Source: Alphaproteobacteria bacterium (GTDB taxonomy: Bacteria; Pseudomonadota; Alphaproteobacteria; CAAGCB01; CAG-977). From it: DNA of 64,000 nucleotides. The DNA is taken from positions 247,706 through 311,705 of the forward strand of contig JAFZYY010000030.1 in NCBI GenBank assembly GCA_017616015.1, given 5' to 3'. The notes under the pieces were generated by a model. It ran no database searches, was not told the DNA's origin, and saw only the letters and a program-made list of their open reading frames with translations. The position numbers and the translations under genes were made by a program. This document shows, piece after piece, positions 1 through 64,000 of the stretch (position 1 is the first letter of the stretch; the number at the start of each line of letters is the position of its first letter).

Positions 1-757
1 CTTCGTGCCACCCTTTCTGCGATTCCGCGAGCGCGTCATAGTAAAGGTCTTTGTCCTTTGCGATTTTGGCTTCAAGAGAAATGTATCTGCCGATATAAAA
101 CCCGTTCCGATACAGAAGAAGCGTCGTCAACAAACGGCTCATTCTTCCGTTTCCGTCATTGAACGGGTGAATGCACAAAAAGTCATGGATAAAGACGGGT
201 ATCGCGATCAACGGTTCAAGTTCCATATTTCCGATGACGCGGTTGTATTCTTCGCATATCCTGTCGAGAGCCTCCGGCGTTTCATAAGGGGCGAGAGGCG
301 TGAACAAAGTTTCAACATGACCGTCGGGATGGGTTGCGCTGATATAGTTCTGGACATTTTTCGTTTGCCCCGCCATCGGGTTGTTCGCATAACTGTATAA
401 GATTTTGTGAAGCTGAAGGATATAATTCCGTGTCACGGGAATGGCGTCAAAGTTCTCATGGATCAGTTTCAACACATCCCTGTATCCGCTGATTTCCTTT
501 TCACTGCGATTTTTAGGCGTTGTCTTTTCCTCGACAAGCTGACGGACACGAGTGCTGGTCGTAACAATGCCCTCGATTGCGTTAGAAGCCTCGGTGCTTT
601 GAACCTTGGCAATTTCCACCAGTTTGTCGAGTTCTTCCGGACGCTGTTTCAGATACAACTCCTGCTTTCCCACTTCCTTATATATGGCGGAAATCAGCCC
701 GAGAAGTTCCGAATCCCATTTTTGTTCCCTGATCGCGGAATAGTTAAAAGCTCTCAT
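1..757 (-). CDS. Fic/DOC family protein, C-terminus cut by window edge
   Basis: Reverse-complement translation from the ATG at 757 is open to position 1: MRAFNYSAIREQKWDSEL...FLCIHPFNDGNGRMSRLLTTLLLY. It contains the canonical Fic motif HPFxDGNGR. The listed + strand ORFs 5-400 and 407-802 are shadows of this gene. Confidence 0.8.
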   Translation of the reverse strand, partial: MRAFNYSAIREQKWDSELLGLISAIYKEVGKQELYLKQRPEELDKLVEIAKVQSTEASNAIEGIVTTSTRVRQLVEEKTTPKNRSEKEISGYRDVLKLIHENFDAIPVTRNYILQLHKILYSYANNPMAGQTKNVQNYISATHPDGHVETLFTPLAPYETPEALDRICEEYNRVIGNMELEPLIAIPVFIHDFLCIHPFNDGNGRMSRLLTTLLLYRNGFYIGRYISLEAKIAKDKDLYYDALAESQKGWHE

Positions 758-987
758 TCCCTTACTCCTACGTTCTTTCCCTTAAATCATACCATAAAAT
801 AAGGGAATAACAAGAAAGTAAGCGAATTTGCATTTTTTCTGCTATTCATGGCTGTTCCCATCGCTTCGGGAACAGTCTATCTGTTCGAAACTAAATGGGG
901 CGTCAGATAAATCATATAATGCAATTGACTCCTGTCATAAAAAAACTTACTCTAGCAAAGGAACTAAAGGGACATAAGAGTTGTTAG

Positions 988-2099
988 ATGATAAAGTTGG
1001 AAGAAAAAGATTCGGATTATATAGAAGGAGAAGAATCCTTAAATGAAAAGGCCATCCAAAATATTAAAGCTAATTATCCTAATATCTCTATAAAGTTTAG
1101 TAGAGACAATTATAGCCTTTACGAACTAAAAAGAAAATTAAATGAAAATAAATTTATAGTTATTGATCCTGAATTTCAAAGAGAAAATGTATGGAGTCAT
1201 AAGCAAAATGCTGAACTAGTTGAATCTATTATGATGGGGATACCAATTCCTATAATATACCTTTTTGAAGATGAAAAAGGTATACGTCAAGTTGTAGACG
1301 GGCGGCAAAGGCTAGCCTGTATTACAAATTTTATGGATAATAAATTTAAGTTGGTTGATTTAAGCATATTAGGCGAATACAATGGATATTATTTTAAAGA
1401 TTTACCAGCTGTACTCCAATCTAAAATAGAAGATTATCAAGTTATAGTTTATACTGTTCAACATCCTACTCCGGAGAAGGTTAAATTTGATATTTTTGAT
1501 AGAGTAAATAGAGGGGGACACAACTCAATAACCAAGAAATGAGGAATGCATTATATCTTGGAAAATCCACAAAGCTGCTAAAAAAATTAGCAGAATCCGA
1601 ATCTTTTATTTCTGCTACTGGTAATGGCGTATCATCGACGAGAATGAAAGACAGGTATATGATTCTCAGGTATCTAGCATTCTATCTATACAGAACAGAA
1701 AAGGTTGATGGATTAGAATATAAAAGTGATATGGATGATTTTCTTGCGAATGTAATGAAAGCCATTAATAATTTTACTGATGAAAAAATAGAAGAATTAG
1801 AAAATATTTTTGCAAAATCTATGAAGCAGTGTCTTGAAGTTATGGGGCCGGATGGATTTCGATTTAATAAGAAAAGTCAGGGCAGTAATCAGCGTCGTCC
1901 TATAAATATGGGGCTTTTTGAAATGTTAGCCTATTTTTTTAGTTTAAATATAGAAGATATTGATAGGCAACTATTAAAGAACAAAATAGAAAATTTAAAA
2001 CGAGACATGGACGATAGAGGTATATTAAGAATAATAGATTCAAATGTTGCAATTAAATATAGATTTGATGCAATTGAAAAATTGCTGGAGAGTATATGA
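988..2099 (+). pseudogene. DUF262 (ParB-like nuclease superfamily) protein, interrupted by a frameshift in a G5 homopolymer (1513-1517)
   Basis: ORF 988-1542 carries the DUF262 N-terminal motifs (IDPEFQRENVW, DGRQRL). ORF 1539-2099 starts MRNALYLG. One extra G in the run at 1513-1517 would give ...RGGTQLNNQEMRNALY, restoring the conserved DUF262 GG..LN.QE.RNA block. So the two ORFs are one gene split by a 1-nt indel. Confidence 0.65.
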
Positions 2100-3241
2100 T
2101 GTTAAAAGAACTAGATATTAAAAATTTTAAGAATATTAAGGAAGAACATTTTGAATTATCTGGCCTGACAATTTTTACAGGAGTTAATTCTTCTGGAAAG
2201 TCATCTGTATTACAAAGTATTTTGCTTTTATCAAAAAAATATTCTCTGCAACAAAACGCCGATTTAAGTCGTTATACTTCATTTTTTTCTAAATTTTCAG
2301 AAGTAAAAAACAAATATATTAAAGAAGATATTATAACAATTGTAGCCATTTCAGAAGAGGATGAAAAATACAATTATAATATTAGTCCACAAAGAATTGA
2401 AGAAGCAGACTATTCAATATTAAAAAAACTTGCTCCTACTATTAAAGAATCTATTTTGACGAAAAAAAATAAACAAAACGATGCTTTTCTCGAATATATA
2501 GAAAGAATAGCAAATATGACAAGAAATATTTTTTCATATGAAGATAATTTATATTATTTATCAGCCAACAGAAACGGTCCTGAAGATATATCCCAAATAA
2601 ATCATGAGAAAAAAGTTGGCATTAATGGCGAATATTTAATAGGTTACTTAGCTCAAAATAAATTAAAAAATGTTGATGTTGCAATTCAAAAATTCAAAGA
2701 TAACGCAACATTAGCATATCAAGTAGGTGAATGGTTAAAAGATATCTTAGAAATAGACATTTCTGCAAATTTAGATATGATTGATGATATGCATGCTAAA
2801 CTAAGCTTTGATATTGAGGGGGTAACAAAATTAAATCCACTAAATGTAGGATCAGGAAATAGTTATTTGCTCAAGTTATTAATTCTTTGCTTAAGTTGTG
2901 TAAAAGGAAATATCGTAATCATAGAAAATCCAGAAATACATCTTCATCCAAAAGCTCAAGCTAAATTAGGGGAGTTCTTTTCTTTTTTAGCAGAAAATGG
3001 GGTACAAATAATTCTTGAAACACACAGTGAACACTTAATCAACAAAGTCCGTTTTCAAGTTAAGAAAAATAAAATATCAAATAAAAAGATTCACATATAT
3101 TATAAAAAATCAATTAAAGATAGTTTTTCAGCAATAGATATAGATGATACGGGGCACTTCGTAGATAAAGAAAACAAAAGAATCCCATTCCCTACAGGTT
3201 TTTTTGATACAAGCTTAGAAAATTTAATGGAAATAGGCTAA
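2096..3241 (+). CDS. ABC-type AAA ATPase (AAA_15/DUF3696-like family)
   Basis: Walker A FTGVNSSGKSS. C-terminal IIENPEIHLHPKAQ...ILETHSEHL is typical of AAA_15/AAA_21 ABC ATPases. ATGA start-stop overlap with the upstream gene. Confidence 0.75.
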   Translation: MMLKELDIKNFKNIKEEHFELSGLTIFTGVNSSGKSSVLQSILLLSKKYSLQQNADLSRYTSFFSKFSEVKNKYIKEDIITIVAISEEDEKYNYNISPQRIEEADYSILKKLAPTIKESILTKKNKQNDAFLEYIERIANMTRNIFSYEDNLYYLSANRNGPEDISQINHEKKVGINGEYLIGYLAQNKLKNVDVAIQKFKDNATLAYQVGEWLKDILEIDISANLDMIDDMHAKLSFDIEGVTKLNPLNVGSGNSYLLKLLILCLSCVKGNIVIIENPEIHLHPKAQAKLGEFFSFLAENGVQIILETHSEHLINKVRFQVKKNKISNKKIHIYYKKSIKDSFSAIDIDDTGHFVDKENKRIPFPTGFFDTSLENLMEIG

Positions 3242-3242
3242 A

Positions 3243-3965
3243 ATGGCATTTTCTTACCTTTTATCAGACGAATTAGCTGAGTTGTACCTTAATTATAAAG
3301 ATGGAAAAAACGTTAATCAAGCCTTGCTGGAGTTATTTTTTTCCTTCTATGAACCAGTACCTTTTATTTCATTGGATCAATTAAATAAATATGGAAGCGA
3401 TAATGTGGAAGCAAGACAAGCTTTAATGGCTAGTTGTTATAGCGCTAAATCAGAAGAACAAGTCTTAGAGGAAACAAAATACAGAATTAAATTAACTACT
3501 GATTGTAATAGATATCCATGTGTCGATATAAACAAAGGGAAACTTAAAAAGGAAATAGTGGCATCATATAAAGCCGGAGAGGTACGGGATGAAACAATAA
3601 AACACCTAAATAATTTATGCAAAAATGCACAAAGTATTGCGATTTATGACAAGTATATGTTTAAATCTAATGATATACAAAAGTCTTCGATTGCACTGTT
3701 TTTTAAAAATATTTTAGACGATCAAAATGCGATTAATATTTTTTATATAAAGCCTGGCAAAGAAAATATTCAAAAGCATCTTACATATCTTAAAAAAATA
3801 AGACAAAATTGCACTTTAAAAAATTCCCCTGATAATAGGTATAAAAATGCTCATGATAGATATATACTGATAGATAAGAGATTAGAGATAATTTTAAGCA
3901 GTGGATTAGAGTATTTGTTTGACATATCAAAAGAAATATCTTTAATATATAGAGAAATCATATGA
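3243..3965 (+). CDS. hypothetical protein, third gene of the DUF262/ATPase module
   Basis: 240-aa ORF starting 2 nt after the ATPase stop, with the same AT-rich composition. No recognisable motif. Confidence 0.55.
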   Translation: MAFSYLLSDELAELYLNYKDGKNVNQALLELFFSFYEPVPFISLDQLNKYGSDNVEARQALMASCYSAKSEEQVLEETKYRIKLTTDCNRYPCVDINKGKLKKEIVASYKAGEVRDETIKHLNNLCKNAQSIAIYDKYMFKSNDIQKSSIALFFKNILDDQNAINIFYIKPGKENIQKHLTYLKKIRQNCTLKNSPDNRYKNAHDRYILIDKRLEIILSSGLEYLFDISKEISLIYREII

Positions 3966-4238
3966 CATTATATCTACGCAACCGTTTTATTATTTTGTTT
4001 TTATGAAGCATAACAAGAAACATTATTTAATAATCTATCAAGCAAGGATAATTTAAAGTGCGATTGTTTAACTGTTAAAACTCATTTAATTTCGTACAGT
4101 CGGGATTGATGTTCCCCTAAAACTGTGTCAAAAAGAAGTAAAGCCATTTATTAAATTACTCGTAAATTTCTTTGATGGCAAGAGCCGGTTTGCGCAACTG
4201 CAAGAGTCTGGCGCAAACTGTCCATCTGTTTTCTGAAC

Positions 4239-4445
4239 ATCGTTGACGAAGATCACGCGGCATTACAGCCAGACTTGTTCTCCCAAAGGAAAGAAGACGA
4301 GAAAGAGAGGAAAATGCAAGAGGCTGTCTTGGCGATCAAGCAAAAATTCGGGAAAAACGCTTTGCTTCGAGGAATGAGCTATACGGACAAAGCAACGGCG
4401 CGTGTGCGAAACAAGTTGATCGGAGGACACAATGGCGGCGAGTAA
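4239..4445 (+). pseudogene. C-terminal remnant of a Y-family (UmuC/DinB-like) DNA polymerase
   Basis: Frame ending TAA at 4443-4445 reads ...NIVDEDHAALQPDLFSQRKEDEKERKMQEAVLAIKQKFGKNALLRGMSYTDKATARVRNKLIGGHNGGE*. The KyGk..lrg.s...RNK.IGGH pattern is the typical Y-family polymerase C-terminal tail. There is no N-terminal or catalytic portion upstream; the frame hits a stop about 25 codons further up. The stop overlaps the start of the next gene. Confidence 0.5.
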
Positions 4446-4737
4446 AGAGGAACGTGCCCGTCAATTTCTGACGTTTAACGCTTTGACCGGGTATTACCAA
4501 ATGATATTGGAAAAACAGCGCGTTTCCGAACCGAAGAAAGAACTTTCGGAAGACGAAGCGGCGGCTTTGTCCGATAAATTAAAGAGCCTCCGGCGGCATG
4601 ACCTTGTATCCGTGACTTTTTACGACAAGGACGCTTATATCACCAAAACGGGAATGATTATGGATATTGATTTCACATTCCAAACGCTGACGATCGTTAA
4701 AACGAAGATACCGTTTCAGGATATTTTGAGGCTTTAA
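4432..4737 (+). CDS. YolD-like protein (UmuD-analogue accessory of Y-family polymerases)
   Basis: 101 aa. Conserved LSEDE...VxVTFYxxxxxxxxTGxIxxIDxxxQxLxI pattern of the YolD-like family. Start overlaps the polymerase-remnant stop. Confidence 0.6.
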   Translation: MAASKEERARQFLTFNALTGYYQMILEKQRVSEPKKELSEDEAAALSDKLKSLRRHDLVSVTFYDKDAYITKTGMIMDIDFTFQTLTIVKTKIPFQDILRL

Positions 4738-4823
4738 GCGGCGAAAACATAAAAAGACTTTGCGAAAGGACTTAAAACTGGATAGCCTAAGGTTTTGTTG
4801 ATATTTGATTATGGAGTTGCATT

Positions 4824-5096
4824 ATGAACAAAGCAGAAGTAGTAGCTGAAATCGCGAAGATCACCAGCTTGACGAAAGTTGATTCCGAACGGGCGACGGA
4901 AGCCTTATTGAACACGGTTGCCGCGACCTTGAAGAAAGGCGACGAAGTTCGCTTGGTCGGCTTTGGCACGTTCAGCGTGATGAAACGTCCGGCTTCGACC
5001 GGTCACAATCCCCGTACGGGTGTAGAAATTAAGATTCCGGCTTCCAAACAGCCGAAATTCAAAGCGGGCAAAGGTCTGAAAGAAGCGTTGAAATAA
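4824..5096 (+). CDS. hupB: HU family DNA-binding protein
   Basis: 90 aa: MNKAEVVAEIAK...GDEVRLVGFGTFSVMKRPASTGHNPRTGVEIKIPASKQPKFKAGKGLKEALK. GGAG ribosome-binding site upstream. Confidence 0.9.
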   Translation: MNKAEVVAEIAKITSLTKVDSERATEALLNTVAATLKKGDEVRLVGFGTFSVMKRPASTGHNPRTGVEIKIPASKQPKFKAGKGLKEALK

Positions 5097-5118
5097 TACC
5101 GGTTCAAAAACCGACAAA

Positions 5119-5147
5119 GGCGTGTCCAATCGGATGCGCTTTTTTTA
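5119..5147 (+). terminator. probable rho-independent terminator after hupB
   Basis: Imperfect GC hairpin followed by a T7 run at 5140-5147. Confidence 0.35.
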
Positions 5148-5178
5148 TGTCCAAAACGGTAACGTGGAATGGAAAACG

Positions 5179-5427
5179 TCATTTGTTGATGAAGTTTTCA
5201 TAGATGTAAATCTCGTCGTCCGCGCTGAGATCATCGTCGATGTCAAAAGGCTTGTCCTCTTTGTCTTCGTCATCGACATCGTCATAATCGGAAGAAGACG
5301 AGCCGGAACTATTACTGAACCCCCATTCCAGAAAAAGCCACGCAAGTGCCAAAAATGTTCCTAATCCGAACGTCACGAGTCCGCTCAGAAGAAGCCCCCA
5401 CCAGAAACAACTGCGCGTGCATTCCAT
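5179..5427 (-). CDS. small membrane protein with a strongly acidic C-terminal tail
   Basis: 82 aa with one hydrophobic helix (WWGLLLSGLVTFGLGTFLALAWLFL), then a D/E-rich tail. No homology signal; low confidence. Confidence 0.3.
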   Translation of the reverse strand: MECTRSCFWWGLLLSGLVTFGLGTFLALAWLFLEWGFSNSSGSSSSDYDDVDDEDKEDKPFDIDDDLSADDEIYIYENFINK

Positions 5428-5700
5428 TCCTGTCCGATCCTTTCCATATATTTTTCAGATAATCATACCTAATAACAATCGGACGGTCATTATCTTTCAT
5501 TTTTTAAGCTCATAAGTAGATTACTCTATGAATTCTATCAATAAATCTTTCCGAAAAAACGATCGAGGAGTCAAAAAGATCAAAAAGAGTCTTCAAATTT
5601 TGAACGAGTCGTCTATCTATTCAGAGTCTTTTAAATCTGTCATTTTTTGAATTGAAAATACACATTCCTTTGGTTATCCTTTTTAAAAGCGAAGAGTCGG

Positions 5701-5925
5701 ATGCACAGAATTTGTCTGTGTTTAGACGCTTTGAATGGAAAATTGAAAAAAGGGCTTGTCGATATGTTGACAGATAATGAACTAAATGAACTGCTTCACG
5801 ACATCATAAATATTGAGCAACGCTATCAAGACTCCTTGATTAACAAACGGAAAGATGAAGTTAGGAAAAAAATAATAGACGGTTATTTGCGACAAAAAGA
5901 AAAAGAGGATGGAGAAAAATTATGA
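5701..5925 (+). CDS. small hypothetical protein, first gene of the module upstream of dnd
   Basis: 74 aa. Its stop overlaps the next gene's ATG (ATGA), which suggests translational coupling. Confidence 0.4.
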   Translation: MHRICLCLDALNGKLKKGLVDMLTDNELNELLHDIINIEQRYQDSLINKRKDEVRKKIIDGYLRQKEKEDGEKL

Positions 5926-7991
5926 AATTATCAGCCCTTTCATTAAATAATTTCAGACAGTTTTACGGAAAGCAAAAAATTGTATTTTCCACTTCGCCTA
6001 AAAGCAAAATAACGTTCGTCCACGCAGAAAATAGTGCGGGGAAAACGACGATTTTGAACGCTGTTTTATGGTGTATGTTCGGGAAAGACTATTGTTCACA
6101 GAATTTTGCTCATCCTGATCAGCTTGTAAATGATAAGGCCTTGGAGGAAGGAACGACGTCTTGTCAGGTAGATGTCGGTTTCAAAACGGATTTTCCCGAT
6201 GAAAACGGTGTTACAGAATATATCATGTCTCGCAGATATAATCAGAAAACAAAAGTTGAAAAAATCCGCCTTTATTTTAAGGATCCTGAAACCCAAGAAA
6301 TGGATTATTACGATGGAGACAATGACATCCAAAAAGCCAGTATACAATATATGATGCAGCGATTGATTCCGCCTGGAGTATTAAAGCAGTTTTTTACAGC
6401 CGGAGAGGCCGCGGAACAAACGGGCATAAACTATACGGCTTTCAAGAAGTCTTTTGAAACCTTGCTTGGTATGGATTACATAAAAAAAGCGAGAAAAGAT
6501 ATATCGGATAACCGAGACAATTTCTGTAAGCAAATCAATATGGGAGAAAGAGAACAGAGGAAGTTTGATGGGCTTCTTAAAGAAAAAAATTCTGACATAA
6601 CGCGTATGGATGAACTTTCTGAGGAAATTAGTAAAAAAACAACAGAAATAGAGGAATGTGATAGAAAGATCAACGAAGCGGATCGCATAATAAGCAGGAA
6701 TGATGAACCTAAAAGAATTTTAGAAGAGCAGAAGAAAAGGGAAAGAGACTTAACTAAAACAGACGCGGAAATTGATGAAAACGAAAAAAACATCAAAAAT
6801 TGGATTTCAAACAACGCGATGTCATTGTTGTTTTCTGCGGAACAATTGCATTCCGTCAATCAATATGTGAATAACGCGGACTCGGAACGTATTACCGTTG
6901 AATATCCGGTCAACAAAAAACTTCTTGAAGCACTTTTGAACAGGGGAATTTGCATCTGCGGAACAAAGATTACTGAAAAAGAAGAAAAGAAATTAAGAGA
7001 AGCTCTTGAGCAGATTGTTCAAGACCCAAAAGAAACGGAAAAAGAAAATAAGAGCGAGCGTTTAAAAACTTTCGTCGTTAGATTGGCGGACAAAGCGGCA
7101 GATGCACAAAATAAAATAAACGAATTGCAGCGAAAAAGAGTGATTTTAAGAAATGAACACGCCGAGATAAGAACGGATATTGAACGTTTGGGAGACATAT
7201 TGGCTAAAAATCAGCCCGAAAACATAACCGCTGCAGAGAATTCCAGGAGAGAACAGCAACGAAAAAGGGCGGTTTACGAGCAAGATAAAGCCAAAGCCAA
7301 GAATGATTTAGAGAATGCGAAGAGAGATTTGGATAGAGTTGAACGGGAGCTACAGCGCCTCCATGTCCCCAATAACTCTAAAGAAGTTGAATACGCCGAT
7401 ATTTGTAGCCGACTTATGCGAAAGTGTGATGATGTGATAGAAAACGAAATTCCGCAAGCAAGAAGAATTGCTGCGGAAAAAATGAATGTTTTTCTTGCGA
7501 ACGTTGGGAATAAAATGACGGTTACATTCAATGACGAAAACGATATGGAAGTGAGAAACGCTTACGGTCGCCCGCAAGCTCCTGGCGGTGCGGAAGCTTC
7601 TTTTATCGCTTTATCGTTTGTCTTAGCTATGACCGAAATTTCAAAAGAAAGAGCGCATAAGAATCAAAAAACCGGAAATAATTTCTTACCTGGGTTGATT
7701 GCTCCGTTTATTTTCGACTCTGTTATGGGAGTTTTTGATGAAACAAACAGAAGTGTTTTCTGGGATTATATTCCAGAGCGATCGGATCAAATGATTCTGC
7801 TTTTATCTTCAACGCAAGGAGGAGAGGAAATAGCAGAAGATCTCAGAAACAAAGGATTGATTGGCAAAGAGTATTATCTGGAAGCGCATGGAAACAATGT
7901 GGATAAAGAAATCAAAAGCCAGATAAAAGGACAAATTAGAGATTTAAAAGTCCGCGACAACGATGTTTTTACCAAAATTAGAGAAATCTAA
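5922..7991 (+). CDS. SMC-like ABC ATPase (DndD/AAA_23-like N-terminus, long coiled coil)
   Basis: 689 aa. Walker A ENSAGKTTILNAVLW at the N-terminus. K/E-rich coiled-coil middle with a CICG motif. C-terminal D-loop region IFDSVMG. Confidence 0.8.
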   Translation: MKLSALSLNNFRQFYGKQKIVFSTSPKSKITFVHAENSAGKTTILNAVLWCMFGKDYCSQNFAHPDQLVNDKALEEGTTSCQVDVGFKTDFPDENGVTEYIMSRRYNQKTKVEKIRLYFKDPETQEMDYYDGDNDIQKASIQYMMQRLIPPGVLKQFFTAGEAAEQTGINYTAFKKSFETLLGMDYIKKARKDISDNRDNFCKQINMGEREQRKFDGLLKEKNSDITRMDELSEEISKKTTEIEECDRKINEADRIISRNDEPKRILEEQKKRERDLTKTDAEIDENEKNIKNWISNNAMSLLFSAEQLHSVNQYVNNADSERITVEYPVNKKLLEALLNRGICICGTKITEKEEKKLREALEQIVQDPKETEKENKSERLKTFVVRLADKAADAQNKINELQRKRVILRNEHAEIRTDIERLGDILAKNQPENITAAENSRREQQRKRAVYEQDKAKAKNDLENAKRDLDRVERELQRLHVPNNSKEVEYADICSRLMRKCDDVIENEIPQARRIAAEKMNVFLANVGNKMTVTFNDENDMEVRNAYGRPQAPGGAEASFIALSFVLAMTEISKERAHKNQKTGNNFLPGLIAPFIFDSVMGVFDETNRSVFWDYIPERSDQMILLLSSTQGGEEIAEDLRNKGLIGKEYYLEAHGNNVDKEIKSQIKGQIRDLKVRDNDVFTKIREI

Positions 7992-8004
7992 GAAGGGGGG
8001 ATAA

Positions 8005-8502
8005 ATGTCAGCAGATTTGGAAATGAAGCGTTCCGTCGCCATTGATGAGGAACACGAGAATACTTTAAGGGCCATCACACAAAACGACAACCCGAAGGCT
8101 CCTTTCGAACATTTTTACTCCGCTATAACATTTGCTGCTGTATTGGGATTTAGCCAGGGGCATACTCCGAAACCCAATTCAAAACACATAAAAATGGATG
8201 CAATAAAACCGGAGTATTTTTCAAGATGCGATGGTGGATATATAGCCCTTCTCATCGCGTTATTGCATACAAAAAGTTATGACAAAATCCTCAACGAGAT
8301 ACCAGAAGATTCTGACTATGTTTCTATTTTTACCGGTTATGCCAATGCGGGATTGGAGATTATTGAAGACTGGAGAACACAGTATAACGGTGACATAATG
8401 AACACGACGGAAATAATCTTACAGGGGCTTCAGAATGTTCTTGGGAGCAATCGCGCAAACAAAAAGGCCGCTGACGCTGGCGAAGTAACTGTGAGACTGT
8501 GA
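8005..8502 (+). CDS. hypothetical protein
   Basis: 165 aa. Sits between the ATPase and the PLD/helicase gene, overlapping the latter's start by 4 nt. Confidence 0.55.
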   Translation: MSADLEMKRSVAIDEEHENTLRAITQNDNPKAPFEHFYSAITFAAVLGFSQGHTPKPNSKHIKMDAIKPEYFSRCDGGYIALLIALLHTKSYDKILNEIPEDSDYVSIFTGYANAGLEIIEDWRTQYNGDIMNTTEIILQGLQNVLGSNRANKKAADAGEVTVRL

Positions 8503-10844
8503 TGAGCCTTTCAGAAATAGACATTAAACCGTTTTATTCAAGTTCATCATCCAATGTGTTAGAGGATTTCTATATCCCTTGTCTTTCAAATGCAGTTCGA
8601 TATGACAGGGCGGTTGGCTATTTTTCGTCCGCCGTTTTTTCCCTGATGGCGAGAGGAATCGCTCCTTTAGTAAAAAACGGAGGAAAAATACGTCTGATCA
8701 TAGGAACAACGCTAACGAATGACGAATTTGCCGCTATTGAAAATGCATTAAAGGAAAACAACGAAAATATTTTCTTTGATCGTCTTGACGAAGCCTTGTT
8801 AAATGAATTTTGTTACCATCCGGACAATGAAAATCTGAACAAGCTTTTCCAAAGCCATTTAGATATGTTTTCTTGGTTGGTTTCAAGGAAATATCTTGAA
8901 ATTAAAGTGGCATTCAGGGATATAGGTATCTATCATGAGAAAATCGGTGTTATAGAAGATGACGACGGAGAAAAAGTCGTTTTTTCCGGTTCAAACAATG
9001 AGACTCCTGCGGCAATTCTAACAGAGTTTAATTATGAGGCGTTCGCCGTATGGTGTTCCTGGAAAAAAGAACATTTAGAACATTTTGCTGTTGAAAGTCA
9101 GGAATTCGAGAAATTATGGAATAACGAAGTGGAAAACGTCTATGTCCTTCCTCTTTCAAATGAAAATCATTTTTTGAAAACAAAGGAACTTCTGAAAAAA
9201 AACTCTGCCCACATTGACGAAATACAGTCTTTTGAAAAATTTATTTCTGATGAAAAAAATATTATTGAAGAAATAAAAAAGATTAAAACCAGAAGGAATT
9301 TTATTCTTTCAGAAATAAGAAAGAAAATTGTGGAAGAGGATATTTTTGAAAGAAACAAAAAAAGATTTCAACCCAAAATTCCTGATTTATGGGTTCAACA
9401 AATCAGACCCCTGCAACGCGAAGCCGTCATAGCGTGGGATTCTTCCGAGTATTTAGACGGTTTCCAGGATGTCTACTTAGAAGAATATAACCGTTCTCCT
9501 GAAGCAAAAAGACGGCACTGTGGGATTTTGCAACTGGCAACGGGAGCCGGAAAAACGCGAATAGCCATTATGGCGGCAATCAAAACGTTTGAAGCCTTAA
9601 AGGAGCAAAGTGATAACGCTAAACTGGTAACGATTTTTGCCGTTCCATATCAAGGTCTGGCAGATCAGTGGTCTAAGCTGTTAGATGAGTGTAATATGTT
9701 CCCCGTCCGATGCTGGGATTCAAGGGCATCTTGGTCGGAGGACTTAGAGAGAGCTCGTTCAGGGTTTAAGAATGGCTATTTAAATTTTTTATCAATAGTT
9801 GTTGTCAACAAAACATTATCCTCTGAAGGTTTTCAAAAGTTTTTGAGTGATATTTCACCGAATGAATTGTTTTTTGTCGGAGACGAGTGCCATCATCACG
9901 CAAATATGGCGGATAAACTTCCGAATGCGCACTTTAAGATGGGATTATCAGCGACGCCATTTGAAGATTATCCCTCGCTAAAAGACAATGATTTAATTAA
10001 ATATTACGGAGACGTTTGTTATGTCTATGACTTATCACAAGCCATTAAGGATGGTATTTTGGCAAAATATCAATATCACGTTTTGCCTGTTGAACTTTCG
10101 AACGAGAAAGACGGTGATAAATTAAGCGAAGAAGAAGAATTCAAAAAGATTTCCAGCAATATAGCCGCTATCCTTATCAAGAATAACAATAATTTTTCAG
10201 ATCCCGATCTTCTTCCCCTTTTTCTAAAACGTAGCAGACTTTTAGGGAGTGCTAAAAACAAAATAAAGAAGCTCAATGAGGCTTTGGACCGGTGGTGTCC
10301 TGAGCCCAAAAAGTATTCGTTATTTTTCTGCGGAGAAGGAGTTGATCCCTATTTTAATGAAGAGGAGAATCCTGAACGCAACGATAATCTAATTACGACT
10401 ATTACAGCACTCCTGAACGATCGAGGGTGGATTCCCGCTCAATATACAGCAAAAAACAAAGCGGACAGGACCGCTAAACTGAATGGATTTAAGAACGGAG
10501 CCTACAATGCTCTTCTGTCTATGAAATGCTTGGATGAAGGTGTTGATCTTCCGGCCTGCAAACAAGCATTTCTTTTGGCAAGTGCCAATAAATCGCGCCA
10601 ATACATTCAAAGGCGGGGACGCGTTCTGAGAAAACAGGGGAAAAATGATACTTCCGAAGCCCTTATCATAGATTTTTATGTGTATATAAAACCGAAAGAA
10701 GTTCAATCCGAATCGGAAAAGGGCTTAATATCCCGCGAGTTAAAACGAATTGTCGAGTTTGCGCGAGACGCTGAAAATGAAGACGCTTTGGATGATATTC
10801 AAGATGTATTGGAACTTTACGGTATAGATGTAAAAATCAGTTGA
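8499..10844 (+). CDS. PLD-like (HKD) nuclease domain fused to an SF2 DEAH helicase
   Basis: 781 aa. N-terminus YDRAVGYFSSAVFSL...IYHEKIGVIED (HKD-like). Helicase motifs I ATGAGKTRIA, II DECHHH, III SATP, VI QRRGRVLR. Confidence 0.8.
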   Translation: MMSLSEIDIKPFYSSSSSNVLEDFYIPCLSNAVRYDRAVGYFSSAVFSLMARGIAPLVKNGGKIRLIIGTTLTNDEFAAIENALKENNENIFFDRLDEALLNEFCYHPDNENLNKLFQSHLDMFSWLVSRKYLEIKVAFRDIGIYHEKIGVIEDDDGEKVVFSGSNNETPAAILTEFNYEAFAVWCSWKKEHLEHFAVESQEFEKLWNNEVENVYVLPLSNENHFLKTKELLKKNSAHIDEIQSFEKFISDEKNIIEEIKKIKTRRNFILSEIRKKIVEEDIFERNKKRFQPKIPDLWVQQIRPLQREAVIAWDSSEYLDGFQDVYLEEYNRSPEAKRRHCGILQLATGAGKTRIAIMAAIKTFEALKEQSDNAKLVTIFAVPYQGLADQWSKLLDECNMFPVRCWDSRASWSEDLERARSGFKNGYLNFLSIVVVNKTLSSEGFQKFLSDISPNELFFVGDECHHHANMADKLPNAHFKMGLSATPFEDYPSLKDNDLIKYYGDVCYVYDLSQAIKDGILAKYQYHVLPVELSNEKDGDKLSEEEEFKKISSNIAAILIKNNNNFSDPDLLPLFLKRSRLLGSAKNKIKKLNEALDRWCPEPKKYSLFFCGEGVDPYFNEEENPERNDNLITTITALLNDRGWIPAQYTAKNKADRTAKLNGFKNGAYNALLSMKCLDEGVDLPACKQAFLLASANKSRQYIQRRGRVLRKQGKNDTSEALIIDFYVYIKPKEVQSESEKGLISRELKRIVEFARDAENEDALDDIQDVLELYGIDVKIS

Positions 10845-10860
10845 CAGCAGATCGTTTTGG

Positions 10861-10888
10861 ATATACGTAAGTATATACTTGCGTATAT
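10861..10888. promoter_or_regulatory. 28-bp near-perfect palindrome directly upstream of dndB; candidate operator
   Basis: atatacgtaagtatatacttgcgtatat pairs at 13 of 14 positions. A TTGACA hexamer lies at 10841-10846 and GGAG at 10888-10891. Confidence 0.45.
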
Positions 10889-10899
10889 CGGAGTCCGCG

Positions 10900-11976
10900 A
10901 TGTTTTCTTATAGATTTCCTGTTGTTCGAGGGGTTCAAGCCAACAAAGAGTATTATATTGGTATGCTCCCTTTGGAGTATTTATCTAAACTTTTTCCCGA
11001 TGATCCCGATGTCGTCGCCCCGGAGTTCCGCGCCCAAAGACGCGTGAATGAACAAAGAATCCCCACGATCAGAGATTACATCTTAAAAAACAGGACTTCT
11101 TATGTCTTTTCCGCATTATCCGCTTCGATTGACGGTCATTTCAACTTTATCCCCTCCTCAAGTTCCCCGGATTTAGGGATTCTTGAAGTCGAAATGAACG
11201 CCGTGTTTCTTATCAATGACGGTCAACATCGCAAGGCGTCGCTTCAAGCGGCTTTAGAGGAAGACCCGTCCCTTAAAACAGAAACGATTTCCATCGTTTT
11301 CTTTAAGGACGAGGGGCTTCAACGGAGCCAACAGATGTTTACCGACCTGAACAAACACGCCGTCAAGACATCGAACTCCATCGCTGAACTTTATGATAAT
11401 CGGGACAGAATTGCGGTCATAAATCGAACTGTTGTTTCATCAATAGATTTTCTAAACACCTATACGGACAAGGAACGGGATAATCTTGGGAAGTTTTCAT
11501 CAAATTTGTTCACTTTGAACACGTTTTATCTGGCGACAAAACGCATTTTGAAAGAAAGCGGCGGCGATGATGAAAAAGATATAGAGTTTTTATGCCGTTT
11601 TTGGGAAACCGTTATTAAAAACATAGAACCGTGGCAAGAACTTCAAAAGCGGGAAATATCAAAGGTCGATTTACGCGAGAACTACATCATAACGCAAGGC
11701 GTGGTTATACAGGCTTTGGGCGTGATCGGAAAATACTGCTACGATCATAGAAAAGAAGAAAATCCTCAAACGGACTTGACACGGTTAAATCAAATTGATT
11801 GGCACAGAACGGCAAAGGATTGGAAATACCGCGTCGTTCGCGCTGACGGCAAAATCCTCACAAGCGAAAAAGCCATTCAACTTGCCGCGATCCAGATCAA
11901 AAAGATAATTAGGATTTCTCTTTCCCCGGAAGAAAAAAATCTTGAAGCACGTTTCAATTCAGAAAAGAGAAAGTAA
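10900..11976 (+). CDS. dndB: DNA sulfur modification protein DndB (DGQHR-domain)
   Basis: FLINDGQHRKASL motif. ATG at 10900 preceded by GGAG. The track ORF begins at a TTG at 10879. Confidence 0.8.
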   Translation: MFSYRFPVVRGVQANKEYYIGMLPLEYLSKLFPDDPDVVAPEFRAQRRVNEQRIPTIRDYILKNRTSYVFSALSASIDGHFNFIPSSSSPDLGILEVEMNAVFLINDGQHRKASLQAALEEDPSLKTETISIVFFKDEGLQRSQQMFTDLNKHAVKTSNSIAELYDNRDRIAVINRTVVSSIDFLNTYTDKERDNLGKFSSNLFTLNTFYLATKRILKESGGDDEKDIEFLCRFWETVIKNIEPWQELQKREISKVDLRENYIITQGVVIQALGVIGKYCYDHRKEENPQTDLTRLNQIDWHRTAKDWKYRVVRADGKILTSEKAIQLAAIQIKKIIRISLSPEEKNLEARFNSEKRK

Positions 11977-11985
11977 GGAGATACA

Positions 11986-13524
11986 ATGTCCGAAAAATGT
12001 GAAGTATGCGAAGCCGCAAAAAAAGAAATCTCCATTACAAAGGAATCTGTCGAAGGACTTATGGAAACCGTCCGACGGCTGTATTTAGCTGATGATATTC
12101 CGTGGGTAATCGGGTATTCGGGAGGAAAAGACAGCACGGCGACGCTTCAACTGGTTTGGCTCGCTCTTAAAGATTTGCCGAAATACAAATTCAGAAAGCA
12201 GATTCACGTTATCAATACGGACACTCTTGTTGAATCTCCGGTCGTATCCCAATGGGTTAAACGGTCGCTTCAAATTTTAGATGAAGCCGCACAGGAACAA
12301 GGATTGCCTTTTGTTACTCATCGCCTGACTCCTGAAATGGACAACACTTATTGGGTAAATTTCATCGGGCGCGGCTATCCGTTCCCGAGGAAACAACTCC
12401 GGTGGTGCACGGATCGACTGAAAATTCAGCCCGTAAACAACTTTGTGAAGAACAAAATCGCCGAACACGGCGAGATCATTCTGGTGATCGGAACCCGAAA
12501 AGCCGAAAGCGCAAACCGCGCTAAAACAATGGCGTATTATGAAAAATTGCGTGTTCGGGAATTATTGAGTCCGAGCCAAACAATGGCAAACGAGCTTGTC
12601 TTTACACCCCTTGAAGATTGGAATGACAACGATGTTTGGGTGTTTTTAATGCAATATGCAAATCCGTGGGGATACTCAAACAAGGAATTGCTGACCCTGT
12701 ATCGTGGAGCGACCGCAGACGGAGAATGCCCGATGATGGTTGAAAAGGGATTGCCAAGCTGCGGTAAAAGCCGTTTCGGGTGTTGGGTTTGCACAATGGT
12801 CGAAAAAGACAAATCAATGGAAGCTATGATCGCAAACGATGAAGAAAAAGCGTGGTTAGCCCCGTTGCTTGAATTTAGAAACAAATTCGGAGATGAAGCA
12901 AAAGATCGCGAACGCCGGTCTTTCAGAAAAATGACCGGAGCATTGTTCGGTTCTTATAAACAACTCCATCACGGCCCTTATAAAAAAGAAATCCGTGAGG
13001 AATGGTTAAGAAATTTGCTTTCCATTCAAAAAGAAATCAATGAAAACGCGCCGGAGGAGTTTAAGAACTTGGAATTGATTTCTTTGCCTGAATTAAGAAA
13101 TATCCGACGGATTTGGGTTTTTGAAAAACACGAATTTGACGATGCGCTTCCGAGAATCTATGAAGAAGTGATCGGAAAGCCCTTTGACGATCCTGAATGG
13201 ACTGCTCCCGAAGATTTCCGCAAGAATGAGTGGGATATTTTGAAAGACGTAGTGAACGAACTCTATCCCGATGAGGAATTGGCGTTTGAAATGGCATATA
13301 GCTTGATTGATACTGAAAATCAGTCCAAAAGTCTGAACAAAAGACGCGGTGTTCTTCAAGGTTTGGAAGACTGTATAAAAAAGAACTTTTATAAAAACGA
13401 AGAAGACGCGACAAATTACTATATGAACAAAATGGTTCGCAAGAAAGAGCTTGGTGGAAAGTATAACGAAAAAGCTCTTGACGACACTTATGATGAAGCG
13501 GACGCAGAGGAAGAAGAACAATGA
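11986..13524 (+). CDS. dndC: DndC (PAPS-reductase-like PP-loop ATP pyrophosphatase)
   Basis: PP-loop GYSGGKDST. C-terminal cysteine cluster CPMMVEKGLPSCGKSRFGCWVC. 512 aa. Confidence 0.9.
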   Translation: MSEKCEVCEAAKKEISITKESVEGLMETVRRLYLADDIPWVIGYSGGKDSTATLQLVWLALKDLPKYKFRKQIHVINTDTLVESPVVSQWVKRSLQILDEAAQEQGLPFVTHRLTPEMDNTYWVNFIGRGYPFPRKQLRWCTDRLKIQPVNNFVKNKIAEHGEIILVIGTRKAESANRAKTMAYYEKLRVRELLSPSQTMANELVFTPLEDWNDNDVWVFLMQYANPWGYSNKELLTLYRGATADGECPMMVEKGLPSCGKSRFGCWVCTMVEKDKSMEAMIANDEEKAWLAPLLEFRNKFGDEAKDRERRSFRKMTGALFGSYKQLHHGPYKKEIREEWLRNLLSIQKEINENAPEEFKNLELISLPELRNIRRIWVFEKHEFDDALPRIYEEVIGKPFDDPEWTAPEDFRKNEWDILKDVVNELYPDEELAFEMAYSLIDTENQSKSLNKRRGVLQGLEDCIKKNFYKNEEDATNYYMNKMVRKKELGGKYNEKALDDTYDEADAEEEEQ

Positions 13525-15455
13525 TCATCAAAAAACTTAAACTTTATAATTTTGGTATCTATGCTTACCTTAATATGTTCGTTTTCAAAGGCGCAGCACC
13601 GGTTGTTTTGATCGGCGGTATGAACGGACGGGGAAAAACAACGTTCTTGGAAGCTGTCCTGCTCGGCCTTTACGGTTCAAACTCGTTCGCGTTTCAGGAA
13701 ACTAATTTCAAATACAAAGATTATTTGGCGTCATATACCAACAAGACCGACGCCTCGCAGATGGCGTATATCGAAATAGAGTTTTCTATGGAGAAATATG
13801 ATTCGGAAACTTATACAATCCATAGGGAATGGAGCAAAAAGACAAAGTTTCAAGAGCATATTTGGGTAAAGAAAAACGGGGAAGACAACGCTTTTCTAAC
13901 CGAAAATTGGGCGATGTTTATTGAAAACATTTTACCAAGCGCATTGTCTAAATTTTTCTTCTTTGACGGTGAAAAAATAGCGGCGTTAGCAGAGAACAAC
14001 ACCTCGGAACAGATCAAAGAATCAATAAAAGCGATGTTGGGGGTTTCCATTCTTGATACATTGGGTAACGATCTAAACAAGATTATCTCTAAAATATCGA
14101 AATCCAAAAAAGGCAACAGCGAATTAGACCGACTTGAAACATTAAAGAATGAGAAAGAGAAAGCAATCGCTGATTTGCAGGAAGCCGATACAAAAATAGC
14201 GGATAAAAACGCGGCAATCATCAAACTGAAAGCTAAACTTGAGAACAAGAAGAAAGATTATACGTTAAAAGGCGGCGACATCGTTTCACAAAAGCACGAT
14301 CTTATTGCTAAAAGGGCAGAAAGCATTTCCGCTTTGAATTTGTGCAATGAAAGTCTTGCTGAATTGGCTTCAAGCGAAATGCCTTTGAAAATGGTGTCAT
14401 TCCTTTTGAACGATATAGAAGTTCAAAGCGAACAAGAGTTTGAACAAAAGAAATATGAAATAACACTTGAGAAAATAAAGGAATTACAGAGTTCTTTTTC
14501 CGACAAGGAACATACGGACATCAGTTCTTTTATTTCGTTCGTTCAGGATAAAGTGGCAAAGGAAAAGAAAGACACCCTTTACAATTTATCGAACGAAAAT
14601 CTATTCAAACTTCACGATTTAATAAAAAACAGAATAGACGCTTCTATTGATAAAGCGAAAAAAATAACGAAAGAAAGAGAAAAACACAAAAACTCTATCA
14701 ACGAAATTGATAACTATCTTTCCGTAGATATAGATGATGAAGTTTTGAATAAACTCTTTAAGGAAATAAAAACACTTGAAAATACAATTTCAGAGGAAGA
14801 AATATCTCTTAAGTTTTTGGAAGAACAACGTAAAACATTAAACGGAATTGCTACAAAAGCCGAATCTGAATTTAGCAAAGCGGCGGAGGAGATTTTGTCG
14901 TCAATAGAAACGGACGAAGAAGAAGGACGAAGCCTGAAATACTTATATATGGCTCAAAAAATATTTGTGGAATATCAGAAAAAGCTCCAAGCACGAAAGA
15001 CTGAAATTCTGGCAAAGGAAATGACGAATTGTTTTACACAGCTCGCGAACAAAAAAAGTCTTGTTTCAAAGATAACAATGGATCCTGTTTCTCTTGATCT
15101 CCACTATTTTGACAGTTCAGAAAACGAAATTATAAAAAAACGGCTATCTTCCGGGGAAAAACAGTTGATGATTATATCTTTGTTATGGGCTTTAGCGTTA
15201 TGCTCAAAAAAGAAACTTCCGGTTATTATTGATACTCCGCTGTCCCGACTTGATTCCGCCCATCGCGGTTCTCTCATCAAAACCTATTTCCCAAACGCGA
15301 GCGATCAAACAATCATTCTTTCGACCGATACGGAAGTTGATAAACGGTATTACAAAATGATGCGTCCGTTCGTTGGCGATGAATACACTCTGGAATATAA
15401 CGATACAAGCAAACGGACGGTAGTGCGCCGCGGCTATTTTGGTTGGGGAGAATGA
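13521..15455 (+). CDS. dndD: DndD (SMC-like ATPase)
   Basis: 644 aa. Walker A IGGMNGRGKTT, long coiled coil, C-terminal LSSGEKQ signature and Walker B VIIDTP. ATGA overlap with dndC. Confidence 0.9.
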   Translation: MIIKKLKLYNFGIYAYLNMFVFKGAAPVVLIGGMNGRGKTTFLEAVLLGLYGSNSFAFQETNFKYKDYLASYTNKTDASQMAYIEIEFSMEKYDSETYTIHREWSKKTKFQEHIWVKKNGEDNAFLTENWAMFIENILPSALSKFFFFDGEKIAALAENNTSEQIKESIKAMLGVSILDTLGNDLNKIISKISKSKKGNSELDRLETLKNEKEKAIADLQEADTKIADKNAAIIKLKAKLENKKKDYTLKGGDIVSQKHDLIAKRAESISALNLCNESLAELASSEMPLKMVSFLLNDIEVQSEQEFEQKKYEITLEKIKELQSSFSDKEHTDISSFISFVQDKVAKEKKDTLYNLSNENLFKLHDLIKNRIDASIDKAKKITKEREKHKNSINEIDNYLSVDIDDEVLNKLFKEIKTLENTISEEEISLKFLEEQRKTLNGIATKAESEFSKAAEEILSSIETDEEEGRSLKYLYMAQKIFVEYQKKLQARKTEILAKEMTNCFTQLANKKSLVSKITMDPVSLDLHYFDSSENEIIKKRLSSGEKQLMIISLLWALALCSKKKLPVIIDTPLSRLDSAHRGSLIKTYFPNASDQTIILSTDTEVDKRYYKMMRPFVGDEYTLEYNDTSKRTVVRRGYFGWGE

Positions 15456-15844
15456 CAATGTTTATCAAACAAATTAGGCTTTCCGAAACTTCCAAAGAGC
15501 GTTTGAGCAGATTAAAAGGAAAAACGGGAATCAAGAATTGGAATATCCTTTGCCGTTGGGCTTTATGCTACTCTTTAAGCGAACAAACCCTTCCGACCGA
15601 TGTCCCGGTAAATACGGATAGCAATGTAGAGATGTCCTGGTTTACATTCGGCGGTGAATACAGCGATATTTACTCGGCCTTATTGGTTGCCTGGTGTCAA
15701 AGAATGAAATTATCAACAGATGAAGAAACGCTTGAAAAGTATTTCAAACTTCATTTAGAGCGCGGGATCGCATATCTTTCGGGCACGAACCTGATTAAAA
15801 GCATTGACGATTTGTTGAAATTGGCGATCGAGGTCAAAAAATGA
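15452..15844 (+). CDS. dndE: DndE
   Basis: MTMFIKQIRLSETSKERLSRLKGKTGIKNWNILCRWAL matches the DndE N-terminal pattern. ATG at 15452 overlaps the dndD stop (ATGA), with GGGGAG upstream. The track start at 15443 is a TTG. Confidence 0.75.
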   Translation: MTMFIKQIRLSETSKERLSRLKGKTGIKNWNILCRWALCYSLSEQTLPTDVPVNTDSNVEMSWFTFGGEYSDIYSALLVAWCQRMKLSTDEETLEKYFKLHLERGIAYLSGTNLIKSIDDLLKLAIEVKK

Positions 15845-16992
15845 GCGTTTATCTGGATTATAACGCCTCTGCTCCCATAGATGAGCGCGTGTTGGCGGTT
15901 ATGATTGACGTGTATAAAAACGCGATTGGAAACGCCGACAGTCGAACACATAATTTCGGCGAAAATGCCCGAAAAATCGTTGAAAACGCACGGGAACAGG
16001 TCGCTTCTTTGTTAGGCGTTGACAAAGGAGAAGTCTTTTTTACAAGCGGGTCAACAGAGAGCAACAATATTGCAATTCAAGGATTAAAGGAATATGCGCT
16101 TCAGACTGGGAAAAAACATATCATCACAACGGCGATAGAGCATAAATCCGTATTGGAAACCGCCAAATATATGCAACGGAACGGCTTTACTGTTGATTTT
16201 ATTTCTCCCGAACCAAGCGGACGGATAAACGAACAAGCTGTTTTGGATAAAATCGGAGAAAAAACTCTACTCGTTTCCGTTATGCACGCGAACAATGAAA
16301 CCGGAATCATTCAACCAGTCAAGGAAATAGGCGATTTTTTAACGGATAAGGACATTTTATTCCATATCGACGCCACGCAAACTTGCGGAAAATTAGTGCC
16401 CGAAATCAAGGGATTGAAATATAATATGCTTTCTTTAAGCGCGCATAAATTGAGCGGGCCTCAAGGTGTTGGTACTTTAATTCTGCGAAAGAAAAAATAC
16501 AAGCTGCCTCCGGTGAAGCAGATTATCTTCGGAGGACAACAAGAACGGGGTATCAGACCGGGAACGATACCGGTCGCGTTGGTAGCCGGATTAGGAAGAG
16601 CTTGCCAATTAGCTGAAATTGAATATCAAGAGAACATTCAAAACTGCCGCGAAATCAAAAAAGACATCCTTGAATTGCTGAACAATTCAAAATTAAAAAT
16701 TGAAGTAAACGGTGAACCGGATTGTTGTATGCCAAACACATTGAATATCAGCATTAAAGGCGTTGAATCCGAGGCTCTTATGCTTTCAACAAAAGATTTT
16801 TGTGGTATATCAAACGGATCGGCCTGCACTTCGTCCGACTACAAACCGAGTTATGTTCTTTCCAGTATGAATTTGGATAATGAACGAATATCCCAAGCCG
16901 TTCGTTTAAGTTGGGGTGGAAAATCCGTCAAAGAAAAGATATTGACGGACTTATCCCTTTTGATAAAACGTGCGGAAGAACTCGTTTTTTAA
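15841..16992 (+). CDS. dndA: DndA/IscS-type cysteine desulfurase
   Basis: 383 aa class-V aminotransferase. PLP-lysine motif SAHKLSGPQGVG. C-terminal active-site Cys region SNGSACTS. ATGA overlap with dndE. Confidence 0.85.
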   Translation: MSVYLDYNASAPIDERVLAVMIDVYKNAIGNADSRTHNFGENARKIVENAREQVASLLGVDKGEVFFTSGSTESNNIAIQGLKEYALQTGKKHIITTAIEHKSVLETAKYMQRNGFTVDFISPEPSGRINEQAVLDKIGEKTLLVSVMHANNETGIIQPVKEIGDFLTDKDILFHIDATQTCGKLVPEIKGLKYNMLSLSAHKLSGPQGVGTLILRKKKYKLPPVKQIIFGGQQERGIRPGTIPVALVAGLGRACQLAEIEYQENIQNCREIKKDILELLNNSKLKIEVNGEPDCCMPNTLNISIKGVESEALMLSTKDFCGISNGSACTSSDYKPSYVLSSMNLDNERISQAVRLSWGGKSVKEKILTDLSLLIKRAEELVF

Positions 16993-17069
16993 TTTGTTCA
17001 TTTTATCATAAATAAATATATCTGTTCACAAAAATAGTTCTAATTCTGTCATTTTATATATTCTTTTTT

Positions 17070-17267
17070 TCATTTCATCAGCAGCTTTATTTGTAAAGGT
17101 AACGCAAAGGATATTATTTTCTGAAACCCCATTTCTTTTACGAGATAGATATATCTGGACGTAAGCGTTTTCGTTTTTCCTGTTCCAGCTCCAGCTATAA
17201 CACGAACATATCCTTCCGTCGTTGTTATTGCTTTTTGTTGATCACGGTTAAAACCTGTAAGATCCAT
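17070..17267 (-). pseudogene. N-terminal fragment of a UvrD/Rep-family helicase
   Basis: 65 aa: MDLTGFNRDQQKAITTTEGYVRVIAGAGTGKTKTLTSRYIYLV. This is the UvrD N-terminus plus Walker A, then the ORF ends. No continuation in any frame. Confidence 0.5.
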
Positions 17268-17654
17268 AATTATTCCTCTCAGAGATGCGTCTAACGACCT
17301 TTATTTTATTCTAGTACATTATATCCTTCAATGTTTTTCGCTTTGTAACAAGTGTTTCTTCGCGCACGAAACACTGTCTTTAAAAAGCTGACTTTTAATT
17401 GAAAGTCCTAACTTTTCTGCCTCAGTTTTTCCCAGAACAAAAGATTTCTAACGAACCGGATATGTTTCCTATATCCGTTTGATTCGCGGAAGAAAGCACT
17501 TCCAACGCCCAGTATTTTGCCTTTATATCATTCGCATTTGTCATACGGATAATTATATCGATTTTTAGGGGAAAGAAAATAGTGTAACAGTATCCATAAA
17601 CGTCTTTTTACCCCACAAATCAAACAAAACACCCAAACGGGTAACATAATAATT

Positions 17655-18071
17655 TTGTATATGAAAACCACCCGACAGTCGGGTGGTTCCTTTTGCAAAA
17701 GGACTTATACAATGTTTGAAAAGAAGTTTAATAACTACACTTATGTCAGGTGCGGAGAATGCGGTATTACAGGGAAAAAGAAATCCACTAAACCACTTTA
17801 CCGTAATCAGGAATTGAAAACGTATTTGACAAAGTATCAATGGGCTTACCGACAGGGGTGTTTCTTTCCCCGTCTACCCGACAACTTACAAGAAATCTTT
17901 TACGACCTCAAAGGTATGTTCAATGTCGCAATAGCCTCTATTGATGAAATGCTTGAAACAGCTTGGTGGTTAAGACGGGCTGAACGTGAAGACAAAAAAG
18001 AACGCAGACGAGAACGTAGACAAGAACGCAAAAACAGACGCAACAAAAGAAATCAAAGAAGAAGGAGATAA
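17655..18071 (+). CDS. hypothetical protein with CGECG zinc-ribbon-like motif and R/K-rich tail
   Basis: Likely true start at the ATG at 17712 (MFEKKF...). C-terminus is ERRRERRQERKNRRNKRNQRRRR. Confidence 0.45.
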   Translation: MYMKTTRQSGGSFCKRTYTMFEKKFNNYTYVRCGECGITGKKKSTKPLYRNQELKTYLTKYQWAYRQGCFFPRLPDNLQEIFYDLKGMFNVAIASIDEMLETAWWLRRAEREDKKERRRERRQERKNRRNKRNQRRRR

Positions 18072-18076
18072 TCGTC

Positions 18077-18637
18077 ATGACAAAATCAGATAACAAATCA
18101 AAACCTTATAAATTCAGCCAACTGGAAGACTTGTTGTCTTCTCCGTCGTTGAACGAAAAGAATACGGATATGGTGTTTCAATATACCGACAAGGATATGT
18201 TACTGGAAGTCGTCAGGGGGTATAAATTCTATTTGAAGGGAGAGGTTGATAAAATCAAACTCACTCCGGATTCCTATATCAACGGGATTGGAATTGAAAG
18301 CAATGACGAAAAAATCATGTTTGCAACCAGCAACCTGTATCGTCTGTGGAAAAAGTCACCGTATTGGCTACAGAAAAAGAACGGGAAGACGCTTTATGTC
18401 TTCGGTATCAGTTATTCCGAAAAACTGAAATCCTTTATTGTCGGCGGATACCTTGAAAACAAAAAAGGAGAAGGACGATTTGTTGTCTACCGATGGAAGC
18501 AACCTGTCAATACAATCGCGCTTCTTGCGGACGCGACAATATCGGATCACGTCCCCGACGGAGTTCGTTTAAAGAAGAATACAGCCCTCTATAGACTGTT
18601 CAACATTGCGTGCGTCAAAAAGGGTATAAGTTATTGA
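18077..18637 (+). CDS. hypothetical protein
   Basis: 186-aa ORF, 5 nt after the previous stop. Confidence 0.5.
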   Translation: MTKSDNKSKPYKFSQLEDLLSSPSLNEKNTDMVFQYTDKDMLLEVVRGYKFYLKGEVDKIKLTPDSYINGIGIESNDEKIMFATSNLYRLWKKSPYWLQKKNGKTLYVFGISYSEKLKSFIVGGYLENKKGEGRFVVYRWKQPVNTIALLADATISDHVPDGVRLKKNTALYRLFNIACVKKGISY

Positions 18638-18724
18638 AAACAAGCGATAATTTGACTTTTTGACCCATTTTTGATATAATGCACCTATCATCGAAAAATC
18701 GGTGATAGGTATTTTTTTTGGTAT

Positions 18725-19159
18725 TTGCACAATTTGGGACTGAAACAACCGCATTTTGCGGAAAGGGTACTTTTGTGCGTTTTTCAGGGGGTGGGGGTTA
18801 AAAAAATGAAGTGTCAAAACGAACGTCATTTTGACGAAAAAACGATGAAAATCAGGGGAATGAACGACCGGTTCAGGAGAACTTTCCACGGGGGAATGGT
18901 CTTGATGACATCAGGTGTATCCGCTCTTCCTTTACCGCAACAAATAACACTGATGAACCTTGTTCGAACCCTTGATACGTTTAACGACGATAACGATCCA
19001 TACGGAGAACACGATTTTGGAAAAATAGATTTCGACGAGGAGACGTATTTCTGGAAAATCGACTACTACGACGTTGATTTTGAATGTTTGTCTCCCGATC
19101 CGACGGACGAGACCGTTACCAACCGCGTTTTAACGGTGATGAGGGCTGATGAATATTAA
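18725..19159 (+). CDS. hypothetical protein, DUF3768-like
   Basis: DPYGEHDFGKIDFDEETYFWKIDYYD resembles the conserved core of DUF3768. Family assignment is from memory. True start probably downstream (MKCQNE... around 18807). Confidence 0.45.
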   Translation: MHNLGLKQPHFAERVLLCVFQGVGVKKMKCQNERHFDEKTMKIRGMNDRFRRTFHGGMVLMTSGVSALPLPQQITLMNLVRTLDTFNDDNDPYGEHDFGKIDFDEETYFWKIDYYDVDFECLSPDPTDETVTNRVLTVMRADEY

Positions 19160-19679
19160 ACCCTATAAACAAGGAAGTTTGGACAATTTCTGTTCTTTAT
19201 ACTCGTTGATTAATGCCATTCGCGCAACGGGGTTTGAGATGAATCAGGAAGACAGTCAGTTTTTATTAAATGACGCGATTGAAAGTCTTAAACCTTCCGA
19301 TTTCGTAAAGGTGATGTTGCACGGAGCCGGTCACAAACTCCTGATCAAAATATCCAAAAAGTTAAACGAGTCACTTGATCGGATATACGACCACCGGTTC
19401 ACATTGACGCAACCGTATAAACGGGAAGAACCGGAACTATCCGCGGTATTGAAAAGAATGACAGAGGCACGGTCGAAGAACACCGGAATTATCGTTCGGG
19501 TATCTTCCGATACCTTTGACCACTATTCCGTCTTTGAATGTGTGGAAAACGGTAAGGTGCGTTTTATCGACAGTGACCACATGCCGAGTTTACCCGTAAA
19601 GGAACTATCGACCGACGGAGAAAAGAAATATGAATTGCATCTTAAAAACGTTTATTTCCTGCAAATACGAAAATCTTAA
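19149..19679 (+). CDS. hypothetical protein
   Basis: 176-aa ORF overlapping the previous stop. Confidence 0.5.
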   Translation: MNIKPYKQGSLDNFCSLYSLINAIRATGFEMNQEDSQFLLNDAIESLKPSDFVKVMLHGAGHKLLIKISKKLNESLDRIYDHRFTLTQPYKREEPELSAVLKRMTEARSKNTGIIVRVSSDTFDHYSVFECVENGKVRFIDSDHMPSLPVKELSTDGEKKYELHLKNVYFLQIRKS

Positions 19680-19821
19680 TAAACATACATTAATTCATAT
19701 TCTTTTATTTTTTCGCAGAATACTGCGATTTTTTGAAATGTCAAAAATAGGGGTAAAAAGCAACATATTCATCAACGCAAACGATTTTTACGTTAATGAA
19801 GATTTTTTATGGAGGTAGATA

Positions 19822-20412
19822 ATGAAACGAGGTAAAGCCAAATTATTGACCGAAACCGACATCAAAAACTGTCTGCGGTACATCGACGATATGGAAAACG
19901 GTGAACGCAATCGCGCAATGTTTGAAATGATGTTAAACACGGCTCTGCGAATACATTCAATTCAAAAATTGACAATCGCTCAGGTCTATGACGACGACTT
20001 CAAACCGCGAGATAGTTTTCTTTTGCAGCCTGAACAGAATAAGGGACATAAGAAGTCGTTACAGGTTTACATCAACGCGACCTTGAAAAAAGAATTGATC
20101 CGATACGCAAAATATCTGATAAACGTTCTCCCTCCGAACCCGACCGATTACTTGTTCCGGTCGAATAAAGGAGGGTATCTGTCAAAACAACAAATCATCT
20201 ACACATTCCGACAGATATTCGACGGAGTGGGATTGGATAAACAATATCGGTGTCATAGCTTGCGCGCGACCACTCTGACCAAGTTGATGGACGCGGGATA
20301 CCCGTTACCCCTGATTAAAGAAATCTCCGGTCATTCGTCTATTTCAACCCTATCGATTTATTACCGTTCCAACCCGAGGAATATCATAGAAGCATTAAAG
20401 GTTATCGGGTGA
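19822..20412 (+). CDS. short tyrosine recombinase, catalytic domain only
   Basis: 196 aa. Box I TALRIHSIQKL, HSLRAT (HxxR), GHSSISTLSIYY (H...Y). No N-terminal core-binding domain. Confidence 0.65.
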   Translation: MKRGKAKLLTETDIKNCLRYIDDMENGERNRAMFEMMLNTALRIHSIQKLTIAQVYDDDFKPRDSFLLQPEQNKGHKKSLQVYINATLKKELIRYAKYLINVLPPNPTDYLFRSNKGGYLSKQQIIYTFRQIFDGVGLDKQYRCHSLRATTLTKLMDAGYPLPLIKEISGHSSISTLSIYYRSNPRNIIEALKVIG

Positions 20413-21034
20413 AAAGAATAATTGGTTTTTATCAAAAAAAACTGATAGCGTAAAGAAAAACAAGAGGTAGTTAAAATGACCGTTTCAGAGAAATCAAATG
20501 TCTGAAGAAATGCGAGAGATGTTGATTAAACTGACAAAGATATGCAATCGAGCCGCCCGCAATGCGCAGGAAGAAAACCGTCGTTTGGGAATCCCGAATG
20601 TTTACAGCATAAACGGTATTATGGTCTATGAATACAAGGGAACGATTTCTATGACCCCGCCCCCCGAATGGGAAGCTTTCAACCCTGCAGAACATGCCGG
20701 AGCTTAAAACGAAACGTTTTTCGAGTTTTTAACGGAGCATCGCAATCCGGTAAAATTCTTTACGTTTTCGGTAATTTTCCGGTAAATAGTTGCGGTGAAG
20801 ATATTGAACGATGCTGAATATGTTAGATGTCATGATTACGCCCGATATACTGAAAAAATTACAAAGCCTTGAAATCGGATACAACGAGAATCAACAAATG
20901 AAGTAAATAAGATTCGGAAACGGTCTGTTTGCCCAAAATTAAATGGGGTGTCACATCGTAGAAGTGTGACGTTGACATCTTCGTGTTTTTCGACTATTTT
21001 ATCATTGAATTAAAAATCAGTCGGATTATGAACT

Positions 21035-22252
21035 ATGTATATTCAAAGAACCATCGAAACTGCCATTAAAAGAATGAACACCTCTTTTCCCGTTGTGATG
21101 ATTACGGGGGCACGGCAGGTCGGTAAAACAACGGTTTTTAAATGCTGTGAAACTGAACGTCACTATGTTTCTTTGGATACACTGGAAAATAGAAAACTGG
21201 CTAAAGAAAATCCTCTCTTGTTTCTTCAACGGTTTGAAGCCCCCTTATTGATTGATGAGATTCAATATGCCCCCGAACTATTGCCATATATCAAGGCGAT
21301 TGTTGATGAAAAACAGGAAAAAGGGCTGTTTTGGCTTACCGGTTCGCAACAGTTTCACTTAATGAAAGGTGTTTCCGAAAGTCTGGCCGGTCGTGTCGGT
21401 GTTTTAAACTTGGAAGGTTTATCTTTACCGGAAATAGAAAAACAACCTTTCTATGATAAATTTCTGCCCACACAGGAATGGATTCTCAAACGGTCGAAAA
21501 CGGCGAGAACTCTGGATTTAAAGGAGTTGTATCAAATCATATGGAAAGGTTCATACCCCGCTTTAAATAAAGGGGATGACGTCGATTGGGAAGATTTTTA
21601 CGGTTCCTATGTGCGCACCTACATAGAACGGGATATCCGCGACTTAACCAACAGCGGAGACGAAATCCAGTTTTTAGGACTTTTAACGGCTTTGGCTGCA
21701 AGAAGCGGACAACTGCTGAATTTTTCTGATATCGCACGAGATATTGGTAAACCGGTTGCGACAGTTCAGCGTTGGGTTTCGATATTGCAAACATCCGGCT
21801 TAATTTATTTACTTTATCCGTTTTCAAAAAACATCAGCAACAGAATGACAAAGATGCCGAAAATCTATTTTATGGACACGGGGCTTGTCTGTTATTTGAC
21901 AAAGTGGAATACCCCTGAAACATTGGAAGCCGGGGCTAAAAGCGGTGAAATTCTGGAAACTTTTGTCGTTTCGGAAATTCTGAAAAGCTATCTGCATAAC
22001 GGCAGACAGCCGAACATTTCCTTTTACCGCGATAAAGATAAAAAAGAAATCGATGTCATTTTAGAAGAAAACGGCTTGGTTTATCCGATAGAAATCAAAA
22101 AGAAAACCAATCCCGACAATGGCGATATCAAAAACTTCAACGTGTTGGAAAAAGCCGGGATAAAAGTAGGTAACGGAGCTGTTGTCTGTTTGGCTTCGAC
22201 ATATTTGCCTATAACGCAAGATGTATCCATAATACCGGTATCGTATTTATAA
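21035..22252 (+). CDS. AAA ATPase with DUF4143-type C-terminal domain
   Basis: Walker A ITGARQVGKTT, Walker B LLIDEIQ. 405 aa. Confidence 0.8.
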   Translation: MYIQRTIETAIKRMNTSFPVVMITGARQVGKTTVFKCCETERHYVSLDTLENRKLAKENPLLFLQRFEAPLLIDEIQYAPELLPYIKAIVDEKQEKGLFWLTGSQQFHLMKGVSESLAGRVGVLNLEGLSLPEIEKQPFYDKFLPTQEWILKRSKTARTLDLKELYQIIWKGSYPALNKGDDVDWEDFYGSYVRTYIERDIRDLTNSGDEIQFLGLLTALAARSGQLLNFSDIARDIGKPVATVQRWVSILQTSGLIYLLYPFSKNISNRMTKMPKIYFMDTGLVCYLTKWNTPETLEAGAKSGEILETFVVSEILKSYLHNGRQPNISFYRDKDKKEIDVILEENGLVYPIEIKKKTNPDNGDIKNFNVLEKAGIKVGNGAVVCLASTYLPITQDVSIIPVSYL

Positions 22253-22378
22253 CGACAAGGGTTCAACTACGCTCTCCGCAATGCCCAGAAAAAAACATCG
22301 CTCGGTTGATTGATAAAAGGTCTTTCTATAAATCAAAAAATAAAGTATTATGATTTATAGAAAAAAGAGGAATAACGC

Positions 22379-23461
22379 ATGTGGATTTGGGAACATAAAG
22401 ACTGGCCTCATTTTATTTACGATAAAGAAGTCCTGCGCGATGCGGAACGCCTTTATTTGAAACGCGCGGGAGAATGTATCGGTTCCGTGAAGTGCTTTTC
22501 CGACACGGAACAAGAAAACTTTAAAATCGAATTGTTGACCGATGAAGCCACTCAGACTGCCAAAATAGAGGGGGAACTCCTTAATCGTGACAGTGTTCAG
22601 GTTTCGATGCGCAGACAAATGGGGTTATCTTCCGACAACAGAAAAATTCCACCGGCAGAACACGGTGTTTCTTCAATGATGATTGATTTATACAGCCATT
22701 TTGCCGAACCGTTGTCAGATCAAATGCTCTTTCATTGGCATCGCCAACTGATGAACGGACGAACGGATGCCATTCAAATCGGAGCTTATCGGACAGGAGC
22801 GGAGCCTATGCAAATTATCGCCGGTAACGTTTATGATCCGCGCGTTTATTATGAAGCTCCTCCTTCAAATCAAGTTCCCGATGAAATGCATCAATTTATA
22901 GACCTGTTTAATGATACGCTAAAAATGAATGCTTTGGAACGTGCCGGTCTAGTCCATCTGTACTTTGTTTTAATTCATCCGTTCGATGACGGGAACGGAC
23001 GTATTGCGCGTGCCTTGGCAGAAAAAGCCTTGGCTCAGGAGATCGGTCAACCGAGTTTAACAGCGTTAGCCTATACGATTGAAGCGGAAAAGAAGTCATA
23101 TTATGCCGCATTGGAACAGGTTCACGGGTTGGACATTACAAAATGGCTTGTCTATTTTGCCGAAACAGTTTTAAAAGCGCAGGAAAACACGTTAAACCGG
23201 ATACAATTCATTCTGCAAAAGACAAGATTGTATGATCGTTTGCGGGGACAACTTAATTCCAGACAGGAAAAAGTTCTTGCGCGAATGTTCCGGGAAGGAA
23301 TCAATGGTTTCAAGGGTGGTCTGAGTGCGGCTAATTATATGAAAATATCGGGAGCAAGTTCTGCAACGGCCACCCGCGATTTGAAAGATATGGTCGAAAA
23401 TGGAGCCTTGATAAAAACAGGCGAATTGCGGCATACTCGATACCATCTGAATATCAAATAA
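22379..23461 (+). CDS. Fic family protein
   Basis: 360 aa with LIHPFDDGNGRIARAL (HPFxDGNGR) and a C-terminal winged-HTH-like region. Confidence 0.85.
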   Translation: MWIWEHKDWPHFIYDKEVLRDAERLYLKRAGECIGSVKCFSDTEQENFKIELLTDEATQTAKIEGELLNRDSVQVSMRRQMGLSSDNRKIPPAEHGVSSMMIDLYSHFAEPLSDQMLFHWHRQLMNGRTDAIQIGAYRTGAEPMQIIAGNVYDPRVYYEAPPSNQVPDEMHQFIDLFNDTLKMNALERAGLVHLYFVLIHPFDDGNGRIARALAEKALAQEIGQPSLTALAYTIEAEKKSYYAALEQVHGLDITKWLVYFAETVLKAQENTLNRIQFILQKTRLYDRLRGQLNSRQEKVLARMFREGINGFKGGLSAANYMKISGASSATATRDLKDMVENGALIKTGELRHTRYHLNIK

Positions 23462-23529
23462 GTGATGACTTGGAAATAAATATCTAAAAATTCCTGAACA
23501 GGAGGTTTTAATGAAAAATACAGAGAATA

Positions 23530-24477
23530 ATGATAATACTGATATGTATTTTTCAATTCCGGATTACAGTGAAAAAATTCTTAAAAAAAAAGACTGGAAA
23601 AAAATGTTTATTTTATAGTGTACTTCCGTATTTATTTAAATATAAAACAAACAAATTGACGTTTAGAGAAATACAATTATTTTGTTACTTTCAAAAAAAA
23701 TTCTTTATAGAAAACAAAATTCAAAAAAAGTATAATTTTGATGAAACGTCTCTAAAATTAGAAAAAATACTCATAGATTTGAATGAAAAATATAGAGAGC
23801 GGTTGTATCTTAGAAAAGATCTTTATATTGAAAAACAGCATATAAAAACAACATATAAAAACAAAAAGCGCATATGCGCTTGTGGGGAAAGTAAAATAAA
23901 ATCATTAATGATTAAGAATGGTATATATTTTTATCATTTATATCTTATTGCAAGTAGTTATTTAGAACAAATTAAAGACGTTGGACATTACTCTCAAGAA
24001 AAAACTAAATGTGAAAAAAATACTACAGATAAAAAATATAGTATAGAAACAAAAACAACGAGATTCGCTGGCTCTAGCCTGAAAAAAATTTTTGATCGAA
24101 AAAACATTACAAAATTAATTCCTCTTCTATATGGAATTTTTAAAGTTTTAGAACAAAAAAAAGATAATCTTAAAATCTTTATAGAGGATAAAGAAAGAGA
24201 AGGAAATCAAACAGACACAATAATACGATCTAAAAAAACCGATAAAAGTTTAAGGGATCTATTTGCCGTTAAAAGTTGCGATGATTGCGATGCTATATAT
24301 GCGAACAAAGAATTTTTGATAGATCATATATATGAGATCATAGCTGAAACAAATAAAATAGCAGATGAATTAGAAACAAAACATTCTAATAGAACTCCCT
24401 GTAAAATTTCTTACTGGAAATTCCGTAATGAACTTCTAAAAATCTCTCCCTCAAAAAAAGAGGATAAACCCACTTAA
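23530..24477 (+). CDS. hypothetical K/I/N-rich protein in a very AT-rich segment
   Basis: 315-aa low-complexity ORF. Composition visibly lower in GC than its neighbours. Confidence 0.4.
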   Translation: MIILICIFQFRITVKKFLKKKTGKKCLFYSVLPYLFKYKTNKLTFREIQLFCYFQKKFFIENKIQKKYNFDETSLKLEKILIDLNEKYRERLYLRKDLYIEKQHIKTTYKNKKRICACGESKIKSLMIKNGIYFYHLYLIASSYLEQIKDVGHYSQEKTKCEKNTTDKKYSIETKTTRFAGSSLKKIFDRKNITKLIPLLYGIFKVLEQKKDNLKIFIEDKEREGNQTDTIIRSKKTDKSLRDLFAVKSCDDCDAIYANKEFLIDHIYEIIAETNKIADELETKHSNRTPCKISYWKFRNELLKISPSKKEDKPT

Positions 24478-24648
24478 TTTGACCTGAAATTCAGCTTATA
24501 TTCTCCTGCTTCTAGCGATTTTAAACGTTTTTTTTTAAAGAATCCCTAGCTTGAAACTATCACTGAAAATATGTCTGGCAGATCTGTTCCTGCCTTAGCC
24601 ATACAATAAACCTGTATTCGAAAAATTCTAAGTGGAAGGAGGTTTATT

Positions 24649-25368
24649 ATGGAAAGTTTCGAAACGGCGAAGGATAGAAGAACGCAGATCATCAGACAGT
24701 TGCGAAATCAATCGCGTTTTGATGAAGCGGAAGAAATTGATAACTGCTTATTGCGACATCCATGCCAACAAGCTCTTTGTCCTGTTTGTAAGTTATCTCT
24801 ACGAAAAGAATTTGGGGAAAAATTAACCTCATTTCTCCGAAATAGAGCGCGGGACTCTAATCTTTACGCCATAACTTTGATCGAAAGTGCGAATGCCGAA
24901 TTTAATGGTGATATACGCCAAGCTAAAAACACTCTGACTCAACGGTTAAGGCGATTATTCGGTAATCGCGTTATTGCCATCGGTTGCTTTGACCTGTGTC
25001 TGAATCAAGACAGCCTCAAAGAGTGGAAGCCGTTCTGGCACAAGCACTTCCATCTAATCATTATAACCAATTTAACAAAGGAGAATATTAAAATGCCTTT
25101 AAAACGGTTTTATCCGACGACGCGTCAAGTAAAGCGTCCCCTACGAATAGTCAAGGTCAGAACATTCAAACGGACTCTGACTTATGTATTGCCAGCTCCG
25201 TACTTCCCGAGAAGGGTACGTTTTCTAAACACGAAAACCACTCAAAGAAAGCCATTTCTGGCGGCAAAGGAATATCCTTTAAAAGCAAGAGAATTGGCTG
25301 AGTTGTCCGACAAAATCAAGGGCAACAAAGTGCGGGATTTTTTGTTTCAGTATGGAGTGCGCTTATGA
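24649..25368 (+). CDS. hypothetical protein, possible replication-module partner of the DUF927 gene
   Basis: 239 aa, GGAGG ribosome-binding site. Its position upstream of the DUF927-type gene is the only basis for the call. Confidence 0.45.
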   Translation: MESFETAKDRRTQIIRQLRNQSRFDEAEEIDNCLLRHPCQQALCPVCKLSLRKEFGEKLTSFLRNRARDSNLYAITLIESANAEFNGDIRQAKNTLTQRLRRLFGNRVIAIGCFDLCLNQDSLKEWKPFWHKHFHLIIITNLTKENIKMPLKRFYPTTRQVKRPLRIVKVRTFKRTLTYVLPAPYFPRRVRFLNTKTTQRKPFLAAKEYPLKARELAELSDKIKGNKVRDFLFQYGVRL

Positions 25369-25578
25369 GACGTGTCATTGACGAAAAGCAACTAAAACGT
25401 GAGTTGTTCGGTGTAACAACCCTGTTTAGAAAGAAGCTCCCCTTTAATACTGTGTTTGAAATGCAACACAGCAACCGATCCTGTGCGCACGCGCACGAGG
25501 AAAAGAAAAAGGCAAAAGGTGGGTTAAAGCAGACGGAAAGATTGAAATTTCGTCGTGCGCGTGCAGATATAACTTATT

Positions 25579-27225
25579 TTGAAAAGGAGAACGAAAATGG
25601 ATTGTAGTGTTAGTAAAAATTGGGATCTTTCATCCGAAGAAAGAAAAGTTGGCGTTATATTTACAAACGCCACAGGCATCACTATCGAAGATGAAATCTC
25701 ATCAACAGTTTTTTTGGATAACGCAAAGTTGCGAAAATATCTGTTGAAAAAAGGGGTGGATGTCGGTGATTTAGAAGACACCATTCAAGAAATGTACGAT
25801 CAATATGAAATGGCGGATCTTATATGGACTGTGGCGCAAACCGGATGGGTCTCCAAGGCTTCAACGCCTACTTTTGTGATGCAAACGGAAACGTTCGGGG
25901 ATCAAGCCTACCGATTGAAAAAAGATCCAATTTCCAAAGGGACTTTTTCCCATTGCGGAAAATTCGATATTTGGAAAACGGTGTTCGATTTGATAAAAGG
26001 CAGTCCGATTCTTGTGTATGCTATCGGAATCGCTTTGGCGGCTCTTGTAAAAAGTCTTTTAAAAATAGAAACTTCTTTCGGCTTCTATATTTACGGCAGG
26101 AGTTCAATCGGCAAAACGACATGCCTTCGGTTAGCCCAGTCGGTTCAGGATAATCCATCAAACCATAACACGTGGGACATCACAAAAGGTGGCATAGAGG
26201 AATGCTGTTTTGAGCACAATTCGTCGCTGATGATTTTGGACGAATTGCGTCAAGTATCCAACAACGACCGCAGATTATGCGAAGCAGTCCGGGATGCTAG
26301 CTACGCGATTTCGCAAGGGAAAGCCCGAAAACGTTGCCATGGATATGCCGCTCAGATGGGGTGCCCAGAAGGATCATGGAACCTTATTTGGTTGGGGTCA
26401 GGGGAGTTTTCCCTACATGAGATGGCTCGCAAACAAAACGTGGAACTATATAAAGGGCAAGAAGTCAGAATGATTGAGCTTTCAGCGTTTTATTCGAAAG
26501 AATACGGAATTTTCAAATCTCTGCCGGAAGGAGAGACAGATTCCGGAGCAGTAATAGCAAAGATTGAAACAATCATCAAAGACAACTATGGATTGTTGGC
26601 GCGGAAATGGATTAATAAAGTAACGAAATGTGCTGATTTTCAGGAAAAATTTCACGAGAAATATGACGAAACATTCAAACACATTTCAGGGCATTTCCAA
26701 TGTCAGGGAGGCTTTCTGGAAAGAACGGTCAGAAACATCTGTCTCCCACTCACAGCTCTCATTATGGCTTCTGAAATGAAGTTGGTGACGTGGACGGAAG
26801 GGGAGATTATGAAAATGGGGCGGAGTATAGCGAAAAGAGCACTTAAGAACATTGATCCGACGATCATAGAGCTAAAGGATATGAAGACATTGAAAAGCAA
26901 ACTGCGTCATTCCCCTTCCGTAGAGCTTAGTCCACGCTTATATGACAGCAAAGGCGAATTGGAGCAAAGCATTAATGACGGCGTAATTTATAAATATAAC
27001 GGCAATTTCCTGATTCCTTTCCGCGTTTTCAGTCAATGGTACGAAACAGAGGCGTATGCGAATAGCGTTGAGACTATGCTGAAACAGCAAAAGCTTGTCT
27101 TAAAAGGAAAGGAGGGGTACGAGCAATATACGCTTGGGAAGCAAAATTGCCGGATCAGGATGATGTCCATTAATCTTTCAAGTCTGAAGAAGCAGATTAA
27201 AGAGCTGGAAAAGAATCGTTTATAA
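25579..27225 (+). CDS. DUF927-type putative SF3-like helicase/replication protein
   Basis: 548 aa. Walker A GRSSIGKTT, Walker B LMILDEL. Confidence 0.6.
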   Translation: MKRRTKMDCSVSKNWDLSSEERKVGVIFTNATGITIEDEISSTVFLDNAKLRKYLLKKGVDVGDLEDTIQEMYDQYEMADLIWTVAQTGWVSKASTPTFVMQTETFGDQAYRLKKDPISKGTFSHCGKFDIWKTVFDLIKGSPILVYAIGIALAALVKSLLKIETSFGFYIYGRSSIGKTTCLRLAQSVQDNPSNHNTWDITKGGIEECCFEHNSSLMILDELRQVSNNDRRLCEAVRDASYAISQGKARKRCHGYAAQMGCPEGSWNLIWLGSGEFSLHEMARKQNVELYKGQEVRMIELSAFYSKEYGIFKSLPEGETDSGAVIAKIETIIKDNYGLLARKWINKVTKCADFQEKFHEKYDETFKHISGHFQCQGGFLERTVRNICLPLTALIMASEMKLVTWTEGEIMKMGRSIAKRALKNIDPTIIELKDMKTLKSKLRHSPSVELSPRLYDSKGELEQSINDGVIYKYNGNFLIPFRVFSQWYETEAYANSVETMLKQQKLVLKGKEGYEQYTLGKQNCRIRMMSINLSSLKKQIKELEKNRL

Positions 27226-27258
27226 TATCATTTCAGAGGAACGCTTCCTGTGGAATAC

Positions 27259-27291
27259 GGGACGGATGAGAGATTATCCGTCCCGTTTTTT
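27259..27291 (+). terminator. rho-independent terminator
   Basis: gggacggat-gagagatt-atccgtccc followed by GTTTTTT. Confidence 0.7.
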
Positions 27292-27295
27292 ATAA

Positions 27296-27321
27296 AGCGA
27301 AAACCACGCGCTAAGCGCGTG
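27296..27321 (-). terminator. probable terminator for hipA
   Basis: ccacgcgc-taa-gcgcgtgg hairpin immediately 3' of the hipA stop on the minus strand, followed by T-rich sequence. Confidence 0.4.
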
Positions 27322-27344
27322 GGTATCTATTATCCATAGCCGGT

Positions 27345-28442
27345 TTATCCTTTCTTAATCCCGAACCGTATTGCAACGGCTTTAAAATCGGCTTCCGTGA
27401 TGTTTGCGCCTTTTCCGTTGACCAGTGACGTGTGTTCGCCGTTGATACCCTCCGACGGCGTTAAATCATAGGCGGGGGACAGTTTCCATTCGCCATCTTC
27501 ATTCATAATGAAAGAAAAGTTCTTGCTGTGGTCGTCTTTGTTGCCGATCAGAACGTTGAACCGCATCAACCGGAACATCTTTTCGACTTCGCGAATGTCG
27601 CGAGTCAGAGCCTGCGTCAGTCGCAAAAGTCCGTCATAACTGATCGTACTCATCCGATGCGACGCGTGAAGCAATCCGCACGCCGTATGCGTGTGGACTT
27701 TCCCTTTTGCGCAACGGTCGAACCTTTTTACTCCGAAGTGTCCGCCACAGACTTCTGACGGGAATAAAAACGTTTCCGGCATACTGATTCCATACTCCCG
27801 TGCCTTTACGGAACAGTCGTATTCAATCCTTCCGAAGTCGGAGGGTTCCGATGACGTTGTGAACTTAATCAACCACGGAGAAAATCCTTGTCGTTCCTCT
27901 CCGTCGGGAAGGATCGTTTTTTTATCGTCGGAAACCAGAGCCAACATTTTCGGTCTTGCTCCGCAGGAAGAACCGTTCAACGTCAACAACCGGTCCAAAG
28001 CGTTACTGTCGTATCCCAGACGGATTTGTTCGGCTTCTTTGGCAAGCATATCCAAAACCAGTCCGTCCTCTTCGTTCAGAGGTTCGTCCGTTTCCGGTTC
28101 GTATTCCAACGCCCCCATACCGCGTTTTCCGACCGCACTCAACCGTTGCAAAGGCGTGATCCGCTCGACGGACATTCCCGCTTTTTGCAGTTTCCGATCC
28201 AGAAGCAACAATCCCCACCCGTCGGGCAAGCTGTCGTTAAATAAACCGAACAGTCCTTCAAAAGTACGCTTCTCATCTTCAAACACGCCGGATTTCAACG
28301 GAAGTTTAAACGGTGACAGCTCTATCCCCGTTTTGATGAATTCGGGAGCGTATTCAAAAAAAATTCGACGGTCTGTCGTGTCTTCCAACAAACCGACAAA
28401 ATACCGTTTTCCATACATATTCAGATAAACGCGCAGTTTCAT
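27345..28442 (-). CDS. hipA: HipA family serine/threonine kinase toxin
   Basis: 365 aa. VLIGNKDDHSKNFSFI catalytic motif and YDLTPSEG. Confidence 0.85.
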   Translation of the reverse strand: MKLRVYLNMYGKRYFVGLLEDTTDRRIFFEYAPEFIKTGIELSPFKLPLKSGVFEDEKRTFEGLFGLFNDSLPDGWGLLLLDRKLQKAGMSVERITPLQRLSAVGKRGMGALEYEPETDEPLNEEDGLVLDMLAKEAEQIRLGYDSNALDRLLTLNGSSCGARPKMLALVSDDKKTILPDGEERQGFSPWLIKFTTSSEPSDFGRIEYDCSVKAREYGISMPETFLFPSEVCGGHFGVKRFDRCAKGKVHTHTACGLLHASHRMSTISYDGLLRLTQALTRDIREVEKMFRLMRFNVLIGNKDDHSKNFSFIMNEDGEWKLSPAYDLTPSEGINGEHTSLVNGKGANITEADFKAVAIRFGIKKG

Positions 28443-28741
28443 TTCCGGGTTCCCCTTTTACGAACTTTGGGCGTGACCTCTTCCCTGAAAAGAGTGTCCG
28501 GTTTCTGATCAGAGATAAACAGGTTTTCAAAATCGTCGAGCCGACCCAACGCATTTGCCAAACGCAACAACGAATCAAAGGCGATCAGTCCCGTCCTTTC
28601 AAACCGGCGCAAAGACGCGAGCGTAACATCGGAACGGTCGCAAAGCCCCTGCTGTGACAGGTTTTGCTCTAACCGCAACGCCTTGATTCTTTGTGCGGTT
28701 TCCATCTGTATTTCATGCGGTGTTTTTAGAATAAATGTCAT
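28439..28741 (-). CDS. hipB: HipB-like XRE-family HTH antitoxin
   Basis: HTH QRIKALRLEQNLSQQGLCDRSDVTLASLRRFERTG. Overlaps the hipA start by 4 nt. Start chosen at MTFILK; the track ORF extends to 28804. Confidence 0.65.
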   Translation of the reverse strand: MTFILKTPHEIQMETAQRIKALRLEQNLSQQGLCDRSDVTLASLRRFERTGLIAFDSLLRLANALGRLDDFENLFISDQKPDTLFREEVTPKVRKRGTRK

Positions 28742-28847
28742 TATATTATCTTTTATAAGAATTAAAATTATTTTTATGATAATATATAAACGATTATTTT
28801 TCAATAGACGGTTTTCTCGAACGCCACGGACATTCTTGCAACCGAAC

Positions 28848-30572
28848 TTATTCCCGATACAGGTGACTTAAATCCAACCCATCATACTTCAACTTGGTAT
28901 TCACCGTTTCGCGCAGGACTTTAAGACTGACTTCCCCATAATGTTCGGACAGGCTTGATCCACCCTCCCATCCTTGAATACGCGTTACAAACTCCGGATT
29001 GGCTTCATTATTCCGGAACTCGGTACGCACTGTATGACGGAAACTGTGGAAGACATGACCTTCTTCAAACTTATCCGCCTTGGCTTTGATCCCTTTGTTC
29101 ACGCTGTCCAAAAACCGACCGAACCACTTGGAAATGTCATCGGAATAATGTCCCCGCGCATTGACGCGCAGTTCGGGAAACAGCCTCTTTTCCTTGCGCT
29201 TTTCTTTCACATAGTCCAGAAAACCGATTTTTATCAACTCATCATGCAGAGGAACAAGGCGAATCCCCGCCTTTGTTTTGACGTGCTTTTCTCCTTCATC
29301 GTTAATGCTGATTACCCAAACACCGTCAATTTGTCGGACATCTTTCGGGGTCAGTTGACACAATTCGTTGCACCTCGCACCTGTGAAAATTCCCAGCAAC
29401 GGAACCCAAAAACGCGCGTGTCTAGGGTGTGCGTCACCTTTGATCGCATATCCCCGTTTGTCGTCCCGACACCCTGTATAAATCGGAGCGTTGAAGATAT
29501 AGTTCAGTTGCCTTGCCGAAAAAGGCAAACGTTTTATTTCGTCTTCTTCATTGGCGGCACACGGAACATCGACCGTATCATACGGATTCTCGGTCAGATA
29601 TTTATACTTAACCGCCCAACCGAAAAAGCGTTTGATGACAACGAAATAATCCCCCAATGTCTTTGATCCGATGCATTCCGTCGGGTGTTTCTTTCCCCAT
29701 TCTATGTCTTTCAATACGTTGTATGTATCAGGTTTGCTCCGCGCGCTGTTCTTTGTGATGAACGGTAACAGTTCGACGGCGCGTTGCAGGTCTTCCGTCG
29801 TTACGGAACGTACCGTTTTATCTTTGCCCAAGATTTCTTGCAAAATATGGATTTTCTTGCTGACGCGGTTTTTGGAATCGGCGGATTTGTTCTTACGGGA
29901 ATTCTGGTTGTTATACACCTCCACCAAAGCGTCCAGTGTCATATCAGGTTTTAACGGCGTTCTTACCAACATCGGAGAGGAAACATTCTCCGCAGTCAGT
30001 CCCGAAGGGACTCCCACCGTCAGACGTTGAGGAGGAACATCCGTCACTCCGAGAGCGCAATGATGCATAAAATCGCAAAACTGCATTTCAGCGCGCATAA
30101 ATGCTTCTTCTAAGACTCGTTTGGAAGATTCCGTAGGGAACGGGTAATTGTTCCGCAGTAAAAAGGACAGACACTTCCGTTCAATAATCCCATAATCCGC
30201 CACGGCATACTTCGAATGCATCTGCGCAAACCGTTCCATATACGGTTCCGGTAACAACGGTTTTCCCGCGCAGCTTTCCCGTTCCTCCGCAATTCGGGAC
30301 AGCAAATACTCGTACGCGAACGTTTCCGCCTGACTGCGGTCATAATCCAGAGTGTGTTCGTCCTTGTCGTATCCCATTCTTTTTGCCATTTTTCCTTTGA
30401 AGTTCAACCGTTCGTACAAGTCTGACATTACCACGATATAGCGTCGTTGCGCAATTTGCTTATTCTTGGTTCTGAGGGACACCCACAGCTGTCTTTTACC
30501 GACCAGACTGCGGAAAGCGGTCGGTACATTCAGTACCGCATAATACGATGATCCGCGATTATAAAGACTCAT
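28848..30572 (-). CDS. tyrosine-type site-specific integrase (long form, 574 aa)
   Basis: Box I GARCNELCQL, HSFRHTVRTEF (HxxR), SSLSEHYGEV (Y). Its start faces the att repeat at 30686. Confidence 0.85.
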   Translation of the reverse strand: MSLYNRGSSYYAVLNVPTAFRSLVGKRQLWVSLRTKNKQIAQRRYIVVMSDLYERLNFKGKMAKRMGYDKDEHTLDYDRSQAETFAYEYLLSRIAEERESCAGKPLLPEPYMERFAQMHSKYAVADYGIIERKCLSFLLRNNYPFPTESSKRVLEEAFMRAEMQFCDFMHHCALGVTDVPPQRLTVGVPSGLTAENVSSPMLVRTPLKPDMTLDALVEVYNNQNSRKNKSADSKNRVSKKIHILQEILGKDKTVRSVTTEDLQRAVELLPFITKNSARSKPDTYNVLKDIEWGKKHPTECIGSKTLGDYFVVIKRFFGWAVKYKYLTENPYDTVDVPCAANEEDEIKRLPFSARQLNYIFNAPIYTGCRDDKRGYAIKGDAHPRHARFWVPLLGIFTGARCNELCQLTPKDVRQIDGVWVISINDEGEKHVKTKAGIRLVPLHDELIKIGFLDYVKEKRKEKRLFPELRVNARGHYSDDISKWFGRFLDSVNKGIKAKADKFEEGHVFHSFRHTVRTEFRNNEANPEFVTRIQGWEGGSSLSEHYGEVSLKVLRETVNTKLKYDGLDLSHLYRE

Positions 30573-30599
30573 CGTTACCTGCGGGATTCAAAGGGTGTT

Positions 30600-30620
30600 T
30601 ATTAACAGGTCTATTAACAG
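30600..30620. promoter_or_regulatory. tandem direct repeat TATTAACAG-gtc-TATTAACAG upstream of the 28848-30572 integrase
   Basis: Two perfect 9-bp copies with a 3-bp spacer, 28 bp upstream of the integrase start. Confidence 0.4.
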
Positions 30621-30685
30621 TGCTAATAGATTCCACAATACAAAAAAGCCAAGTTCGTTTGTTTTCAACGACTTGGCTTGTTGAG

Positions 30686-30729
30686 TGGCTGGGGAACCTG
30701 GACTCGAACCAAGACTAACGGAGTCAGAG
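30686..30729. repeat. 44-bp direct repeat identical to the 3' part of tRNA-Gln (att site)
   Basis: tggctggggaacctggactcgaaccaagactaacggagtcagag is identical to 44050-44093. Flanking bases differ on both sides. Confidence 0.85.
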
Positions 30730-30856
30730 GGCATAATCTCTTGGTTGCACGATGATTGACCTGAATGGTTTGTTATTCGTTTTCTTATTTGAAATCAATA
30801 ACTTACTTCAAAGCTCCGTTCATTTTTCTTAATCTTCTTTTATGGCGATTTGTTTT

Positions 30857-30880
30857 GTCGGTTGACCGCGGGTTGACCGG
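30857..30880. promoter_or_regulatory. GGTTGACCG x2 direct repeats upstream of the P4-type integrase (candidate arm-type sites)
   Basis: gtcggttgaccgcgggttgaccgg. The same motif pair recurs at 43951-43976 at the other island end. Confidence 0.5.
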
Positions 30881-30893
30881 AAGGAGAAGAAAA

Positions 30894-32063
30894 ATGAAAG
30901 TGTTGTTTACTGAAAAATTCATCAGGGAACTGCGTCCGGAAGCCGGAAAAGAGCGTTTGGAAATAGCGGACGAAAGGTGCCCGTATCTGTATTGTCGGGT
31001 TTCGCCCCTCGGGGGAAAAACGTATGCCGTTATAAAAAAGGTTCAAGGAAAGACTGTTCGTGTCACTTTGGGAAAGACGAATGAAATCAGTTTGGATTTT
31101 GCGCGAAGACAGGCGTTCGACTGTTTGCAGAAAATCCGGCAGGGAATCAATCCGAATGAGGAAAAGCGCGCTTTGTCTTCTGAAATGACTTTGGGCGAAC
31201 TTTTTCAGGAATATGTTGAACGGTATGCCAAAGAGCAAACGTCATTAAAAACGCTTCGGGACAACATCAGTCTTTTCAAGCGGCGTTTTTCCCATTGGTC
31301 GGGGAAACGGATTTCGGAATTGCAAACGAAGCACATTGAAACGCTGATAATAAACTTGCGCGACAAGGACGGCATTTCCGCTTCCAACAAGGCTTTGACG
31401 CTGTTGCGTCATATGTATAACAAAGCCATTCAATGGGGATGGAACGGACGCAATCCGACAACCGGAATCGCCAAATATAAACTGGCTTCCAGAGAACGGT
31501 TCGTTTTGCCGGAGGAATTTAAAAAGCTTTTCGACGCCATTGACGGCGATCCCGATCCGGTTCACCGCACGTTCTTTTATGCTTTGCTCTATACGGGGCA
31601 AAGGTGCGGCAATGTTCTGGAAATGAGGTGGGAACATATCAATTTCACGAATGCGATTTGGTATATTCCCAGAACGAAAAACGGAACGTCGATGAGCGTT
31701 CCTCTGGTAAAACAACTCGTTTTTCTGTTGAAAAACCTGAAACGGGAAAGCGTGAAAAGCGATTGGGTGTTTCCGATGGGAGATGACGCAACCCGACATA
31801 TGGGCTATCCGCAAAAGGCGTGGAAGAGGTTGAAACAAACAGCGGGTATTGACAATTTACGGATGCACGATTTGCGCCGGACGGTTGCGAGTTATGAGTG
31901 TATGAACGGCGAAAATCTGTCCGTCGTTTCCAGAACGTTGAACCATAAAACGCTTCAGGCGACGCAAGTTTATGCGCGGGTGGACACGTCGGCGGTCGGT
32001 CGCGCATTGCAAAAAACGGTCAATCTGTTCGAACAAATCGCGAGTCAAAAAGAGGCTTTTTAA
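30894..32063 (+). CDS. int: P4-type tyrosine integrase
   Basis: ATG at 30894 preceded by AAGGAGAAG. N-terminal arm-binding-like region, then RCGNVLEMRWEHI (R), HDLRRT (HxxR), LNHKTLQATQVYARV (H...Y). The track ORF is extended upstream to a non-ATG start at 30765. Confidence 0.85.
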   Translation: MKVLFTEKFIRELRPEAGKERLEIADERCPYLYCRVSPLGGKTYAVIKKVQGKTVRVTLGKTNEISLDFARRQAFDCLQKIRQGINPNEEKRALSSEMTLGELFQEYVERYAKEQTSLKTLRDNISLFKRRFSHWSGKRISELQTKHIETLIINLRDKDGISASNKALTLLRHMYNKAIQWGWNGRNPTTGIAKYKLASRERFVLPEEFKKLFDAIDGDPDPVHRTFFYALLYTGQRCGNVLEMRWEHINFTNAIWYIPRTKNGTSMSVPLVKQLVFLLKNLKRESVKSDWVFPMGDDATRHMGYPQKAWKRLKQTAGIDNLRMHDLRRTVASYECMNGENLSVVSRTLNHKTLQATQVYARVDTSAVGRALQKTVNLFEQIASQKEAF

Positions 32064-32266
32064 GGCTCGATTCAAAGGGGATTTTTCTTTTGTGTCGTCG
32101 GACGAAAAGGCTATCCTGCAAAAAAATCCCCTCTGAAAAACTCTTGATAATTCAATACCCCGTTTTTTTTTGCAGGATAGCCTTTTAGTGCCACAAAAAC
32201 GGCAAAAAAATTTCTTGTTTGAGAATGTCGGCGTTATCTTTTATAAATAGGAAAAGAGGTGTTTTT

Positions 32267-33571
32267 ATGGTTGAAAACGAACGCACGGAATACAAAGAAA
32301 AACTGACCGCCGCTTTGGAAAAGGAAGCGGTGGCGTTCCTGAACGCGCACGGCGGAACGATCTATATCGGCATTGACAAGAACGGAAATACCGTCGGCGT
32401 CGAGAAGTGCGACAAGCTTCAACTGGAAATCAAAGACCGTCTGATAACGGGGATTCGTCCGTCCGTTATGGGCTTGTTCGACATCGCTTGCGAAAGTCTG
32501 GACGGGCGTGATGTAATCCGGATCACGCTTGCCGCGGGCAAAGAACAACCCTACTATATTCGCGCCAACGGTATGAGCGAACGGGGCTGTTTTATCCGCA
32601 TCGGCAGCTCCGCCCAACCGATGACGCAAGAGCAGATCGACTCAATTTACTACCGCAGAACGCATACGTCGTTGAGGAATATGCCGTCGCCGAATCAGCA
32701 CTTGGATTTCACGCAACTGCATATTTACTATGCGGGCAGAAAGCTGACTTTGAACGATTCTTTCGCGGACAATCTGCAACTGAAAACCGACGACGGGCGA
32801 TATAATATGACAGCGTATTTGTGCGCGGACGAAAACGGAATGCCGATTTTATTCGCCAAGTATGCCGGAACGGATCGGGACGTTTTAACGGAAAACAAGA
32901 ACTTCGGATATTGCTCTTTAATCAAAGCGACCGAACAAGTCTTGGACAAGTTTTCCGTTGAAAACAGGATTTACGCGCGCGTAACGGCGACCAAACGCGA
33001 AGAACGCCCGATGGTCGATCCGCAGGCGTTGAGGGAAGCGGTCATCAACGCGATTTTGCATAACGATTATTCATACAGCAACCCGCCGAAGTTCGAAATG
33101 TTTTCGGACAGGATAGAGATCACGTCAACGGGCGGCTTGCCGTGGGGTATGACAAAAGAAGACTTTTTCAACGGCAAATCGTGTCCGCGCAATCCCGAAT
33201 TGATGAGAATCTTTCAGGATATGGAACTGGTCGAGCGTCTGGGTTCGGGCGTGCGGCGTATTTTGAACGCTTATGCGCCGGACGTGTTCGAGATTTCGGA
33301 CACTTTCTTCCGGGTGACATTCCGGTATAAGCAGGCGTTTGATGAACCCGCCTCGAAAACTGCCCAAAAAACTAGGGAAAAAACTAGGGAAAAAACTAGG
33401 GAAAAAATCTTATCTCTGATTCAGGAAAACCCGTCTGTAACAGCGGTTGAACTGGCGGAAAAACTTGGATTGACAGCGAAAGGGATAGAATGGCAGCTGA
33501 AAAAGATGAAAGACGAGGGCGTCATTGAACGTGTCGGTTCGCTCAAAGGCGGCAAGTGGGTGGTAAAGTAA
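32267..33571 (+). CDS. AlbA_2 (Schlafen-like) + HATPase_c_4 + winged-HTH protein, often annotated as putative transcriptional regulator
   Basis: AVAFLNAHGGTIYIGID (AlbA_2); AVINAILHNDYSYSNPPKFEMFSDRIEITSTGG (HATPase_c_4); C-terminal wHTH. Likely start MVENERTEYKE. Confidence 0.7.
   Translation: MVENERTEYKEKLTAALEKEAVAFLNAHGGTIYIGIDKNGNTVGVEKCDKLQLEIKDRLITGIRPSVMGLFDIACESLDGRDVIRITLAAGKEQPYYIRANGMSERGCFIRIGSSAQPMTQEQIDSIYYRRTHTSLRNMPSPNQHLDFTQLHIYYAGRKLTLNDSFADNLQLKTDDGRYNMTAYLCADENGMPILFAKYAGTDRDVLTENKNFGYCSLIKATEQVLDKFSVENRIYARVTATKREERPMVDPQALREAVINAILHNDYSYSNPPKFEMFSDRIEITSTGGLPWGMTKEDFFNGKSCPRNPELMRIFQDMELVERLGSGVRRILNAYAPDVFEISDTFFRVTFRYKQAFDEPASKTAQKTREKTREKTREKILSLIQENPSVTAVELAEKLGLTAKGIEWQLKKMKDEGVIERVGSLKGGKWVVK
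33366..33401. repeat. 3 perfect copies of a 12-bp tandem repeat encoding (KTRE)n inside the 32267-33571 gene
   Basis: aaaaaactaggg x3, translating to KTREKTREKTRE in the linker before the wHTH. Confidence 0.9.
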
Positions 33572-33588
33572 AAAGTTTCTTTGTTCTT

Positions 33589-33915
33589 CTATAAAGCTTT
33601 TAAGACACGGACGGCGCGGGAAAGGCTTTCGCCGTTCATTGTGGCGATCAGAGTTGCCGCTTCATTTTTTAAGGCGGATTGTTCCGTGCGCAGATGAGCG
33701 TCAGTATCCATCAAATCGCCGTAGGTGCAACCTAAAACGGCAACGATTTTTTCCAAAACTTCCAACGAAACGCCGACACCGCATTCGATATTACTGATTG
33801 TTCTTGTGCCAACATCGCACAACTCCGCCAAGCGTTCCTGCGACATTTTGGGACGCTTTGCTTTTCTGAACGCTTTAACGCGATTTCCAATCGTTTTTTT
33901 TAGGTTTTCACTCAT
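33589..33915 (-). CDS. XRE-family HTH transcriptional regulator
   Basis: MSQERLAELCDVGTRTISNIECG helix-turn-helix. 108 aa. Confidence 0.75.
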   Translation of the reverse strand: MSENLKKTIGNRVKAFRKAKRPKMSQERLAELCDVGTRTISNIECGVGVSLEVLEKIVAVLGCTYGDLMDTDAHLRTEQSALKNEAATLIATMNGESLSRAVRVLKAL

Positions 33916-34029
33916 ATACGCAGTCTAATTTCTATAAAACATAAATTTAATGTAGATTTTCTGTTTGTTTAGAGTCAAAATCCGCAAAAAGTTGCGTATT
34001 TTTACCGATAAACAGGAAGTTTCGTTTCT

Positions 34030-34674
34030 ATGTCCGAATCAAAGCAAGTCATCAGCGCGGAGCGTGTCGCGGAATACGGCGAGGTTTTGACCGCCGAGCG
34101 CGAAGTCGAAGCGATGTTGGATCTGGTTTCGGCGGAGGCGGCGCGAATCGACAGTCGTTTTTTAGAACCCGCGTGCGGAAACGGGAATTTTCTGACCGCT
34201 ATTTTGCGGCGCAAGTTGGAAACGGTCGCACGGCTTTACAAAGTAAAGCCGTCTGAATATCAGGAACAATCGTTGTTTGCGTTGGCTTGTGTTTATGGAA
34301 TCGACATTCTGCCCGACAACGCGCAGGCGGCGCGCGACCGTTTGACGGAACAAATGCGCGACAAATACAAAACGCTGTATAAAACCGAACCGGCGGAAGC
34401 CTATTTGAAAGCGGCGCGTTATATTTTAAGCAAAAACATCGTTTGCGGCGACGCGTTGAACGGCGTTGAAAAAATCAGCTTTATTCAATGGTCGTTGATT
34501 GACGGGAATTTCAAGCGGGAAGAATACAAGTTCGGGCATTTAACGGCGTCCTGTGCGGATTTGCCGTTGTTCGGATTTGCGGATGGCGATCCCGAAAAGC
34601 CCGTTTATCAAGCAAAATCCGTCAAAACATATCCATTAATATCTGTTTTAAAAATAGGGGAATGCGATGATTGA
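34030..34674 (+). CDS. methyltransferase-like protein (SAM motif I present, no clear catalytic (D/N)PP(Y/F))
   Basis: FLEPACGNGNFL (motif I-like), preceded by LTAEREVEAML (motif X-like). No NPPY; a CGDALNG stretch sits in its place. Overlaps the next gene by 8 nt. Confidence 0.5.
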   Translation: MSESKQVISAERVAEYGEVLTAEREVEAMLDLVSAEAARIDSRFLEPACGNGNFLTAILRRKLETVARLYKVKPSEYQEQSLFALACVYGIDILPDNAQAARDRLTEQMRDKYKTLYKTEPAEAYLKAARYILSKNIVCGDALNGVEKISFIQWSLIDGNFKREEYKFGHLTASCADLPLFGFADGDPEKPVYQAKSVKTYPLISVLKIGECDD

Positions 34675-36157
34675 ACAACACGCGCCCGATATTTTGTCCT
34701 GTATCGCCAACCTGTCCAGCGATGAAGTCTTCACGCCGCCGAAAGTCGCAAACGACGTTCTTGACCTGTTGCCGCAGGAATTGTTTTCCGATTCGAAAAC
34801 AAAATTCCTTGACCCGTGTTGCAAAAGCGGCGTTTTCTTGCGTGAAATCGCTAAGCGTTTGTTGGTCGGATTGGAAAAGGAAATACCCGATTTACAAAAA
34901 CGGATAGACCATATTTTCCACAATCAGCTGTTCGGATTGGCGTTGACGGAATTGACGGGATTGATGAGCCGGCGTTCCGTTTATTGTTCCAAAGACGCAA
35001 GCGGGAAATACAGCGTTTCGTTGTTCAAAAACGGACAGGGACATATCCGTTACAAACGGTGCGAACACGATTTTTATAACGGAAAATGCCGTCAATGCGG
35101 CGCGTCGCAAAGTCAATACGACCGCGGCGAAGCGTTGGAAACGCACGCCTATTCTTTCATTCACACAGACAAGGTTTTTAACGATATGCAGTTTGATGTC
35201 ATTATCGGCAATCCGCCGTATCAGTTAAATGATGGTGGAAATGCCGCAAGTGCGAGTCCAATTTATCATTTGTTTGTTGAACAAGCTAAACGCTTAAATC
35301 CCCGTTATTTAACGATGATCATTCCGTCCCGTTGGTTTGCAGGTGGCAAAGGTTTAGATGATTTCAGAGATGAAATGTTGCACGATGAACGGATCAGAGT
35401 GATTTGTGATTTTCCGACGCCTTCAGATTGTTTCCCAGGTATAAGATTAGAAGGCGGCGTTTGTTATTTCCTGTGGAATAGGGATAATAAAGGATTATGT
35501 GAAGTATCAACATTTAAAGACGGGATAAAAATATCGTCTTTAGCTCGTCCTTTGCTAGAGAAAGGTTGCTCTACTTTTGTCAGATATAATGAAAGCATTT
35601 CTATTTTAAGAAAAATCCAAAATTTCAATGAAATAACGATGGATAAAATGGTTTCTTCAAGAAAACCCTTTGGACTTCCCACCAATTTCCCGAATATTTT
35701 TAAAGAACCCAAAAAAGGATATATAAAAATATATGGATATTTGAAGGAAGGATATGTTAATCCTGCTCATATAAAACAAAACAGAGAATGGGTAGATAAG
35801 ATAAAAGTTTATATTTCAAAGGCGTATGGCGAAGTTAATACAAAGAATTCTCTTTTTGTTTTAGGAAAACCATTTATTGGAGAAAAAGGAACTTGCTGCT
35901 TAGAAACGTATCTGGTTGCAGGACTGTTCGATAAAATATCCTCTGCGGAAAATTTATGTTCTTACATTAAAACGAAATTTTTCAGATTTTTGGTTTCTCT
36001 TAAAAAAAATACACAAGATGCTACAGCAAAGGTCTATTCCTTTGTTCCGGTGCAGGATTTTTCAAAGCCGTGGACGGACGAGGAACTGTATGAAAAATAC
36101 GGGTTGAGCGAGGAGGAAATCGCTTTCATCGACTCTATGATTCGTCCGATGGAGTAA
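34667..36157 (+). CDS. Eco57I/gamma-class N6-adenine DNA methyltransferase
   Basis: Motif X FTPPKVANDVLDLL, motif I DPCCKSGVFL, motif IV IIGNPPYQ. Has a CxxC...CxxC insertion (YKRCEHDFYNGKCRQCG). About 250 aa follow NPPY, presumably the target-recognition domain. Confidence 0.8.
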   Translation: MIEQHAPDILSCIANLSSDEVFTPPKVANDVLDLLPQELFSDSKTKFLDPCCKSGVFLREIAKRLLVGLEKEIPDLQKRIDHIFHNQLFGLALTELTGLMSRRSVYCSKDASGKYSVSLFKNGQGHIRYKRCEHDFYNGKCRQCGASQSQYDRGEALETHAYSFIHTDKVFNDMQFDVIIGNPPYQLNDGGNAASASPIYHLFVEQAKRLNPRYLTMIIPSRWFAGGKGLDDFRDEMLHDERIRVICDFPTPSDCFPGIRLEGGVCYFLWNRDNKGLCEVSTFKDGIKISSLARPLLEKGCSTFVRYNESISILRKIQNFNEITMDKMVSSRKPFGLPTNFPNIFKEPKKGYIKIYGYLKEGYVNPAHIKQNREWVDKIKVYISKAYGEVNTKNSLFVLGKPFIGEKGTCCLETYLVAGLFDKISSAENLCSYIKTKFFRFLVSLKKNTQDATAKVYSFVPVQDFSKPWTDEELYEKYGLSEEEIAFIDSMIRPME

Positions 36158-36161
36158 ATCT

Positions 36162-38627
36162 ATGACCGAATTACTCGATTTTCCCGCCCGTCCGAAAATT
36201 TACGCTTACACTTTACCGGAATACAAAGACAAAAACTGGCTGAAAATCGGCTATACGACACGCGATGTCCGCGAACGCGTCAATGAACAGCACGGTGTGT
36301 TAAAACCGATTGAAACTGCCGCCGAAATCGTTTTTGAAACGGACGCCGTGCGTGATGACGGCACTTTGTTTCTTGATCACGATTTTCATCGCTATATCAA
36401 ACAAAACTGTATCAAACATTTGCGCGGCGAATGGTATGAAATCACTCTGCCCGAATTGAAAGCGGCGATGACCGCTTTTAAAAAACGTCGTCCAAACGTC
36501 GATCTGAAACGAACGGAAACTTTTTCTATGCGTCCCGAACAGCGCGACGCCGTTGATATGACCGCCGCTTATTTCAAGGTTTTTTCCGTTGAAAAGACGG
36601 GTAAAACGCCTCATTTCCTTTGGAACGCGAAAATGCGTTTCGGCAAAACGTTTGCCGCCTATCAACTTGCCAAAAAAATGGGGTGGAAAAAAATCCTTGT
36701 CCTGACGTTTAAGCCTGCTGTTCAAAGCGCGTGGGAATCCGACCTGAAAACACACACAGATTTTTCGGAGTGGCAGTTTGTCGTCAATGACGGGGAAGGT
36801 TATCAAAGAATCAATAAATCAAAGCCTTTTGTTTGGTTCGCGTCGTTTCAGGATTTGCTCGGCAAAAACGAGTTGGGCGGTATTAAAACCAAAAATGAAA
36901 TCGTCCACGCGATCAACTGGGATTGTATCATTCTTGACGAATACCATTTCGGCGCATGGCGCGACAGAGCCAAAGACCTCTACGATGCGGAAGAAAAAGA
37001 GGAAAATCCGCAAATAGACGATTATGACGAAGAATTGATGCCTTTGACGACAAACGCCTATCTGTATTTATCGGGAACGCCTTTTCGCGCCCTGAACAAC
37101 GGCGAGTTTCTGGAAGATCAGATTTTCAACTGGACTTATACGGATGAACAACGCGCCAAACGGGAATGGAACGAGGAAACGGAAAATCCGTATCTTGAAT
37201 TGCCTCAAATGGTGATGATGACTTACCGCCTGCCGCGTGAAATCCGTGAAATCGCTTTGCAGGGCGAGTTTGACGAATTCGATCTGAACGAATTTTTCAA
37301 AACTGAAAATAAAGACGGAGAGCCTGTCTTTAAACACGAAAACGAAGTGAAAAACTGGCTTGATTTGATACACGGTCAATACCTGCCGACCGAAATCGAC
37401 AGCCTGAAAACAGGCAAGCGTCCGCCGATGCCTTTTTCCGATGTCCGTCTGACCGCTTGTTTGCGTCATACATTGTGGTTTCTGCCGAATGTCGGCGCGT
37501 GCAAAGCGATGGAAAAGCTTTTAAAAAATCATTCTTTTTACGGTAAATATAAAGTCGTCTGCTGTGCCGGACAAGAAGCGGGCATCGGCGTTGACGCTTT
37601 ACCGCCCGTTACGGACGCAATCGGGAATAATCCGCTGAACACGTTATCCATTACGCTCTCTTGCGGCAAACTGATGACGGGTGTTTCCGTCAAGGCGTGG
37701 GGCGGTATTTTGATGTTGCGTAATACGTCCAGTCCCGAAACATATTTTCAGGCGGCGTTCCGCGTGCAAACGCCGTTCAAGCTTGTCAATCCGACCGGTG
37801 TTTATCCGAACGAAACGCAAATCGTCAAACCCGTTTGCTATGTCTTTGATTTCGCGCCCGACCGCGCGTTAAAACAAATCGCCGAATACAGCGGGCGGCT
37901 TGATTTGAACAGTCCCGACAGTCCGGAACAAAAAGTTTCGGAATTCGTCAAATTTCTGCCCGTCCTGTGCTATGACGGCGAAACGATGAACCTCTTGGAC
38001 GCGGGACAGTTGCTTGATATGGTCGTGTCGGGGACGGCTTCGACGATGCTTGCCCGTCGTTGGGAAAGCGCGCTGTTAGTCAATGTCGATAACGAAACGT
38101 TGAAGAAACTTCTGAACAATCCCAAAGCGATGGAAGCTTTGGAACGCATTGAGGGATTCCGCGGACTGAACAAAGAACTGTCCACAATCGTCAACCGCTC
38201 CGAAGCCTTGAAAAAAACTAAAAAAGAGGCGAGCGGTGGCGAAAGCGCGGCGGAAAAACGCGAACTGACTAAAGAAGAAAAAGAAATCAAATCCAAACGG
38301 AAAATCATTCAGGAAAAATTGCTGAAATTCGCGACCAGAATCCCCGTGTTTATGTATCTGACGGACGCGCGGGAACAAACTTTGAAAGACGTGATAACGC
38401 AACTTGAACCGGCTTTGTTCCGCAAAGTTACGGGCTTGACGATCCCTGATTTTGAATTGCTTGTCAGTATCGGGATTTTCAATGCGCAAGTGATGAACTC
38501 CGCGATTTTGGCGTTTAAACGATATGAAGAAGCGTCCTTAATCTATACGGGTTTGAACAGACACGAAAACGAACTGATCGGCGGGTGGGATACAACCTTT
38601 ACTGTCGAAGAAATGAGGCAGATGTAA
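36162..38627 (+). CDS. GIY-YIG nuclease domain fused to SF2 helicase (putative restriction subunit)
   Basis: N-terminus KIYAYTLPEYKDKNWLKIGYTTRDVRERVNEQ (GIY-YIG pattern). Helicase motifs MRFGKT, ILDEYHF, LSGTPF. 821 aa, starts 5 nt after the methyltransferase stop. Confidence 0.7.
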   Translation: MTELLDFPARPKIYAYTLPEYKDKNWLKIGYTTRDVRERVNEQHGVLKPIETAAEIVFETDAVRDDGTLFLDHDFHRYIKQNCIKHLRGEWYEITLPELKAAMTAFKKRRPNVDLKRTETFSMRPEQRDAVDMTAAYFKVFSVEKTGKTPHFLWNAKMRFGKTFAAYQLAKKMGWKKILVLTFKPAVQSAWESDLKTHTDFSEWQFVVNDGEGYQRINKSKPFVWFASFQDLLGKNELGGIKTKNEIVHAINWDCIILDEYHFGAWRDRAKDLYDAEEKEENPQIDDYDEELMPLTTNAYLYLSGTPFRALNNGEFLEDQIFNWTYTDEQRAKREWNEETENPYLELPQMVMMTYRLPREIREIALQGEFDEFDLNEFFKTENKDGEPVFKHENEVKNWLDLIHGQYLPTEIDSLKTGKRPPMPFSDVRLTACLRHTLWFLPNVGACKAMEKLLKNHSFYGKYKVVCCAGQEAGIGVDALPPVTDAIGNNPLNTLSITLSCGKLMTGVSVKAWGGILMLRNTSSPETYFQAAFRVQTPFKLVNPTGVYPNETQIVKPVCYVFDFAPDRALKQIAEYSGRLDLNSPDSPEQKVSEFVKFLPVLCYDGETMNLLDAGQLLDMVVSGTASTMLARRWESALLVNVDNETLKKLLNNPKAMEALERIEGFRGLNKELSTIVNRSEALKKTKKEASGGESAAEKRELTKEEKEIKSKRKIIQEKLLKFATRIPVFMYLTDAREQTLKDVITQLEPALFRKVTGLTIPDFELLVSIGIFNAQVMNSAILAFKRYEEASLIYTGLNRHENELIGGWDTTFTVEEMRQM

Positions 38628-38800
38628 AACATCTATTATATGGAAAAATTATACCCGTTTTTATTAGCGGTTCACAAAAGGATAAAATCAGACAATTATC
38701 GTTGCTATTCGATATTAATATCGTTGACGTTTTCAATCTGATATAGAACTCGTATAAAAAAGAACTGGAGAAGGGCAACATTAAGGTAGATTTTAAACAC

Positions 38801-39613
38801 TTATGTGTTCGACGTATTCAAAATTTTAGAGATACCATTATGTTTTTCTAACCAATCATAATAGCCGTCTATTTCAGGATATGTAAGATTTATTACAAAT
38901 TCAATTCCCCTTATGACAAGAATAAAATATACGGTAGCACATATGGCATTACCTATTTTCCCTTCTTTTATAATGAGAAAATCGCATTCAAATTTTTTCT
39001 GAATAGCACATCCTGATGAATCAATATCATATTCATACATACCGTAGATTCTTCGAATACTACATGGCCAATCATAAGGCGTTCCTAGTCTCGCATAATT
39101 ACGTATTAAGTCATATTGTACATCGTCAATAATTTCATTTAAACTATTCTCGATGTCTTTTAGACAATAAGCCCAATATTCAAGGGCGATTTTTGCAAGT
39201 AATCGAGATGTGTAAATATTACTTTCAAACTTTGTATTATCTGTAAAAACTGGAATATATAGATGTCCGCCTTTTGTGTTTTTTATAGCATTAAAAACAC
39301 TATCATTCATTATATGAAAAGTTAAGGTTAAAGGGGAATCTTCTATACAAATTTGTGTTTTTTTATCATTAAAGGTACATTCAACAGCAGGCATTCTACC
39401 TATTTTATTTGGAATTTTTTCATACAAACGCCATAATTTAACAACGTCTAAGTCCATAAATTTTTTTTCGACTTTACGTGCAAAATAGTTATTACATTTA
39501 TCACAGACATATCCACGGGGAAGTATTAAAGTCGTGTTGCCCAGTGATTCTGGTATTATATGTTCTATACTTTTTGTGCTTGAAGAATCTTGCTTACAAA
39601 ACAAACAACGCAT
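38801..39613 (-). CDS. HNH endonuclease family protein
   Basis: N-terminal CLFCKQ...HIIPESLGN...CDKCN (Cys4/His HNH core). 270 aa, AT-rich. Confidence 0.7.
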   Translation of the reverse strand: MRCLFCKQDSSSTKSIEHIIPESLGNTTLILPRGYVCDKCNNYFARKVEKKFMDLDVVKLWRLYEKIPNKIGRMPAVECTFNDKKTQICIEDSPLTLTFHIMNDSVFNAIKNTKGGHLYIPVFTDNTKFESNIYTSRLLAKIALEYWAYCLKDIENSLNEIIDDVQYDLIRNYARLGTPYDWPCSIRRIYGMYEYDIDSSGCAIQKKFECDFLIIKEGKIGNAICATVYFILVIRGIEFVINLTYPEIDGYYDWLEKHNGISKILNTSNT

Positions 39614-39873
39614 TTTATTCCTTTACTCAGAGTCAAACTTTAGTCGTTGAGTAAATATTATAAAAAAAGTCAAGTCTTTTTGTGACAAGAAAAAAATGTA
39701 CCCTGAGTGTTATTAATGAGAAAAACTTTCGTGGTAATTCTCTGAAGAGTGTCGAAAAAATTTTGTTCTATAATCATCAGTCGATGGATAATTCAGAAGT
39801 GAAGCAAAAAAATGAACAAATCAGTTTGCGGAACACAAAAATCAAAGTTGAAGAAGGGCGATAAATGTGAAAA

Positions 39874-40245
39874 TTAATCTATATATATAAAAGATTGAGG
39901 GGGTTTTGCTATTCCATAATCCGCAAGAGTTTTTTCTTTTTTAAAGCGTGTCACCTTTCCCAATTGATAAGCATAAGCACATTCTTTTTGAGAAAAATAC
40001 TCCATAAATTTTTTTCTGCTAATGCCGGCTCTCGGAGATGTTTGATTCCATAAATCGCTGGGCGTAGATTTTAAGATATCTGTAACTTCAACTTCGCCAA
40101 CAACCTTCATTTTTGGGGCCGAGGTATAAATTAGAATTTTGTTGACCGAGCGAGAGGCGCATTTGCGGCGAAATTCAAATTTCTTTTCACCGGATAAAAT
40201 CCGTTCTGAATATTCCGGTTTGATAGATAGCAAAATCGTACACAT
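39874..40245 (-). CDS. ASCH domain protein
   Basis: 123 aa. ILLSIKPEYSERILSGEKKFEFRR matches the ASCH/PUA-like N-terminal beta-barrel pattern. Confidence 0.65.
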   Translation of the reverse strand: MCTILLSIKPEYSERILSGEKKFEFRRKCASRSVNKILIYTSAPKMKVVGEVEVTDILKSTPSDLWNQTSPRAGISRKKFMEYFSQKECAYAYQLGKVTRFKKEKTLADYGIAKPPQSFIYID

Positions 40246-40256
40246 GAGAACCTCTC

Positions 40257-41777
40257 TTAAACATACTTTATGGAAGTTTGAGCCAGTTGTAAAATTTTTT
40301 CATATTGTGCATCGGTAATTCGAGTAAACGATTGAGGACCACTTGGAAAAGAAAGAATTTTTTCATCCCATAGTTCTTTTAAAATAGGTCTTTTTACCAA
40401 AGGCGAAACCTGTATAAATTTTACGGCTATTAAATTGCCATTAAAATGATTCCATATGGCACGTAATTCTTTTTCTGGAAAGACACTTCTGTTTTGGCAG
40501 TATTTTATTAAATCGATTTCAGAATGCAAATCCGTTTTTATCTCATCAACGATACAAAGAGTCGATAAAACAGATTTATGGGCTTTTTTTTCATACGGCT
40601 CTGCCATTCTGTAAAAAAATACTAAATCCCCCGGATGAGCCCCATTCGTTTCTGTGGACCACGGTATATAAACTTTTTGTAAAGCATATTTACAAGCATC
40701 TTTTCCCAAAAAATTTATTTGGTTTTCTGTTTTTAACTGAGAATCGGGGAGAAGATGAGTGTGCCAACATGCTTTAATTGGCATAATGAATTTATTAACA
40801 TTATGAAGTATATTTGGGAAATTCTTTTTAGGAGAAAGAGTTGAATCATATGTGTTTAATTTTTTTACAAAAACCGCCTCTTCCTTACCCGTAGAAGTGT
40901 TTTTTCCATATCTAAAAAATCCCCATCTTTCGAATAATTCTTGGAGAGCTCCAAGTTCGGGGCGGTCTTCAAACAGGGTAACATAAATTTCATCTACCTT
41001 GCGTTTTAAAGCATTATCAAAGATGATTTTTATAAATCTTTCTCCTAGACGAAAGCCAGTAGATTCGACTTTAAATGTTCCTACTTTTAATCGACGTTTG
41101 GGTAAGAAGGTCGGTTGCATATATGGATAAGGTTCCGTTTCTTCTTCTGTTTTTAAATATAAAAAACCTAAAATATTATTTTGATCGTCATTACAAATAT
41201 ATGCTTCTTCATCGCATTTTTTTGCGAACCAATCTTCAAAACCGGGATAATCTTTTTTAAATGTATTAAAGAAATTATCCTTTACATTTAGATCCCCAAA
41301 AAGAGTTTTTCGGACAGACAACGCTTTATATTCAATTAACTGGGGATAACGTTCTGAAGCAGATTTAATGAAGTGATCTATGGAATAGACTCTATCTCCT
41401 AAACCTATTTCTGCCGCTTTTTTTTGTAATCCCTTATCTTCAGTTATTAAAATATTGGCGTGATTTAAAAATAAAGAATTTAACAAAATAGTATCGTTAA
41501 AATCATTCTCAGTTTTATCAATGCTTTTAAATTTTTCATAGATTGTCTTATCGATACTCTCGTTAACCTTTAAAACATTATAAGAGGACAATTTTATTTT
41601 AAAGGCTTCTCTAACGGTAGGGCTATTATATTTTTCTATTTCCTTTATAGAAACAGGATGGACAATCTTCTCAAAATGCAAGCGATCTAGCCAACGGAAA
41701 AGATGTCCAATGCTGTAATTCATTGGAAAAATACTTTCACGATAGATCAGTATGTTTGTATCAAGAAGAACCCTCAT
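40257..41777 (-). CDS. PIN domain + GNAT acetyltransferase-like + PUA-like (EVE/ASCH-type) fusion protein
   Basis: 506 aa. MRVLLDTNILIY and ILITEDKG (PIN). TGFRLGERFIKIIFDNALKRKVDEIYVTLFE then LQELFERWGFFRYG (GNAT motifs A/B). C-terminal GDLVFFYRM...KSVLSTLCIVDEI (EVE-like). Confidence 0.6.
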   Translation of the reverse strand: MRVLLDTNILIYRESIFPMNYSIGHLFRWLDRLHFEKIVHPVSIKEIEKYNSPTVREAFKIKLSSYNVLKVNESIDKTIYEKFKSIDKTENDFNDTILLNSLFLNHANILITEDKGLQKKAAEIGLGDRVYSIDHFIKSASERYPQLIEYKALSVRKTLFGDLNVKDNFFNTFKKDYPGFEDWFAKKCDEEAYICNDDQNNILGFLYLKTEEETEPYPYMQPTFLPKRRLKVGTFKVESTGFRLGERFIKIIFDNALKRKVDEIYVTLFEDRPELGALQELFERWGFFRYGKNTSTGKEEAVFVKKLNTYDSTLSPKKNFPNILHNVNKFIMPIKACWHTHLLPDSQLKTENQINFLGKDACKYALQKVYIPWSTETNGAHPGDLVFFYRMAEPYEKKAHKSVLSTLCIVDEIKTDLHSEIDLIKYCQNRSVFPEKELRAIWNHFNGNLIAVKFIQVSPLVKRPILKELWDEKILSFPSGPQSFTRITDAQYEKILQLAQTSIKYV

Positions 41778-41780
41778 GTG

Positions 41781-42809
41781 TTACACTCTTTTCCTTTTGT
41801 TGAAGATATTAACGAGCCCTTTTATTAAAAATATCCCTATTAATATAACGATTAGAAACAATAGTATTTTATATTCAATAGGAATCTTTCCAAACGCAAA
41901 AGGTTTGTTTTCAAAAATCTTTCTGATATTGCTGATTGCTATTAACGAACTGCATAAAATATTTACAAATATTGCAATTATTATCTGTTTTGCTCCAATT
42001 TTTTCTTCGGAAAAAATTGAAAAAAACGAATAACTCGGCTTGCCTTCATCTTTATAAAAAGTTGTTATATACGAATCATTATTTATGCCTTCTATGTTTG
42101 GAAGGTACTTTTTAAAAAAGTTTGTTTCAAGATTACGTATATTAGACAGTTTTTTATCATCAACAAAAATAACTTCATATGTATTTGGAATGACATGTAG
42201 CATTAATGCCTTTTGAATATCACTGCACTCGAGGTTCTTTTTATCTATCGTTTCAATGATTTTTTGTGGCATATTCCTTTTTTCATTAATTTTAAAATCG
42301 AATATAAAGATGTTTTTTGAAATACTTCCTTTGAAAAGAGCAAAAGTTTTTTCATACGTTTGGATAAGAAATCTTATGTAAGGATGAGCATCATTAGCTG
42401 ATTTATTTGTAAAGGTTATATTCAAAACTCCATCTTTTTCTACATGGCATAATACGTTTAAAGCCGCAATTTTTCGGTCGCTGTTTTTAAAAGAGATTAT
42501 TGATCCGTTGTGTTTATTTCCATTGATTGGAGATATAGATTCTACAACTTCATTAAAAATGAATTGAGCATTATCAGAATCGCTAAACTTTTCGTGAAGA
42601 CTTTCTATTTTGCATTTTTCACTTATCCAAGGAGCAAAAAAGAACATATTATAATTCTCATCAATTTTTAAAGAATCCTTACAAAATTCTACTCCTATTT
42701 CGATGCAAGTTTTTTTATCGCGGATATCCCATGAGCATATTTGCATACGTTCAATTCTTTTCGTTTCTATATTGTTTTTTTCGTGCAAAAGAAATAATGA
42801 GTTATCCAT
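41781..42809 (-). CDS. membrane protein with two C-terminal TM helices and an ~270-aa N-terminal soluble domain
   Basis: Hydrophobic helices IIIAIFVNILCSSLIAISNI and ILLFLIVILIGIFLIKGLVNIF at the C-terminus. 4-nt gap to the next gene. Confidence 0.55.
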   Translation of the reverse strand: MDNSLFLLHEKNNIETKRIERMQICSWDIRDKKTCIEIGVEFCKDSLKIDENYNMFFFAPWISEKCKIESLHEKFSDSDNAQFIFNEVVESISPINGNKHNGSIISFKNSDRKIAALNVLCHVEKDGVLNITFTNKSANDAHPYIRFLIQTYEKTFALFKGSISKNIFIFDFKINEKRNMPQKIIETIDKKNLECSDIQKALMLHVIPNTYEVIFVDDKKLSNIRNLETNFFKKYLPNIEGINNDSYITTFYKDEGKPSYSFFSIFSEEKIGAKQIIIAIFVNILCSSLIAISNIRKIFENKPFAFGKIPIEYKILLFLIVILIGIFLIKGLVNIFNKRKRV

Positions 42810-43341
42810 TTAACACTCCTGCTAGAAATTCGATAACCTCTTTCTCATCATATCCATTATACTGCATATGATGAATATATAAAGGAGTTCCGGTGTGGTT
42901 TGAAAAGATTTCGGCTTGATGATGTTCCGCTGTCATAAGAGTTGTTATCTCGAGTAAAGAATAATCTTTTTTATCTCTATGCAACAAGTTTTGTTGAAGT
43001 CTTACGGGATCTGCTTCTAATAACAATATTTTTTCAAAATGCATTTTTGCTAAATCATCTAACGATAATAAGTCCGGAATATTTCCTTTTTTTAAAATAC
43101 AGAAATGACCGTCTAAGAAAAATAGAGGATATGTTTTTAATTTTTTTTCAATCTGCTCAATTAGAAGGGCTTGGTTGTTTTTTTTATTCGTCACATATTT
43201 ATTGCGACCATATGTTTCATCATTGACTTCAGATATTAACATACCGGCAGAAAAATGCGGGATTTTCGTTTTTTCAAAGATACTTTCCAAAAGTGTACTT
43301 TTCCCGACACCATAACAGCCCGCGACAAAAATTACTCCCAT
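42802..43341 (-). CDS. P-loop NTPase, nucleotide-kinase-like
   Basis: Walker A AGCYGVGKST and Walker B-like LFFLDGHF. 179 aa. Overlaps the next gene by 8 nt. Confidence 0.65.
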   Translation of the reverse strand: MGVIFVAGCYGVGKSTLLESIFEKTKIPHFSAGMLISEVNDETYGRNKYVTNKKNNQALLIEQIEKKLKTYPLFFLDGHFCILKKGNIPDLLSLDDLAKMHFEKILLLEADPVRLQQNLLHRDKKDYSLLEITTLMTAEHHQAEIFSNHTGTPLYIHHMQYNGYDEKEVIEFLAGVLNG

Positions 43342-43436
43342 TAATCTCTCCTTTTAAAGATATAGCTTTTTTATCACAATTATGTGAACATTTCAAGAAC
43401 ATTTATAGGCTAATTGCATTGATAAAACAGGGCGGA

Positions 43437-43661
43437 TTACTCCGCCCTGTCTGTTGATACGTTTTTGTTGATCCACTCGTCCAAATCGGTTTTTCGGTAT
43501 CGGATGACTTTCCCCAATTTGACAAACGGCAAGCCGTATTTGTTCGTCATACGCCAGACGGCAAGCGTGTTGATCTTGACGCCGATGTAAACAGCGGCGT
43601 CTCGCGGTGTCATCAATCCGGCGGGGGATATGTTGCAGGCTTCTTTACAGGTTCGTTCCAT
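43437..43661 (-). CDS. xis: AlpA-family excisionase/HTH regulator
   Basis: MTPRDAAVYIGVKINTLAVWRMTNKYGLPFVKLGKVIRYRKTDLDEWI matches the AlpA/Xis pattern. The track ORF is longer (to 43727); start chosen at MERT. Confidence 0.6.
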   Translation of the reverse strand: MERTCKEACNISPAGLMTPRDAAVYIGVKINTLAVWRMTNKYGLPFVKLGKVIRYRKTDLDEWINKNVSTDRAE

Positions 43662-43950
43662 ATGTTCCTCCTTTCTTTGACGAAGGCTTGAACACACAGA
43701 AACACCAGCGCACACGTCCTTCATCAAATAAATGATGTTGATTTCGTTTGAATTGTGTGCAGGCTCGGTAAATACCGGTCTGTGCTAAAAAGCTGTTATC
43801 AATCTAAGCATATCAACGCCTTGTTTGCAATATCCCCCGTGTATGATTGTGATTGATTATCGTTACCGGACGGAAAAAAGAAAATACGGATTGCGTTTTT
43901 TACGCTTTTGACTGATGATGAATGAGGAAGATTGATGACATTTGAACGGT

Positions 43951-43976
43951 GTCGGGGTTGACCGTCGGTTGACCGG
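43951..43976. promoter_or_regulatory. GGTTGACCG x2 direct repeats near the tRNA-proximal island end (candidate arm-type sites)
   Basis: gtcggggttgaccgtcggttgaccgg, 74 bp inside the att repeat, in the xis upstream region. Matches 30857-30880. Confidence 0.5.
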
Positions 43977-44049
43977 AGTTCCTTTGACAAGGGTGTTGAA
44001 AGCTTGTCCGGGAATCAAAAAAGCCGTTGAAAATCAACGGCTTATCTGT

Positions 44050-44123
44050 TGGCTGGGGAACCTGGACTCGAACCAAGACTAACGGAGTCAGAGTCCGCTG
44101 TTCTACCTTTAAACTATTCCCCA
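44050..44123 (-). tRNA. tRNA-Gln (anticodon CUG)
   Basis: 74 nt including CCA. Acceptor stem tggggaa/ttcccca, T-loop TTCGAGT, anticodon loop cuCUGac. Its 3' 44 nt (44050-44093) are duplicated at 30686-30729. Confidence 0.9.
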
Positions 44124-44206
44124 ACGAATAAAGTATGCTTTATATAATCCTTTGCGGCCGCTTTGACAAGTTTTTTTTGCGAAGTTTAGGAATTTTCTTT
44201 CGGATT

Positions 44207-44839
44207 TTAAGGAATCAGGCTACGAACGCCGTCTATAACGAATTGCGCCGCCATTGCGCCTAAGATGATGCCGAGCAGTTTTGAAATAACGGTATTAACG
44301 GTTTGTCCTAAAACGCGGGCGAAATAATTTGACAGTCTGAACAATACGTATGTTATCAGGGAAACCAAGATTAAAGCTGAAATGACATACAGCTGCTGTC
44401 CCCATTGTCCGTGGCGTTCCGACATCAACAATATGATGGAAGCGATAGAACCGGGGCCGGCAATTAGAGGAACAGCCAAAGGAAAGACGGCAACGTCGTT
44501 TGCGTAAGGGTTTTCGGTGACTTCGCCGGCGGCTTTTTCTTTTTGTTCTTCAACAAAAATCATTCGCAAAGCGACGATCAACAACATAATGCCCCCCGCG
44601 ATGCGAAATGCCGGCATGGAAATGCCTAACAGGTTTAAGAAGGCTTCGCCGGCATACGCGAAAAACAGCATGACAAAAAAGCCGATGAAAACAGATCTCT
44701 TAGCCATCAACAGACGATAACCGGGACGCGGGCTTTCCGTCAGACTCATAAAAATAGGCATGTTTCCAATCGGATCCATAACAACGAAAAGCATTGTAAA
44801 CGGAGGCAGGAACATATCCAAAAACGAAAACATACGCAA
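44207..44839 (-). CDS. MarC family integral membrane protein
   Basis: 210-aa multi-TM protein with the typical MarC/UPF0056 layout. Confidence 0.75.
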   Translation of the reverse strand: MRMFSFLDMFLPPFTMLFVVMDPIGNMPIFMSLTESPRPGYRLLMAKRSVFIGFFVMLFFAYAGEAFLNLLGISMPAFRIAGGIMLLIVALRMIFVEEQKEKAAGEVTENPYANDVAVFPLAVPLIAGPGSIASIILLMSERHGQWGQQLYVISALILVSLITYVLFRLSNYFARVLGQTVNTVISKLLGIILGAMAAQFVIDGVRSLIP

Positions 44840-44968
44840 AGTCCTTTTTAAAAATACATCTTTCGGCTAGGATAGCAAAATCAAACGTAAAATAAAAGGG
44901 GACGAAAAGAATTTGTTTTATTCTTCCGTTACTTCGGATATGTTAGGGCGTATATTTGCTGAAAAGGA

Positions 44969-46777
44969 TTGTTCATGACGGACTTGTCTCATATTCGTAA
45001 TTTTTCGATTGTGGCTCATATCGATCACGGTAAATCGACTTTGGCGGACAGATTGATTCAGAAATGCGGCGGATTAACCGAGCGCGAAATGAAGGATCAA
45101 ATTCTGGATTCCATGGATTTGGAACGGGAGCGCGGCATTACGATTAAAGCGCAGACGGTGCGCCTGAACTATACGGCGAAAGACGGACAGGAATATCAGT
45201 TGAATTTGATCGACACGCCGGGGCATGTCGACTTTACTTACGAAGTCAGCCGCTCTTTGGCCGCCTGCGAAGGCTCTTTATTGGTTGTAGACGCGTCGCA
45301 AGGCGTGGAAGCGCAGACTTTGGCAAATGTTTATAAAGCGTTGGACGCCAATCACGAATTGGTGACCGTGATCAATAAAATCGACTTGCCGGCGGCTCAG
45401 CCCGAAAAGGTAAAAGAACAGATTGAAGATGTAATCGGCATAGATACATCTAATGCGGTGGAAGCTTCCGCCAAAACGGGACAGGGAATTGACGAGGTGT
45501 TGGAACGTATCGTCACCGATTTGCCCGCGCCGCAGGGGGACAGCGAAGCTCCTTTGAAAGCGATGTTGGTCGATTCCTGGTACGATCCGTATCTGGGCGT
45601 GATTATTTTAGTGCGCATCAAGGACGGCGTTCTGAAAAAAGGAATGAAAATTCGCATGATGGCGAACGGCACAACGCACGAAGTCGAAAAAGTCGGCATT
45701 TTCACGCCGAAAATGAAGGATATTTCCGAACTGACCGCGGGTGAGCTCGGCTTTATCACGGCAGGCATCAAAACGGTCGGAGACACAAAAGTCGGAGATA
45801 CGATCACGGACGACAGACGGCCGGCGGCGGAACCTCTTCCGGGATTTAAACCGAGTGTGCCGGTGGTATTCTGCTCAATGTTTCCGTTGGATACGAGCTA
45901 TTACGGAAATCTGAAAGACGCTTTGGGAAAATTGCAGCTGAACGACGCCAGCTTCGAGTTTATTCCTGAGAAATCGGCGGCTTTAGGTCAGGGATTCCGC
46001 TGCGGATTCCTCGGGTTGCTGCATATGGAAATCATAGAAGAACGTCTGGAACGCGAATTTGATTTGGATCTGATTACGACGGCGCCCAGCGTGGTTTACA
46101 AAATGCACATGACGGACGGGACTTTGCTTGAGCTGCATAATCCGGCCGATTTTCCTGAGGTCACAAAGATTGATTTCATTGAAGAACCGTGGGTGAAGGC
46201 TTCTGTTTTAGTCCCGGACGAATATTTGGGCTCTGTTTTGCAACTGTGCACGGAACGTCGCGGCGTGCAAAAGGATCTGACGTACGTCGGTTCCCGGGCG
46301 ATGTTGGTTTATGAATTGCCATTGAACGAGATTGTTTTTGATTTTTATGACAGATTGAAATCCATTACGCGCGGTTACGCCAGCTTTGATTACGAAGTTG
46401 CAGGCTATCAGCAGGGCGATTTGGTCAAAGTAACGATTTTGGTGAACGGAGAAACGGTGGACGCTTTATCGTTTTTGGCGCACCGGTCGGACGCGGAACG
46501 TCGCGGCCGCCAGATTTGCGAACGGCTGAAAGTTTTAATTCCCCGTCATCAATTTAAAATTCCCATTCAGGCGGCAATCGGCGGCAAGATTATCGCACGC
46601 GAAGACATAGCGGCTTTTCGCAAGGACGTAACGTCGAAATGCTACGGCGGTGACATTACGCGTAAGCGCAAACTGCTGGAAAAGCAAAAAGAAGGCAAAA
46701 AAAGAATGCGGCAGTTCGGCAAAGTCGAAATTCCGCAGTCGGCCTTTATTTCAGCCCTGAAAATAGGGGACGATTAA
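44969..46777 (+). CDS. lepA: elongation factor 4 (LepA)
   Basis: [21 protein letters not shown]...DTPGHVDF...NKIDL GTPase motifs. 602 aa. Confidence 0.95.
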
Positions 46778-47343
46778 GCCTGATAAACGTAAAGTTTCTG
46801 ATCCAGAAAGAAATGATTTTTCTTTCCGGTTTCCGATTCCTGTATACAGGTAAAGTCCGGCAGTTTGAAACTTTCCGAAATAATAATGGCGCCCTTAGGC
46901 AGATCCTGACGAAGCTTTGCGGATAACTCCTGCGCGATTTCGTTACCGGTAAACAAAACAACCAGATTGATGGTCGTGTAGTCTTCCAGCATAAAATTCC
47001 GGCGTTTAATCGTGATGTTTTTGTATTTTCTGGTTTTAAATCTGGCCAAAAAATAGGGAACATAGTCCCATTCATACCCGATATAGGAATGTTGCGGATA
47101 CTTATCGGCCAAAGTCTTTAAGATACGGGCGTCTCCGCAACCCGGTTCGACGACGTTTTTATGTTCCTGCGATGACAGGACGAAATCAGCGGCATTGCTG
47201 ATTTCTTCCAACATGGCTTTTTTGGTCGGCACAAAAGGCGGGTATTTTCCCATTTTTGATCTGATAAACGAATAAATAACGTAGTATTCGAAAACAACCG
47301 CAATAACAAGTAAGACAAAAGAAAAAATACTTAAAACGGACAT
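46774..47343 (-). CDS. class I SAM-dependent methyltransferase
   Basis: [12 protein letters not shown] motif I. 189 aa. Confidence 0.7.
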
Positions 47344-47358
47344 AAGGCCTCATTACTT

Positions 47359-47634
47359 TTAAGATTTAAGAGAGAAAGAGGATTTGATTTTTTTCCGACG
47401 ACACAGAAAAATCAAAGAAATACCGACGATGCCGATGCTTAACCACGCCGGCCACAGCAAAATTTGTCCGGCGACAGTATTTGTTGATGGGGATAAGCCG
47501 GTTATGATCGTCAGAATATCCGATGTCGCAATGCTGGAATATTCTCCGGTACTCAGGGCGGCAACGGCTTCTGCCGAAGCGGTAAAAACGGCGATCAATA
47601 AAAGGCTCCAGCCGAGAAGACGTCCGAAAAACAT
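47359..47634 (-). CDS. small membrane protein
   Basis: 91 aa with 2-3 hydrophobic helices. Same strand as, and just upstream of, the methyltransferase. Confidence 0.4.
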   Translation of the reverse strand: MFFGRLLGWSLLLIAVFTASAEAVAALSTGEYSSIATSDILTIITGLSPSTNTVAGQILLWPAWLSIGIVGISLIFLCRRKKIKSSFSLKS

Positions 47635-47793
47635 GTTTAACCTACTGTTCAGTTATGTTCTCTTCGCTTAAAGGTTAGAATACATTTTTAAAAAAAAGAT
47701 TAAAGTAAAAAAGGAAAACGGCTTTTTATCGGGAAAGATAAAAAAAAGGTTGTCTTTTAATGCCGAATGGAGTATTCCTAGCCCATTGATAAA

Positions 47794-47885
47794 GGAGAGA
47801 TGTCCGAGAGGCCGAAGGAGCTTGATTGGAAATCAAGTATAGGTGTCAAAGCCTATCAAGGGTTCGAATCCCTTTCTCTCCGCCA
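47794..47885 (+). tRNA. tRNA-Ser (anticodon GGA)
   Basis: 92 nt with CCA. Acceptor ggagaga/tctctcc, long variable arm, anticodon loop uuGGAaa. Confidence 0.9.
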
Positions 47886-47894
47886 TAAAAATCA

Positions 47895-47920
47895 AACAGC
47901 CGGAAACGGCTGTTTTTTTT
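47895..47920 (+). terminator. rho-independent terminator after tRNA-Ser
   Basis: cagccg-gaaa-cggctg followed by T8. Confidence 0.8.
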
Positions 47921-47997
47921 ATTTACAGATTTCTGTTTTAATCTGATAGCTCATTAAAGAGCTTATTTCTGATTTCCGGCCGGTTTTTCAAAATTCT

Positions 47998-49359
47998 TTA
48001 AATCATTCCTTTCCGGGCCAGCTTCTTCCCGATTTTTTTCCATATCTTGTAAAGAAGTTTGTATTTGAATTTTCGCAACCCGTGCATATCGTCTATGGTT
48101 TCTTCTTTTTCTTTCGGCTTTGTCTCTTTTTTTATTTCTTTGAAAGCCGGCTGCAAAATCGTGTACGAACCTTTGGTGTCCGAAAACAGAGAAACACCAG
48201 TAATCTGTTCGATTTCCCTGAAGCGATATTCCCACCGCCAGTCCTTGTCGATAATTTCGTTGCCGGCGGCGACGATGTCCAGACGCATGTTTTCATTGTC
48301 CAGCAATTTTTTACAAACGACGCGCGCGTCGGCAGGGTGTTCGAAGAACGGTATATTGACGCCTTTAAAGTATTTCTCGATCGCCGGAGAATAACAAGAT
48401 ACGAGACACGCCGACGTCGCCATGACTTCGGGAACGCGGAAAGGAAAGGAATTCACCGTTTGCGGGTGAATGATGTTCAGGCAAATCTTTGAGCCGTTAT
48501 AAATATCTTCGTTCTCTTTTGCGGAAAAGACGCATTTCTTTTTTTTGCAGGAGGTCAGCGACGGTAAAAAATTAGACAATTCGTACCAACCGTCGTCGCC
48601 GTACAGATCCAATCCCAAATCGGCGACGGCGGACAGCGCCAGCAAACGGTCCTCTTTCGCAAAAGTTGAATAGAATTCCGGAATTTCCTTCAGACAGTCC
48701 TGAAACTCTTCGGACGGATTTATTTTTTTGATCAGGTCGGCGGAAGAAATGTCGGGTTCTTCGCGAACCGCTTTCAGAAAGTTTTTAACGTCCTTCGTTC
48801 CCGAAAATTGTTTAATCACGTTGCATATGTTTACGGGACTGCCGAAATTCGTTCCGATGAAGGAAATATTCGCTTTCTTTTCAATATCCGACGCTTTGAA
48901 AGAGGTCGCCAACCTGATATTGAATATGCGGTCGTCGGAACAGCCGAAGCGTTTTTTCGGATATTTCATTTTCGCTTCGGAAAAGCAGAAAAAGAAATAT
49001 CTGTCCAGATTTTGTTCGATATATCCCTTTTGATTCCAGAATACTTCCAAATCAGCGTCCCAGACGGCAATGTTGCAGTTCACGACTTCCAGCAGTTTGT
49101 TGTATATGGCGTTGTTGAACGTGATGACCAGATCGGGGTTGAAAGCGGAAATGTCGTTTCTCAGCTTTTCTTCGTCAAGATCCTCTTTCAACGGGTTTTC
49201 CGACTGAAACCAATAGCGCTGAAACAAGTTGGGAATATACACCAGAACTTCGTTTCCGCAGCGCGCCAATTCCGTAACGATCTGATCGTACAGATCCACC
49301 AGCTGATAAGTGTTGTTATGATATATGGCGTTTGAAACGCAAAGAAGAATTTTCGACAT
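47998..49359 (-). CDS. CgeB-like/DUF3880 glycosyltransferase family protein
   Basis: 453 aa. Family assignment is tentative, from overall resemblance. Confidence 0.5.
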   Translation of the reverse strand: MSKILLCVSNAIYHNNTYQLVDLYDQIVTELARCGNEVLVYIPNLFQRYWFQSENPLKEDLDEEKLRNDISAFNPDLVITFNNAIYNKLLEVVNCNIAVWDADLEVFWNQKGYIEQNLDRYFFFCFSEAKMKYPKKRFGCSDDRIFNIRLATSFKASDIEKKANISFIGTNFGSPVNICNVIKQFSGTKDVKNFLKAVREEPDISSADLIKKINPSEEFQDCLKEIPEFYSTFAKEDRLLALSAVADLGLDLYGDDGWYELSNFLPSLTSCKKKKCVFSAKENEDIYNGSKICLNIIHPQTVNSFPFRVPEVMATSACLVSCYSPAIEKYFKGVNIPFFEHPADARVVCKKLLDNENMRLDIVAAGNEIIDKDWRWEYRFREIEQITGVSLFSDTKGSYTILQPAFKEIKKETKPKEKEETIDDMHGLRKFKYKLLYKIWKKIGKKLARKGMI

Positions 49360-49441
49360 GATATATATTTTTCTGATTTTCTGGAAAACGATGACAAAAA
49401 AGAATATTCTTTTTATACGTGTTTTAAAAGAAAAAAAACTG

Positions 49442-49894
49442 ATGAAAAAACTTTTATTTTTATTGTTGCTGGCGCCCGTTTCCGCAGGGGCGCTTTGTCT
49501 GGAATTCTATTTTGATAAAGACGGACAAAGTCAGAGTGTGCGGTGCGGTTCGAAAATACCGGAATTGAAGTGCGGCGATCATTCTTATTGGAACGGGCAG
49601 GCATGCGAAAAAATCAAAATTATAGAAATCTGCGAAGCTCAGGACGGAAAATGGAAGCAGGCTCAGTTGCGCGTGGCTCAAATGCCGGACGCTTTTAAAT
49701 CGGGCGCATTAGCTCAAAAAAGAACGATTATTCATATGTGCGCTTGTCCGGACAAAAAAGTTTGGGACGGCAGAAAATGCCGTTCGGATATTCCGCAATT
49801 CAAGCAATGCACAACGTACATGGGGGACGGATCCGTTCGCATGACGGAAGAGTTCTTCGGTTCTGAAGATTGTCCGCGTATCTCAAGGAAATAG
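49442..49894 (+). CDS. secreted cysteine-rich hypothetical protein
   Basis: Signal peptide MKKLLFLLLLAPVSAGA, then 12 Cys. The track ORF starts upstream at 49325. Confidence 0.5.
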   Translation: MKKLLFLLLLAPVSAGALCLEFYFDKDGQSQSVRCGSKIPELKCGDHSYWNGQACEKIKIIEICEAQDGKWKQAQLRVAQMPDAFKSGALAQKRTIIHMCACPDKKVWDGRKCRSDIPQFKQCTTYMGDGSVRMTEEFFGSEDCPRISRK

Positions 49895-49921
49895 CGGATT
49901 CTTTTTTGTGGCTGATAAAAA

Positions 49922-51094
49922 ATGAAAATAGAGCGCAATATTTTACTGTTTAAACTTAACAGCTTTTTTGGGAATTTATGGCCGTTGCTGGCTTTGGCCG
50001 TTGTTTATTTTCAACAGATAACCGGTTCGTATGCCGCGGCTTTAGGGATTTTTTCCGTAACGACTGTTTCTCAAAGTCTGTCGGAAGTCCCGACCGGCGT
50101 TATTTCTGATAAAGTCGGGCGAAGATATACGCTTATTTTGTATGCCGTTTTTTCTTTGTTCGGTTTGTTTCTTTTTTCTATTGCGGGAAATTTGACGATG
50201 CCGACATTGCTTTTTGTCGGAGCGGTCAGCCGGGGCGTTGCCGATGCGTTTGAATCCGGTACCGGCGAAGCTTTGCTTTACGAAACAATGCAGGAGTTGG
50301 GTAAAGAAAACGAATACGATCTTGTTTTTTCGAGAAGCAAAATGTTCGGACAGATCGGTTTGGCGGCGAGCGCTTTAATCGCGACCGGCGTGACGTATTT
50401 TTATTCATTGAATGTTTTAGCGTGGGTTTCTTTCGGCATTTCTTTTTTTCAGTTGTTTATCGTTTTAAGTTTTGTGGAGCCCGGGATAACCGGAAAAGGG
50501 CGTCGGGTGTCGTCTCTGGAACACTTTAAAAATTCATGGAACGCTTTGATTAAGAACAAAAAATTAAGATATTTCGCGTGCATAAAAATGTTTCAGAAAG
50601 CGTGCGGCTGGACGACGTATTCTTTTGAGGGCGCTTATTTCAACGCGCTGATACCGACCTGGGCGGTAAGTGTTGTTCGCATTATTAAGCAAATAACGGG
50701 AATTATCAGCTATGCGATAGCGCCGTGTTTCAGAAAGCTCGGTTTTCTGAAAACATTAATGACTTCGAGCGCTTTGATGTTTTTAATCGACTTGACGGCT
50801 CTTGTTCTGAATACATTTGTCACGCCGTTTATCATGTCGTTTGTCAATTTGTTTCACGGTGTTTCCGAAACGGCGGGATCTGCGTTGTTTCAAAAGGAAT
50901 TCACACAGGAACAGCGCGCGACCATGGGGTCTATCGTTTCTTTAATCGGCGCTTTATTCTTAGCGGTAATGTATTGTTTTATCGGCTTTGTCGCGGATTT
51001 GTATTCGCTGTATTTTGCAATGCTTTTGCTGCTGTTGCTTAAATTTTTGACCGTGTTCGGATATTACGATTTGCTGAGAAGATTTAAAGAGTAA
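49922..51094 (+). CDS. MFS transporter
   Basis: 390 aa, about 12 predicted TM segments. Confidence 0.75.
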   Translation: MKIERNILLFKLNSFFGNLWPLLALAVVYFQQITGSYAAALGIFSVTTVSQSLSEVPTGVISDKVGRRYTLILYAVFSLFGLFLFSIAGNLTMPTLLFVGAVSRGVADAFESGTGEALLYETMQELGKENEYDLVFSRSKMFGQIGLAASALIATGVTYFYSLNVLAWVSFGISFFQLFIVLSFVEPGITGKGRRVSSLEHFKNSWNALIKNKKLRYFACIKMFQKACGWTTYSFEGAYFNALIPTWAVSVVRIIKQITGIISYAIAPCFRKLGFLKTLMTSSALMFLIDLTALVLNTFVTPFIMSFVNLFHGVSETAGSALFQKEFTQEQRATMGSIVSLIGALFLAVMYCFIGFVADLYSLYFAMLLLLLLKFLTVFGYYDLLRRFKE

Positions 51095-51156
51095 CGGCAG
51101 AAAAAATTTCCTTCCTTCCGCGCGGGGAAGGAAGGAAATAATGTTAAGAAATAAAG

Positions 51157-53835
51157 TTACTCCGCGTTCCGGCTGCTTTTATGAAGAGCCATCAATATCT
51201 TTAAGAATTCGGAAACAAAGATGACTGATGCGGACAGAGCCAGTATTTTGATCCAGATTTCTTTCGGCAGAGGTACCGTGCCGAAGATATAACCGCCATA
51301 CTGGCTGATCGCGAATTGCAACATAAAGGTAACGGCAAAAGCGACCAACATCGATTTGTTGTTAAAGAAGTTCTTAAAGATGCTTTCATGCGCCAGTTCG
51401 CGGCAGCAGAAGGCGTTCATCAGCTGGAACGAAACGAACAGAGTGAACAAAATCGTTCCTTGTTGTTCCGGAGTGCCGCCTAAAATATTGCTGGTCGTTT
51501 GCCACATGAATATGCCGGAAATGAAGATGCCGCTGAAGATAATGCGTAACAGCATTTCTTTTGTGACAATATGCGCATTGCGCGGCGTCGGTTTGTTGTT
51601 CATCAGCGAATTGCGGATAGGTTCCAAACTGAGCGTTAAAGCGGGAGGACCGTCCATAATCAGGTTCACCCACAACAACTGCAAAGCCGTAAACGGTGTC
51701 GGATAACCGGCCAGCAAAGAAATCAGAACGACGACGACCGAAGACAGGTTGACCGTCAGCTGGAATAAAATGAAGCGCTGGAAGTTTTCGTAAATGCCGC
51801 GACCCCAGTGAATAGCTTTGACAATCGTTGAAAATGAATCGTCCAGCAGAACAATATCGCTGGCTTCTTTAGAGACTTCCGTTCCGGAGATGCCCATAGC
51901 CAATCCGATGTCGGCGTTTTTGATCGCCGGAGCGTCATTAATGCCGTCGCCCGTAACGGCGACAACGCAATTCATCGCTTTCAATAATTTCACGATACGC
52001 ATTTTGATTAAAGGCGTACTGCGCGCGATAACTCTGATTTTAGGCAGAAGCTCCGTCAGTTCCTGATCGTTTAAAGCGTCTATGTCTTTCGCTTCCAAAG
52101 CGATGTGATCTTTATCCAGCAAAGACAGATCGTTAGCGATTGCTGTGGCCGTTACGATATTGTCTCCTGTCAGCATTTTAACGTCAATGCCGGCCTGACG
52201 GCAACGGCGAACGGCTTCATAAACCTCTTTGCGCAAGGGATCGGCGATGGCGGTGAATCCGTCAAAAATCAATCCGCTTTCAATTTCGGCGCGCCCTTTT
52301 TCGAAATCATCAGGGCATTTTTCTATGTTTTTATGAGCAAAACCGATAACGCGGCAGGCTTTTTCCTGGAAAGAAACGATTTGACGGGCGTACATTTCCT
52401 TTTCTTTGTCGGAAATGGAGCACATTGCCAGAATTTTTTCGGGGCTGCCTTTGGTATAGACGATATAACCGTCCGTTCCATGCACGACCGTCGTCATGTT
52501 TTTCGTGTCCGAAGAAAACGGATAAACATGTGTGTATCCGTAGCTTTTACGGGTGTTTATATAGTCCTGTCCCGCTTTGTTCGCGGCGACCAGCAAAGCG
52601 CATTCCGTCGGATTTCCGATAAAAGTGTAAGAATTGTTGTCAAACCCTATATCCGATGTGGAGTTCAGGCAGAAGTTGGTCAGCAAACTGGTATCCGTCA
52701 CGTCCTGCGGATTTTTCAAAACGCCGTGTTCGCTGACTTGCATTACGGTCATTTTGTTTTCGGTTAGGGTTCCCGTTTTATCCGAACAAATGACGTTGAT
52801 GCAGCCAATCGTTTCGCAGGCGACCATTTTTTTGACCAAAGCGTTTTCTTTGGACATTTTTATGATGTTAAGAGCCAGACAAATCGCGACGGTGGTCGGC
52901 AAACCTTCGGGGACGGCGGCGACAATCAACACAATGCTGGTAATAAAGGCTTCCGAAATATTGCTCAGATTGGCCGTTCCGTTTGATAAGAACATACCCA
53001 GCTGAATGAAAAAGGCCAAAGCGGCCATGGAAATGCCCCAAATGGCGATAATGCTTCCCAATCGCGCTAATTTTTCCTGTAACGGAGTCATGCCCGTTTC
53101 GGCGTAGGAAAGTTCTTTTGCGATTTGTCCGAATTCCGTTTCGTTGCCGACGGCGGTGACGACCATTCGTCCCGATCCGGCCGTAACAAAGGTTCCCGAA
53201 TATACCATATTCGTTCTTTCGGCCAACGGTGTTTTCGGATCGGAAAAGACGGCTTCGGCGTCTTTTTTCACGGCGTCGCTTTCACCGGTCAGAGACGCTT
53301 CTTCCACGCGCAAATCGACGCTGTCCAGCAATCGTCCGTCCGCCGGAATTTTAGCGCCGGTTCCCAGAAAAACTATATCGCCGACCACGATGTCTTTTTG
53401 ATTAATCAGGCGGACTATGCCGTTGCGCAATACTTTCGCGGGAATATCGTTTTTGATTTTATTCAGGGCTTCAAAAGCTTTCGCGCTTTTTCCTTCCATT
53501 GTCAGAGAAATGAAAACGGACAAGCCGATGGCAATGATAATGCCGACGCATTCGATATATTCCGTTTCCTCGCCGCTTATTCCGCGCGCATAGTTAACAC
53601 CGAAAGCGATAAAGGCTGCGATAACCAACATCAGAACCATGGGTTCCGTCAGATTGTCCCATATTTTTTTCAGCAGGGATTCCTGAGGCGGACGGGATAA
53701 TTGGTTTATGCCGAAGCGTACGGCGTTATCGACGGCCTGTTCTTCGGATAATCCTTTTTGTTCTGAAACGCCTAATTGATCTAAGAGTTGTTTGCGGGTC
53801 TGTAAAAAAGCGTTTGTCAAAGTGAAACCTTTCAA
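51157..53835 (-). CDS. P-type cation-transporting ATPase (P2-type, Ca2+/Mg2+ family)
   Basis: CSDKTGTLT phosphorylation motif, MLTGDN, GDGINDAPA. 892 aa. Confidence 0.9.
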   Translation of the reverse strand: MKGFTLTNAFLQTRKQLLDQLGVSEQKGLSEEQAVDNAVRFGINQLSRPPQESLLKKIWDNLTEPMVLMLVIAAFIAFGVNYARGISGEETEYIECVGIIIAIGLSVFISLTMEGKSAKAFEALNKIKNDIPAKVLRNGIVRLINQKDIVVGDIVFLGTGAKIPADGRLLDSVDLRVEEASLTGESDAVKKDAEAVFSDPKTPLAERTNMVYSGTFVTAGSGRMVVTAVGNETEFGQIAKELSYAETGMTPLQEKLARLGSIIAIWGISMAALAFFIQLGMFLSNGTANLSNISEAFITSIVLIVAAVPEGLPTTVAICLALNIIKMSKENALVKKMVACETIGCINVICSDKTGTLTENKMTVMQVSEHGVLKNPQDVTDTSLLTNFCLNSTSDIGFDNNSYTFIGNPTECALLVAANKAGQDYINTRKSYGYTHVYPFSSDTKNMTTVVHGTDGYIVYTKGSPEKILAMCSISDKEKEMYARQIVSFQEKACRVIGFAHKNIEKCPDDFEKGRAEIESGLIFDGFTAIADPLRKEVYEAVRRCRQAGIDVKMLTGDNIVTATAIANDLSLLDKDHIALEAKDIDALNDQELTELLPKIRVIARSTPLIKMRIVKLLKAMNCVVAVTGDGINDAPAIKNADIGLAMGISGTEVSKEASDIVLLDDSFSTIVKAIHWGRGIYENFQRFILFQLTVNLSSVVVVLISLLAGYPTPFTALQLLWVNLIMDGPPALTLSLEPIRNSLMNNKPTPRNAHIVTKEMLLRIIFSGIFISGIFMWQTTSNILGGTPEQQGTILFTLFVSFQLMNAFCCRELAHESIFKNFFNNKSMLVAFAVTFMLQFAISQYGGYIFGTVPLPKEIWIKILALSASVIFVSEFLKILMALHKSSRNAE

Positions 53836-54068
53836 AAATAAACACCAAATAGCGCGGTATCTCGGTTATGCACGGAGTATTCGAAAACCAGAAGCGCTCT
53901 TTTCCTAACATTTTAGCGTGAATTTATGCCTTTTCTAAACTTTTATAAATTAAAGGGCATGAGTCGGGGTGTCAAGGGAAAAAGGCTGAAGAATCGTAAT
54001 TGTTTCAATGAAAAGGAGAGGTGTTTCGGGCAAAAGTTTTTCATGAAGCCGGAGACGGAAAAAATTTT

Positions 54069-54833
54069 TTAAGCGTTTAATTTTTCTCTGACGGCTAAAA
54101 AGTCCCGCCAGGCCAACTTCTTTTGTGCCGGCGTTCTGAGCAGAAAAGCAGGGTGGAAGGACGCCATGGCCTGAACGGAAATATCGGCGTCCGTATAGGT
54201 CAGCCAACGTCCGCGCATTTTGGTTATGCCCGCGTTTGTATTCATTAACGCGGCGACGGCACTGCCGCCCAACAAAAGCAATACGCGCGGTTTGATTAAG
54301 GCGATATGGCGGCGCACGAAAGGCGTCAGCAAAGCTGTTTCGTTTTCTGAAGGCTTTCTGTTGCCGGGCGGCCGCCAGGGCAGAATGTTGGTAATATAAA
54401 CGTCGGAACGCTTTAATCCGATGGAGCCGAGCATTAAATCCAACAGATGTCCGCTCGCGCCGACAAAAGGTAGACCCTGCCTGTCTTCTTCCGCGCCGGG
54501 CGCTTCCCCGATAATCATCAGTTTCGCTTCGGGATTTCCCGCGCCGAAAACCAGATTTGCCGCAGTCGTTTTCAGCGGACAATTCAGTCCGGCGATCATG
54601 TTCCGCAATTCTTCCAGAGAAGACGCGTTTTGCGCTAAAGAAATACTTTCGTGATTTTCAATCGGGGAAGAAGGCTGTATGTCGGCAGTCCGTTCTCCGG
54701 AAAAGGCTTTTTCCGGTTGTTTCGTCTGCGCAGGCAAGGCAAATCGGTTTACGGGCGTTTCGCCGATCGTTTCGTCCGCGCCGGCCGTTACAAGCCATTG
54801 CAGTATTTTTTCATTGGACTGTTCGTTATTCAT
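54069..54833 (-). CDS. uracil-DNA glycosylase, family 4
   Basis: IIGEAPGAEEDRQGLPFVGASGHLLD motif. Confidence 0.85.
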   Translation of the reverse strand: MNNEQSNEKILQWLVTAGADETIGETPVNRFALPAQTKQPEKAFSGERTADIQPSSPIENHESISLAQNASSLEELRNMIAGLNCPLKTTAANLVFGAGNPEAKLMIIGEAPGAEEDRQGLPFVGASGHLLDLMLGSIGLKRSDVYITNILPWRPPGNRKPSENETALLTPFVRRHIALIKPRVLLLLGGSAVAALMNTNAGITKMRGRWLTYTDADISVQAMASFHPAFLLRTPAQKKLAWRDFLAVREKLNA

Positions 54834-54944
54834 AAAATTAACGTAGCATATTTTCCGACGCAGATTGAAATATTTTTAAAGAATTTTTAGAAACATAAGG
54901 ATAAACTTGATTTTTAAAAGAAAACAGAACACAATAAAAGGTCT

Positions 54945-56741
54945 TTGTTCGGGAAAAACTCTGAGATGCGTTTATATTCGAAATTTTTTGCTTTATTTGT
55001 TTTGATTTTGGCGTCGTGCGTTCCTTATCATACGGAAGCCGAGGCTCCGGTTTCCAAGGGAACGAAGGAAGACGCCCGTCCTGTTTCGGTCGGCAGCTAT
55101 CTGTTATATCTTCAGGCAAAGCAGGATAAAGATTTTTCCGCCGCCGTGCGCTATTTGCGTCAGGCGCTGAAGGAAGATCCGGATAATTCGGCATTGCAAA
55201 CGGAAATGTTTGCTCTTTTGTCCCTTGAAGGGCGGATTGACGACGCTTATCCCTATGCCGTCAAAGAATTGCAAACAAGCCCTGATTCTTTGCTGGCGTC
55301 TTTGGTCGTCGTGACGTATCACGCGTCGAAAGACGATTTCGCCGCCGCGCAAAAGCAAATAGATGCCTATCCTCTGAAAGAAGAAAACGCGTTTTTGCAT
55401 CCGTTGCTGGAAGTTTGGATTCAGGCCGGCATGAATGATCGGAAAAAAGCTCTGTTCTCTTTGGAACAAATAAATCAAAAAGGGTTGGAGACACTGTATC
55501 ATTTTCATGCGGCTCTGCTTTATGATTTATGGGACGATGAAGATCAGGCAAAAGAGCATTATGAAGCGCTGTTAGCCGAACCCGGCGGTCTGTCTTTAAG
55601 GGCGGCGCAGGCTTACGGGAATTTCTTATTGCGTCAGGGGGAAAAGAAAAAGTTTGATTCTCTGGTTCAGGCTTATCGGAAAGGCGCAAAATCTTATCCG
55701 TTGTTGGACGAGCTCTTTTTTACGGCGGGGGCTTCTTTGCCAAGCAAAAAAGTGCCTAAGAGCGTAGCAACGCCGAAAGCCGGATTGGCCGAAGCGTTTT
55801 TTGATATTTCAGGCAGTCTGGCGGATAAAGGAAATCCGGAAATTTCGTTGTATTTTACACGTTTCAGTCTGGTGTTGGATCCTTCTTTGTCGTTGGCGCG
55901 CGTTCTTTTGGGTGAAATTTATGAAAAACAGGAACGCTATGACGAAGCTTTGAAACTGTACGGCGAAGAAAAAGAAAATTCCGAGACATATTTCGCCAGT
56001 CAGGTGCGCATGGGAATTATTTTTTCCAAACAGGGGAATCTGAAAGGCGCGGAAAAGAAATTGCGCTCTTTGGCGGAAAAACGCCCGGAATTGGCTTTTC
56101 CGTGGATAGAGCTCGGCGATATTTTTATCACGAATAAAAAATACGAACAGGCCATAGACGCTTATTCCGAAGCGATTAACCGCGTTTCCGTTCCGAACAG
56201 GTCTCATTGGAGCTTGTTTTACAGCCGCGGCGCCGCTTATGAGCGCAACAAACAATGGGATCTGGCCGAACAGGATTTGCTGCAGGCATTGGTTCTGTCA
56301 CCCGATCAGCCGCTGACCTTAAACTATTTGGGGTATTCCTGGATAGAGCGCGGCAAAAATATATCCAAAGCCAAAGAAATGCTGGAAAGAGCCATTTTCC
56401 TTTCTCCGCGGGAAGGCTTTATTGCCGACAGTCTGGGGTGGGCGTATTATTTGCTGAAAGATTACGCGCGCGCCGCCGCCGTTTTGGAAAACGCTGTCAC
56501 TTTTGATCCGGGAAGCGGCGTGATCAACGATCATCTGGGCGATGCGTATTGGCGGATCGGCCGCAAGCGGGAAGCGCGCTATCAATGGACAAAGGCATTA
56601 AGCGTCAAAGACGATTTTTCTGAAGGGGATCGTCAGCGCGTCGAAGCTAAGTTGGAAAAAGGATTGGACGCGGTGGGGGATAAAATCCGCCAATTTCCGA
56701 CGTCCGCCGAAAAGAAGCAACAAACCAAAAAATCAAAATGA
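54945..56741 (+). CDS. TPR-repeat protein with signal peptide
   Basis: 598 aa, multiple TPR-like A/Y/L periodicities, N-terminal hydrophobic leader. Confidence 0.8.
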   Translation: MFGKNSEMRLYSKFFALFVLILASCVPYHTEAEAPVSKGTKEDARPVSVGSYLLYLQAKQDKDFSAAVRYLRQALKEDPDNSALQTEMFALLSLEGRIDDAYPYAVKELQTSPDSLLASLVVVTYHASKDDFAAAQKQIDAYPLKEENAFLHPLLEVWIQAGMNDRKKALFSLEQINQKGLETLYHFHAALLYDLWDDEDQAKEHYEALLAEPGGLSLRAAQAYGNFLLRQGEKKKFDSLVQAYRKGAKSYPLLDELFFTAGASLPSKKVPKSVATPKAGLAEAFFDISGSLADKGNPEISLYFTRFSLVLDPSLSLARVLLGEIYEKQERYDEALKLYGEEKENSETYFASQVRMGIIFSKQGNLKGAEKKLRSLAEKRPELAFPWIELGDIFITNKKYEQAIDAYSEAINRVSVPNRSHWSLFYSRGAAYERNKQWDLAEQDLLQALVLSPDQPLTLNYLGYSWIERGKNISKAKEMLERAIFLSPREGFIADSLGWAYYLLKDYARAAAVLENAVTFDPGSGVINDHLGDAYWRIGRKREARYQWTKALSVKDDFSEGDRQRVEAKLEKGLDAVGDKIRQFPTSAEKKQQTKKSK

Positions 56742-57595
56742 GCGGCATATCCTTTCAGGCTCCGGCTAAAGTCAATCTTTATCTGCACGTGACGGGACGA
56801 CGGGCGGACGGGTATCATTTGTTGGACAGTCTGTTTGTTTTTGCAAAGGACGGCGATGTGATTACGGTTTGGGACGCCGAAGATCTTTCGCTGGAAATTA
56901 CGGGGCCGTACGCCCGTTTTTTACCGGACGGACAGGATAATATCGTTTTAAAAGCTGCCCGTTCTTTGGCAAAAGCATGCGATATTCGTCCTCAAGCCAA
57001 AATCCTTCTTGAAAAAAATCTGCCGGTTGCTTCCGGCATCGGCGGCGGATCGGCGGACGCGGCGGCCGCTTTGAAGGCTTTGATTCAGCTTTGGAATTTA
57101 AAGATTCCTTCGGATAAATTGCATCAAATCGCTTTGGATTTGGGAGCCGATGTGCCGTCCTGTCTGGCGTCCGAAGCCGTTCAGGTGGCGGGAATCGGAG
57201 ATATTTTAACGCCGGCGCCCGCGTTGCCGAAACTTTTTGTTTTGCTGGTCAATCCGAATAAGCCGGTTTCCACGCCGTTGGTTTTTAAAACGCGCTCTCC
57301 CGTTTTTTCAAAAGCGGAGCCTTTTACGCGGCCGATAACTGATTTTAATCAGTTTATTAACGCCTTGTCCGAACGGCATAACGACTTATGCGATGCAGCC
57401 TGTCAGATAGAGCCGGCCGTTGCTCAGGTGCTTCGTACGTTGAAAGAATATCCGTCCTGCCGATTGGCCAGAATGTCGGGCAGCGGCGGAACCTGTTTCG
57501 GTCTTTTCCCTTCTGCGGCGGAAGCGAATACTGTTTGTGATGCAATGCGCCGTTCTCACCCGGATTGGTGGTTTCTAAATACAATAATAGAGTAA
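56738..57595 (+). CDS. ispE: 4-(cytidine 5'-diphospho)-2-C-methyl-D-erythritol kinase
   Basis: PAKVNLYLHVTGRRADGYHLL and PVASGIGGGSADAAAAL GHMP-kinase motifs. ATGA overlap with the TPR gene. Confidence 0.9.
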   Translation: MSGISFQAPAKVNLYLHVTGRRADGYHLLDSLFVFAKDGDVITVWDAEDLSLEITGPYARFLPDGQDNIVLKAARSLAKACDIRPQAKILLEKNLPVASGIGGGSADAAAALKALIQLWNLKIPSDKLHQIALDLGADVPSCLASEAVQVAGIGDILTPAPALPKLFVLLVNPNKPVSTPLVFKTRSPVFSKAEPFTRPITDFNQFINALSERHNDLCDAACQIEPAVAQVLRTLKEYPSCRLARMSGSGGTCFGLFPSAAEANTVCDAMRRSHPDWWFLNTIIE

Positions 57596-57687
57596 AAAGC
57601 GCTTGTCGGAAGATGTTTACTTATGTATAAAAAAGACTAAGTGTCTGCTGACAACGCTTCAGTAACTCTTATCAGGAGAAAATCTGT

Positions 57688-58896
57688 ATGTTAAAAAACC
57701 GTTCTTTATCATTATTCGCGATGGCTTTGAGCTCCGTTTTGCTGTTAAACGGCTGTTGGAAGAAAAAAGAAACGACGGCAATGCAAATGGTGCAAAAACC
57801 ACATGTGACGGTTGAAAGAGCTTCTTACAAGTCGTATATGGAAAAATTCAATTTTCCCGGCCGCGTGGAAGCTGTCAGTACCGTAACGCTTAAAGCTCGC
57901 GTCGCCGGTTTTTTGAAAGACAGACTTTTTGAAGAAGGCGATATCGTCAAAAAAGGGCAGTTGTTGTTTACGTTGGAACGCGAACCGTTCGAAGCAAAAG
58001 TCGCCGAAGCTTCCGCCAATCTGACAAAGGCTGAAGCTGATGCCAAAAACGCCAGACTGAAATTGGATCGCGCTCTGGAATTGCGCAAAACGGGCAACGT
58101 TTCACAGGCCACGCTTGATGCGCGCGAAGCGGAAAACAGCATTGCCAAAGGCCAGGTGCTGCAAGCGCAGGCCGCTTTGAATTTGGCGAAGTTGGATTTA
58201 AGCTATACCAGCATTAAAGCTCCGTTTACCGGAAAAATCGGTTTGGCGGATTATTCTTTGGGCGAATATCTGCCGGTTAACACAACGCTGGCCACGATCG
58301 TCAGTTTTGATCCGATTTATGTTTTGTTCTCCGTTTCCGAACGCGAATTGCTGTCCATGCAAAATACGGGCGTTTTAAAACCGGGCAATGATGATTTGGC
58401 AATTTCTTTGCTTATGGCGGATTCTTCGGTTTACCGCTATGACGGCCGGATTAATTTTACAGATGTCGTCGTTGACGATTCAACGGATACGGTAAAAATG
58501 CGCGCCGTTTTCCCGAACCCTTCCAAACAGCTGGTATCGGGACAATTTGTTTCCGTTTTGCTGGAATATAACGCGCCCGTTGAAAAAATCGTTATTCCTC
58601 AGACGGCGATTATGTCTTCCGTCGCGTCAAAGTATGTTTATGTCGTTGACGCGCAAAACAAGATCATCAACAAACCGATCCGGGTCGGTGTGGAACAAGG
58701 CAAAGACATTGTTGTTCTGGAAGGGCTGGAAGCCGGCGAACGCGTTGTTGTCGACGGATTGCAGAAAGTGCGCCCGGGACAGGAAGTTGTAATCGATTCT
58801 CCCGCTACGGTAAGAACTCAGCCCGTTAAAACGGCCGTTCAGCCGACTGAAAAAACGGCGACGGATAAAAAAGTTCCGGAAAAGACTAAAAAATAA
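57688..58896 (+). CDS. RND efflux periplasmic adaptor (MexA/AcrA family)
   Basis: Lipoprotein signal (LLNGC), coiled-coil hairpin, barrel domains. 402 aa. Confidence 0.9.
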   Translation: MLKNRSLSLFAMALSSVLLLNGCWKKKETTAMQMVQKPHVTVERASYKSYMEKFNFPGRVEAVSTVTLKARVAGFLKDRLFEEGDIVKKGQLLFTLEREPFEAKVAEASANLTKAEADAKNARLKLDRALELRKTGNVSQATLDAREAENSIAKGQVLQAQAALNLAKLDLSYTSIKAPFTGKIGLADYSLGEYLPVNTTLATIVSFDPIYVLFSVSERELLSMQNTGVLKPGNDDLAISLLMADSSVYRYDGRINFTDVVVDDSTDTVKMRAVFPNPSKQLVSGQFVSVLLEYNAPVEKIVIPQTAIMSSVASKYVYVVDAQNKIINKPIRVGVEQGKDIVVLEGLEAGERVVVDGLQKVRPGQEVVIDSPATVRTQPVKTAVQPTEKTATDKKVPEKTKK

Positions 58897-58907
58897 GGAT
58901 AACGCTG

Positions 58908-61900
58908 ATGTTTTCCCGTATTTTTATTAAAAGACCCCGTTTGGCGATCGTTGTTTCTTTGGTGATCACGATTGCCGGTTTGATTTCGTTAAAAAACATT
59001 CCGGTGGCGCAGCTGCCGGATGTCGTTCCGCCTTCCGTGATGGTGTCCGCCAGGTATCCGGGCGCTTCCGCAGAAGTGATTGAACAGACTGTCGCGCAGA
59101 TTATCGAATCTCAGGTCAACGGCGTTGACGACATGCTGTATATGGAATCAAGCAGTTCGAATGACGGCAGTTATTCTTTGACGGTAACGTTTGCTCCCGG
59201 AACTAATCCGGATATGGATACGGTGAACGTGCAAAACCGTATCAATCAAATATCGACAAAGTTGCCCGCCGAAGTGCAGCAGCAGGGCGTGACGGTTAAG
59301 AAAAGAACGTCAAACATGCTGTTGGGCTTTGTGCTGTATTCGCCGGATAATTCGCGTGACGACAGCTTTTTGGCCAACTATATGAATATCCGCGTTAAAG
59401 ACGTTCTGTCCCGTGTGCGCGGCGTCGGGGAAGTCAATACCTTCGGCGACAAGGACTTTTCCATGCGTGTCTGGCTGGATCCGCAAAAGTTGGCCAATCT
59501 GGGCGTCAGCAATGCGGAAGTCATGGCCGCGATTTCCTCTCAGAATATTCAGCCGGCGGTCGGATCGGTCGGGGCTTCTCCGGCGCCCGCGGATCAGCAG
59601 ATGCAATTTACAATAAAAACCGCAGGACGTTTAAGCACGCCCGAACAGTTCGGCGAAATTATCATTCGCGCGAATAAAGACGGCGGTTTGCTGAAGTTAA
59701 AAGATATCGCCAGAATCGAACTGGGAACGACTTCATATGCTTCCGGCGCGCAATATAACGGCAGAATCGCTTCCGGCGCGGTGATTAACCTAGCTCCCGG
59801 CGCAAACGCGATGGAAGTTGCCGCCGGTGTGAAAAACGAATTGCAGCGCATGAGAGAATTCTTTCCGGACGGCGTTGATTACGTTATCGTTTTCGATACG
59901 ACTCTGTTTATCGAATCAACCGTCAGCGAGGTCGTCCATACGATTTTTGAAGCGTTCGTTCTGGTTCTGCTGACGGTGTTCCTGTCTTTGGGAACATGGC
60001 GCGCGACACTGATTCCGGCGATTGCCGTGCCCGTGTCTTTAATAGGTACGTTTATTTTTATGGGTATGTTTGGCGTTTCGGCGAACACGGTTTCTTTGCT
60101 CTCCATCGTGCTGGTCATCGGTATCGTCGTTGATGACGCGATTATGGTTGTTGAAAATACCGAACGCGTGATCAGCGAAGAGCCCAATCTGTCCATTCCG
60201 GACGCGGTGGCAAAAGCTATGGGACAAATTACCGCGCCGATCATCGCGATTACGCTGGTGATTCTGTCGGTGTTTGTGCCCGTTATTTTCATTCCGGGCA
60301 TTACGGGACAGTTGTTCAAGCAGTTTGCCGTGACGGTGTCGTGCTCGATGATGATTTCGGCGATCAACGCTTTGACATTATCTCCGGCGTTGTGCGCGAT
60401 TTTGTTGCATCGCGAAGAAAAGAAGAAAAGAGGGCTGGTGCCTTGGGTCATGCGTCAGATCGACAGAGGAAGAGACGGTTACACTTCCGTTGTTAAACGG
60501 TTGGTGCGTCATTCGTCTTTGTCGATTTTGATTATCGCCGCGGTTGTCGCGGGCGCGTGGCAGTTAAATCGTATAACGCCGGCGGGGTTCCTGCCCGACG
60601 AAGATCAGGGCATGTTTATGATCGACGTTCAGTTGCCGGAAGGGGCTTCGCTGGATCGGACAAGGGAAGTTTTAAAACAGATTTATAATATTGTTAAAAA
60701 CAATCCTGCCGTTGACAATACGATGCAGGTCGCCGGTTTCAGTCTGATCGGCGGTAACGGCCCGAATATGGCGATGACAGTGGTGGGCTTGAAGCCGTAT
60801 GAATACAGACGCTCTCCGTCTATGCAGGTCAAAGCTATTTTGGCCGATGTGCAGCCTAAGTTCAATCAGGTGATGGGTGCGAATATCCGGGCGTTCAACC
60901 TGCCTGCCATTCCCGGCGTCGGCGTTGCCAACGGTTTTGACTACCGTTTGCAAAACGCGAACGGCGATCCCGTTGACCACATGGAAAAAGTGATGTATCA
61001 ACTGCTGATAGCGGCCAATCAGGACAGTATGTTGCGCATGGTGTACAGCACGTTCAACACGTCCACGCCGCAGCTGTTTTTGGAACTTGACCGCGTCAAA
61101 GCGCAAATGCTGGGCGTCAACATCAAAGACGTGTTCTATCAGCTGCAAACGACGCTGGGTTATGTTTACGTCAACGACTTTACGTTAAACGGCCGCGTGT
61201 ATCAGGTGAACGTGCAGGGGCGTGCCGATTCCCGCGCGACGCAGGAATCCGTTTCCCGCCTGTACGTCCAAAACAACAAAGGCGATATGGTTCCGTTGCG
61301 TTCTTTGATAACGATTAAGCCTGTCTTAGGGCCTTTGTCTTTGACGCGTTACAACAATACGATGACGGTTAAAATCAACGGTTCCGCGGCGCCGGGCTTC
61401 AGCTCGACTCAGGCGATGGACGAGATGGAAAAACTGTCCAAACAGCTTCTGCCGAAAGGCTACGAATACGAATGGACGGGTATGTCGCTGCAGGAAAAAA
61501 CGGCGGCGGGACAAATGCCGGTCATTTTGTTCCTTGCTTTCTTGTTCGCATATTTGTTCCTGGTCGCTTTGTATGAAAGCTGGATGATTCCGTTCCCCGT
61601 TTTGCTGTCTGTTTCCGTGGCGTTGTTGGGGGCTTTATGCTTCCTGTATACGTTGGGATTGGACAACAACGTGTATGCGCAAATCGGTATGGTTCTGCTG
61701 ATCGCTCAGGCTTCGAAAAACGCGATTTTGATCGTCGAGTTCGCAAAAGAGCTTCGGGAGCAGGGCGTAGAACCGGAAGAAGCGGCGATACAAGCGGCTT
61801 ACTTGCGTTTCCGTGCGGTGATGATGACGGCGGTTTCCTTTATTTTGGGCTTGTGGCCGCTGGTCATTGCGTCGGGGGCGGGCGCCATTGCCAGACGGTG

Positions 61901-62054
61901 CGTCGGCACGACGGTGTTCGGCGGCATGATTTTCGCGACGGCGTTTGGTATTTACGTTATTCCGATGCTGTTTGTCGTTTTTGTCAGACGGCGTGAAAAA
62001 TTCCATGCGAAGCGCAAAAAACGCCTGAAACAGCAACAGCCGGCAGAAGGCTAA
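58908..62054 (+). CDS. RND efflux permease (AcrB/MexB family)
   Basis: 1048 aa, 12 TM with two large periplasmic loops. Conserved VVDDAIMVVEN. Confidence 0.95.
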   Translation: MFSRIFIKRPRLAIVVSLVITIAGLISLKNIPVAQLPDVVPPSVMVSARYPGASAEVIEQTVAQIIESQVNGVDDMLYMESSSSNDGSYSLTVTFAPGTNPDMDTVNVQNRINQISTKLPAEVQQQGVTVKKRTSNMLLGFVLYSPDNSRDDSFLANYMNIRVKDVLSRVRGVGEVNTFGDKDFSMRVWLDPQKLANLGVSNAEVMAAISSQNIQPAVGSVGASPAPADQQMQFTIKTAGRLSTPEQFGEIIIRANKDGGLLKLKDIARIELGTTSYASGAQYNGRIASGAVINLAPGANAMEVAAGVKNELQRMREFFPDGVDYVIVFDTTLFIESTVSEVVHTIFEAFVLVLLTVFLSLGTWRATLIPAIAVPVSLIGTFIFMGMFGVSANTVSLLSIVLVIGIVVDDAIMVVENTERVISEEPNLSIPDAVAKAMGQITAPIIAITLVILSVFVPVIFIPGITGQLFKQFAVTVSCSMMISAINALTLSPALCAILLHREEKKKRGLVPWVMRQIDRGRDGYTSVVKRLVRHSSLSILIIAAVVAGAWQLNRITPAGFLPDEDQGMFMIDVQLPEGASLDRTREVLKQIYNIVKNNPAVDNTMQVAGFSLIGGNGPNMAMTVVGLKPYEYRRSPSMQVKAILADVQPKFNQVMGANIRAFNLPAIPGVGVANGFDYRLQNANGDPVDHMEKVMYQLLIAANQDSMLRMVYSTFNTSTPQLFLELDRVKAQMLGVNIKDVFYQLQTTLGYVYVNDFTLNGRVYQVNVQGRADSRATQESVSRLYVQNNKGDMVPLRSLITIKPVLGPLSLTRYNNTMTVKINGSAAPGFSSTQAMDEMEKLSKQLLPKGYEYEWTGMSLQEKTAAGQMPVILFLAFLFAYLFLVALYESWMIPFPVLLSVSVALLGALCFLYTLGLDNNVYAQIGMVLLIAQASKNAILIVEFAKELREQGVEPEEAAIQAAYLRFRAVMMTAVSFILGLWPLVIASGAGAIARRCVGTTVFGGMIFATAFGIYVIPMLFVVFVRRREKFHAKRKKRLKQQQPAEG

Positions 62055-62056
62055 AT

Positions 62057-62090
62057 AAAAAGCGGTTGAATTTTTTCAGCCGCTTTTTTT
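62057..62090. terminator. bidirectional rho-independent terminator
   Basis: aaaagcggttgaa-ttttt-tcagccgcttttttt between convergent genes. Confidence 0.6.
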
Positions 62091-62131
62091 GCCGGAAAGC
62101 CTATTCGTAATACGAAAAAGGCGGAAAAAAG

Positions 62132-62965
62132 CTATGTTTGTTTCAGCAATTTTTTCAGATTGGCGATGATGTTTTCGTAAGAAATCGCTTTGGCGTAAGG
62201 AAATTTTGCCTGATATTTTTTCCACGCTTCTTTCAAATCGGGGCTGTTTTCAATCTGATTCAAAATCGTTTTCGTGTCTGAAATCTTTTCAAAACTGTTG
62301 CGGTGTTTTGCCGTCGCCGTCAGAGCTTTTTCAAACACGGATTGATCGAAAGGTTGCGTCGAACTGAGAATATAAGAGTCGTAAAAATCTCTCGGTCGGG
62401 TATTGAATATGCTCCGGCGCAAGATCGTTTCTACCTTTTCAGCCAAGACGCTTTCGATGTTATATCCCATCAGAGAAACGATTTCTTCATCATCAAACAG
62501 ACACGGAAATTCATACGGGACGGCTTCGGGAGTAATGGCGTCTCCGGTTGAAACGTCGATGGATAACGGCGTTATGATCGTTTCAAAAACGGCGTCCATT
62601 TTAACGCAAAAGCCGCCGTAAAGATCTTCTTTCATAATCGCTTCGACGCTTTTGACCGTGAAAGTTATGCCGTCTTTCATATCAATCGCCGCGATCTTTT
62701 TTACATACTCGCGAATGGACGCTTCCGTCAGTATCAAATGAATCAATGTTGTGTCCAAGTCCGTTGTCGAACGGATATCCAACCCGACAAGTTTGGCTAC
62801 CAACATTCCGCCTTTGATGACGAACTTGTCTTTATATTCGGACTTTGCCAAACGCACAAGGAAGCGTTCAAACATATAGTTTTGCAAAACGACCTGCGCC
62901 GCGTTCCCGTTTTGCTTGGCATAAGCGTTGATTTTGCTTTTCAGGCTCATCGCTTTGGCGGTCAT
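62132..62965 (-). CDS. AbiEii/AbiGii-type nucleotidyltransferase toxin (DUF1814)
   Basis: 277 aa with VIKGGMLVAKLVGLDIRSTTDLD nucleotidyltransferase core. Start overlaps the upstream gene's stop. Confidence 0.75.
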   Translation of the reverse strand: MTAKAMSLKSKINAYAKQNGNAAQVVLQNYMFERFLVRLAKSEYKDKFVIKGGMLVAKLVGLDIRSTTDLDTTLIHLILTEASIREYVKKIAAIDMKDGITFTVKSVEAIMKEDLYGGFCVKMDAVFETIITPLSIDVSTGDAITPEAVPYEFPCLFDDEEIVSLMGYNIESVLAEKVETILRRSIFNTRPRDFYDSYILSSTQPFDQSVFEKALTATAKHRNSFEKISDTKTILNQIENSPDLKEAWKKYQAKFPYAKAISYENIIANLKKLLKQT

Positions 62966-63555
62966 AACAGCACCTCCAGATATTTTTTGATTTTTGAGCG
63001 AACATTTAATTTTTCCGCGTAGTCTGCCAATAAAGACAAATTTTTTCCGGCATATCCGGCGTAGCTTTTCACGGCGGTTAAAAAAGTTTCCTCATCAACA
63101 CGCCGACGGTCTTTCACCATATCACACAGCGTCCGCTCGACGTTATAGCAAGCGACCATGTTCCCGAACGTCGTTTTCCGTTCGATCCGCCCCAACGCGT
63201 GCAGTTCAGGTTTGACATAATAGCAAATACATTGAGAGCGCACCGCCACTGACAAACTGGCGTTTTTCGGAATGGAAACGGAATGAATAAAAGGCGTTCT
63301 GTTCGCCAGACCGTTTAAAAACAAAGCCGTGTCATGTGAAAAGACGATTTTCGGATTGTTCAGAGCCAACAAAAACATATCGTCCCGCGCCTGATCGGGC
63401 AAAGCGTAAACGCCGCGCCCGACACGCTCCAACACGCCCGACTTGACATACAAGGAAAGCGTCATTCGGGAAAAGCCCATAGCTTCAACCTGCGCGGTCG
63501 TAATAACGCCGTTTTCTTTCCTGATTGCGTTTAAAATTTCAGCGTTCAGCTCCAT
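62962..63555 (-). CDS. AbiEi-type antitoxin/transcriptional regulator
   Basis: N-terminal wHTH ITTAQVEAMGFSRMTLSLYVKSGVLERVGRGVY. 197 aa. 4-nt overlap with the toxin gene. Confidence 0.7.
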   Translation of the reverse strand: MELNAEILNAIRKENGVITTAQVEAMGFSRMTLSLYVKSGVLERVGRGVYALPDQARDDMFLLALNNPKIVFSHDTALFLNGLANRTPFIHSVSIPKNASLSVAVRSQCICYYVKPELHALGRIERKTTFGNMVACYNVERTLCDMVKDRRRVDEETFLTAVKSYAGYAGKNLSLLADYAEKLNVRSKIKKYLEVLL

Positions 63556-64000
63556 AGGGCACCTTTACATTCATATTGATATTTTATGTTCTATCGATAT
63601 GTTTGTAAAGTATTTTGTTTGCGGCGTCATCGAGCCCGTCGGTTCGTTCAAAGGTAGCAAGTAGGTGGTAAAATAGAAGTTTTTCTCCTGTTTTACCATC
63701 AGTAAAGTTTTCCGCTACCTCTTGTTTTTTTCTGTATACTCTTATTGATAAATTTAATTTGCTTTATGAAAAAAGTTGGTTAAAAATCAGATATGCTTTG
63801 TTGAAAAGCATAGGGCTTCAAACACCCTTTTATCTATGTCGCATTGTGTATGGCGACTAAAAAATTATACGCCGCAGACCGGAAGCGTCAACAGACGCGA
63901 CCGGACGGACGGCGCGCTATGGCAGATTTTTCTGCCGTGGCAAAGAACCGTAAACAAGGGAATACCGACGAAACAAGACACTACGAATGAATACGGCCGA

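Follow-up and report, generated by a model that had tools for sequence, protein, structure and literature searches.

Menshen is a known anti-phage system (Millman et al., 2022, as cited in Li et al., 2025, NAR, PMC12065111). Its mechanism was inferred from structure predictions by Li et al. (2025), and experiments have shown only that the Solibacillus silvestris system protects against phage (PMC12065111). According to that model, NsnA, which joins a ParB-DUF262 NTPase to a ParBDB DNA-binding domain, would sense invading DNA; a tetramer of the ABC-ATPase NsnB would hold NsnC through the N-terminal inPIN domain of NsnC and pass on the signal through ATP binding or hydrolysis; and NsnC would then cut nucleic acid, in the locus described here by a PLD-like (HDR-motif) nuclease domain of the PB-PLD1 type. 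GmrSD, SspE, DndB and PD-T4-2 have, like NsnA, a helical DNA-binding domain behind a ParB-like DUF262 NTPase module. PARIS (AriAB), Septu (PtuAB) and Gabija (GajAB) likewise pair an ABC/OLD-type ATPase with a nuclease, and a nuclease held by its ATPase is what the published NsnB-NsnC model predicts.

Assignment of the cassette

The window (the whole 64-kb stretch of DNA that was analyzed) contains a Type I Menshen cassette, nsnA-nsnB-nsnC, which is an ordinary copy of the known system (Table 1). The assignment rests on full-length PADLOC matches for all three proteins, on the diagnostic motifs of each, and on the same gene order in the nearest relatives. The first-pass annotation had read the three genes (DUF262, ABC ATPase and one more) as a defence cassette, and had tentatively pointed to Menshen-like systems; both ideas were borne out when the PADLOC search returned NsnA, NsnB and NsnC.

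Table 1. Coordinates of features in the window, and the nearest intact loci.
Feature	Position	Strand	Evidence or remark
nsnA 5' fragment (ORF1, 184 aa)	988..1542	+	ParB-DUF262 domain
DUF262 motif I, FQRENVW	1174-1194		nsnA ORF1
DUF262 motif II, DGRQR	1297-1311		nsnA ORF1
DUF262 motif III, FDRVN	1495-1509		nsnA ORF1
GGGGG run	1513-1517
Frameshift site GGGGGA	1513..1518	+	DNA alignment with L005 and L009; in silico repair
nsnA 3' fragment (ParBDB / NsnA-C domain)	1519..2099	+	ORF2 called from 1539 (1539..2099, 186 aa)
nsnB, ABC-type ATPase (381 aa)	2096..3241	+	PADLOC NsnB; Pfam AAA_21, AAA_15
NsnB Walker A, GVNSSGKS	2180-2203
NsnB GSG signature	2846-2863
NsnB Walker B, IVIIEN	2912-2929
NsnB H-loop, ETHSEH	3017-3034
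nsnC, predicted effector (240 aa)	3243..3965	+	PADLOC NsnC; C-terminal PLD-like PB-PLD1 domain
HDR motif of NsnC PLD-like domain	3852-3860
Transferred Menshen cassette	974..3969	+	nucleotide homology 82% to L005, nearest intact Menshen locus (blastn)
Y-family DNA polymerase gene, 3' remnant (~69 codons)	4236..4445	+	tblastn vs plasmids
yolD-like gene	4432-4737		start overlapped by the polymerase remnant
L005	ERZ28613628 scaffold_10639		NsnA P0001, 86% aa
L009/L016	MAG RGIG4908 'Alphaproteobacteria bacterium', roe deer rumen		NsnA P0002, 75% aa

With its frame repaired, NsnA matched the PADLOC NsnA profile at 1.2e-108 (residues 9-370 on profile positions 21-382 of 385) and Pfam GmrSD_N at 8.3e-24, and its three motifs follow the published definitions QRxxxW, DGxQR and FxxxN (Li et al., 2025, PMC12065111). 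GmrSD_N was its only Pfam match; the DUF1524 (HNH-type) nuclease fusion that marks GmrSD and SspE was absent. The two open reading frames were also searched singly: ORF1 covered profile positions 21-188 of 385 (7.5e-55) and ORF2 positions 195-382 of 385 (1.4e-44). As these segments abut on the profile, a single frameshift within one gene is indicated. The repaired protein thus has the ParB-DUF262 domain followed by ParBDB in the first gene, with no extra N-terminal domain, as in Menshen; the window encodes it as two polypeptides (184 + 186 aa) instead of one.

Directly downstream lies the NsnB-type ABC ATPase, which matched PADLOC NsnB at 1.7e-85 (residues 2-379 on profile 1-341/345), Pfam AAA_21 at 1e-25 and AAA_15 at 6.8e-23. 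It carries the variants EN for DE and GxG for SGG that are found in the NsnB family and in published Menshen NsnB (PMC12065111). In the Menshen model NsnC would dock on a C-terminal DUF3696 helix of NsnB; Pfam DUF3696 was not among the matches at E <= 0.1, and the NsnB profile aligns up to residue 379/381. Matches to the AriA, PtuA and GajA profiles (1e-12 to 1e-25) scored far below NsnB.

The third gene, previously listed as unknown, encodes NsnC with a PLD-like nuclease domain, so that an effector domain stands at the C-terminus of the third, downstream gene product. The model of this C-terminal part matched MITD1, NucT and PLD nucleases, as published for PB-PLD1. Residues 1-113 were mostly at pLDDT < 50 (AF2 model from an alignment of only 6 sequences) and gave no fold match that could be interpreted, and the N-terminal region is presumed to be the inPIN domain. 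NsnC of the PB-PLD1 type formed 6 sequence clusters among 5.8 billion proteins, and the locus is a further example of this rare type.

Likeness to Type I Menshen extends to the overlapping or abutting genes in the order nsnA-nsnB-nsnC, to the PLD/MIT_C-like C-terminus of NsnC with its HDR, and to the location in a defence island. The validated S. silvestris system differs in having a one-piece NsnA, where the window nsnA is interrupted by a 1-nt frameshift, and a BECR RNase domain in NsnC where the window protein has a PLD domain. Set against GmrSD, SspE, DndB and PD-T4-2, the DUF262 protein of the window lacks a fused DUF1524/HNH nuclease, and its partner genes encode an ABC ATPase and, separately, an effector; the match of repaired NsnA to PADLOC PD-T4-2_A (2.9e-37) was far below that to NsnA. 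PARIS, Septu and Gabija differ in turn, as the window has a separate DUF262 sensor gene, and its effector combines inPIN (presumed) with PLD where theirs are Toprim or HNH.

Gene layout, neighborhood and origin

The 4-nt overlaps and the AT-richness noted at first sight were confirmed: neighboring ORFs are joined by ATGA at 1539-1542 and 2096-2099, and GC over ~800-4100 was 0.25-0.32, against 0.44-0.48 in both flanks. The spacing of nsnB and nsnC, given earlier as 2 nt, is a single base (3242). Counts in a promoter and terminator scan were at shuffle level.

The cassette reached its place in a rumen bacterium's defence island by horizontal transfer. Homology of the window to L005 in blastn was confined to the cassette, whose GC is 0.28 against 0.43 in the remaining window; among the relatives, the adjoining gene is for a serine recombinase or a tyrosine integrase; and the right edge carries a Y-family polymerase gene in truncated form. 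This remnant showed 47-51% identity (E 2e-9 to 4e-11) in tblastn to plasmid features annotated 'Y-family DNA polymerase / DNA polymerase IV / UvrX' or 'YolD-like', has in-frame stop codons upstream, had no match in a Pfam search, and marks the right-hand edge of the insertion or replacement. Terminal repeats and att-like sites sought around the cassette yielded only short AT-rich chance matches.

Next to the cassette, in the same defence island, lies a Pbe/Dnd phosphorothioation system; the MAG comes from rumen and is labelled 'Alphaproteobacteria bacterium'. Menshen neighbors reported by Li et al. differ from this, being BREX, Type I and III R-M systems and methylases (PMC12065111).

The nearest intact loci, L005 and L009/L016, have the same three genes in the same order (373 / 383-384 / 239-246 aa), the same low GC (0.27-0.29) and the same GGGGG at the RGG codons, and L009/L016 also comes from a ruminant gut sample. 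Their contexts differ from that of the window, with a large serine recombinase, or a tyrosine integrase and DNA methylases, adjoining. In the protein search, the closest intact NsnA allele among the matches listed was that at 86% identity.

The break in nsnA

The first-pass annotation had placed the frame break in the G5 run as a change of run length. The run and a 1-nt frameshift are there; a length change is not supported, G5 being equal in the intact relatives. L005 and L009 (84% and 74% nucleotide identity) read G5 and then AA, whereas the window has one A. Around the site, intact L005 has AGAGGGGGAACACAA and intact L009 AGAGGGGGAACGCAA, against AGAGGGGGACACAA in the window; with GGGGGAAC both relatives are in frame. 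Since the nearest intact relatives share the G5 and have AA after it, the base missing here would most simply, and most likely, be one A of that AA. Deriving GGGGGA from GGGGGAA is an argument from parsimony, and, with the allele 16% diverged from L005, GGGGGGACA is also a possible ancestral reading. One base inserted at the G run fused ORF1 and ORF2 into a 370-aa protein reading ...FDRVNRGGTQLNNQEMRNALY. An added G and an added A gave the identical protein, so the earlier proposal that one G restores the DUF262 block is valid.

The frameshift splits NsnA between the DUF262 and ParBDB domains. The last 7 codons of ORF1 (HNSITKK) are out of frame and stand in place of T178-E184, by which T178, L180, N181, Q183 and E184, invariant in a 29-sequence alignment, are removed. 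On account of this split and of the five replaced residues, the sensor is most likely dead in this copy. The ORF2 start at 1539 corresponds to an ancestral internal Met codon (GAAATGAG also occurs in intact relatives), and its upstream sequence CAATAACCAAGAAATG contains no Shine-Dalgarno sequence, in contrast to nsnB, which has GGAG. NsnA was in one piece in 120/120 homologues among the matches listed (317-491 aa) and matched as one segment in 80/80 genome loci. With nsnA split here and in one piece in all of these homologues and loci, the locus is Menshen by descent and probably not a working one.

Neither nsnB nor nsnC carries a lesion. Compared with L005, dN/dS was 0.075 and 0.085 for the two halves of nsnA and 0.098 for nsnB; at ~0.08, no relaxed selection on the halves was seen, and the lesion is therefore recent or an artefact.

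When ORF1, NsnB, YolD and the PbeC-like protein were looked up by exact match, all contigs found came from one sample and were 100% identical to the window (SRR12529210 / SAMN15830090 / ERZ27256937, the sole sample with this allele). The base sequence was identical in three assemblies (a k141_ contig from an ENA assembly, a Logan contig and the XIEF21-1 ENA scaffold). With one sample behind them all, they do not count as independent evidence, and the allele may reflect an error in the consensus or a mixed population. One assembly of the sample breaks inside the cassette, at window positions 1698 and 3873. A pattern scan of JGI metagenomes, with 0-3 bases allowed after the G run, returned no alternative-length allele.

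Weighing of alternative explanations

We consider it fairly likely that nsnA was very recently inactivated, or that only the assembly consensus lacks the base, and that the gene is neither phase-variable nor naturally two-piece. An artefact taken by itself, in which the organism's nsnA is intact (GGGGGAACA or GGGGGGACA) and the base was dropped from the consensus beside the G run in a low-coverage AT-rich stretch, is rather unlikely. Both nsnA halves have the low dN/dS of intact genes with no second lesion, the allele comes from a single sample, and the assembly breaks noted above are compatible with thin coverage. Against this, three different assemblies agree base for base, albeit all from that one sample, and elsewhere the window contains long, uninterrupted ORFs of up to 1048 aa, as judged by ORF length alone. 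Consensus indels of Illumina data at a 5-nt run are also rare, which counts against a dropped base.

The contingency switch suggested at first, by which slipped-strand mispairing in the G run would toggle nsnA ON and OFF and let the population hedge defence against its cost, was dropped as improbable. Its appeal is that the break lies beside a homopolymer, that a single added G restores the frame, and that defence genes, e.g. R-M systems, are known targets of phase variation. A tract of G5 is, however, shorter than typical contingency tracts, and it has the same length in the intact relatives, the difference being A or AA after the run; tract length thus does not differ between ON and OFF alleles. 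Nor is the tract kept across related loci: at the RGG codons of 62 intact homologous loci the run was 2 nt in 45, 3-4 nt in 10 and 5-8 nt in 7, all in frame including those with G6-G8, the run being a consequence of which codons encode Gly-Gly. Alternative-length alleles were absent from the protein database (among the matches listed) as well as from the JGI metagenomes. The alignment of relatives and the 62-locus survey together led to rejection of the G run as a phase-variation tract.

That the cassette functions as encoded is highly improbable, whether by -1 frameshifting at A-GGG-GGA, by a two-piece sensor made through ATGA reinitiation, or by NsnB-NsnC acting alone like a PARIS/Septu-type ATPase-nuclease pair. 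ORF2 does stand at -1 with respect to ORF1, and a tRNA-Gly paired with GGA could shift to GGG, but the site has no canonical X XXY YYZ heptamer (its first base is A), and folding of the downstream sequence is nothing out of the ordinary (z = -2.5), giving only a small weak hairpin that starts ~14 nt away. No relative has the frameshift, be it among the 120 listed homologues or the 80 genome loci. A programmed -1 ribosomal frameshift was accordingly rejected. As to a naturally split sensor, the ATGA overlap favors translational coupling and would allow some reinitiation, so that both fragments might be made, and all three DUF262 motifs fall in ORF1 and the whole ParBDB domain in ORF2; such a two-piece NsnA would nevertheless be without the five invariant residues, and ORF2 without a ribosome-binding site. 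For NsnB-NsnC alone, the published models predict binding of NsnB4 to NsnC2 and none of NsnA to NsnB or NsnC, but the nsnA-nsnB-nsnC triad was 'almost always' kept in 1997 systems. It is very doubtful that a low-level -1 slip or ATGA reinitiation could supply a small, tunable amount of sensor, or that NsnB-NsnC(PLD) stays active without NsnA.

Implications

In GenBank the 5' half of nsnA is entered as MBO4521387.1 ('DUF262 domain-containing protein') and the 3' half as MBO4521388.1 ('hypothetical protein'). These are to be read as one disrupted Menshen nsnA, with little import beyond annotation. The locus also illustrates that a Menshen cassette can lie beside a Pbe/Dnd phosphorothioation system. 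Were NsnB-NsnC(PLD) active without NsnA, the DUF262 sensor would be dispensable or a brake in Menshen. If the lesion is real, nature has here provided an nsnA knock-out in which nsnB and nsnC are intact, and the native and repaired pair would bear on whether the DUF262 sensor is needed or restrains the effector.

Identification of the cassette

The ORF and GC scan reproduced the ORF boundaries, 4-nt overlaps and AT-richness given in the first-pass annotation. ATGA stop/start overlaps link ORF1/ORF2 and ORF2/ORF3, ORF3 and ORF4 are separated by one base, and GC was 0.25-0.32 at about 800-4100 vs. 0.44-0.48 on both flanks. ORF1 covered positions 21-188 and ORF2 positions 195-382 of the PADLOC NsnA profile (385 positions), and one base added at GGGGG (1513-1517; the cassette has just one other G/C run of 5 nt or longer) fused them into a 370-aa protein reading ...FDRVNRGGTQLNNQEMRNALY. 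Therefore, ORF1 and ORF2 are a single gene with a single frameshift, not two genes. In the GenBank entry of the locus (MAG 'Alphaproteobacteria bacterium', locus tags J5787_), the halves at 988-2099 are annotated as two proteins, MBO4521387.1 and MBO4521388.1.

A PADLOC run matched all three Menshen families end to end (repaired NsnA, 1.2e-108; ORF3 to NsnB, 1.7e-85; ORF4 to NsnC, 7.8e-51), and runner-up families were much weaker (PD-T4-2_A 2.9e-37; HEC-03B, AriA and GajA at 1e-30 or weaker). These full-length matches assign the triad to the Menshen system by sequence similarity, as the first-pass annotation had tentatively suggested ('Menshen-like'). Its DUF262 and ABC-ATPase calls agreed with Pfam (repaired NsnA, GmrSD_N (DUF262); NsnB, AAA_21 and AAA_15), while the third gene, 'unknown' there, is matched by NsnC. 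Menshen was systematically studied at 1997 loci (Li et al., 2025, PMC12065111). The NsnA motifs QRxxxW, DGxQR and FxxxN defined in that study (PMC12065111) are FQRENVW, DGRQR and FDRVN here, all within ORF1. For NsnB, Walker A GxxxxGKS, Walker B with EN replacing DE, and GxG replacing SGG (PMC12065111) correspond to GVNSSGKS, IVIIEN and GSG, plus an H-loop. NsnA carries no additional N-terminal domain, which makes this a Type I Menshen.

Coordinates of the cassette and neighboring features
Feature	Position	Strand	Size	Remarks
Fic/DOC family gene	2-757	-		3' end past the window's left edge; Pfam Fic 1e-16
ORF1 (nsnA 5' part)	988-1542	+	184 aa	
ORF2 (nsnA 3' part)	1539-2099	+	186 aa	
ORF3 (nsnB)	2096-3241	+	381 aa	
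ORF4 (nsnC)	3243-3965	+	240 aa	
Y-family DNA polymerase 3' remnant	4236-4445		69 codons	Stop codons upstream
PbeC-like SMC/DndD-type ATPase	5922-7991			
165-aa protein	8005-8502		165 aa	Pfam PF27807 'DNA_S_mod_dnd_assoc_4'
PbeA	8499-10844			PLD plus helicase
DndB	10879-11976			
DndC	11986-13524			
DndD	13521-15455			
DndE			128 aa	Called in L096
DndA/SspA-like cysteine desulfurase	15841-16992			

The NsnC effector

Fifteen NsnC effector families have been described, among them 'PB-PLD1', which resembles MIT_C and carries a conserved HDR motif (PMC12065111). Pfam gave a sub-threshold MIT_C (PLD-like) match to NsnC, and H204, D205 and R206 were invariant in the alignment of NsnC with its six relatives. 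The structure was predicted from the alignment of these only six database relatives; pLDDT was 63-92 for residues 111-240 (10-residue block means) but <50 for most of residues 1-113, where the inPIN fold is presumed. The catalytic module is predicted to be a PLD-type HDR phosphodiesterase, not a BECR RNase. This NsnC type is rare: a search of 5.8 billion proteins (E ≤ 1e-5) yielded just 6 clusters, at 59-100% identity, which fits the NsnC hyper-polymorphism reported for Menshen.

Nature of the frameshift

Among the best 120 of 2661 matches, the nearest NsnA relatives were intact 373-aa proteins with 86% (P0001) and 75% (P0002) amino acid identity, from loci L005 and L009, which both keep the nsnA-nsnB-nsnC order. 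DNA alignment gave AGA GGG GGA ACA CAA in L005, AGA GGG GGA ACG CAA in L009 and AGA GGG GGA CAC AA in the window. The first-pass annotation had correctly located the GGGGG and its one-base repair; the indel it placed within the G-run is not supported, as the run is 5 nt in all three and the difference is A vs. AA after it. Loss of one A, not G-run slippage, is the simplest history, with a GGGGGG-ACA ancestor a formally possible alternative. The site was readable in 62 of 80 loci retrieved from GTDB species representatives. RVNRGGT was in frame in all 62 (RVNRSGT in two), G7 and G8 copies included. In 45 of these loci the longest G-run measured 2 nt; it was 3-4 nt in another 10 and 5-8 nt in the other 7. 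Mostly 2 nt, variable and always in frame, the run is an accident of Gly codon choice rather than a maintained tract. With the same G5 in intact relatives, this removed the basis for the phase variation that the first-pass annotation had considered, and we regard that reading as very unlikely.

Homologues were all 317-491 aa (120/120 matches listed, the best 120 of 2661 at E ≤ 1e-20) and NsnA matched as one segment in 80/80 genome loci, against a naturally two-piece NsnA. The break falls in the family's most conserved block and replaces T178-E184 exactly by HNSITKK; T178, L180, N181, Q183 and E184 were invariant across 29 aligned NsnA sequences. The ORF2 ATG corresponds to an internal Met codon of the ancestral gene (...QEMRNALY), and the overlapping TGA is also present, out of frame, in intact relatives, so the tidy ATGA junction is coincidental. 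No Shine-Dalgarno was found upstream of ORF2, whereas nsnB has GGAG; a functional start of its own for ORF2, raised in the first-pass annotation, thus found no support. A -1 ribosomal slip would put ORF2 back in frame, but A GGG GGA departs from the canonical heptamer, RNA folding downstream was unremarkable (z = -2.5) and no relative shares the split. A functional arrangement as encoded is very improbable. The one-piece rule, lost invariant residues, missing Shine-Dalgarno and poor slip site indicate that the NsnA sensor is most likely non-functional as encoded.

Compared with L005, dN/dS was 0.075 and 0.085 for the N- and C-terminal halves of nsnA, 0.098 for nsnB and 0.243 for nsnC (dS about 0.8-1.0). 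A second lesion was absent, and both nsnB and nsnC were intact. The frameshift is therefore either very recent or not real. The window was 100% identical to ENA contig k141_1912915 (319 kb), a Logan contig and an ENA XIEF21-1 scaffold, and these three agreeing assemblies are all from one sample (SRR12529210 / SAMN15830090), to which further exact sequence look-ups also led. The allele, in either state, was found in no other sample by protein search and in no JGI metagenome by pattern scan. XIEF21-1 scaffolds break inside the cassette (L004 ends at 1698, L015 starts at 3873, leaving 1699-3872 unassembled there), which may point to thin coverage of this AT-rich insert or to heterogeneity among strains. 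We lean towards a real, recent inactivation of nsnA and consider a consensus error less likely. Separately, the tyrosine integrase gene beside a relative's Menshen encodes 199 aa in several samples (L009 9020-9619), whereas one sample has it split into 88 + 111 aa (L010 9020-9618). Over 13 kb these two loci differ by only 4 mismatches and 1 gap, and the split is a further single-base frameshift in these rumen assemblies.

Genomic context

Nucleotide homology to L005 was confined to 974-3969 (82%); the mobile unit is the three genes alone. Cassette GC was 0.27-0.29 in all three hosts, lower than the flanks, and the relatives' cassettes adjoin a large serine recombinase or tyrosine integrase, and DNA methylases. 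No flanking repeats were found around the cassette. An AT-rich non-coding tail (3970-4140) without homology to L005 follows nsnC. The cassette is flanked by the Fic/DOC gene, which is transcribed divergently from it, and by the polymerase remnant; past the Fic/DOC gene and outside the window, the full contig continues leftwards with a ferritin gene and a small HTH_3 gene. Among the matches listed, the polymerase remnant had 47-51% identity to the C-terminal ends of DNA pol IV / UvrX from Bacillota plasmids, and it overlaps the intact yolD-like gene that follows it (4236-4737 together). The cassette stands where the polymerase 5' part is missing, and its gain thus went with loss of most of that gene. 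A second defense system lies directly downstream (5922-16992), with genes that make up a Pbe/Dnd phosphorothioation modification-restriction cluster. Five IMG/VR viral contigs (L098-L102) encode full-length NsnA homologues (39-43% identity), so some Menshen cassettes may ride on phages or prophages.

Proposed mechanism

Phage protection by Menshen was shown experimentally for the S. silvestris system only (cited in PMC12065111), and the mechanism was derived from AlphaFold models and analogy with SspE/GmrSD, Gabija, Septu and PARIS (Li et al., PMC12065111). In that model, NsnA would sense foreign DNA via ParB-DUF262 NTPase and ParBDB domains, two C-terminal helices of the NsnB tetramer would clamp the NsnC inPIN domain, ATP would be used by NsnB for NsnC activation or release, and NsnC would degrade nucleic acid. 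In this variant, cutting would be by the PLD-type HDR module instead of a BECR RNase. Both the system and its subtype have thus been described before, and the singleton 1-nt lesion in this copy is of uncertain reality; with its sensor split, Menshen is probably off here.

What the first reader, a model, noticed from the sequence alone, without database searches (positions are those of the whole stretch)
5701..10844. Translationally coupled four-gene module (small ORF, SMC-like ATPase, small ORF, PLD-nuclease/SF2-helicase) directly upstream of and co-oriented with dndBCDEA: candidate phosphorothioate-dependent restriction partner unlike DndFGH
Seen in sequence. All four ORFs share the dnd strand. 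Start and stop codons overlap or lie within 14 nt (5925/5922 ATGA, 7991 to 8005, 8502/8499). The last gene ends 56 nt before dndB. The 689-aa protein has a DndD-like N-terminal Walker A plus a long coiled coil. The 781-aa protein fuses an HKD/PLD-type nuclease N-terminus to a complete DEAH SF2 helicase.

Established knowledge. dnd modification clusters are commonly paired with a restriction module. The classical partner DndFGH has a different gene number, sizes and architecture, dominated by a roughly 1600-aa DndH.

Inference. This module is the self/non-self discriminating restriction arm for the adjacent phosphorothioate modification, and belongs to a family other than DndFGH. It may be related to more recently reported dnd-linked modules such as Pbe-type, whose composition I cannot recall reliably, or it may be new.
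Basis: partly seen in the sequence, partly recalled or inferred. Interest (0 to 1): 0.7.

Follow-up and report, generated by a model that had tools for sequence, protein, structure and literature searches.

The report
Pbe-type phosphorothioate defence gene module

Summary
Four co-oriented, tightly coupled genes lie directly upstream of dndBCDEA. They are not a new family. Profile searches identify them as PbeB-PbeC-PbeD-PbeA, the PbeABCD system of Xiong et al. 2019, renamed the CxC ABC-ATPase/DndE/HKD-SF2 helicase system by Krishnan et al. 2024.

- PbeC matches PADLOC PbeC full length (4.8e-84) and has the defining CxC hook at its midpoint.
- PbeA matches PbeA full length (3.1e-194), with invariant HKD and SF2 motifs.
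- PbeD is a "dnd-associated protein 4", and its predicted fold best matches the DndE crystal structures.
- The small ORF is a real PbeB. It is 53 aa (start 5764), not 74 aa.

None of the four proteins' listed PADLOC hits is to DndF/G/H, SspE or SspFGH. The gene order B-C-D-A is a common permutation (13 of 72 reference loci). Three close relatives share the same nine-gene cassette. About 70 of 80 related loci have a phosphorothioate modification module (Dnd, Ssp or BrxP/Ssp-like) within 10 kb.

Minor local features are a divergent subclade with a variant ABC signature motif in PbeC, a DndB-operator-like palindrome in the pbeA-dndB spacer, and a recombination mosaic. Verdict: a new member of a known kind, of low interest.

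The parts
5573..5700 (+). Conserved non-coding leader and promoter region of the pbe operon. It contains the sigma-70-like pair TTGAAA (5652) - 17 nt - TATCCT (ends 5680).
   Evidence: The promoter-like site comes from the consensus scan. The hexamers are conserved in L086 and L088, and the stretch is nearly identical to L088 although the coding DNA has diverged. Function is inferred.
5764..5925 (+). pbeB, a 53-aa small charged protein.
   Evidence: The conserved start is M22. Window vs L087 has 17 synonymous and 14 non-synonymous codon differences, the other frames are full of stops, and in-frame stops lie upstream in L087 and L088. A 50-95 aa ORF abuts PbeC in 74 of 75 loci. The protein falls in a BLAST cluster of 34 with a shared helix motif. 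It has no PADLOC, Pfam or NCBIfam hit.
5922..7991 (+). pbeC, a 689-aa coiled-coil ABC ATPase of the CxC (zinc-hook) clade and a paralog of DndD.
   Evidence: PADLOC PbeC 4.8e-84 over residues 1-658. C344-x-C346 (nt 6951-6959) lies at the midpoint and is invariant in 76 of 76 sequences, while the window's DndD has none. Walker A is N37-T43 and the Walker B Asp is D599. The signature motif is a clade-specific variant, GGAEAS.
8005..8502 (+). pbeD, a 165-aa DndE-like (clade-2 DndE, 'dnd-associated protein 4') putative DNA-binding subunit.
8502..10844 (+). pbeA, a 780-aa fusion of an N-terminal single-HKD (PLD-family) nuclease domain and a C-terminal SF2 DExH helicase.
   Evidence: PADLOC PbeA 3.1e-194 over residues 4-762. 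Pfam finds PLDc_2, ResIII and Helicase_C. H145, K147, D153, G163, S164, N166 and E167, and motifs I (A346-T352), II (G460-H464), III (S483-P486) and VI (Q703-R707), are invariant in 26 sequences.
10860..10889 (.). A 30-bp palindrome, GATATACGTAAGTAT|ATACTTGCGTATATC, in the pbeA-dndB spacer. It is a candidate DndB operator.
   Evidence: The arms are 93% complementary. The palindrome is conserved in L086, L087 and L088. It contains TACG-N14-CGTA, whereas the footprinted Salmonella DndB site is TACG-N10-CGTA (PMC4507180). There is only one such copy in the window. Binding is inferred.
10900..11976 (+). dndB, a regulator of the DGQHR/ParB-like family.
   Evidence: PADLOC DndB 8.3e-125, and TIGR03233 at 398 bits, above its cutoff of 328.
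11986..13524 (+). dndC, the PAPS-reductase-like sulfurtransferase.
   Evidence: TIGR03183 7.8e-181, above its cutoff.
13521..15455 (+). dndD, an ABC ATPase with no CxC motif.
   Evidence: PADLOC DndD 2e-220, and TIGR03185 at 453 bits, above its cutoff. No CxC motif is present.
15458..15844 (+). dndE.
   Evidence: PF08870 7.5e-43 and TIGR03184 2.3e-36. The start follows the gene call.
15841..16992 (+). dndA, a cysteine desulfurase.
   Evidence: PADLOC DndA/SspA 1e-123 to 1e-127. TIGR03235 scores 447 bits, just under its cutoff of 480.

Best explanation
Window 5764-10844 encodes a complete PbeABCD system in the order pbeB-pbeC-pbeD-pbeA. This is the effector partner of the adjacent dndBCDEA double-strand phosphorothioate (PT) modification operon. 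Together they form an 11.4-kb mobile defence cassette.

Shown here:
- Family membership of each protein.
- Intact catalytic and structural motifs.
- Tight gene coupling.
- Conservation of the nine-gene cassette in three relatives.
- Strong linkage of the family to PT modification genes.

Inferred mechanism:
- The PbeC dimer, joined at its CxC zinc hook, works with the DndE-like DNA binder PbeD as an ATP-driven DNA-scanning complex that reads PT status.
- On DNA lacking the host's PT marks, it engages PbeA.
- PbeA's SF2 motor translocates, and its HKD domain (probably acting as a dimer, since there is one HKD per chain) nicks or cuts at non-uniform sites. This stops invader replication.
- PbeB is a small, fast-evolving, essential accessory or regulatory subunit.
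- The dnd operon is probably regulated separately by DndB at the palindrome in the 55-nt spacer.
For: - PADLOC gives full-length hits: PbeC 4.8e-84 and PbeA 3.1e-194. It also gives PbeD 1e-3.
- TIGR04062 and TIGR04095 match, and PF27807 is recorded for the identical PbeD.
- The CxC motif is invariant in 76 of 76 sequences, at the midpoint.
- The HKD and SF2 motifs are invariant in 26 of 26 sequences.
- PbeB shows codon-level purifying selection and conserved position and motif.
- L086, L087 and L088 have the identical nine-gene layout.
- Among 80 reference loci, Dnd is nearby in 33, Ssp in about 26, and BrxP/Ssp-like in about 11 (confirmed by PADLOC).
- In the prototype, all four genes are needed for a roughly 10^4-fold, PT-dependent protection against virus SNJ1 (PMC6459918).
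- The published argument that PbeA is an HKD endoDNase is in PMC10853773.
Against: - There is no experiment on this locus.
[quoted passage not shown] A similar negative Southern result coexisted with TUNEL-detected damage for SspFGH (PMC8092258).
- Krishnan et al. question whether Pbe is a restriction partner of Dnd at all.
- This clade is divergent. The NCBIfam scores are below their curated cutoffs (314 vs 600, and 48 vs 74). PbeB has no library model.
- PbeC's ABC signature motif is GGAEAS rather than SxGExQ, so its ATPase cycle may differ.
- The PbeD model has only moderate confidence (pLDDT 68).
Confidence: 0.85

Rival explanations
1. The module is a Pbe system that acts without cutting DNA. 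PbeC/PbeD/PbeA bind or translocate on non-PT DNA and physically block replication, and the HKD domain serves in binding or is vestigial. This is the original Xiong et al. model.
For: In the prototype, SNJ1 DNA stayed intact for 6 h while replication was halted. Loss of PT caused no toxicity, only loss of protection (PMC6459918).
Against: The HKD catalytic residues H145, K147 and D153 and the GSxNE segment are invariant across 26 sequences that share only 36-87% identity with the window's PbeA. That argues for selection on catalysis. A Southern blot can miss heterogeneous nicking (PMC8092258).
Confidence: 0.2
2. The module is an abortive-infection device. PbeB is a labile negative regulator, and when a phage removes it, the PbeA nuclease is released onto the cell's own DNA. 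This is the second model of Krishnan et al.
For: PbeB is small, highly charged and fast-evolving. Only 4 representatives are detectable among 1.84 billion proteins. It is translationally coupled to PbeC. The model is proposed in PMC10853773.
Against: Deleting pbeB in the prototype abolished protection rather than causing toxicity (PMC6459918). PbeB keeps a conserved helix motif across 34 loci, which fits a structural subunit better.
Confidence: 0.1
3. The CxC-ATPase/DndE-like pair is a second target-recognition unit for DNA modification. It cooperates with DndCDEA and is not an effector against invaders.
For: PbeC and PbeD are paralogs of DndD and DndE. Krishnan et al. describe 'mix and match' of the two kinds of pair.
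Against: The module always carries a helicase-nuclease and no sulfur-transfer enzyme of its own. In the prototype, PT modification needs only dndCDEA, whereas protection needs the pbe genes. The same module also sits beside Ssp systems, which have no DndD or DndE.
Confidence: 0.04
4. The module is a decaying, non-functional remnant in a crowded defence island.
For: Neighbouring systems show possible decay: NsnA is split into two ORFs, there is a split methyltransferase (MTase), and there is a UvrD fragment. PbeC has a variant signature motif.
Against: All four ORFs are intact with intact motifs. The variant motif is conserved in all four clade members, down to 50% PbeA identity. PbeB shows purifying selection.
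Confidence: 0.03

Closest known systems
PbeABCD of Haloterrigena jeotgali A29 (Xiong et al. [quoted passage not shown] 2024 (NAR 52:1005)
   Same: It has the same four components: an HKD-SF2 helicase, a small protein of about 50-70 aa, a CxC coiled-coil ABC ATPase, and a DndE-like protein of about 150-165 aa. It has the same adjacency to dnd modification genes.
   Different: The gene order is B-C-D-A instead of A-B-C-D. dndB is present, whereas the archaeal prototype has dndCDEA only. The host is bacterial (an Alphaproteobacteria MAG). PbeA is only about 28-37% identical to homologs in reference genomes and carries about 60 extra residues. PbeC has a variant signature motif.
DndFGH (Salmonella enterica Cerro 87)
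   Same: It is a PT-linked effector module next to dnd genes, and it contains ATPase/translocase and nuclease activities.
   Different: There is no homology among the listed hits. It has three genes, including DndH of about 1600 aa. It is toxic without PT, whereas Pbe is inactive without PT in the prototype.
SspE and SspFGH (partners of SspABCD)
   Same: They are effectors that use PT status to stop phage DNA replication.
   Different: The proteins are unrelated (SspH is FtsK-like). They pair with single-strand PT. None of their models is among the listed matches here.
DndD-DndE pair of the modification operon
   Same: PbeC and PbeD are paralogs of DndD and DndE, with the same ABC head, coiled coil and RHH-type partner.
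   Different: PbeC has the CxC hook and DndD does not. PbeD is longer (165 vs 128 aa) and very divergent in sequence (10% identity in the hhalign alignment).
Rad50/Mre11 and type I/III restriction motor-nucleases
   Same: They share a zinc-hook coiled-coil ABC ATPase working with a nuclease, and an SF2 translocase fused to a nuclease.
   Different: The hook is CxC rather than CxxC. The nuclease is HKD rather than PD-(D/E)xK or Mre11-type. The specificity is presumed to come from PT rather than from base methylation.

Membership tests
PbeABCD / CxC ABC-ATPase system | PbeA: N-terminal HKD (PLD-family) nuclease fused to an SF2 helicase. | tested here: met
   PADLOC PbeA 3.1e-194, full length. 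Pfam PLDc_2, ResIII and Helicase_C. The HKD and helicase motifs are invariant in alignment A1.
PbeABCD / CxC ABC-ATPase system | [quoted passage not shown] | tested here: met
   PADLOC PbeC 4.8e-84. C344-I-C346 of 689 residues aligns with an invariant CxC in 76 of 76 sequences.
PbeABCD / CxC ABC-ATPase system | PbeD: DndE-like protein encoded immediately after PbeC. | tested here: met
PbeABCD / CxC ABC-ATPase system | PbeB: small protein encoded immediately before PbeC. | tested here: met
   A 53-aa ORF with ATGA overlap. An equivalent ORF is present in 74 of 75 loci. There is a shared motif and a BLAST cluster of 34, and purifying selection. No library has a matching PbeB model.
PbeABCD / CxC ABC-ATPase system | The four genes are co-oriented and expressed as one unit. 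| tested here: inconclusive
   The genes overlap or have a 13-nt spacer, and there is one conserved upstream promoter-like site. Transcription itself cannot be tested here.
PbeABCD / CxC ABC-ATPase system | The module is adjacent to a PT modification gene cluster. | tested here: met
   dndBCDEA starts 55 nt downstream.
PbeABCD / CxC ABC-ATPase system | PT-dependent protection against viruses that requires all four genes. | not testable with these tools
   This is known only for the H. jeotgali system (PMC6459918).
DndFGH | Homologs of DndF, DndG and the roughly 1600-aa DndH. | tested here: not met
   No DndF/G/H model appears among the listed PADLOC hits of the four proteins. The largest ORF in the whole window is 1048 aa, an RND pump.
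SspE / SspFGH | An SspE (DUF262 GTPase + HNH) or SspF/G/H (FtsK-like SspH) homolog. | tested here: not met
   These models are not among the listed PADLOC hits. The published composition differs (PMC8092258).
SMC proper | A hinge domain and a coiled coil of about 800-1000 residues. | tested here: not met
   TIGR02169 scores 21.5 bits against a cutoff of 729. The protein has 689 aa in total and a CxC hook in place of a hinge.
PLD-helicase anti-phage protein (NF042964 / PADLOC PLD_Helicase) | A full-length match to the roughly 900-aa family. | tested here: not met
   Only the HKD domain matches (residues 13-211), at 73 bits against a cutoff of 1100.

The most novel reading that the evidence does not exclude
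The window's small clade has four known members. It shows a conserved degenerate ABC signature motif in PbeC (GGAEAS for SxGExQ), an altered D-loop, and about 60 extra residues in PbeA. This clade could be a mechanistic variant of Pbe in which ATP-driven head engagement of the scanning ATPase works differently. More broadly, Pbe may be a general reader of backbone PT that pairs interchangeably with Dnd, Ssp and BrxP/Ssp-like modifiers. I did not find that pairing described in the searchable literature.
Probability: 0.12. Interest if true: 0.35.

Novelty: new member of a known kind. Interest (0 to 1): 0.12.

Why it matters
It matters little on its own. The finding shows that an unannotated MAG locus, labelled only 'DEAD/DEAH box helicase' and 'hypothetical protein', is a complete Pbe-Dnd defence cassette.

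It does add some comparative points to a system whose mechanism is still disputed:
- The HKD nuclease residues are strictly conserved.
- PbeB is a real, translated family with a conserved helix motif.
- Fold evidence supports PbeD as a DndE-like protein.
- A DndB-operator-like site lies at the module boundary.

The related loci suggest that Pbe pairs with Ssp-type as well as Dnd-type modification. If that is confirmed and unpublished, it would help explain the 'solitary' Pbe systems reported in 2019.

Tried and rejected
1. DndFGH, SspE and SspFGH membership: none of these models is among the listed hits, so rejected.
2. The 74-aa reading of the small ORF: the upstream 21 codons are not conserved and are blocked by stops in relatives.
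3. An exact-match lookup of PbeA from GTG 8499 and of two other window ORFs found nothing, because the gene calls use other starts.
4. A second DndB-type palindrome upstream of pbeB: the TACG-N8-16-CGTA count in the window is at chance level (6 found against 5.0 expected), and none lies near pbeB.
5. An 11-nt direct repeat, TCTGTCATTTT, at 5636 and 17045 as a cassette boundary or target duplication: 13.5% of shuffles share an 11-mer, and the relatives lack the 3' copy, so rejected.
6. A canonical sigma-70 promoter in the pbeA-dndB spacer: the invariant TTGACA (10841-10846) has no properly spaced -10 element, so this is unresolved.
7. Rfam: only two tRNAs in the window, and nothing in either regulatory region.
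8. Solved structures: none exists for any Pbe protein. PbeA matches only generic XPB/Rad25 helicase cores and PbeC matches nothing.
9. A single-sequence word search with PbeD found only 3 relatives. It worked once seeded with an alignment.
10. A literature search for a named Ssp-Pbe pairing found nothing.
Full report
**Observation**

The + strand carries ORFs at 5701-5925, 5922-7991, 8005-8502 and 8499-10844. They are followed by five further ORFs up to 16992.

- ATGA overlap at 5922-5925.
- A 13-nt spacer with a GAAGGGGGG ribosome-binding site before ATG 8005.
- TGA at 8500-8502, overlapping both GTG 8499 and ATG 8502.
- A 55-nt spacer between the last stop (10844) and the dndB ATG (10900).

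The downstream genes are dndB, dndC, dndD, dndE and dndA. PADLOC and Pfam match all five strongly, and the NCBIfam scores for dndB-dndE are above the curated cutoffs (dndA: 447 bits against a cutoff of 480).

**Identity**

PADLOC assigns three of the four proteins to Pbe families:

| Protein | PADLOC result |
|---|---|
| 689 aa | PbeC, 4.8e-84, residues 1-658 of the protein on 1-638 of a 643-position model |
| 781 aa | PbeA, 3.1e-194, residues 4-762 on 1-679 of 682 |
| 165 aa | PbeD, 1e-3 |

NCBIfam gives 'DNA phosphorothioation-associated protein 4' (TIGR04062, 1.1e-12) for the 165-aa protein. It gives 'DNA phosphorothioation system restriction enzyme' (TIGR04095, 1.3e-93) for the helicase half of the 781-aa protein. 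Both scores are below their curated cutoffs. No DndF/G/H or SspE-H model appears among the listed hits.

The literature defines the system.
- Xiong et al. 2019 named pbeABCD in Haloterrigena jeotgali. They showed that all four genes are needed for a roughly 10^4-fold, PT-dependent protection against virus SNJ1, with no visible viral DNA cleavage. They found pbeAC beside dndCD in 235 bacterial genomes. In their system PbeB is 66 aa and PbeD is 152 aa (PMC6459918).
- Krishnan et al. 2024 re-annotated PbeA as an HKD endoDNase fused to an SF2 helicase. They describe PbeB as a rapidly evolving small protein, PbeC as a CxC zinc-hook ABC ATPase that is sister to DndD, and PbeD as a DndE cognate. They report tandem DndD-type plus CxC-type systems in 936 bacterial taxa (PMC10853773).

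**Tests of each defining feature**

*PbeA.* In an alignment of 26 homologs (36-87% identical to the window protein), the following are invariant:
- the HKD signature: H145, K147, D153, then G163-S164-x-N166-E167;
- SF2 motif I (A346-T-G-x-G-K-T352), motif II (G460-D-E-C-H464), motif III (S483-A-T-P486) and motif VI (Q703-R-R-G-R707).

There is one HKD per chain, so a dimer is expected, by analogy with single-HKD nucleases (my own knowledge).

*PbeC.* C344-I-C346 lies at the exact midpoint of the 689 residues. It aligns with an invariant CxC in 76 of 76 sequences, and the window's DndD has no such motif.

*PbeD.*
- A profile-profile comparison with DndE is colinear over the whole DndE domain, but weak (P = 5e-4, probability 30%).
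- An AlphaFold2 model built from a 49-sequence alignment has pLDDT 68.

*PbeB.*
- The conserved start is ATG 5764, which gives 53 aa.
- Window vs L087 shows 17 synonymous and 14 non-synonymous codon differences. The other frames are full of stops. In-frame stops precede the ATG in L087 and L088.
- A 50-95 aa ORF ends at the PbeC start in 74 of 75 loci.
- The window protein joins 33 others in one BLAST cluster, with a shared motif of the form (E/D)I(I/M)x(I/V)E(R/Q)(R/K)(F/Y).
- As a single query it finds only 4 representatives among 1.84 billion proteins, which fits fast evolution.

**Context and comparative genomics**

The window is identical to a contig of a MAG labelled 'Alphaproteobacteria bacterium'.

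Close relatives:
- The three closest PbeA relatives (87, 72 and 50% identity) lie on contigs with the same nine-gene order, pbeB-C-D-A-dndB-C-D-E-A. One of them sits next to MobC and a relaxase.
- Homology with L086 runs from 5636 to the dndA stop at 16992, which delimits an 11.4-kb cassette.
- Against L088 the window is a mosaic. It is about 84% identical in nucleotides from 9858 (mid-pbeA) through dndC. It is about 70% or undetectable over pbeBCD and the 5' half of pbeA. The leader at 5573-5700 is again nearly identical.

Reference genomes (80 loci):
- The order is A-B-C-D in 59 loci and B-C-D-A in 13.
- A PT modification module lies within 10 kb in about 70 loci:
  - Dnd in 33;
  - a full SspB-SspC-SspD set in 24, plus 2 truncated;
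  - a BrxP-like reductase with SspB and SspC in 8, plus 3 truncated.
- Several of the 10 loci without a module are short contigs.
- These 80 are the best of at least 550 matches, so this is not an unbiased census.

RefSeq already labels plasmid-borne homologs with the two 'DNA phosphorothioation' names.

The window has no ORF above 1048 aa and no DndFGH.

**Regulatory features (inferred)**

- A sigma-70-like pair, TTGAAA-17-TATCCT at 5652-5680, precedes pbeB. It is conserved in L086 and L088.
- The pbeA-dndB spacer holds a 30-bp palindrome at 10860-10889 that is conserved in all three relatives. It contains TACG-N14-CGTA. The footprinted DndB operator of Salmonella is TACG-N10-CGTA (PMC4507180). 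This suggests that DndB controls dnd expression at the boundary between the two modules. Whether pbe and dnd share a transcript is not known.

**Peculiarities of this clade**

- PbeA is at most 37% identical to homologs outside its four-member clade. It carries insertions between the HKD and helicase parts and before motif I.
- PbeC has GGAEAS where DndD has SSGEKQ and other PbeC proteins have SxGExQ. It has DSVMGVFD where others have DAPFGxLD. Both variants are conserved in all four clade members.

These features are worth noting but do not change the assignment.

**Mechanism**

Established for the family, from the prototype:
- Protection depends on PT.
- Protection needs all four proteins.
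- Viral DNA replication stops after adsorption.

My committed model has four parts:
- PbeC and PbeD scan DNA and read PT status.
- PbeA translocates and nicks or cuts unmarked DNA at heterogeneous sites.
- PbeB is an essential accessory subunit.
- The invariant HKD residues are the main reason to prefer a nucleolytic step over a pure roadblock.

The negative Southern blot in the prototype is the main evidence against this model. The rival models are a non-cleaving block, abortive infection with PbeB as the release switch, a modification-targeting role, and decay. They are listed with their tests.

**Verdict**

This is a divergent new member of a known system, so interest is low.

Noticed in passing
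window 988-3965: An NsnABC-like defence system in a low-GC block (0.27-0.30). NsnB (2096-3241, 1.7e-85) and NsnC (3243-3965, 7.8e-51) are intact. NsnA is split into two ORFs with an ATGA overlap, 988-1542 and 1539-2099, matching model positions 21-188 and 195-382 of 385.
   Followed up: partly
window 34030-38627: A methyltransferase in two overlapping ORFs (34030-34674 and 34667-36157, the latter Eco57I-type). It is followed by an 821-aa T5orf172 + ResIII helicase protein (36162-38627) that matches the middle of a type IIG restriction-methylase model. This may be a split or multi-subunit restriction system.
   Followed up: partly
window 38801-43341, next to tRNA-Gln at 44050-44123: A low-GC (about 0.30) islet on the minus strand. 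It carries an HNH_5 protein, an ASCH protein, a PDC-M11A candidate defence protein (40257-41777, 3.8e-180), an unassigned 342-aa protein, an AAA_17 protein and, just beyond 43341, an HTH_17 protein. It looks like an insertion at a tRNA gene.
   Followed up: partly
window about 17000-33600: A mosaic mobile region downstream of dndA. It carries a 65-aa UvrD-helicase fragment (17070-17267, minus strand), three integrase genes (19822-20412, 28848-30572 on the minus strand, and 30894-32063), an AAA_14/DUF4143 protein, a Fic protein, a DUF927 protein, a HipA-HTH pair (27345-28804, minus strand), and an SLFN_AlbA_2 protein. The Pbe-Dnd cassette therefore sits in a large defence and mobile island.
   Followed up: partly
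window 5573-5700 vs L088 1751-1880, and window 9858: The non-coding leader upstream of pbeB is nearly identical between the window and L088, although their PbeA proteins share only 50% identity. Nucleotide identity jumps to about 84% from mid-pbeA (9858) through dndC. This indicates recombination within pbeA and strong constraint, or recent exchange, of the leader.
   Followed up: partly
L008 12432-19846; L057 2581-9991; 24 + 8 further reference loci: Many Pbe modules in reference genomes lie next to a complete SspABCD (single-strand PT) system, or next to a BrxP-like reductase + SspB + SspC + desulfurase set, rather than next to dnd genes. I found no paper naming this pairing in the searchable library. 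It may explain part of the 'solitary' PbeAC loci reported in 2019.
   Followed up: partly
window 7581-7601 (PbeC residues 554-560) and 7716-7739: In the window's four-member clade, PbeC has GGAEAS in place of the ABC signature SxGExQ, and DSVMGVFD in place of DAPFGxLD. Both are conserved within the clade. The effect on ATP-driven head engagement is unknown.
   Followed up: partly
L088 689-1760: In the 50%-identity relative, the same pbeBCDA-dnd cassette lies directly downstream of MobC and relaxase genes. This suggests carriage on a mobilisable element.
   Followed up: no
window 4432-5427: Immediately upstream of the cassette are a YolD-like gene (4432-4737), an HU-family DNA-binding protein gene (4824-5096) with a clear terminator hairpin (5116-5143), and a minus-strand 82-aa ORF (5179-5427) with a hydrophobic N-terminal segment and an acidic tail.
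   Followed up: no

Follow-up and report, generated by a model that had tools for sequence, protein, structure and literature searches.

Anti-phage cargo is known from the P4-like and CP4-57-type islands of enterobacteria, and the identity block of P4 itself comprises about 20 bp at the T-loop and 3' end of the tRNA. In KplE1/CPS-53-type modules, the integrase and the directionality factor are encoded at opposite ends of the integrated element. Among the 3,919 islands of the Islander survey (Hudson, Lau & Williams 2015, PMC4383910) there are 125 arrays of at least two islands, and tandem arrays as well as attachment site classes A and J are documented for tRNA islands (PMC4383910; bioRxiv 10.1101/2020.11.02.365908). 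The island analysed here, designated R, lies in a 64,000-nt stretch of DNA (the window) from an uncultured alphaproteobacterium of the gut, a relative of 'Acetobacter sp. CAG:977'. It does not differ in kind from the Islander tRNA and tmRNA islands, and the third repeat of the array to which it belongs is located outside the window. The sequences used for comparison, cited below by L numbers, are all metagenome contigs or metagenome-assembled genomes (MAGs), several of which end within the repeat.

The boundaries of R are set by a tRNA gene and a displaced copy of its 3' part:

44050–44123, minus strand: intact tRNA-Gln(CUG), anticodon CTG (ARAGORN; Rfam 63.6 bits)
44050–44093: tRNA-side repeat copy (tRNA nt 31–74), attL core of island R
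30686–30729, no strand assigned: displaced tRNA-Gln fragment (nt 31–74), attR core of island R

The earlier note on this DNA had described a 44-bp direct repeat of the tRNA-Gln 3' end, and base-for-base comparison confirms it: the two copies agree at 44 of 44 nt, lie on the same strand 13,364 nt apart, and cover the tRNA from base 1 of its anticodon loop through the encoded CCA. Immediately outside the copies the sequences differ on both sides (G at 30730 but T at 44094; G at 30685 but T at 44049). Searches with its two halves (25 nt and 30 nt), allowing up to 3 mismatches, returned matches at the two copies only, and none of 100 dinucleotide-preserving shuffles produced a match. We consider positions 30730–44049 together with one copy of the repeat to be a discrete site-specific integrative island of 13,364 bp, measured from repeat start to repeat start, with a probability of about 0.88. 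The crossover presumably took place within or beside the anticodon loop, and R would then belong to the Islander A class of attachment sites. The existence of the repeat, and nothing further, could also be explained by a local partial duplication of the tRNA unrelated to site-specific recombination. The repeat, however, runs exactly from the anticodon loop to CCA and has an integrase and an excisionase gene as its neighbours, relatives share the same layout at other tRNAs, and the interval is precisely missing from another strain (L007). This presence/absence polymorphism with exact ends refutes the duplication scenario, for which we see practically no room.

The recombination module of R occupies both ends of the island:

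30730–30893, plus strand: integrase-side att arm, with the tandem pair GGTTGACCG-cg-GGTTGACCG at 30860–30879
30894–32063, plus strand: int_R, tyrosine integrase of 389 aa (Arm-DNA-bind_3 and catalytic domain; PHROG 1)
32097–32194, no strand assigned: inverted repeat with 30-nt arms, placed between int_R and the gene that follows it and likely to terminate transcription in both directions
43437–43661, minus strand: excisionase-family protein of 74 aa, presumed recombination directionality factor (HTH_17/TIGR01764; PHROG 66)
43662–44049, no strand assigned: excisionase-side att arm, with a second pair GGTTGACCG-tc-GGTTGACCG at 43956–43975

The start of int_R was placed at 30894, where an ATG is preceded by the ribosome binding site GGAG, and the open reading frame start at 30765 was set aside; the exact 389-aa product is a called gene in public assemblies. 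An alignment to XerA (4a8e) shows that all catalytic residues (R-K-H-R-H-Y) are present, and Pfam detects PF13356 (E = 4e-12) and PF00589 (E = 4e-27). Assignment of int_R to the Xer or integron integrases was rejected, as the scores against the NCBIfam models are far below the cut-offs. R thus combines what defines an Islander island: an intact tRNA gene with a displaced fragment in direct orientation, and inside it a tyrosine integrase that is neither Xer nor integron-type. The integrase had been called P4-type, which holds for the domain architecture (PF13356 with PF00589) but not for the class: int_R scores 25.7 bits with PRK09692, the NCBIfam P4-like integrase-domain model, whose cut-off is 434, and the identity block, 44 nt from the anticodon loop, does not fit the short T-loop/3'-end core of P4. 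In a similar way, the reading of the second gene as an AlpA-type xis stands with regard to an excisionase-family gene beside the intact tRNA, from which it is separated by 388 bp, but not with regard to AlpA, as PF05930 (Phage_AlpA) gives no match. The only Pfam match of the excisionase at E ≤ 0.01 is PF12728 (HTH_17, E = 7e-10), and it scores 30.1 bits against a cut-off of 28.8 with TIGR01764, the NCBIfam excisionase-family domain. The same HTH_17 excisionase is 93% identical in L003, L004, L006 and L022.

Each att arm contains one tandem GGTTGACCG pair with a spacing of one helical turn, and the pair on the integrase side lies 14–34 nt upstream of the int_R ATG. Across three integrase lineages the motif of the pair differs (GGTTGACCG, GYGYCCC and GTTGCAA) while occupying the same two positions in both arms. 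Judging from position and co-variation, the GGTTGACCG pairs are most likely arm-type sites for the N-terminal domain of int_R, and the integrase-side pair could in addition serve as an operator through which int is auto-regulated. The excisionase-side arm also carries, at 44021–44043, an island-borne terminator hairpin for the tRNA; each element compared brings its own terminator directly 3' of CCA. The integrase relatives with 54–72% identity all lie beside partial 3' halves of tRNA genes, which likewise begin in the anticodon loop but belong to tRNA-Leu(UAA), tRNA-Leu(CAA) or tRNA-Ser(CGA).

The DNA to the left of R had been taken for chromosome. It is instead a second island, L, of 31.6 kb, which begins directly beyond the left repeat of R, has its own integrase and carries Dnd, GmrSD-like, HipBA and Fic genes:

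28848–30572, minus strand: int_L, integrase of island L, 574 aa (DUF6538 and Phage_integrase; Pfam)
30643–30682, minus strand: hairpin and T-run directly after the tRNA-derived repeat, the replacement tRNA terminator of L

The outer 17 nt of the attR core of R (30686–30702) double as the tRNA-side repeat of L. The far end of L, and with it the end of the array, is a 17-bp tRNA repeat located 0.9 kb outside the left edge of the window (L014 8097–8113, window positions −916 to −900). The identity block of L is limited to the final 17 nt of the tRNA, compared to 44 bp in R, and its site corresponds to the T-stem/junction or J class. As in the Islander arrays, every island comes with a separate tRNA fragment and a separate integrase, the 44-bp fragment with int_R and the 17-bp fragment with int_L, and each is also found alone elsewhere; R is the tRNA-proximal member of a tandem array of R and L. 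The earlier note had also proposed to look for a related genome with tRNA-Gln directly followed by the flank at 30.6 kb, which was aimed at the wrong junction because that flank is island L and not chromosome. No genome with tRNA-Gln(CUG) directly followed by island L alone was found, and the nearest case is a 93%-related L-type element in another genome, where it stands alone and immediately follows an intact tRNA-Gln(UUG). The hairpin of L also follows the intact tRNA-Gln(UUG) in L027.

Conspecific strains exhibit three states of the locus: an empty site, an R-type island alone at the native flank, and the tandem arrangement of the window. The comparison with a related genome lacking the insert, suggested at the outset, is provided by L007, a strain with 98.5% core identity in which marC is followed by tRNA-Gln, identical in sequence to that of the window, and then directly by the ferritin-side chromosomal flank (224 nt, 99.6% identical to L014 8113–7890). 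In L025 (GCA_017617275.1) and L026 the native flank matches over 8,113 nt at 99.35% identity and continues, without island L, into what remains of the 44-bp fragment, the integrase arm and int_R (98%); both contigs place the left end of R on the native flank. L025 departs from the window at 32208, just past the inverted repeat, and carries a type I R-M hsdR gene and its neighbours as cargo, while the cargo of L026 departs at 33570. The marC-side contig L003, from the same MAG as the R-only flank, has the excisionase gene beside the tRNA and departs from the window at 43424. With the exact-ended absence in L007, the R-only state of L025 and L026, and a second species (L022) that contains the whole island R at the same tRNA, the central claim of an integrative island at the tRNA-Gln 3' end is upheld.

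R and L could alternatively form a single 45-kb composite island, mobile as a unit through its outer repeats, with the copy at 30686 as an internal scar. Both islands are missing together from the only empty site found, and the second species has R next to an L-type element in the order of the window (L017, L022), as such a composite would predict. On the other hand, R-type islands occur alone against the native flank in the two conspecific contigs and in L023, the L-type element stands alone after tRNA-Gln(UUG), the identity blocks differ (44 bp and 17 bp), and between the two species int_R is 96% identical whereas int_L is only 56–59% identical. A composite island is consequently very unlikely.

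The comparison of the window with L022 also shows how the recombination module has moved. The integrase is 92.5% and the excisionase 95.1% identical, the att arms 95–96% (integrase side 95%, excisionase side 96%), and the repeat is preserved at 44 of 44 nt, compared to 75.8% for the host gene marC and 81.3% for the lepA region. The recombination module is far better conserved than these host genes, indicating that it has spread horizontally between the species.

It is also conceivable, but on balance improbable, that R is a genuine old insertion that is now fixed and non-excising, a domesticated defence locus. Such a scenario would agree with the lack of transfer genes in R, with the R|L junction being identical in two independent samples, and with the outcome of one metagenome scan and two viral-contig scans for an attP junction or excised circle, which yielded integrated copies only. 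Against it, conservation between species reaches 95–100% for the non-coding att arms and for the 44-bp fragment, which has no function, compared to 76–81% for housekeeping genes, the integrase and excisionase are intact, and strains whose flanking chromosome is 98.5–99.3% identical differ in the cargo they carry on this same backbone. Because no attP junction was found, the present-day activity and excision of R as a mobile island are something we infer rather than observe.

The gene content reported earlier (AlbA_2, XRE, methyltransferase, T5orf172/ResIII, HNH and a four-gene operon) is borne out by Pfam, PADLOC and NCBIfam. The first part of the cargo comprises:

32267–33571 (open reading frame from 32219), plus strand: SLFN_AlbA_2 + HATPase_c_4 + winged HTH (HTH_24) protein (Pfam)
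33589–33915, minus strand: XRE-family HTH protein (Pfam HTH_3; PADLOC Control_protein, E = 7e-12)
34030–34674, plus strand: 214-aa protein similar to the N-terminal part of type II/IIG methyltransferases (PADLOC MTase_II; PHROG methyltransferase)
34667–36157, plus strand: Eco57I-family N6-adenine DNA methyltransferase, 496 aa (Pfam Eco57I, E = 1e-36; PADLOC MTase_II, E = 1e-64)
36162–38627, plus strand: T5orf172 (GIY-YIG-like) + ResIII helicase-like protein, 821 aa (Pfam, E about 1e-5 per domain)
38801–39613, minus strand: HNH_5 endonuclease-domain protein, 270 aa, accessory (Pfam)

The AlbA_2 protein is 82–99% identical in L017, L018, L020, L022 and L026, is recognized in L028–L031 by its Pfam domains alone, with no identity figure, and is missing after the integrase gene in L021, L023 and L025; it is linked to this integrase family often, not always. 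The XRE gene stays beside the methylase block even where other genes intervene between it and the AlbA_2 gene. The protein, described before as a repressor, does belong to the XRE family, but in view of its Control_protein match and its constant travelling with the methylase block it most likely acts as the controller (C) protein of the neighbouring methylase/nuclease block. The 214-aa gene overlaps the methylase gene by 8 nt, and its product is intact at 80–84% identity in L017, L018 and L022. The methyltransferase matches the C-terminal third of the fused type IIG model PDLC03626 of PADLOC and the 821-aa protein matches residues 150–677 of the same model (E = 3e-32), so that the two proteins cover different parts of a single fused model. 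A sequence search found no PDB relatives of the 821-aa protein, the presumed restriction subunit. A methyltransferase, a nuclease/translocase partner and a controller in one operon constitute a split type IIG/ISP-like R-M arrangement. By tblastn the whole block is conserved together in L017, L018 and L022, and called genes and Pfam show the same gene order in L029, L030 and L032; its restriction or anti-phage role is a prediction from HMM matches. The HNH_5 protein has no match in PADLOC, and its gene is absent from the otherwise collinear island of L022.

The remaining cargo is a low-GC operon of four minus-strand genes (39874–43341):

39874–40245, minus strand: ASCH-domain protein, PDC-M11B (PADLOC, E = 4e-46; Pfam ASCH)
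40257–41777, minus strand: 506-aa protein, PDC-M11A (PADLOC, E = 4e-180)
41781–42809, minus strand: 342-aa protein with no family match
42802–43341, minus strand: AAA_17 small P-loop kinase-like protein, 179 aa, first gene of the operon (Pfam)

PDC-M11 is a candidate system of PADLOC (Payne et al., bioRxiv 10.1101/2024.01.29.577857). Its two components are present here as adjacent genes with strong matches, and by the same kind of HMM evidence this pair may be regarded as a candidate defence system. The N-terminus of PDC-M11A contains a weak PIN_3 match (E = 7e-4), below the Pfam cut-off. Compared to the PADLOC system, the operon has an additional upstream AAA_17 kinase-like gene, which also lies beside PDC-M11A in L022 and L032, and an additional 342-aa gene. 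L022 and L032 lack the latter, and in them AAA_17 and PDC-M11A are immediate neighbours. The 342-aa protein has no match in Pfam, PADLOC, NCBIfam or PHROGs.

In relation to the systems described at the beginning, R resembles the P4-like and CP4-57-type islands in having an integrase with Arm-DNA-bind_3 and catalytic domains and in its insertion at a tRNA 3' end, but lacks the primase, capsid-redirection and other genes of P4. Neither Pfam nor PHROGs revealed capsid, terminase, primase or packaging-redirection genes, and R is not a prophage or phage satellite. With the KplE1/CPS-53-type modules, which unlike R belong to prophages, it shares the position of integrase and excisionase genes at opposite junctions, flanking attP in the circle, as well as binding-site-like repeats between the int promoter region and the ribosome binding site. 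The Pfam domains of its genes include none for relaxase, replication or packaging and none for type IV secretion, which sets R apart from ICEs and IMEs as they are defined. Like IMEs it is a small int/xis element without conjugation genes, but it lacks a relaxase or recognizable oriT, whereas a 5.75-kb island of a relative with 59% integrase identity (L032/L033) has a Mob_Pre relaxase. Mobilisation of R is a possibility.

These results lead us to propose that a circular form of R, whose attP carried tRNA nt 31–74, would have recombined with tRNA-Gln(CUG) through int_R. The island would thereby have brought a perfect replacement for the tRNA 3' half together with its own terminator hairpin, and the original 3' half would have been displaced 13.4 kb away. 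In the excised circle int_R and the HTH_17 excisionase would stand opposite one another, with an anticodon-centred attP between them. The cargo between the ends, namely the AlbA_2 protein, the R-M-like block, the HNH gene and the operon of AAA_17, the 342-aa gene and PDC-M11A/B, is exchangeable. R is, in short, an ordinary 13.4-kb mobile island with exchangeable, predicted anti-phage cargo.

The tRNA-Gln gene of the window (44050-44123) shares its 44050-44093 portion with 30686-30729 over 44 nt and with zero mismatches. Read on the tRNA strand, the repeat spans nt 31-74, so that it opens with the anticodon loop's first base and closes with the encoded CCA, and its identity stops abruptly at both edges. 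Even with up to 3 mismatches allowed, halves of the repeat were found solely at these two sites, and 100 dinucleotide-preserving shuffles yielded 0 repeat matches. The earlier note's claim of an exact 44-bp tRNA-Gln repeat is therefore borne out in 44 of 44 nt, and chance is ruled out. Rfam reports two tRNAs in the window and nothing else, and no third tRNA-derived repeat of at least 13 nt is present in window 1-30685. The island between the repeats, R, provides a perfect 3' half of the tRNA-Gln together with a terminator, and the displaced half marks its far end.

Features of the attachment region of R (window coordinates)
44050-44123, minus strand, tRNA-Gln, anticodon CTG (ARAGORN and Rfam)
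44021-44043, island-borne terminator hairpin
43956-43975, xis-side GGTTGACCG pair, 74 nt outside the tRNA 3' end, just past the terminator hairpin
43437-43661, 74-aa HTH_17 protein (xis), last gene before the tRNA, passing the TIGR01764 excisionase-family cut-off
30860-30879, int-side GGTTGACCG pair, 14-34 nt upstream of the int ATG

Directly inside the left repeat lies the tyrosine integrase int_R, with an Arm-DNA-bind_3 N-terminal domain and catalytic residues that all align with XerA. Its long open reading frame begins at 30765, but the ribosome-binding site and the product called in public assemblies both point to a start at 30894 (389 aa). The earlier description of this enzyme as P4-type holds for the domain architecture and fails at the P4-like NCBIfam model, where it reaches 25.7 bits and the cut-off is 434; the attachment-site class of P4 is also unlike that of int_R. 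The xis gene, which had been taken for AlpA-type, has no Phage_AlpA match and belongs instead to the HTH_17/TIGR01764 excisionase family. The integrase is followed by an AlbA_2/HATPase_c_4/wHTH protein and an XRE protein that matches the restriction-modification (R-M) "Control_protein" model of PADLOC (E=7e-12). An R-M-like block consists of a 214-aa protein resembling a methylase N-terminus, an Eco57I-type methylase and an 821-aa T5orf172 and ResIII protein; the last two match the same fused type IIG model, PDLC03626, over different portions of its length. R also contains the gene of an HNH_5 protein and a low-GC operon (about 30% GC) encoding an AAA_17 kinase-like protein, a 342-aa protein without family match, PDC-M11A (E=4e-180) and PDC-M11B/ASCH (E=4e-46), the E-values being those of PADLOC matches. 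PDC systems are candidates, predicted from their embedding within known defence systems (bioRxiv 10.1101/2024.01.29.577857). No relaxase was found in R, and PDB sequence searches with the helicase protein, the methylase and PDC-M11A returned no relatives. That the cargo serves defence is predicted from its context and from HMM matches. The linker of the AlbA_2 protein contains a 12-nt tandem repeat (window 33356-33403) encoding KTRE three times; one of these units is missing from an ENA contig that is otherwise nearly identical, and the AlbA_2 protein of comparison contig L022 has a KTTQ repeat at the matching position.

Each arm of R, that is, the non-coding DNA between the repeat core and int or xis, bears two copies of GGTTGACCG in tandem (GGTTGACCG-nn-GGTTGACCG), spaced at a period of 11 nt. 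The GGTTGACC octamer occurs five times on the plus strand of the 64 kb, and four of these occurrences are the sites of the arm pairs. Relatives whose integrases are 54-72% identical adjoin partial tRNA-Leu(UAA), Leu(CAA) or Ser(CGA) halves that likewise start in the anticodon loop, and they carry GYGYCCC-n4-GYGYCCC upstream of int, where R has its GGTTGACCG pair; the same motif occurs on a far arm in contig L032. In a third lineage (L032 and L033) GTTGCAA-n4-GTTGCAA is found at both positions, again in the order pair, hairpin, tRNA 3' end. A position that is kept while the motif varies with the integrase lineage fits arm-type integrase sites, and we infer that the paired 9-mers are candidates for such sites. 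The adjacency of xis, core and int in L032 could be read as attP, the junction in an excised circle; this was rejected since its two arms bear different motif pairs, and the arrangement is the junction of two different islands in a tandem array. This array, at tRNA-Leu(UAA), has a small member of 5.75 kb (L032 9781-15749, and L033) with an integrase of the same family (int 59%), an HTH_17 gene and a Mob_Pre relaxase, so that the int_R family includes mobilisable elements. The neighbour of the small member carries the same R-M block and PDC-M11 operon as R.

The earlier note placed the border between island and chromosome at 30686, which proved wrong, as a second integrase lies directly left of the repeat. 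This integrase, int_L, belongs to a second island, L, of about 31.6 kb. The next 9 kb to the left (L014) come from ENA ERZ27256937, contig k141_1912915, which is about 99.9-100% identical to the window. A 17-nt copy of the tRNA 3' end (TGGCTGGGGAACCTGGA) is found there in correct orientation (L014 8097-8113), placing the true left end of L at window -899; it lies 0.9 kb left of window position 1, beside a ferritin gene and ordinary chromosomal genes. The 44-nt displaced fragment of R includes this 17-nt target; L may have come in before R or may have used that fragment later.

Features of island L (window coordinates)
30643-30682, hairpin with T-run ahead of int_L
28848-30572, int_L, DUF6538 and Phage_integrase, reading away from the repeat
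19822-20412, 196-aa integrase fragment
10879-16992, DndBCDE and cysteine desulfurase
5922-10844, Dnd-associated restriction-like trio
2096-3241, AAA_21 ATPase, two genes downstream of the GmrSD-like gene
988-1542, GmrSD-like gene (GmrSD_N)

Further genes of L encode a DUF4143 ATPase, Fic, a DUF927 primase-like protein and HipBA, and the integrase fragment inside suggests that L is itself composite. The hairpin ahead of int_L was missed by a simple terminator scan because its loop is 16 nt. Between the window (30641-30685) and a second species (L022, L017) the 38-nt terminator hairpin of L is 100% identical; the int_L proteins of the same two species are only 56-59% identical, and the 7 nt between hairpin and repeat are entirely different. 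The hairpin may be a conserved part of the L-type attP.

Comparisons among genomes show that R is present or absent with exact ends. The earlier note called for a related genome lacking the insert at tRNA-Gln, and one was found in L007, a 1.1-kb contig from another strain, in which marC and the tRNA match the window at 98.5% identity. Its intact tRNA is directly joined to 224 nt of the ferritin-side flank that match L014 8113-7890 at 99.6%, so that about 45 kb are absent there. R without L occurs in the same species in L025 (NCBI MAG GCA_017617275.1) and L026, both reached through the representative of the 90% cluster of int_R; in each, 8,113 nt of native flank at 99.35% identity are followed, without an intervening island L, by what remains of the 44-nt fragment, by the int arm and by int_R (98%). 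The cargo of L025 departs at 32208 into a DUF4143 ATPase, a YgjP-like gene and a type I HsdR; L026 retains the AlbA_2 gene (98.9%), with similarity ending at 33570. On the marC-side contig of the same MAG as L025 (L003) the excisionase gene adjoins the tRNA and divergence begins at 43424. R alone is also seen in another species (L023), in the order native-type hairpin, fragment, int_R (97%). The tandem of R and L seen in the window recurs in L013, which comes from an independent sample, and in L017 ("Acetobacter sp. CAG:977") and L022, both of a second species. An L-type element alone is found in L027, in other chromosomal surroundings: an intact tRNA-Gln(UUG) is directly followed by the hairpin known from L and by an integrase that shares 93% identity with int_L. 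This is the closest approach to the arrangement that the earlier note had expected, tRNA-Gln followed directly by the 30.6-kb-side flank, which was searched for with tRNA-Gln(CUG) and not found. The R-only and L-only states indicate that R and L are independent elements stacked at one tRNA. Such stacking has been documented before: arrays of at least two islands number 125 in the Islander survey (PMC4383910; compare bioRxiv 10.1101/2020.11.02.365908). Islander also divides attachment sites into an anticodon-centred class (A), to which R with its 44 nt belongs, and a T-stem/junction class (J), to which L with its 17 nt belongs.

Other occupants were observed in the vicinity. Another strain (L008 919-1100) has yet another sequence after tRNA-Gln, with its own hairpin and two copies of TTTTCTTACTATT, and hence a third kind of occupant. 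The tRNA-Ser GGA gene (window 47794-47885) is unoccupied in the window; in MAG GCA_017617275.1 (L003 8-631) similarity to the window ends exactly at the tRNA-Ser 3' end, and beyond it lies a DUF6538-type integrase that shares 34% identity with int_L. This tRNA-Ser is a second integration hotspot, 3.7 kb from tRNA-Gln. In L023 (8134-9825) a 563-aa large serine recombinase reading frame of a neighbouring prophage (CI-like repressor, RecT, Dam, Lar) crosses the native-type flank and terminates within the displaced tRNA fragment.

The entire island is present at the same tRNA in L022, whose host genes are 75.8% (marC) and 81.3% (lepA region) identical to those of the window.

Identity of R between the window and L022
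int, 92.5%
xis, 95.1%
int-side arm (non-coding), 95.1%
xis-side arm (non-coding), 95.9%
displaced fragment, 44/44
cargo genes, 72-92% (mosaic)

The recombination module is much better conserved than the housekeeping genes, and it was therefore transferred after the hosts diverged; it has spread between species. The mosaic cargo identities indicate that cassettes turn over on a stable backbone. Scans for the excised circle retrieved integrated copies only, both with the int-side junction in metagenome contigs and with the xis-side junction and arm-pair motif in viral contigs.

Neither the HNH gene nor the 342-aa gene is present in the L022 island, where AlbA_2 is followed by an additional DUF2971 gene. 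Two assignments of the AlbA_2 protein were considered and rejected, a fixed part of the backbone and a part of the R-M block: it is missing after int in L021, L023 and L025; L026 has it without the R-M block downstream; and variable inserts separate it from that block in L018, L022, L029 and L030. The gap between AlbA_2 and the controller (window 33571-33589) is a variable cargo slot, empty in the window and occupied by a DUF2971/PDC-S31-like gene in L022 (3215-4153), by three genes, one a RES-domain toxin, in L018 (12741-15632), and by other genes in L029 and L030 (about 2870-4720). Non-coding window segments 63623-63680 and 63719-63809 are 86-91% identical to non-coding DNA of the R-type variants L021, L023 and L026, where the matching stretches sit just downstream of int or AlbA_2.

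As one member of a tandem array, R is an ordinary tRNA genomic island of an uncultured gut alphaproteobacterium, and the known workings of tRNA islands are unchanged by it. Mechanistically, Int_R would exchange strands in or beside the anticodon loop, the paired 9-mers would serve as its arm sites, with the int-proximal pair possibly auto-regulating int, and the HTH_17 protein would direct excision. The value of the case lies in a clean, fully delimited example, in which about 45 kb of predicted defence DNA are bounded exactly and paired 9-mers are offered as testable integrase arm sites. The split T5orf172-helicase/methylase block is found again on related islands, as is the PDC-M11 operon with its AAA_17 partner; both would be reasonable candidates for phage challenge. 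One tRNA-Gln in one uncultured gut species can be empty, hold one island with at least three cargo sets, or hold two stacked islands, which occupy different sub-sites of a single tRNA.

A broader, more novel and tentative reading, to which as a whole we give a probability of roughly one in three, starts from the int_R backbone: an integrase of the anticodon-loop type, an HTH_17 excisionase, arm motifs that are paired and specific to each lineage, and a tRNA terminator carried by the island. This backbone may define a family of minimal "cassette shuttle" islands, so far uncharacterised, in gut Alphaproteobacteria. If so, defence cargo would be swapped at a few fixed breakpoints (32208, 33570 and 43424), and its conserved candidates would include the split R-M system with its controller and the AAA_17 and PDC-M11 operon. 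The family would retarget between tRNA genes, and it would have crossed species without transfer genes of its own, hitch-hiking on relaxase-bearing relatives or neighbouring elements.

Follow-up and report, generated by a model that had tools for sequence, protein, structure and literature searches.

Three consecutive genes in a bacterial genome, two of them methyltransferase-like and the third a fusion of a nuclease domain and a helicase, raise the question of whether they encode an ATP-dependent restriction-modification (R-M) system and what a subunit resembling half a methyltransferase would contribute to it. The genes lie in a DNA stretch of 64,000 nucleotides, hereafter called the window. 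An earlier note on this DNA had described three ORFs, all of which were recovered at the positions listed in Table 1, and nearly all of the motifs it had listed for them are real. ORF1 and ORF2 share 8 nt (ATGATTGA), preceded by a Shine-Dalgarno-like GGGG, and 4 nt separate the ORF2 stop codon from the ORF3 start. With starts that overlap or are closely spaced, each having a Shine-Dalgarno-like sequence, the three genes form a translationally coupled operon. Homologues of each ORF number in the thousands, and the features of the ORFs are far above chance.

Table 1 Features of the operon and of its surroundings (coordinates refer to the window)
Feature	Coordinates	Strand	Size or basis
attL, 44-nt direct repeat of tRNA-Gln 3' end	30686..30729	+	left island border
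Tyrosine integrase candidate	30765..32063	+	ORF translation; adjoins attL
HTH_3 (Xre/C-protein-like) regulator, divergent	33589..33915	-	108 aa; Pfam HTH_3 E = 3.1e-9; PADLOC 'Control_protein' E = 7.4e-12
Intergenic regulator-ORF1 region	33916..34029	.	114 bp; presumed divergent promoters and operator (inferred)
ORF1	34030..34674	+	214 aa
ORF2	34667..36157	+	496 aa
ORF3	36162..38627	+	821 aa
T5orf172 domain (GIY-YIG superfamily)	ORF3 aa 13-103, 36198..36470	+	Pfam PF10544, 25.5 bits, cut-off 20
SF2 DExH ATPase/translocase core	ORF3 aa 121-540, 36522..37781	+	Pfam ResIII and invariant columns
C-terminal domain	ORF3 aa 556-821, 37827..38624	+	conservation 0.75-0.94
tRNA-Gln (CTG)	44050..44123	-	3' 44 nt (44050-44093) = attR, right island border

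An identical copy of the ORF3 protein is annotated in NCBI as 'GIY-YIG nuclease family protein' (MBO4521423.1). The N-terminal GIY-YIG pattern followed by helicase motifs, which had been noticed earlier, is borne out by matches to Pfam T5orf172 and to ResIII (aa 121-267, 26.4 bits, cut-off 22.5), and ORF3 homologues also match MUG113. Within the T5orf172 domain, residues Y14, Y16, K28, G30, T32, R39, H76, E90 and E93 are invariant; for R39 and E90/E93 this holds across 26 sequences from several phyla. By their position in the motif pattern, and following the residue roles given for GIY-YIG/T5orf172 domains (PMC8263062), R39 is the putative catalytic arginine and E90/E93 are putative metal-binding glutamates. 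T5orf172 nuclease activity with a catalytic glutamate has been demonstrated for ICP1 Odn (PMC8263062). Alternatively, defence could be BREX-like or abortive, with methylation that blocks phage while DNA is left uncut or with killing of the cell, and T5orf172 would then serve as a DNA-binding module. T5orf172 is indeed largely uncharacterised, with predicted DNA-binding functions (PMC9973331), domesticated homing-endonuclease domains can reportedly be DNA-binding regulators instead of nucleases (PMC8096241), and cleavage in vitro has not yet been seen for the helicase-nuclease MtsD of MANTIS (bioRxiv 10.64898/2026.09.23.753747). However, the arginine and glutamate required for GIY-YIG catalysis are invariant in the ORF3 family and the overall layout parallels Type ISP enzymes, which cleave, making such a non-cutting defence improbable. 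A GIY-YIG nuclease ahead of a helicase had been called uncommon; this is true among characterised enzymes but not in genomes, where the T5orf172-helicase fusion occurs at no fewer than 594 loci of a one-genome-per-species collection.

The helicase core of ORF3 comprises the motifs MRPEQ, GKT (161-163), DEYH (259-262), SGTP (304-307) and a motif VI-like QxAFRVQ (530-536) with one arginine only; GKT and DEYH are invariant across homologues. The predicted structure is poor overall (pLDDT 57), with pLDDT ~80-87 in the T5orf172 part, and Foldseek searches with this low-confidence model gave weak matches to Snf2/ISWI, XPB, RIG-I, SauUSI and HsdR. Hence, both the motor type and the function assigned to the C-terminal domain are conjectural. 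This domain includes a Lys/Glu-rich coiled segment (aa ~665-720), and neither a Pfam family nor a PDB match was found for the C-terminal 265 aa; likewise, no solved structures related by sequence to the operon proteins were found. Of the three proteins, ORF3 shows the highest conservation (58-66% identity across phyla), its family comprising 978 clusters (50% identity) at E <= 1e-30. With nuclease domain, motor and C-terminal domain, it is a candidate restriction subunit.

The genomic distribution of the operon was assessed at 61 loci, each with at least 2.4 kb of upstream DNA, from most bacterial phyla and two archaea (archaeal MAGs). Of these, 58 have the genes in the order ORF1-ORF2-ORF3, and remnants are present at the other three; members of the operon family are found on plasmids, gut-phage contigs and islands. 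Several relatives are fused or permuted. Enterococcus has a 248-aa ORF1-like gene followed by a 1445-aa T5orf172-helicase-MTase fusion, and L. brevis has the same parts with the small gene placed downstream. In Treponema, the parts are a 311-aa N-half, a separate 344-aa half with NPPY and a T5orf172-helicase (1118 aa) that terminates in a degenerate N-half. Here, the N-half gene, the counterpart of ORF1 and a strong match to PDLC03390 (E = 1.1e-106), lies directly before, and overlaps, a gene whose start is located just before NPPY. All modules are retained in these variants, and a separate ORF1-like gene is kept even there. Moreover, ORF3 (aa 115-621) and ORF2 (aa 173-495) align to successive parts, 150-677 and 1009-1359, of the PADLOC Type IIG profile PDLC03626 (1359 aa), so that single-chain relatives exist. 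Since the C-terminal domain of ORF3 runs straight into the methylase in the fused relatives (Enterococcus, L. brevis, Treponema), it is a putative coupler or docking domain.

This distribution also bears on the idea that ORF3 serves DNA repair as a housekeeping helicase and has nothing to do with the methylases, an identity which the earlier note had named as a finding that would overturn its interpretation. It could appeal to a sub-threshold match to the NCBIfam XPB model (E = 0.009, 14.6 bits vs cut-off 610) and to the weak XPB matches of the poor structural model, but is contradicted by the strict linkage of ORF3 to methylase genes (58/61 loci), by its physical fusion with a methylase on Firmicutes plasmids and by the position of the window copy on a mobile island. 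We regard it as very improbable.

ORF2 carries EVFTPP (motif X), FLDPCCKSGVFL and GNPPYQ, and its motifs follow the gamma-type order (X, I ... IV), with NPPY (aa 182-185) invariant among homologues. Its best Pfam family is Eco57I (PF07669, E = 1.1e-36), the score against MmeI_Mtase being 18.6 bits with a cut-off of 27, and its C-half matches PADLOC MTase_II PDLC03375 (348 aa, E = 1.1e-64). According to the conservation profile, a variable region occurs in the operon only in ORF2 (aa ~281-300 and ~341-400). Judged by sequence, ORF2 belongs to the Eco57I family of gamma-class N6-adenine methyltransferases, and its variable C-terminal region is the putative target-recognition part. It had been credited with the full Eco57I-type motif set, and EVFTPP, a motif I-like string and NPPY are present, but motif I is non-canonical. 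It reads LDPCCKSG, where an invariant K53 replaces the first glycine of GxG (LDPACGSG in the aligned BREX PglX). In motif II (FGLALTE; FGLDID in PglX), A92 replaces the acidic residue, and a canonical motif III (GDxL-type) was not seen in the ORF2 sequence. Thus, ORF2 deviates from both the canonical AdoMet-binding motif I (D/E-P-x-x-G-x-G) and the acidic motif II residue, although K53 does not prove that AdoMet cannot be bound. A Cys4 insertion also attributed to ORF2 did not hold up, as the string quoted for it has just three cysteines and C132 is unconserved; conservation instead points to C107, H134, C141 and C144 (a CHCC set) as candidate zinc ligands.

ORF1, in turn, contains GEVLTAEREV (motif X-like), FLEPACGNGNFL (motif I), YGIDIL (motif II) and VCGDAL (motif III), and (D/N)PP(Y/F) (motif IV) is absent from its sequence, just as the earlier note had seen. 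Motif I and the acidic residue of motif II are canonical, and EPACG.GNFL, YGID and GD.L are invariant in the homologue alignment. The protein scores 19.5 bits against MmeI_Mtase (cut-off 27) and weakly matches PDLC03390 (MTase_II, 327 aa; PADLOC-DB, REBASE-derived); one homologue is named 'type III restriction endonuclease subunit M' by NCBI. The earlier suggestion of a decayed N-terminal half is refuted, as thousands of homologues, ~215-235 aa long and with invariant motifs, exist as proteins of their own, the gene is syntenic at 58/61 loci, and it remains apart even when helicase and methylase have merged. A role as specificity subunit is unlikely, too, since a hypervariable segment is absent from ORF1 and the variable region resides in ORF2. 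Of the roles proposed earlier, that of a second subunit, AdoMet-binding or regulatory, is favoured. ORF1 corresponds to the N-terminal half of a gamma-class N6A methyltransferase, encoded as a protein of its own, and is a conserved third subunit of the system.

As the AdoMet-contact motifs of ORF2 are degenerate and ORF1 keeps motifs X, I, II and III without NPPY, ORF1 might supply or complete AdoMet binding in a composite methylase. Taken alone, this step is plausible at somewhat below even odds, and an accessory or regulatory function of ORF1 has close to an even chance. Because ORF2 keeps its whole N-terminal half, however, the arrangement is more than the splitting of one enzyme into two pieces. 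One tentative possibility is an obligate composite adenine methyltransferase, in which free-standing ORF1 would be the AdoMet-binding Rossmann half and the pseudo-half of ORF2, devoid of cofactor binding, would instead dock or couple the motor-nuclease; in relatives with fused or permuted parts, a degenerate pseudo-half immediately follows the ORF3-like C-terminal region. If this were true, assembly of all three proteins would gate methylation, and perhaps restriction, providing a built-in checkpoint against self-cleavage. We found no description of an obligate composite adenine methyltransferase of this kind. Alternatively, ORF2 could be a complete, self-sufficient methyltransferase with non-canonical AdoMet binding and ORF1 an accessory protein, perhaps an AdoMet sensor licensing restriction, a link that connects the methylase with the motor-nuclease, or an MtsB-like activator of methylation. 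The full-length N-terminal half of ORF2, with EVFTPP and a recognisable motif I scaffold, would fit this, as would the predicted model of ORF1, which is compact and has a beta-hairpin of its own following strand 3; furthermore, methylases of related defences can need non-catalytic partners, as MANTIS shows with the co-regulator MtsB (bioRxiv 10.64898/2026.09.23.753747). Self-sufficiency of ORF2 is nevertheless doubtful in view of the invariant departures at aligned AdoMet contacts (K53 and A92), a canonical motif III not being seen, and the perfect conservation of motifs I, II and III in ORF1. In addition, the Treponema N-half gene overlaps the NPPY-half gene, as expected for one enzyme in two pieces, and REBASE-derived profiles exist for each half alone (PDLC03390, 327 aa, and PDLC03375, 348 aa).

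The surroundings of the operon are those of a mobile defence module. At three related loci (L001, L006, L009), as well as in the Treponema variant, a divergent HTH gene is found at the same position; in the window, this small gene adjoins the R-M genes 114 bp upstream, as in C-protein-controlled R-M systems. A search for C-boxes in the intervening gap of the window, using consensus scans and an inverted-repeat search, yielded one short palindrome, the 14-nt hairpin CGCAAAAAGTTGCG at 33983-33996, and weak inverted repeats. The operon is located inside a 13.4-kb island with 44-nt tRNA-Gln att repeats as borders; island genes include PDC-M11 and HNH, and a Dnd cluster adjoins. Genes inserted inside the operons of relatives encode DUF1016/YhcG, RhuM, Fic, Bro-N, DarT-Macro and AlbA_2. 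DUF1016, RhuM and Fic/DOC have been reported between Type I R-M genes (PMC9881135), so the passengers include classes known from Type I R-M operons, suggesting R-M-like behaviour.

Homology and context hence support the ATP-dependent R-M-like module proposed in the earlier note: it links a predicted gamma-class N6A methyltransferase to an SF2 ATPase bearing a GIY-YIG-superfamily nuclease domain, has a C-protein-like regulator upstream, lies in a defence island and, in relatives, harbours passenger genes as in Type I R-M operons. With a probability of roughly two thirds, the operon encodes a three-subunit ATP-dependent R-M system, resembling a Type ISP or Type III enzyme split into separate polypeptides. 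This reading builds on directly observed domain content, conserved catalytic-type residues, operon conservation, fusion variants and mobile defence-island context. One might also suppose that the operon methylates but no longer restricts, as an epigenetic or relic system of the kind proposed for B. subtilis DnmA-YeeB-YeeC, where deletion of yeeB or yeeC left phage sensitivity and deletion of dnmA transformation efficiency unchanged (PMC9973331). Yet all three ORFs are full length, the residues typical of the nuclease and those of the ATPase do not vary among phyla, neither of the other two proteins is as well conserved as ORF3, whose family has hundreds of clusters (978, see above), and the family is carried by plasmids, phages and islands; also, YeeABC-type homologues of V. 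crassostreae protect against phage, according to work cited in PMC9973331. Loss of restriction is accordingly a remote prospect. The copy in the window is intact and would represent a widespread bacterial defence operon which has so far escaped biochemical study.

For a restricting system, we infer methylation, cleavage, ATP dependence and contacts among ORF1-ORF3 as follows. The variable C-terminal region of ORF2 would recognise a short DNA sequence and its NPPY pocket would methylate adenine at N6, with ORF1 possibly providing or completing the AdoMet site. ORF3 would dock on the methylase via its conserved C-terminal domain, its SF2 DExH ATPase would translocate, or signal, along unmodified DNA, and its N-terminal T5orf172/GIY-YIG-type nuclease would cut the DNA. 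The divergent HTH protein may act as C-protein-like expression controller upon entry of the island into a new host.

To our knowledge, what is understood of ATP-dependent R-M comes largely from Types I, III and ISP, whose nucleases are all of the PD-(D/E)xK kind. In the present family, which is very common in genomes and unusually well conserved, the motor has a GIY-YIG-type nuclease as its partner, and there is an additional, conserved half-methylase with motifs complementary to those of the main enzyme. Its study would show how a different nuclease chemistry couples to a translocase, whether separate AdoMet-binding and catalytic subunits can assemble a DNA methylase, and which gene-transfer barrier many gut and environmental bacteria carry. 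The window offers an intact, well-annotated defence module within a defined mobile island for this.

Among known systems, Type III enzymes (EcoP15I, EcoP1I) share a methylase gene upstream of an SF2 ATPase-nuclease gene, and Pfam ResIII matches ORF3. Type III Mod is, however, a beta-class methylase with an internal recognition domain, whereas ORF2 has gamma order and a C-terminal variable region (aa ~281-400); Type III Res carries a PD-(D/E)xK nuclease at its C-terminus, whereas ORF3 has the ATPase but, as sole nuclease-like domain, an N-terminal T5orf172. MANTIS (Gao_RL) and BREX-related defences share the concept of methylation-based defence with non-catalytic partners and handover to a helicase-nuclease effector (bioRxiv 10.64898/2026.09.23.753747), but the MANTIS proteins differ (AAA+ MtsA, MtsB, PLD nuclease) and no homology of the operon to them was found beyond the methylase fold. 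As PDLC03626, PDLC03375 and PDLC03390 match pieces of the operon, these have already been catalogued by curators as R-M components; no published mechanism was found for the three profiles, and the arrangement in the window differs from the single-chain form of PDLC03626. Systems of this kind have been predicted earlier (MmeI-homologue/YeeB/YeeC; T5orf172 as R-M nuclease) (PMC2731913, PMC3553950, PMC4738411); in the literature searched, we found neither a paper describing the ORF1-ORF2-ORF3 architecture or the half-methylase subunit, nor a methylation motif, restriction phenotype or structure for any family member. The Type ISP enzymes LlaGI and LlaBIII are single polypeptides that unite an N-terminal Mrr/PD-(D/E)xK nuclease with motor, methyltransferase and recognition domains, and sequence similarity of ORF3 to them is undetectable, whereas the window has three separate ORFs, a T5orf172/GIY-YIG-type domain at the N-terminus of ORF3 and an extra half-methylase subunit, the small subunit being retained separately even in single-chain relatives. 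The nearest described analogue is B. subtilis DnmA-YeeB-YeeC, which methylates without restricting phage or transforming DNA (PMC9973331). YeeA (DnmA), an MmeI homologue devoid of the nuclease domain, YeeB and YeeC had been predicted to act jointly as an R-M system (PMC2731913; PMC9973331). As in the window, a specificity-bearing gamma-class N6A methylase, an SF2 helicase and a GIY-YIG-type nuclease are combined there in one conserved operon. In contrast, YeeB helicase and YeeC T5orf172 are separate proteins encoded downstream of the methylase, while the window unites both in one 821-aa protein with T5orf172 first, uses a 496-aa Eco57I-family methylase scoring below the MmeI_Mtase cut-off and adds the small half-methylase gene.

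ORF calling returned exactly the three coordinates of the earlier note, and its observation held as a whole, with the quoted motifs present and two corrections. ORF1, ORF2 and ORF3 form a translationally coupled operon, in which the first two genes share 8 nt (ATGATTGA), a Shine-Dalgarno-like GGGG lying upstream, and ORF3 starts 4 nt past the ORF2 stop codon, preceded by GGAG. In PADLOC, aa 115-621 of ORF3 and aa 173-495 of ORF2 map one after the other onto a single 1359-aa 'Type IIG' profile (PDLC03626). The interpretation as a restriction-modification (R-M) module is supported by inference. All three proteins are 100% identical to MBO4521421-23 from an Alphaproteobacteria MAG, and the module looks like an ordinary representative of an uncharacterised family of very large size. 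What is novel is the putative composite methylase of the family and its GIY-YIG-type motor-nuclease, rather than the individual copy in the window.

A word-indexed search with ORF3 gave at least 8000 matches, the best 120 of which are still about 64% identical (Fusobacterium, Melainabacteria and others). Scanning one genome per species yielded at least 594 confirmed loci; the best 80 of these are 58-85% identical and stem from many bacterial phyla as well as from Woesearchaeota and Thermoplasmata MAGs. Among 50%-identity representatives, searched exhaustively, 3666 clusters matched at E <= 1e-3 and 978 still did so at E <= 1e-30; some matches are single chains of 1300-1530 aa. ORF3 homologues are also found on plasmids of cultured Rhizobium, Sphingopyxis, Deinococcus, Corynebacterium, Mycobacteroides and others, and in gut phage contigs. 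The Caudoviricetes phage NatCom_35866 from human faeces (locus L095, 1652-6883) carries the same three-gene operon (260, 506 and 974 aa), its ORF3 homologue being 55% identical to that of the window; megablast of the window locus against plasmids gave no match. Operon organisation is highly conserved, as homologues of ORF1 and ORF2 precede ORF3 in the same order, usually with overlapping starts, in 58 of the 61 genome loci whose upstream sequence spans 2.4 kb or more, while remnants are present in the other three.

In ORF3, Pfam recognizes a T5orf172 domain (aa 13-103; 25.5 bits, cut-off 20) and a ResIII domain (aa 121-267; 26.4 bits, cut-off 22.5). Catalytic-type residues are invariant across phyla in both the T5orf172 domain (Y14, Y16, K28, G30, T32, R39, H76, E90 and E93) and the ATPase core (MRPEQ, GKT at 161-163, DEYH at 259-262, SGTP at 304-307, Q530 and R534). 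In Odn of phage ICP1, T5orf172 has been proven to act as a nuclease domain that requires a conserved Glu (PMC8263062). The last 265 aa of ORF3 show high conservation and are partly coiled, and matched nothing known in Pfam and PDB searches. Owing to a shallow alignment, the AlphaFold2 model of full-length ORF3 is poor (pLDDT 57, pTM 0.33), and its Foldseek matches to Snf2/ISWI, XPB, RIG-I, SauUSI and HsdR, all with E > 1e-3, support the designation 'SF2 ATPase' and no more. PDB searches by sequence and by family profile gave nothing for ORF3 and marginal, motif-level matches to BseCI, PglX and HsdM for ORF1 and ORF2. The possibility raised in the earlier note that ORF3 is instead a repair helicase would draw on an NCBIfam match to XPB; at 14.6 bits this is sub-threshold, like everything returned from NCBIfam, and it was rejected as evidence.

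ORF2 belongs to the Eco57I family (Pfam, E = 1.1e-36), with NPPY and the motifs beyond it invariant. Of the 'full Eco57I-type set' ascribed to it, the quoted motifs are present, but motif I is not canonical: in LDP.CKSG, an invariant Lys (K53) takes the place of the first Gly in LDPaCGSG of BREX PglX, and motif II reads FG.A.TE compared to FGLDID in PglX. Similarly, the 'Cys4' insertion stands in so far as C107, H134, C141 and C144 are conserved candidate zinc ligands, whereas the quoted string contains three Cys, and conservation does not extend to C132. Variability within the system maps to ORF2 (about aa 281-300 and 341-400, column conservation 0.34-0.46); ORF1 lacks a comparable segment, and conservation is highest in ORF3.

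For ORF1, Pfam gives only a sub-threshold MmeI_Mtase match, and PADLOC the Type II MTase profile PDLC03313 (E = 1.4e-10); lower-ranked names in a list of comparisons for ORF1 are BsaXI, DrdV, BpuSI, MmeI and PglX. Its homologues number in the thousands, stand alone with about 215-235 aa at about 50% identity, and share the (near-)invariant segments GEVLTA.REV, FLEPACG(D/N)GNFL, YGID(I/L)L.DN, KNI..GD(S/A)L and F..QW..L...FKREE. This abundance of stand-alone homologues with invariant motifs, along with the conserved synteny, refutes the idea that ORF1 is a decayed fragment. Splitting of a single gene by frameshift was rejected as well, because ORF1 and the N-terminus of ORF2 are paralogous, matching over motifs X and I only, rather than consecutive pieces, and because the two-gene form is conserved. 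A second active methylase serving the other strand was discarded as (D/N)PP(Y/F) is absent from every aligned member of the ORF1 family, and a specificity subunit, also suggested before, is unlikely given a conservation profile without hypervariable segment. ORF1 is a real subunit with motifs complementary to those of ORF2.

In other genomes, variant architectures, some of them fusions, retain the same parts. Plasmid pAT02-a of Enterococcus faecium encodes a 248-aa ORF1-like 'N-6 DNA methylase' (39% identity to ORF1) followed by a 1445-aa T5orf172-helicase-MTase. Full-length ORF2 aligns to the last 480 aa of this fusion, in which motif I is still more degenerate (FADLYVKSG). L. brevis ATCC 367 has Enterococcus-type parts with the small gene downstream, and M. 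chelonae and Legionella adelaidensis have three-gene forms, the small protein matching the ORF1 profile with probabilities of 99.7 and 98.2. On pTS1 of Treponema saccharophilum (L092 and L094, across the record origin), a divergent HTH gene is followed by a 311-aa N-half (PDLC03390, E = 1.1e-106; ORF1 profile probability 93.4, columns 41-148), which is absent from the PLSDB gene table. Its gene overlaps by 4 nt that of a 344-aa NPPY half starting MKFDFCIGNPPY (PDLC03375), and a 1118-aa T5orf172-helicase comes next, ending in a degenerate N-half (QIFTP...FIDLYMKSGLY). Each architecture examined in detail therefore comprises an intact lone N-half, a degenerate N-half, an NPPY/recognition half and a nuclease-motor; in motor proteins that carry methylase parts, it is the degenerate N-half that comes after the ORF3-like C-terminal region.

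The operon lies in a mobile defence island of 13.4 kb, bounded by the 44-nt 3' end of tRNA-Gln (44050-44093) and its direct repeat at 30686-30729. Further island genes identified by Pfam and PADLOC encode an AlbA_2/HATPase_c_4/wHTH protein, an HNH_5 protein, PDC-M11A/B and an AAA_17 ATPase with an unknown partner. A second integrase-like ORF outside attL points to islands arranged in tandem at this tRNA. Left of the island, it is joined by a HipA/HipB-like pair, sitting between a DUF927 gene and this outer integrase, and a Dnd phosphorothioation cluster, rendering the window a composite defence region. The AlbA_2-HATPase_c_4-wHTH architecture also occurs between the ORF1 and ORF2 homologues of an Opitutales genome (L079, 2543-4213). 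The HNH_5 protein shows weak similarity to Septu PtuB, the PDC-M11 pair also follows the R-M operon in locus L007, and AAA_17/18 genes are found at the corresponding position in L006 and L007.

Features of the operon and its surroundings in the window
Feature	Position	Strand	Size (aa)	Remarks
AAA_21 ATPase	2096-3241			upstream of Dnd cluster
AAA_23 ATPase	5922-7991			upstream of Dnd cluster
Dnd-type phosphorothioation cluster	8499-16992			
PLD + SF2-helicase protein	8499-10844			Dnd cluster
DndB	10879-11976			Pfam E = 5e-112
DndC	11986-13524			PAPS-reductase-like
DndD-like	13521-15455			AAA_23
Class-V aminotransferase/cysteine desulfurase	15841-16992			Dnd cluster
HipA-like kinase toxin + upstream HTH antitoxin-like ORF	27345-28804	minus	365; 121	from translations only
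Second integrase-like ORF	28848-30572	minus		just outside attL
Integrase-like ORF	30765-32063			adjoins left repeat; from translation and position only
AlbA_2 (Schlafen)-HATPase_c_4-wHTH	32219-33571			just upstream of operon
HTH_3 protein	33589-33915	minus	108	divergent, 114 bp upstream of operon; PADLOC 'Control_protein', E = 7.4e-12
ORF1	34030-34674		214	half-methylase
ORF2	34667-36157		496	Eco57I-family methyltransferase
ORF3	36162-38627		821	T5orf172-SF2 ATPase protein
HNH_5 endonuclease-domain protein	38801-39613	minus	270	stand-alone; directly downstream of ORF3, convergent
PDC-M11B + PDC-M11A	39874-41777	minus	123; 506	candidate defence pair; ASCH domain, E = 4e-46; N-terminal PIN-like domain, E = 4e-180
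Protein without family match, overlapping AAA_17 kinase-like ATPase	41781-43341	minus	342; 179	
AlpA-like excisionase, putative	43437-43727			read from translation

Insertions of about 0.7-3.7 kb separate the operon genes in about 16 loci, lying in the ORF2/ORF3 or the ORF1/ORF2 gap (among them L024, L025, L031, L034, L044, L048, L049, L056, L058, L059, L060, L063, L076 and L084). They encode DUF1016/YhcG, RhuM, Fic, Bro-N, DarT-Macro or AlbA_2-HATPase_c_4 proteins, including SoFic and a fused DarT-Macro, as well as pairs that appear toxin-antitoxin-like from their translations. Classes reported between Type I R-M genes are included among these passengers (PMC9881135), a behavioural indication of the operon being handled like an R-M locus.

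In the proposed mechanism, ORF2 would read a short sequence and methylate adenine. ORF1 may, tentatively, supply or complete AdoMet binding; an accessory or regulatory role is rated slightly more probable. ORF3 would dock via its C-terminal domain, spend ATP to communicate along unmodified DNA and cut with its T5orf172 domain, expression being presumably timed by the HTH protein. A literature search found no paper on the ORF1-3 architecture or on a half-methylase subunit. The operon is proposed to work like Type ISP enzymes or like a subunit-split Type III system; it fails the defining features of both types. Pieces of it are already covered by REBASE-derived profiles. Iyer et al. counted T5orf172 among the nuclease domains of R-M systems (PMC4738411), and Type ISP relatives with GIY-YIG nucleases were anticipated by Sisakova et al. 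(PMC3553950). Among described ideas, the closest is the cluster of an MmeI homologue with YeeB and YeeC, predicted by Morgan et al. to use a helicase together with a GIY-YIG nuclease (PMC2731913). Of clusters of this type, only the methylase has been studied, as DnmA, with no restriction seen in B. subtilis, though, according to the same paper, homologues in V. crassostreae do confer protection (PMC9973331).
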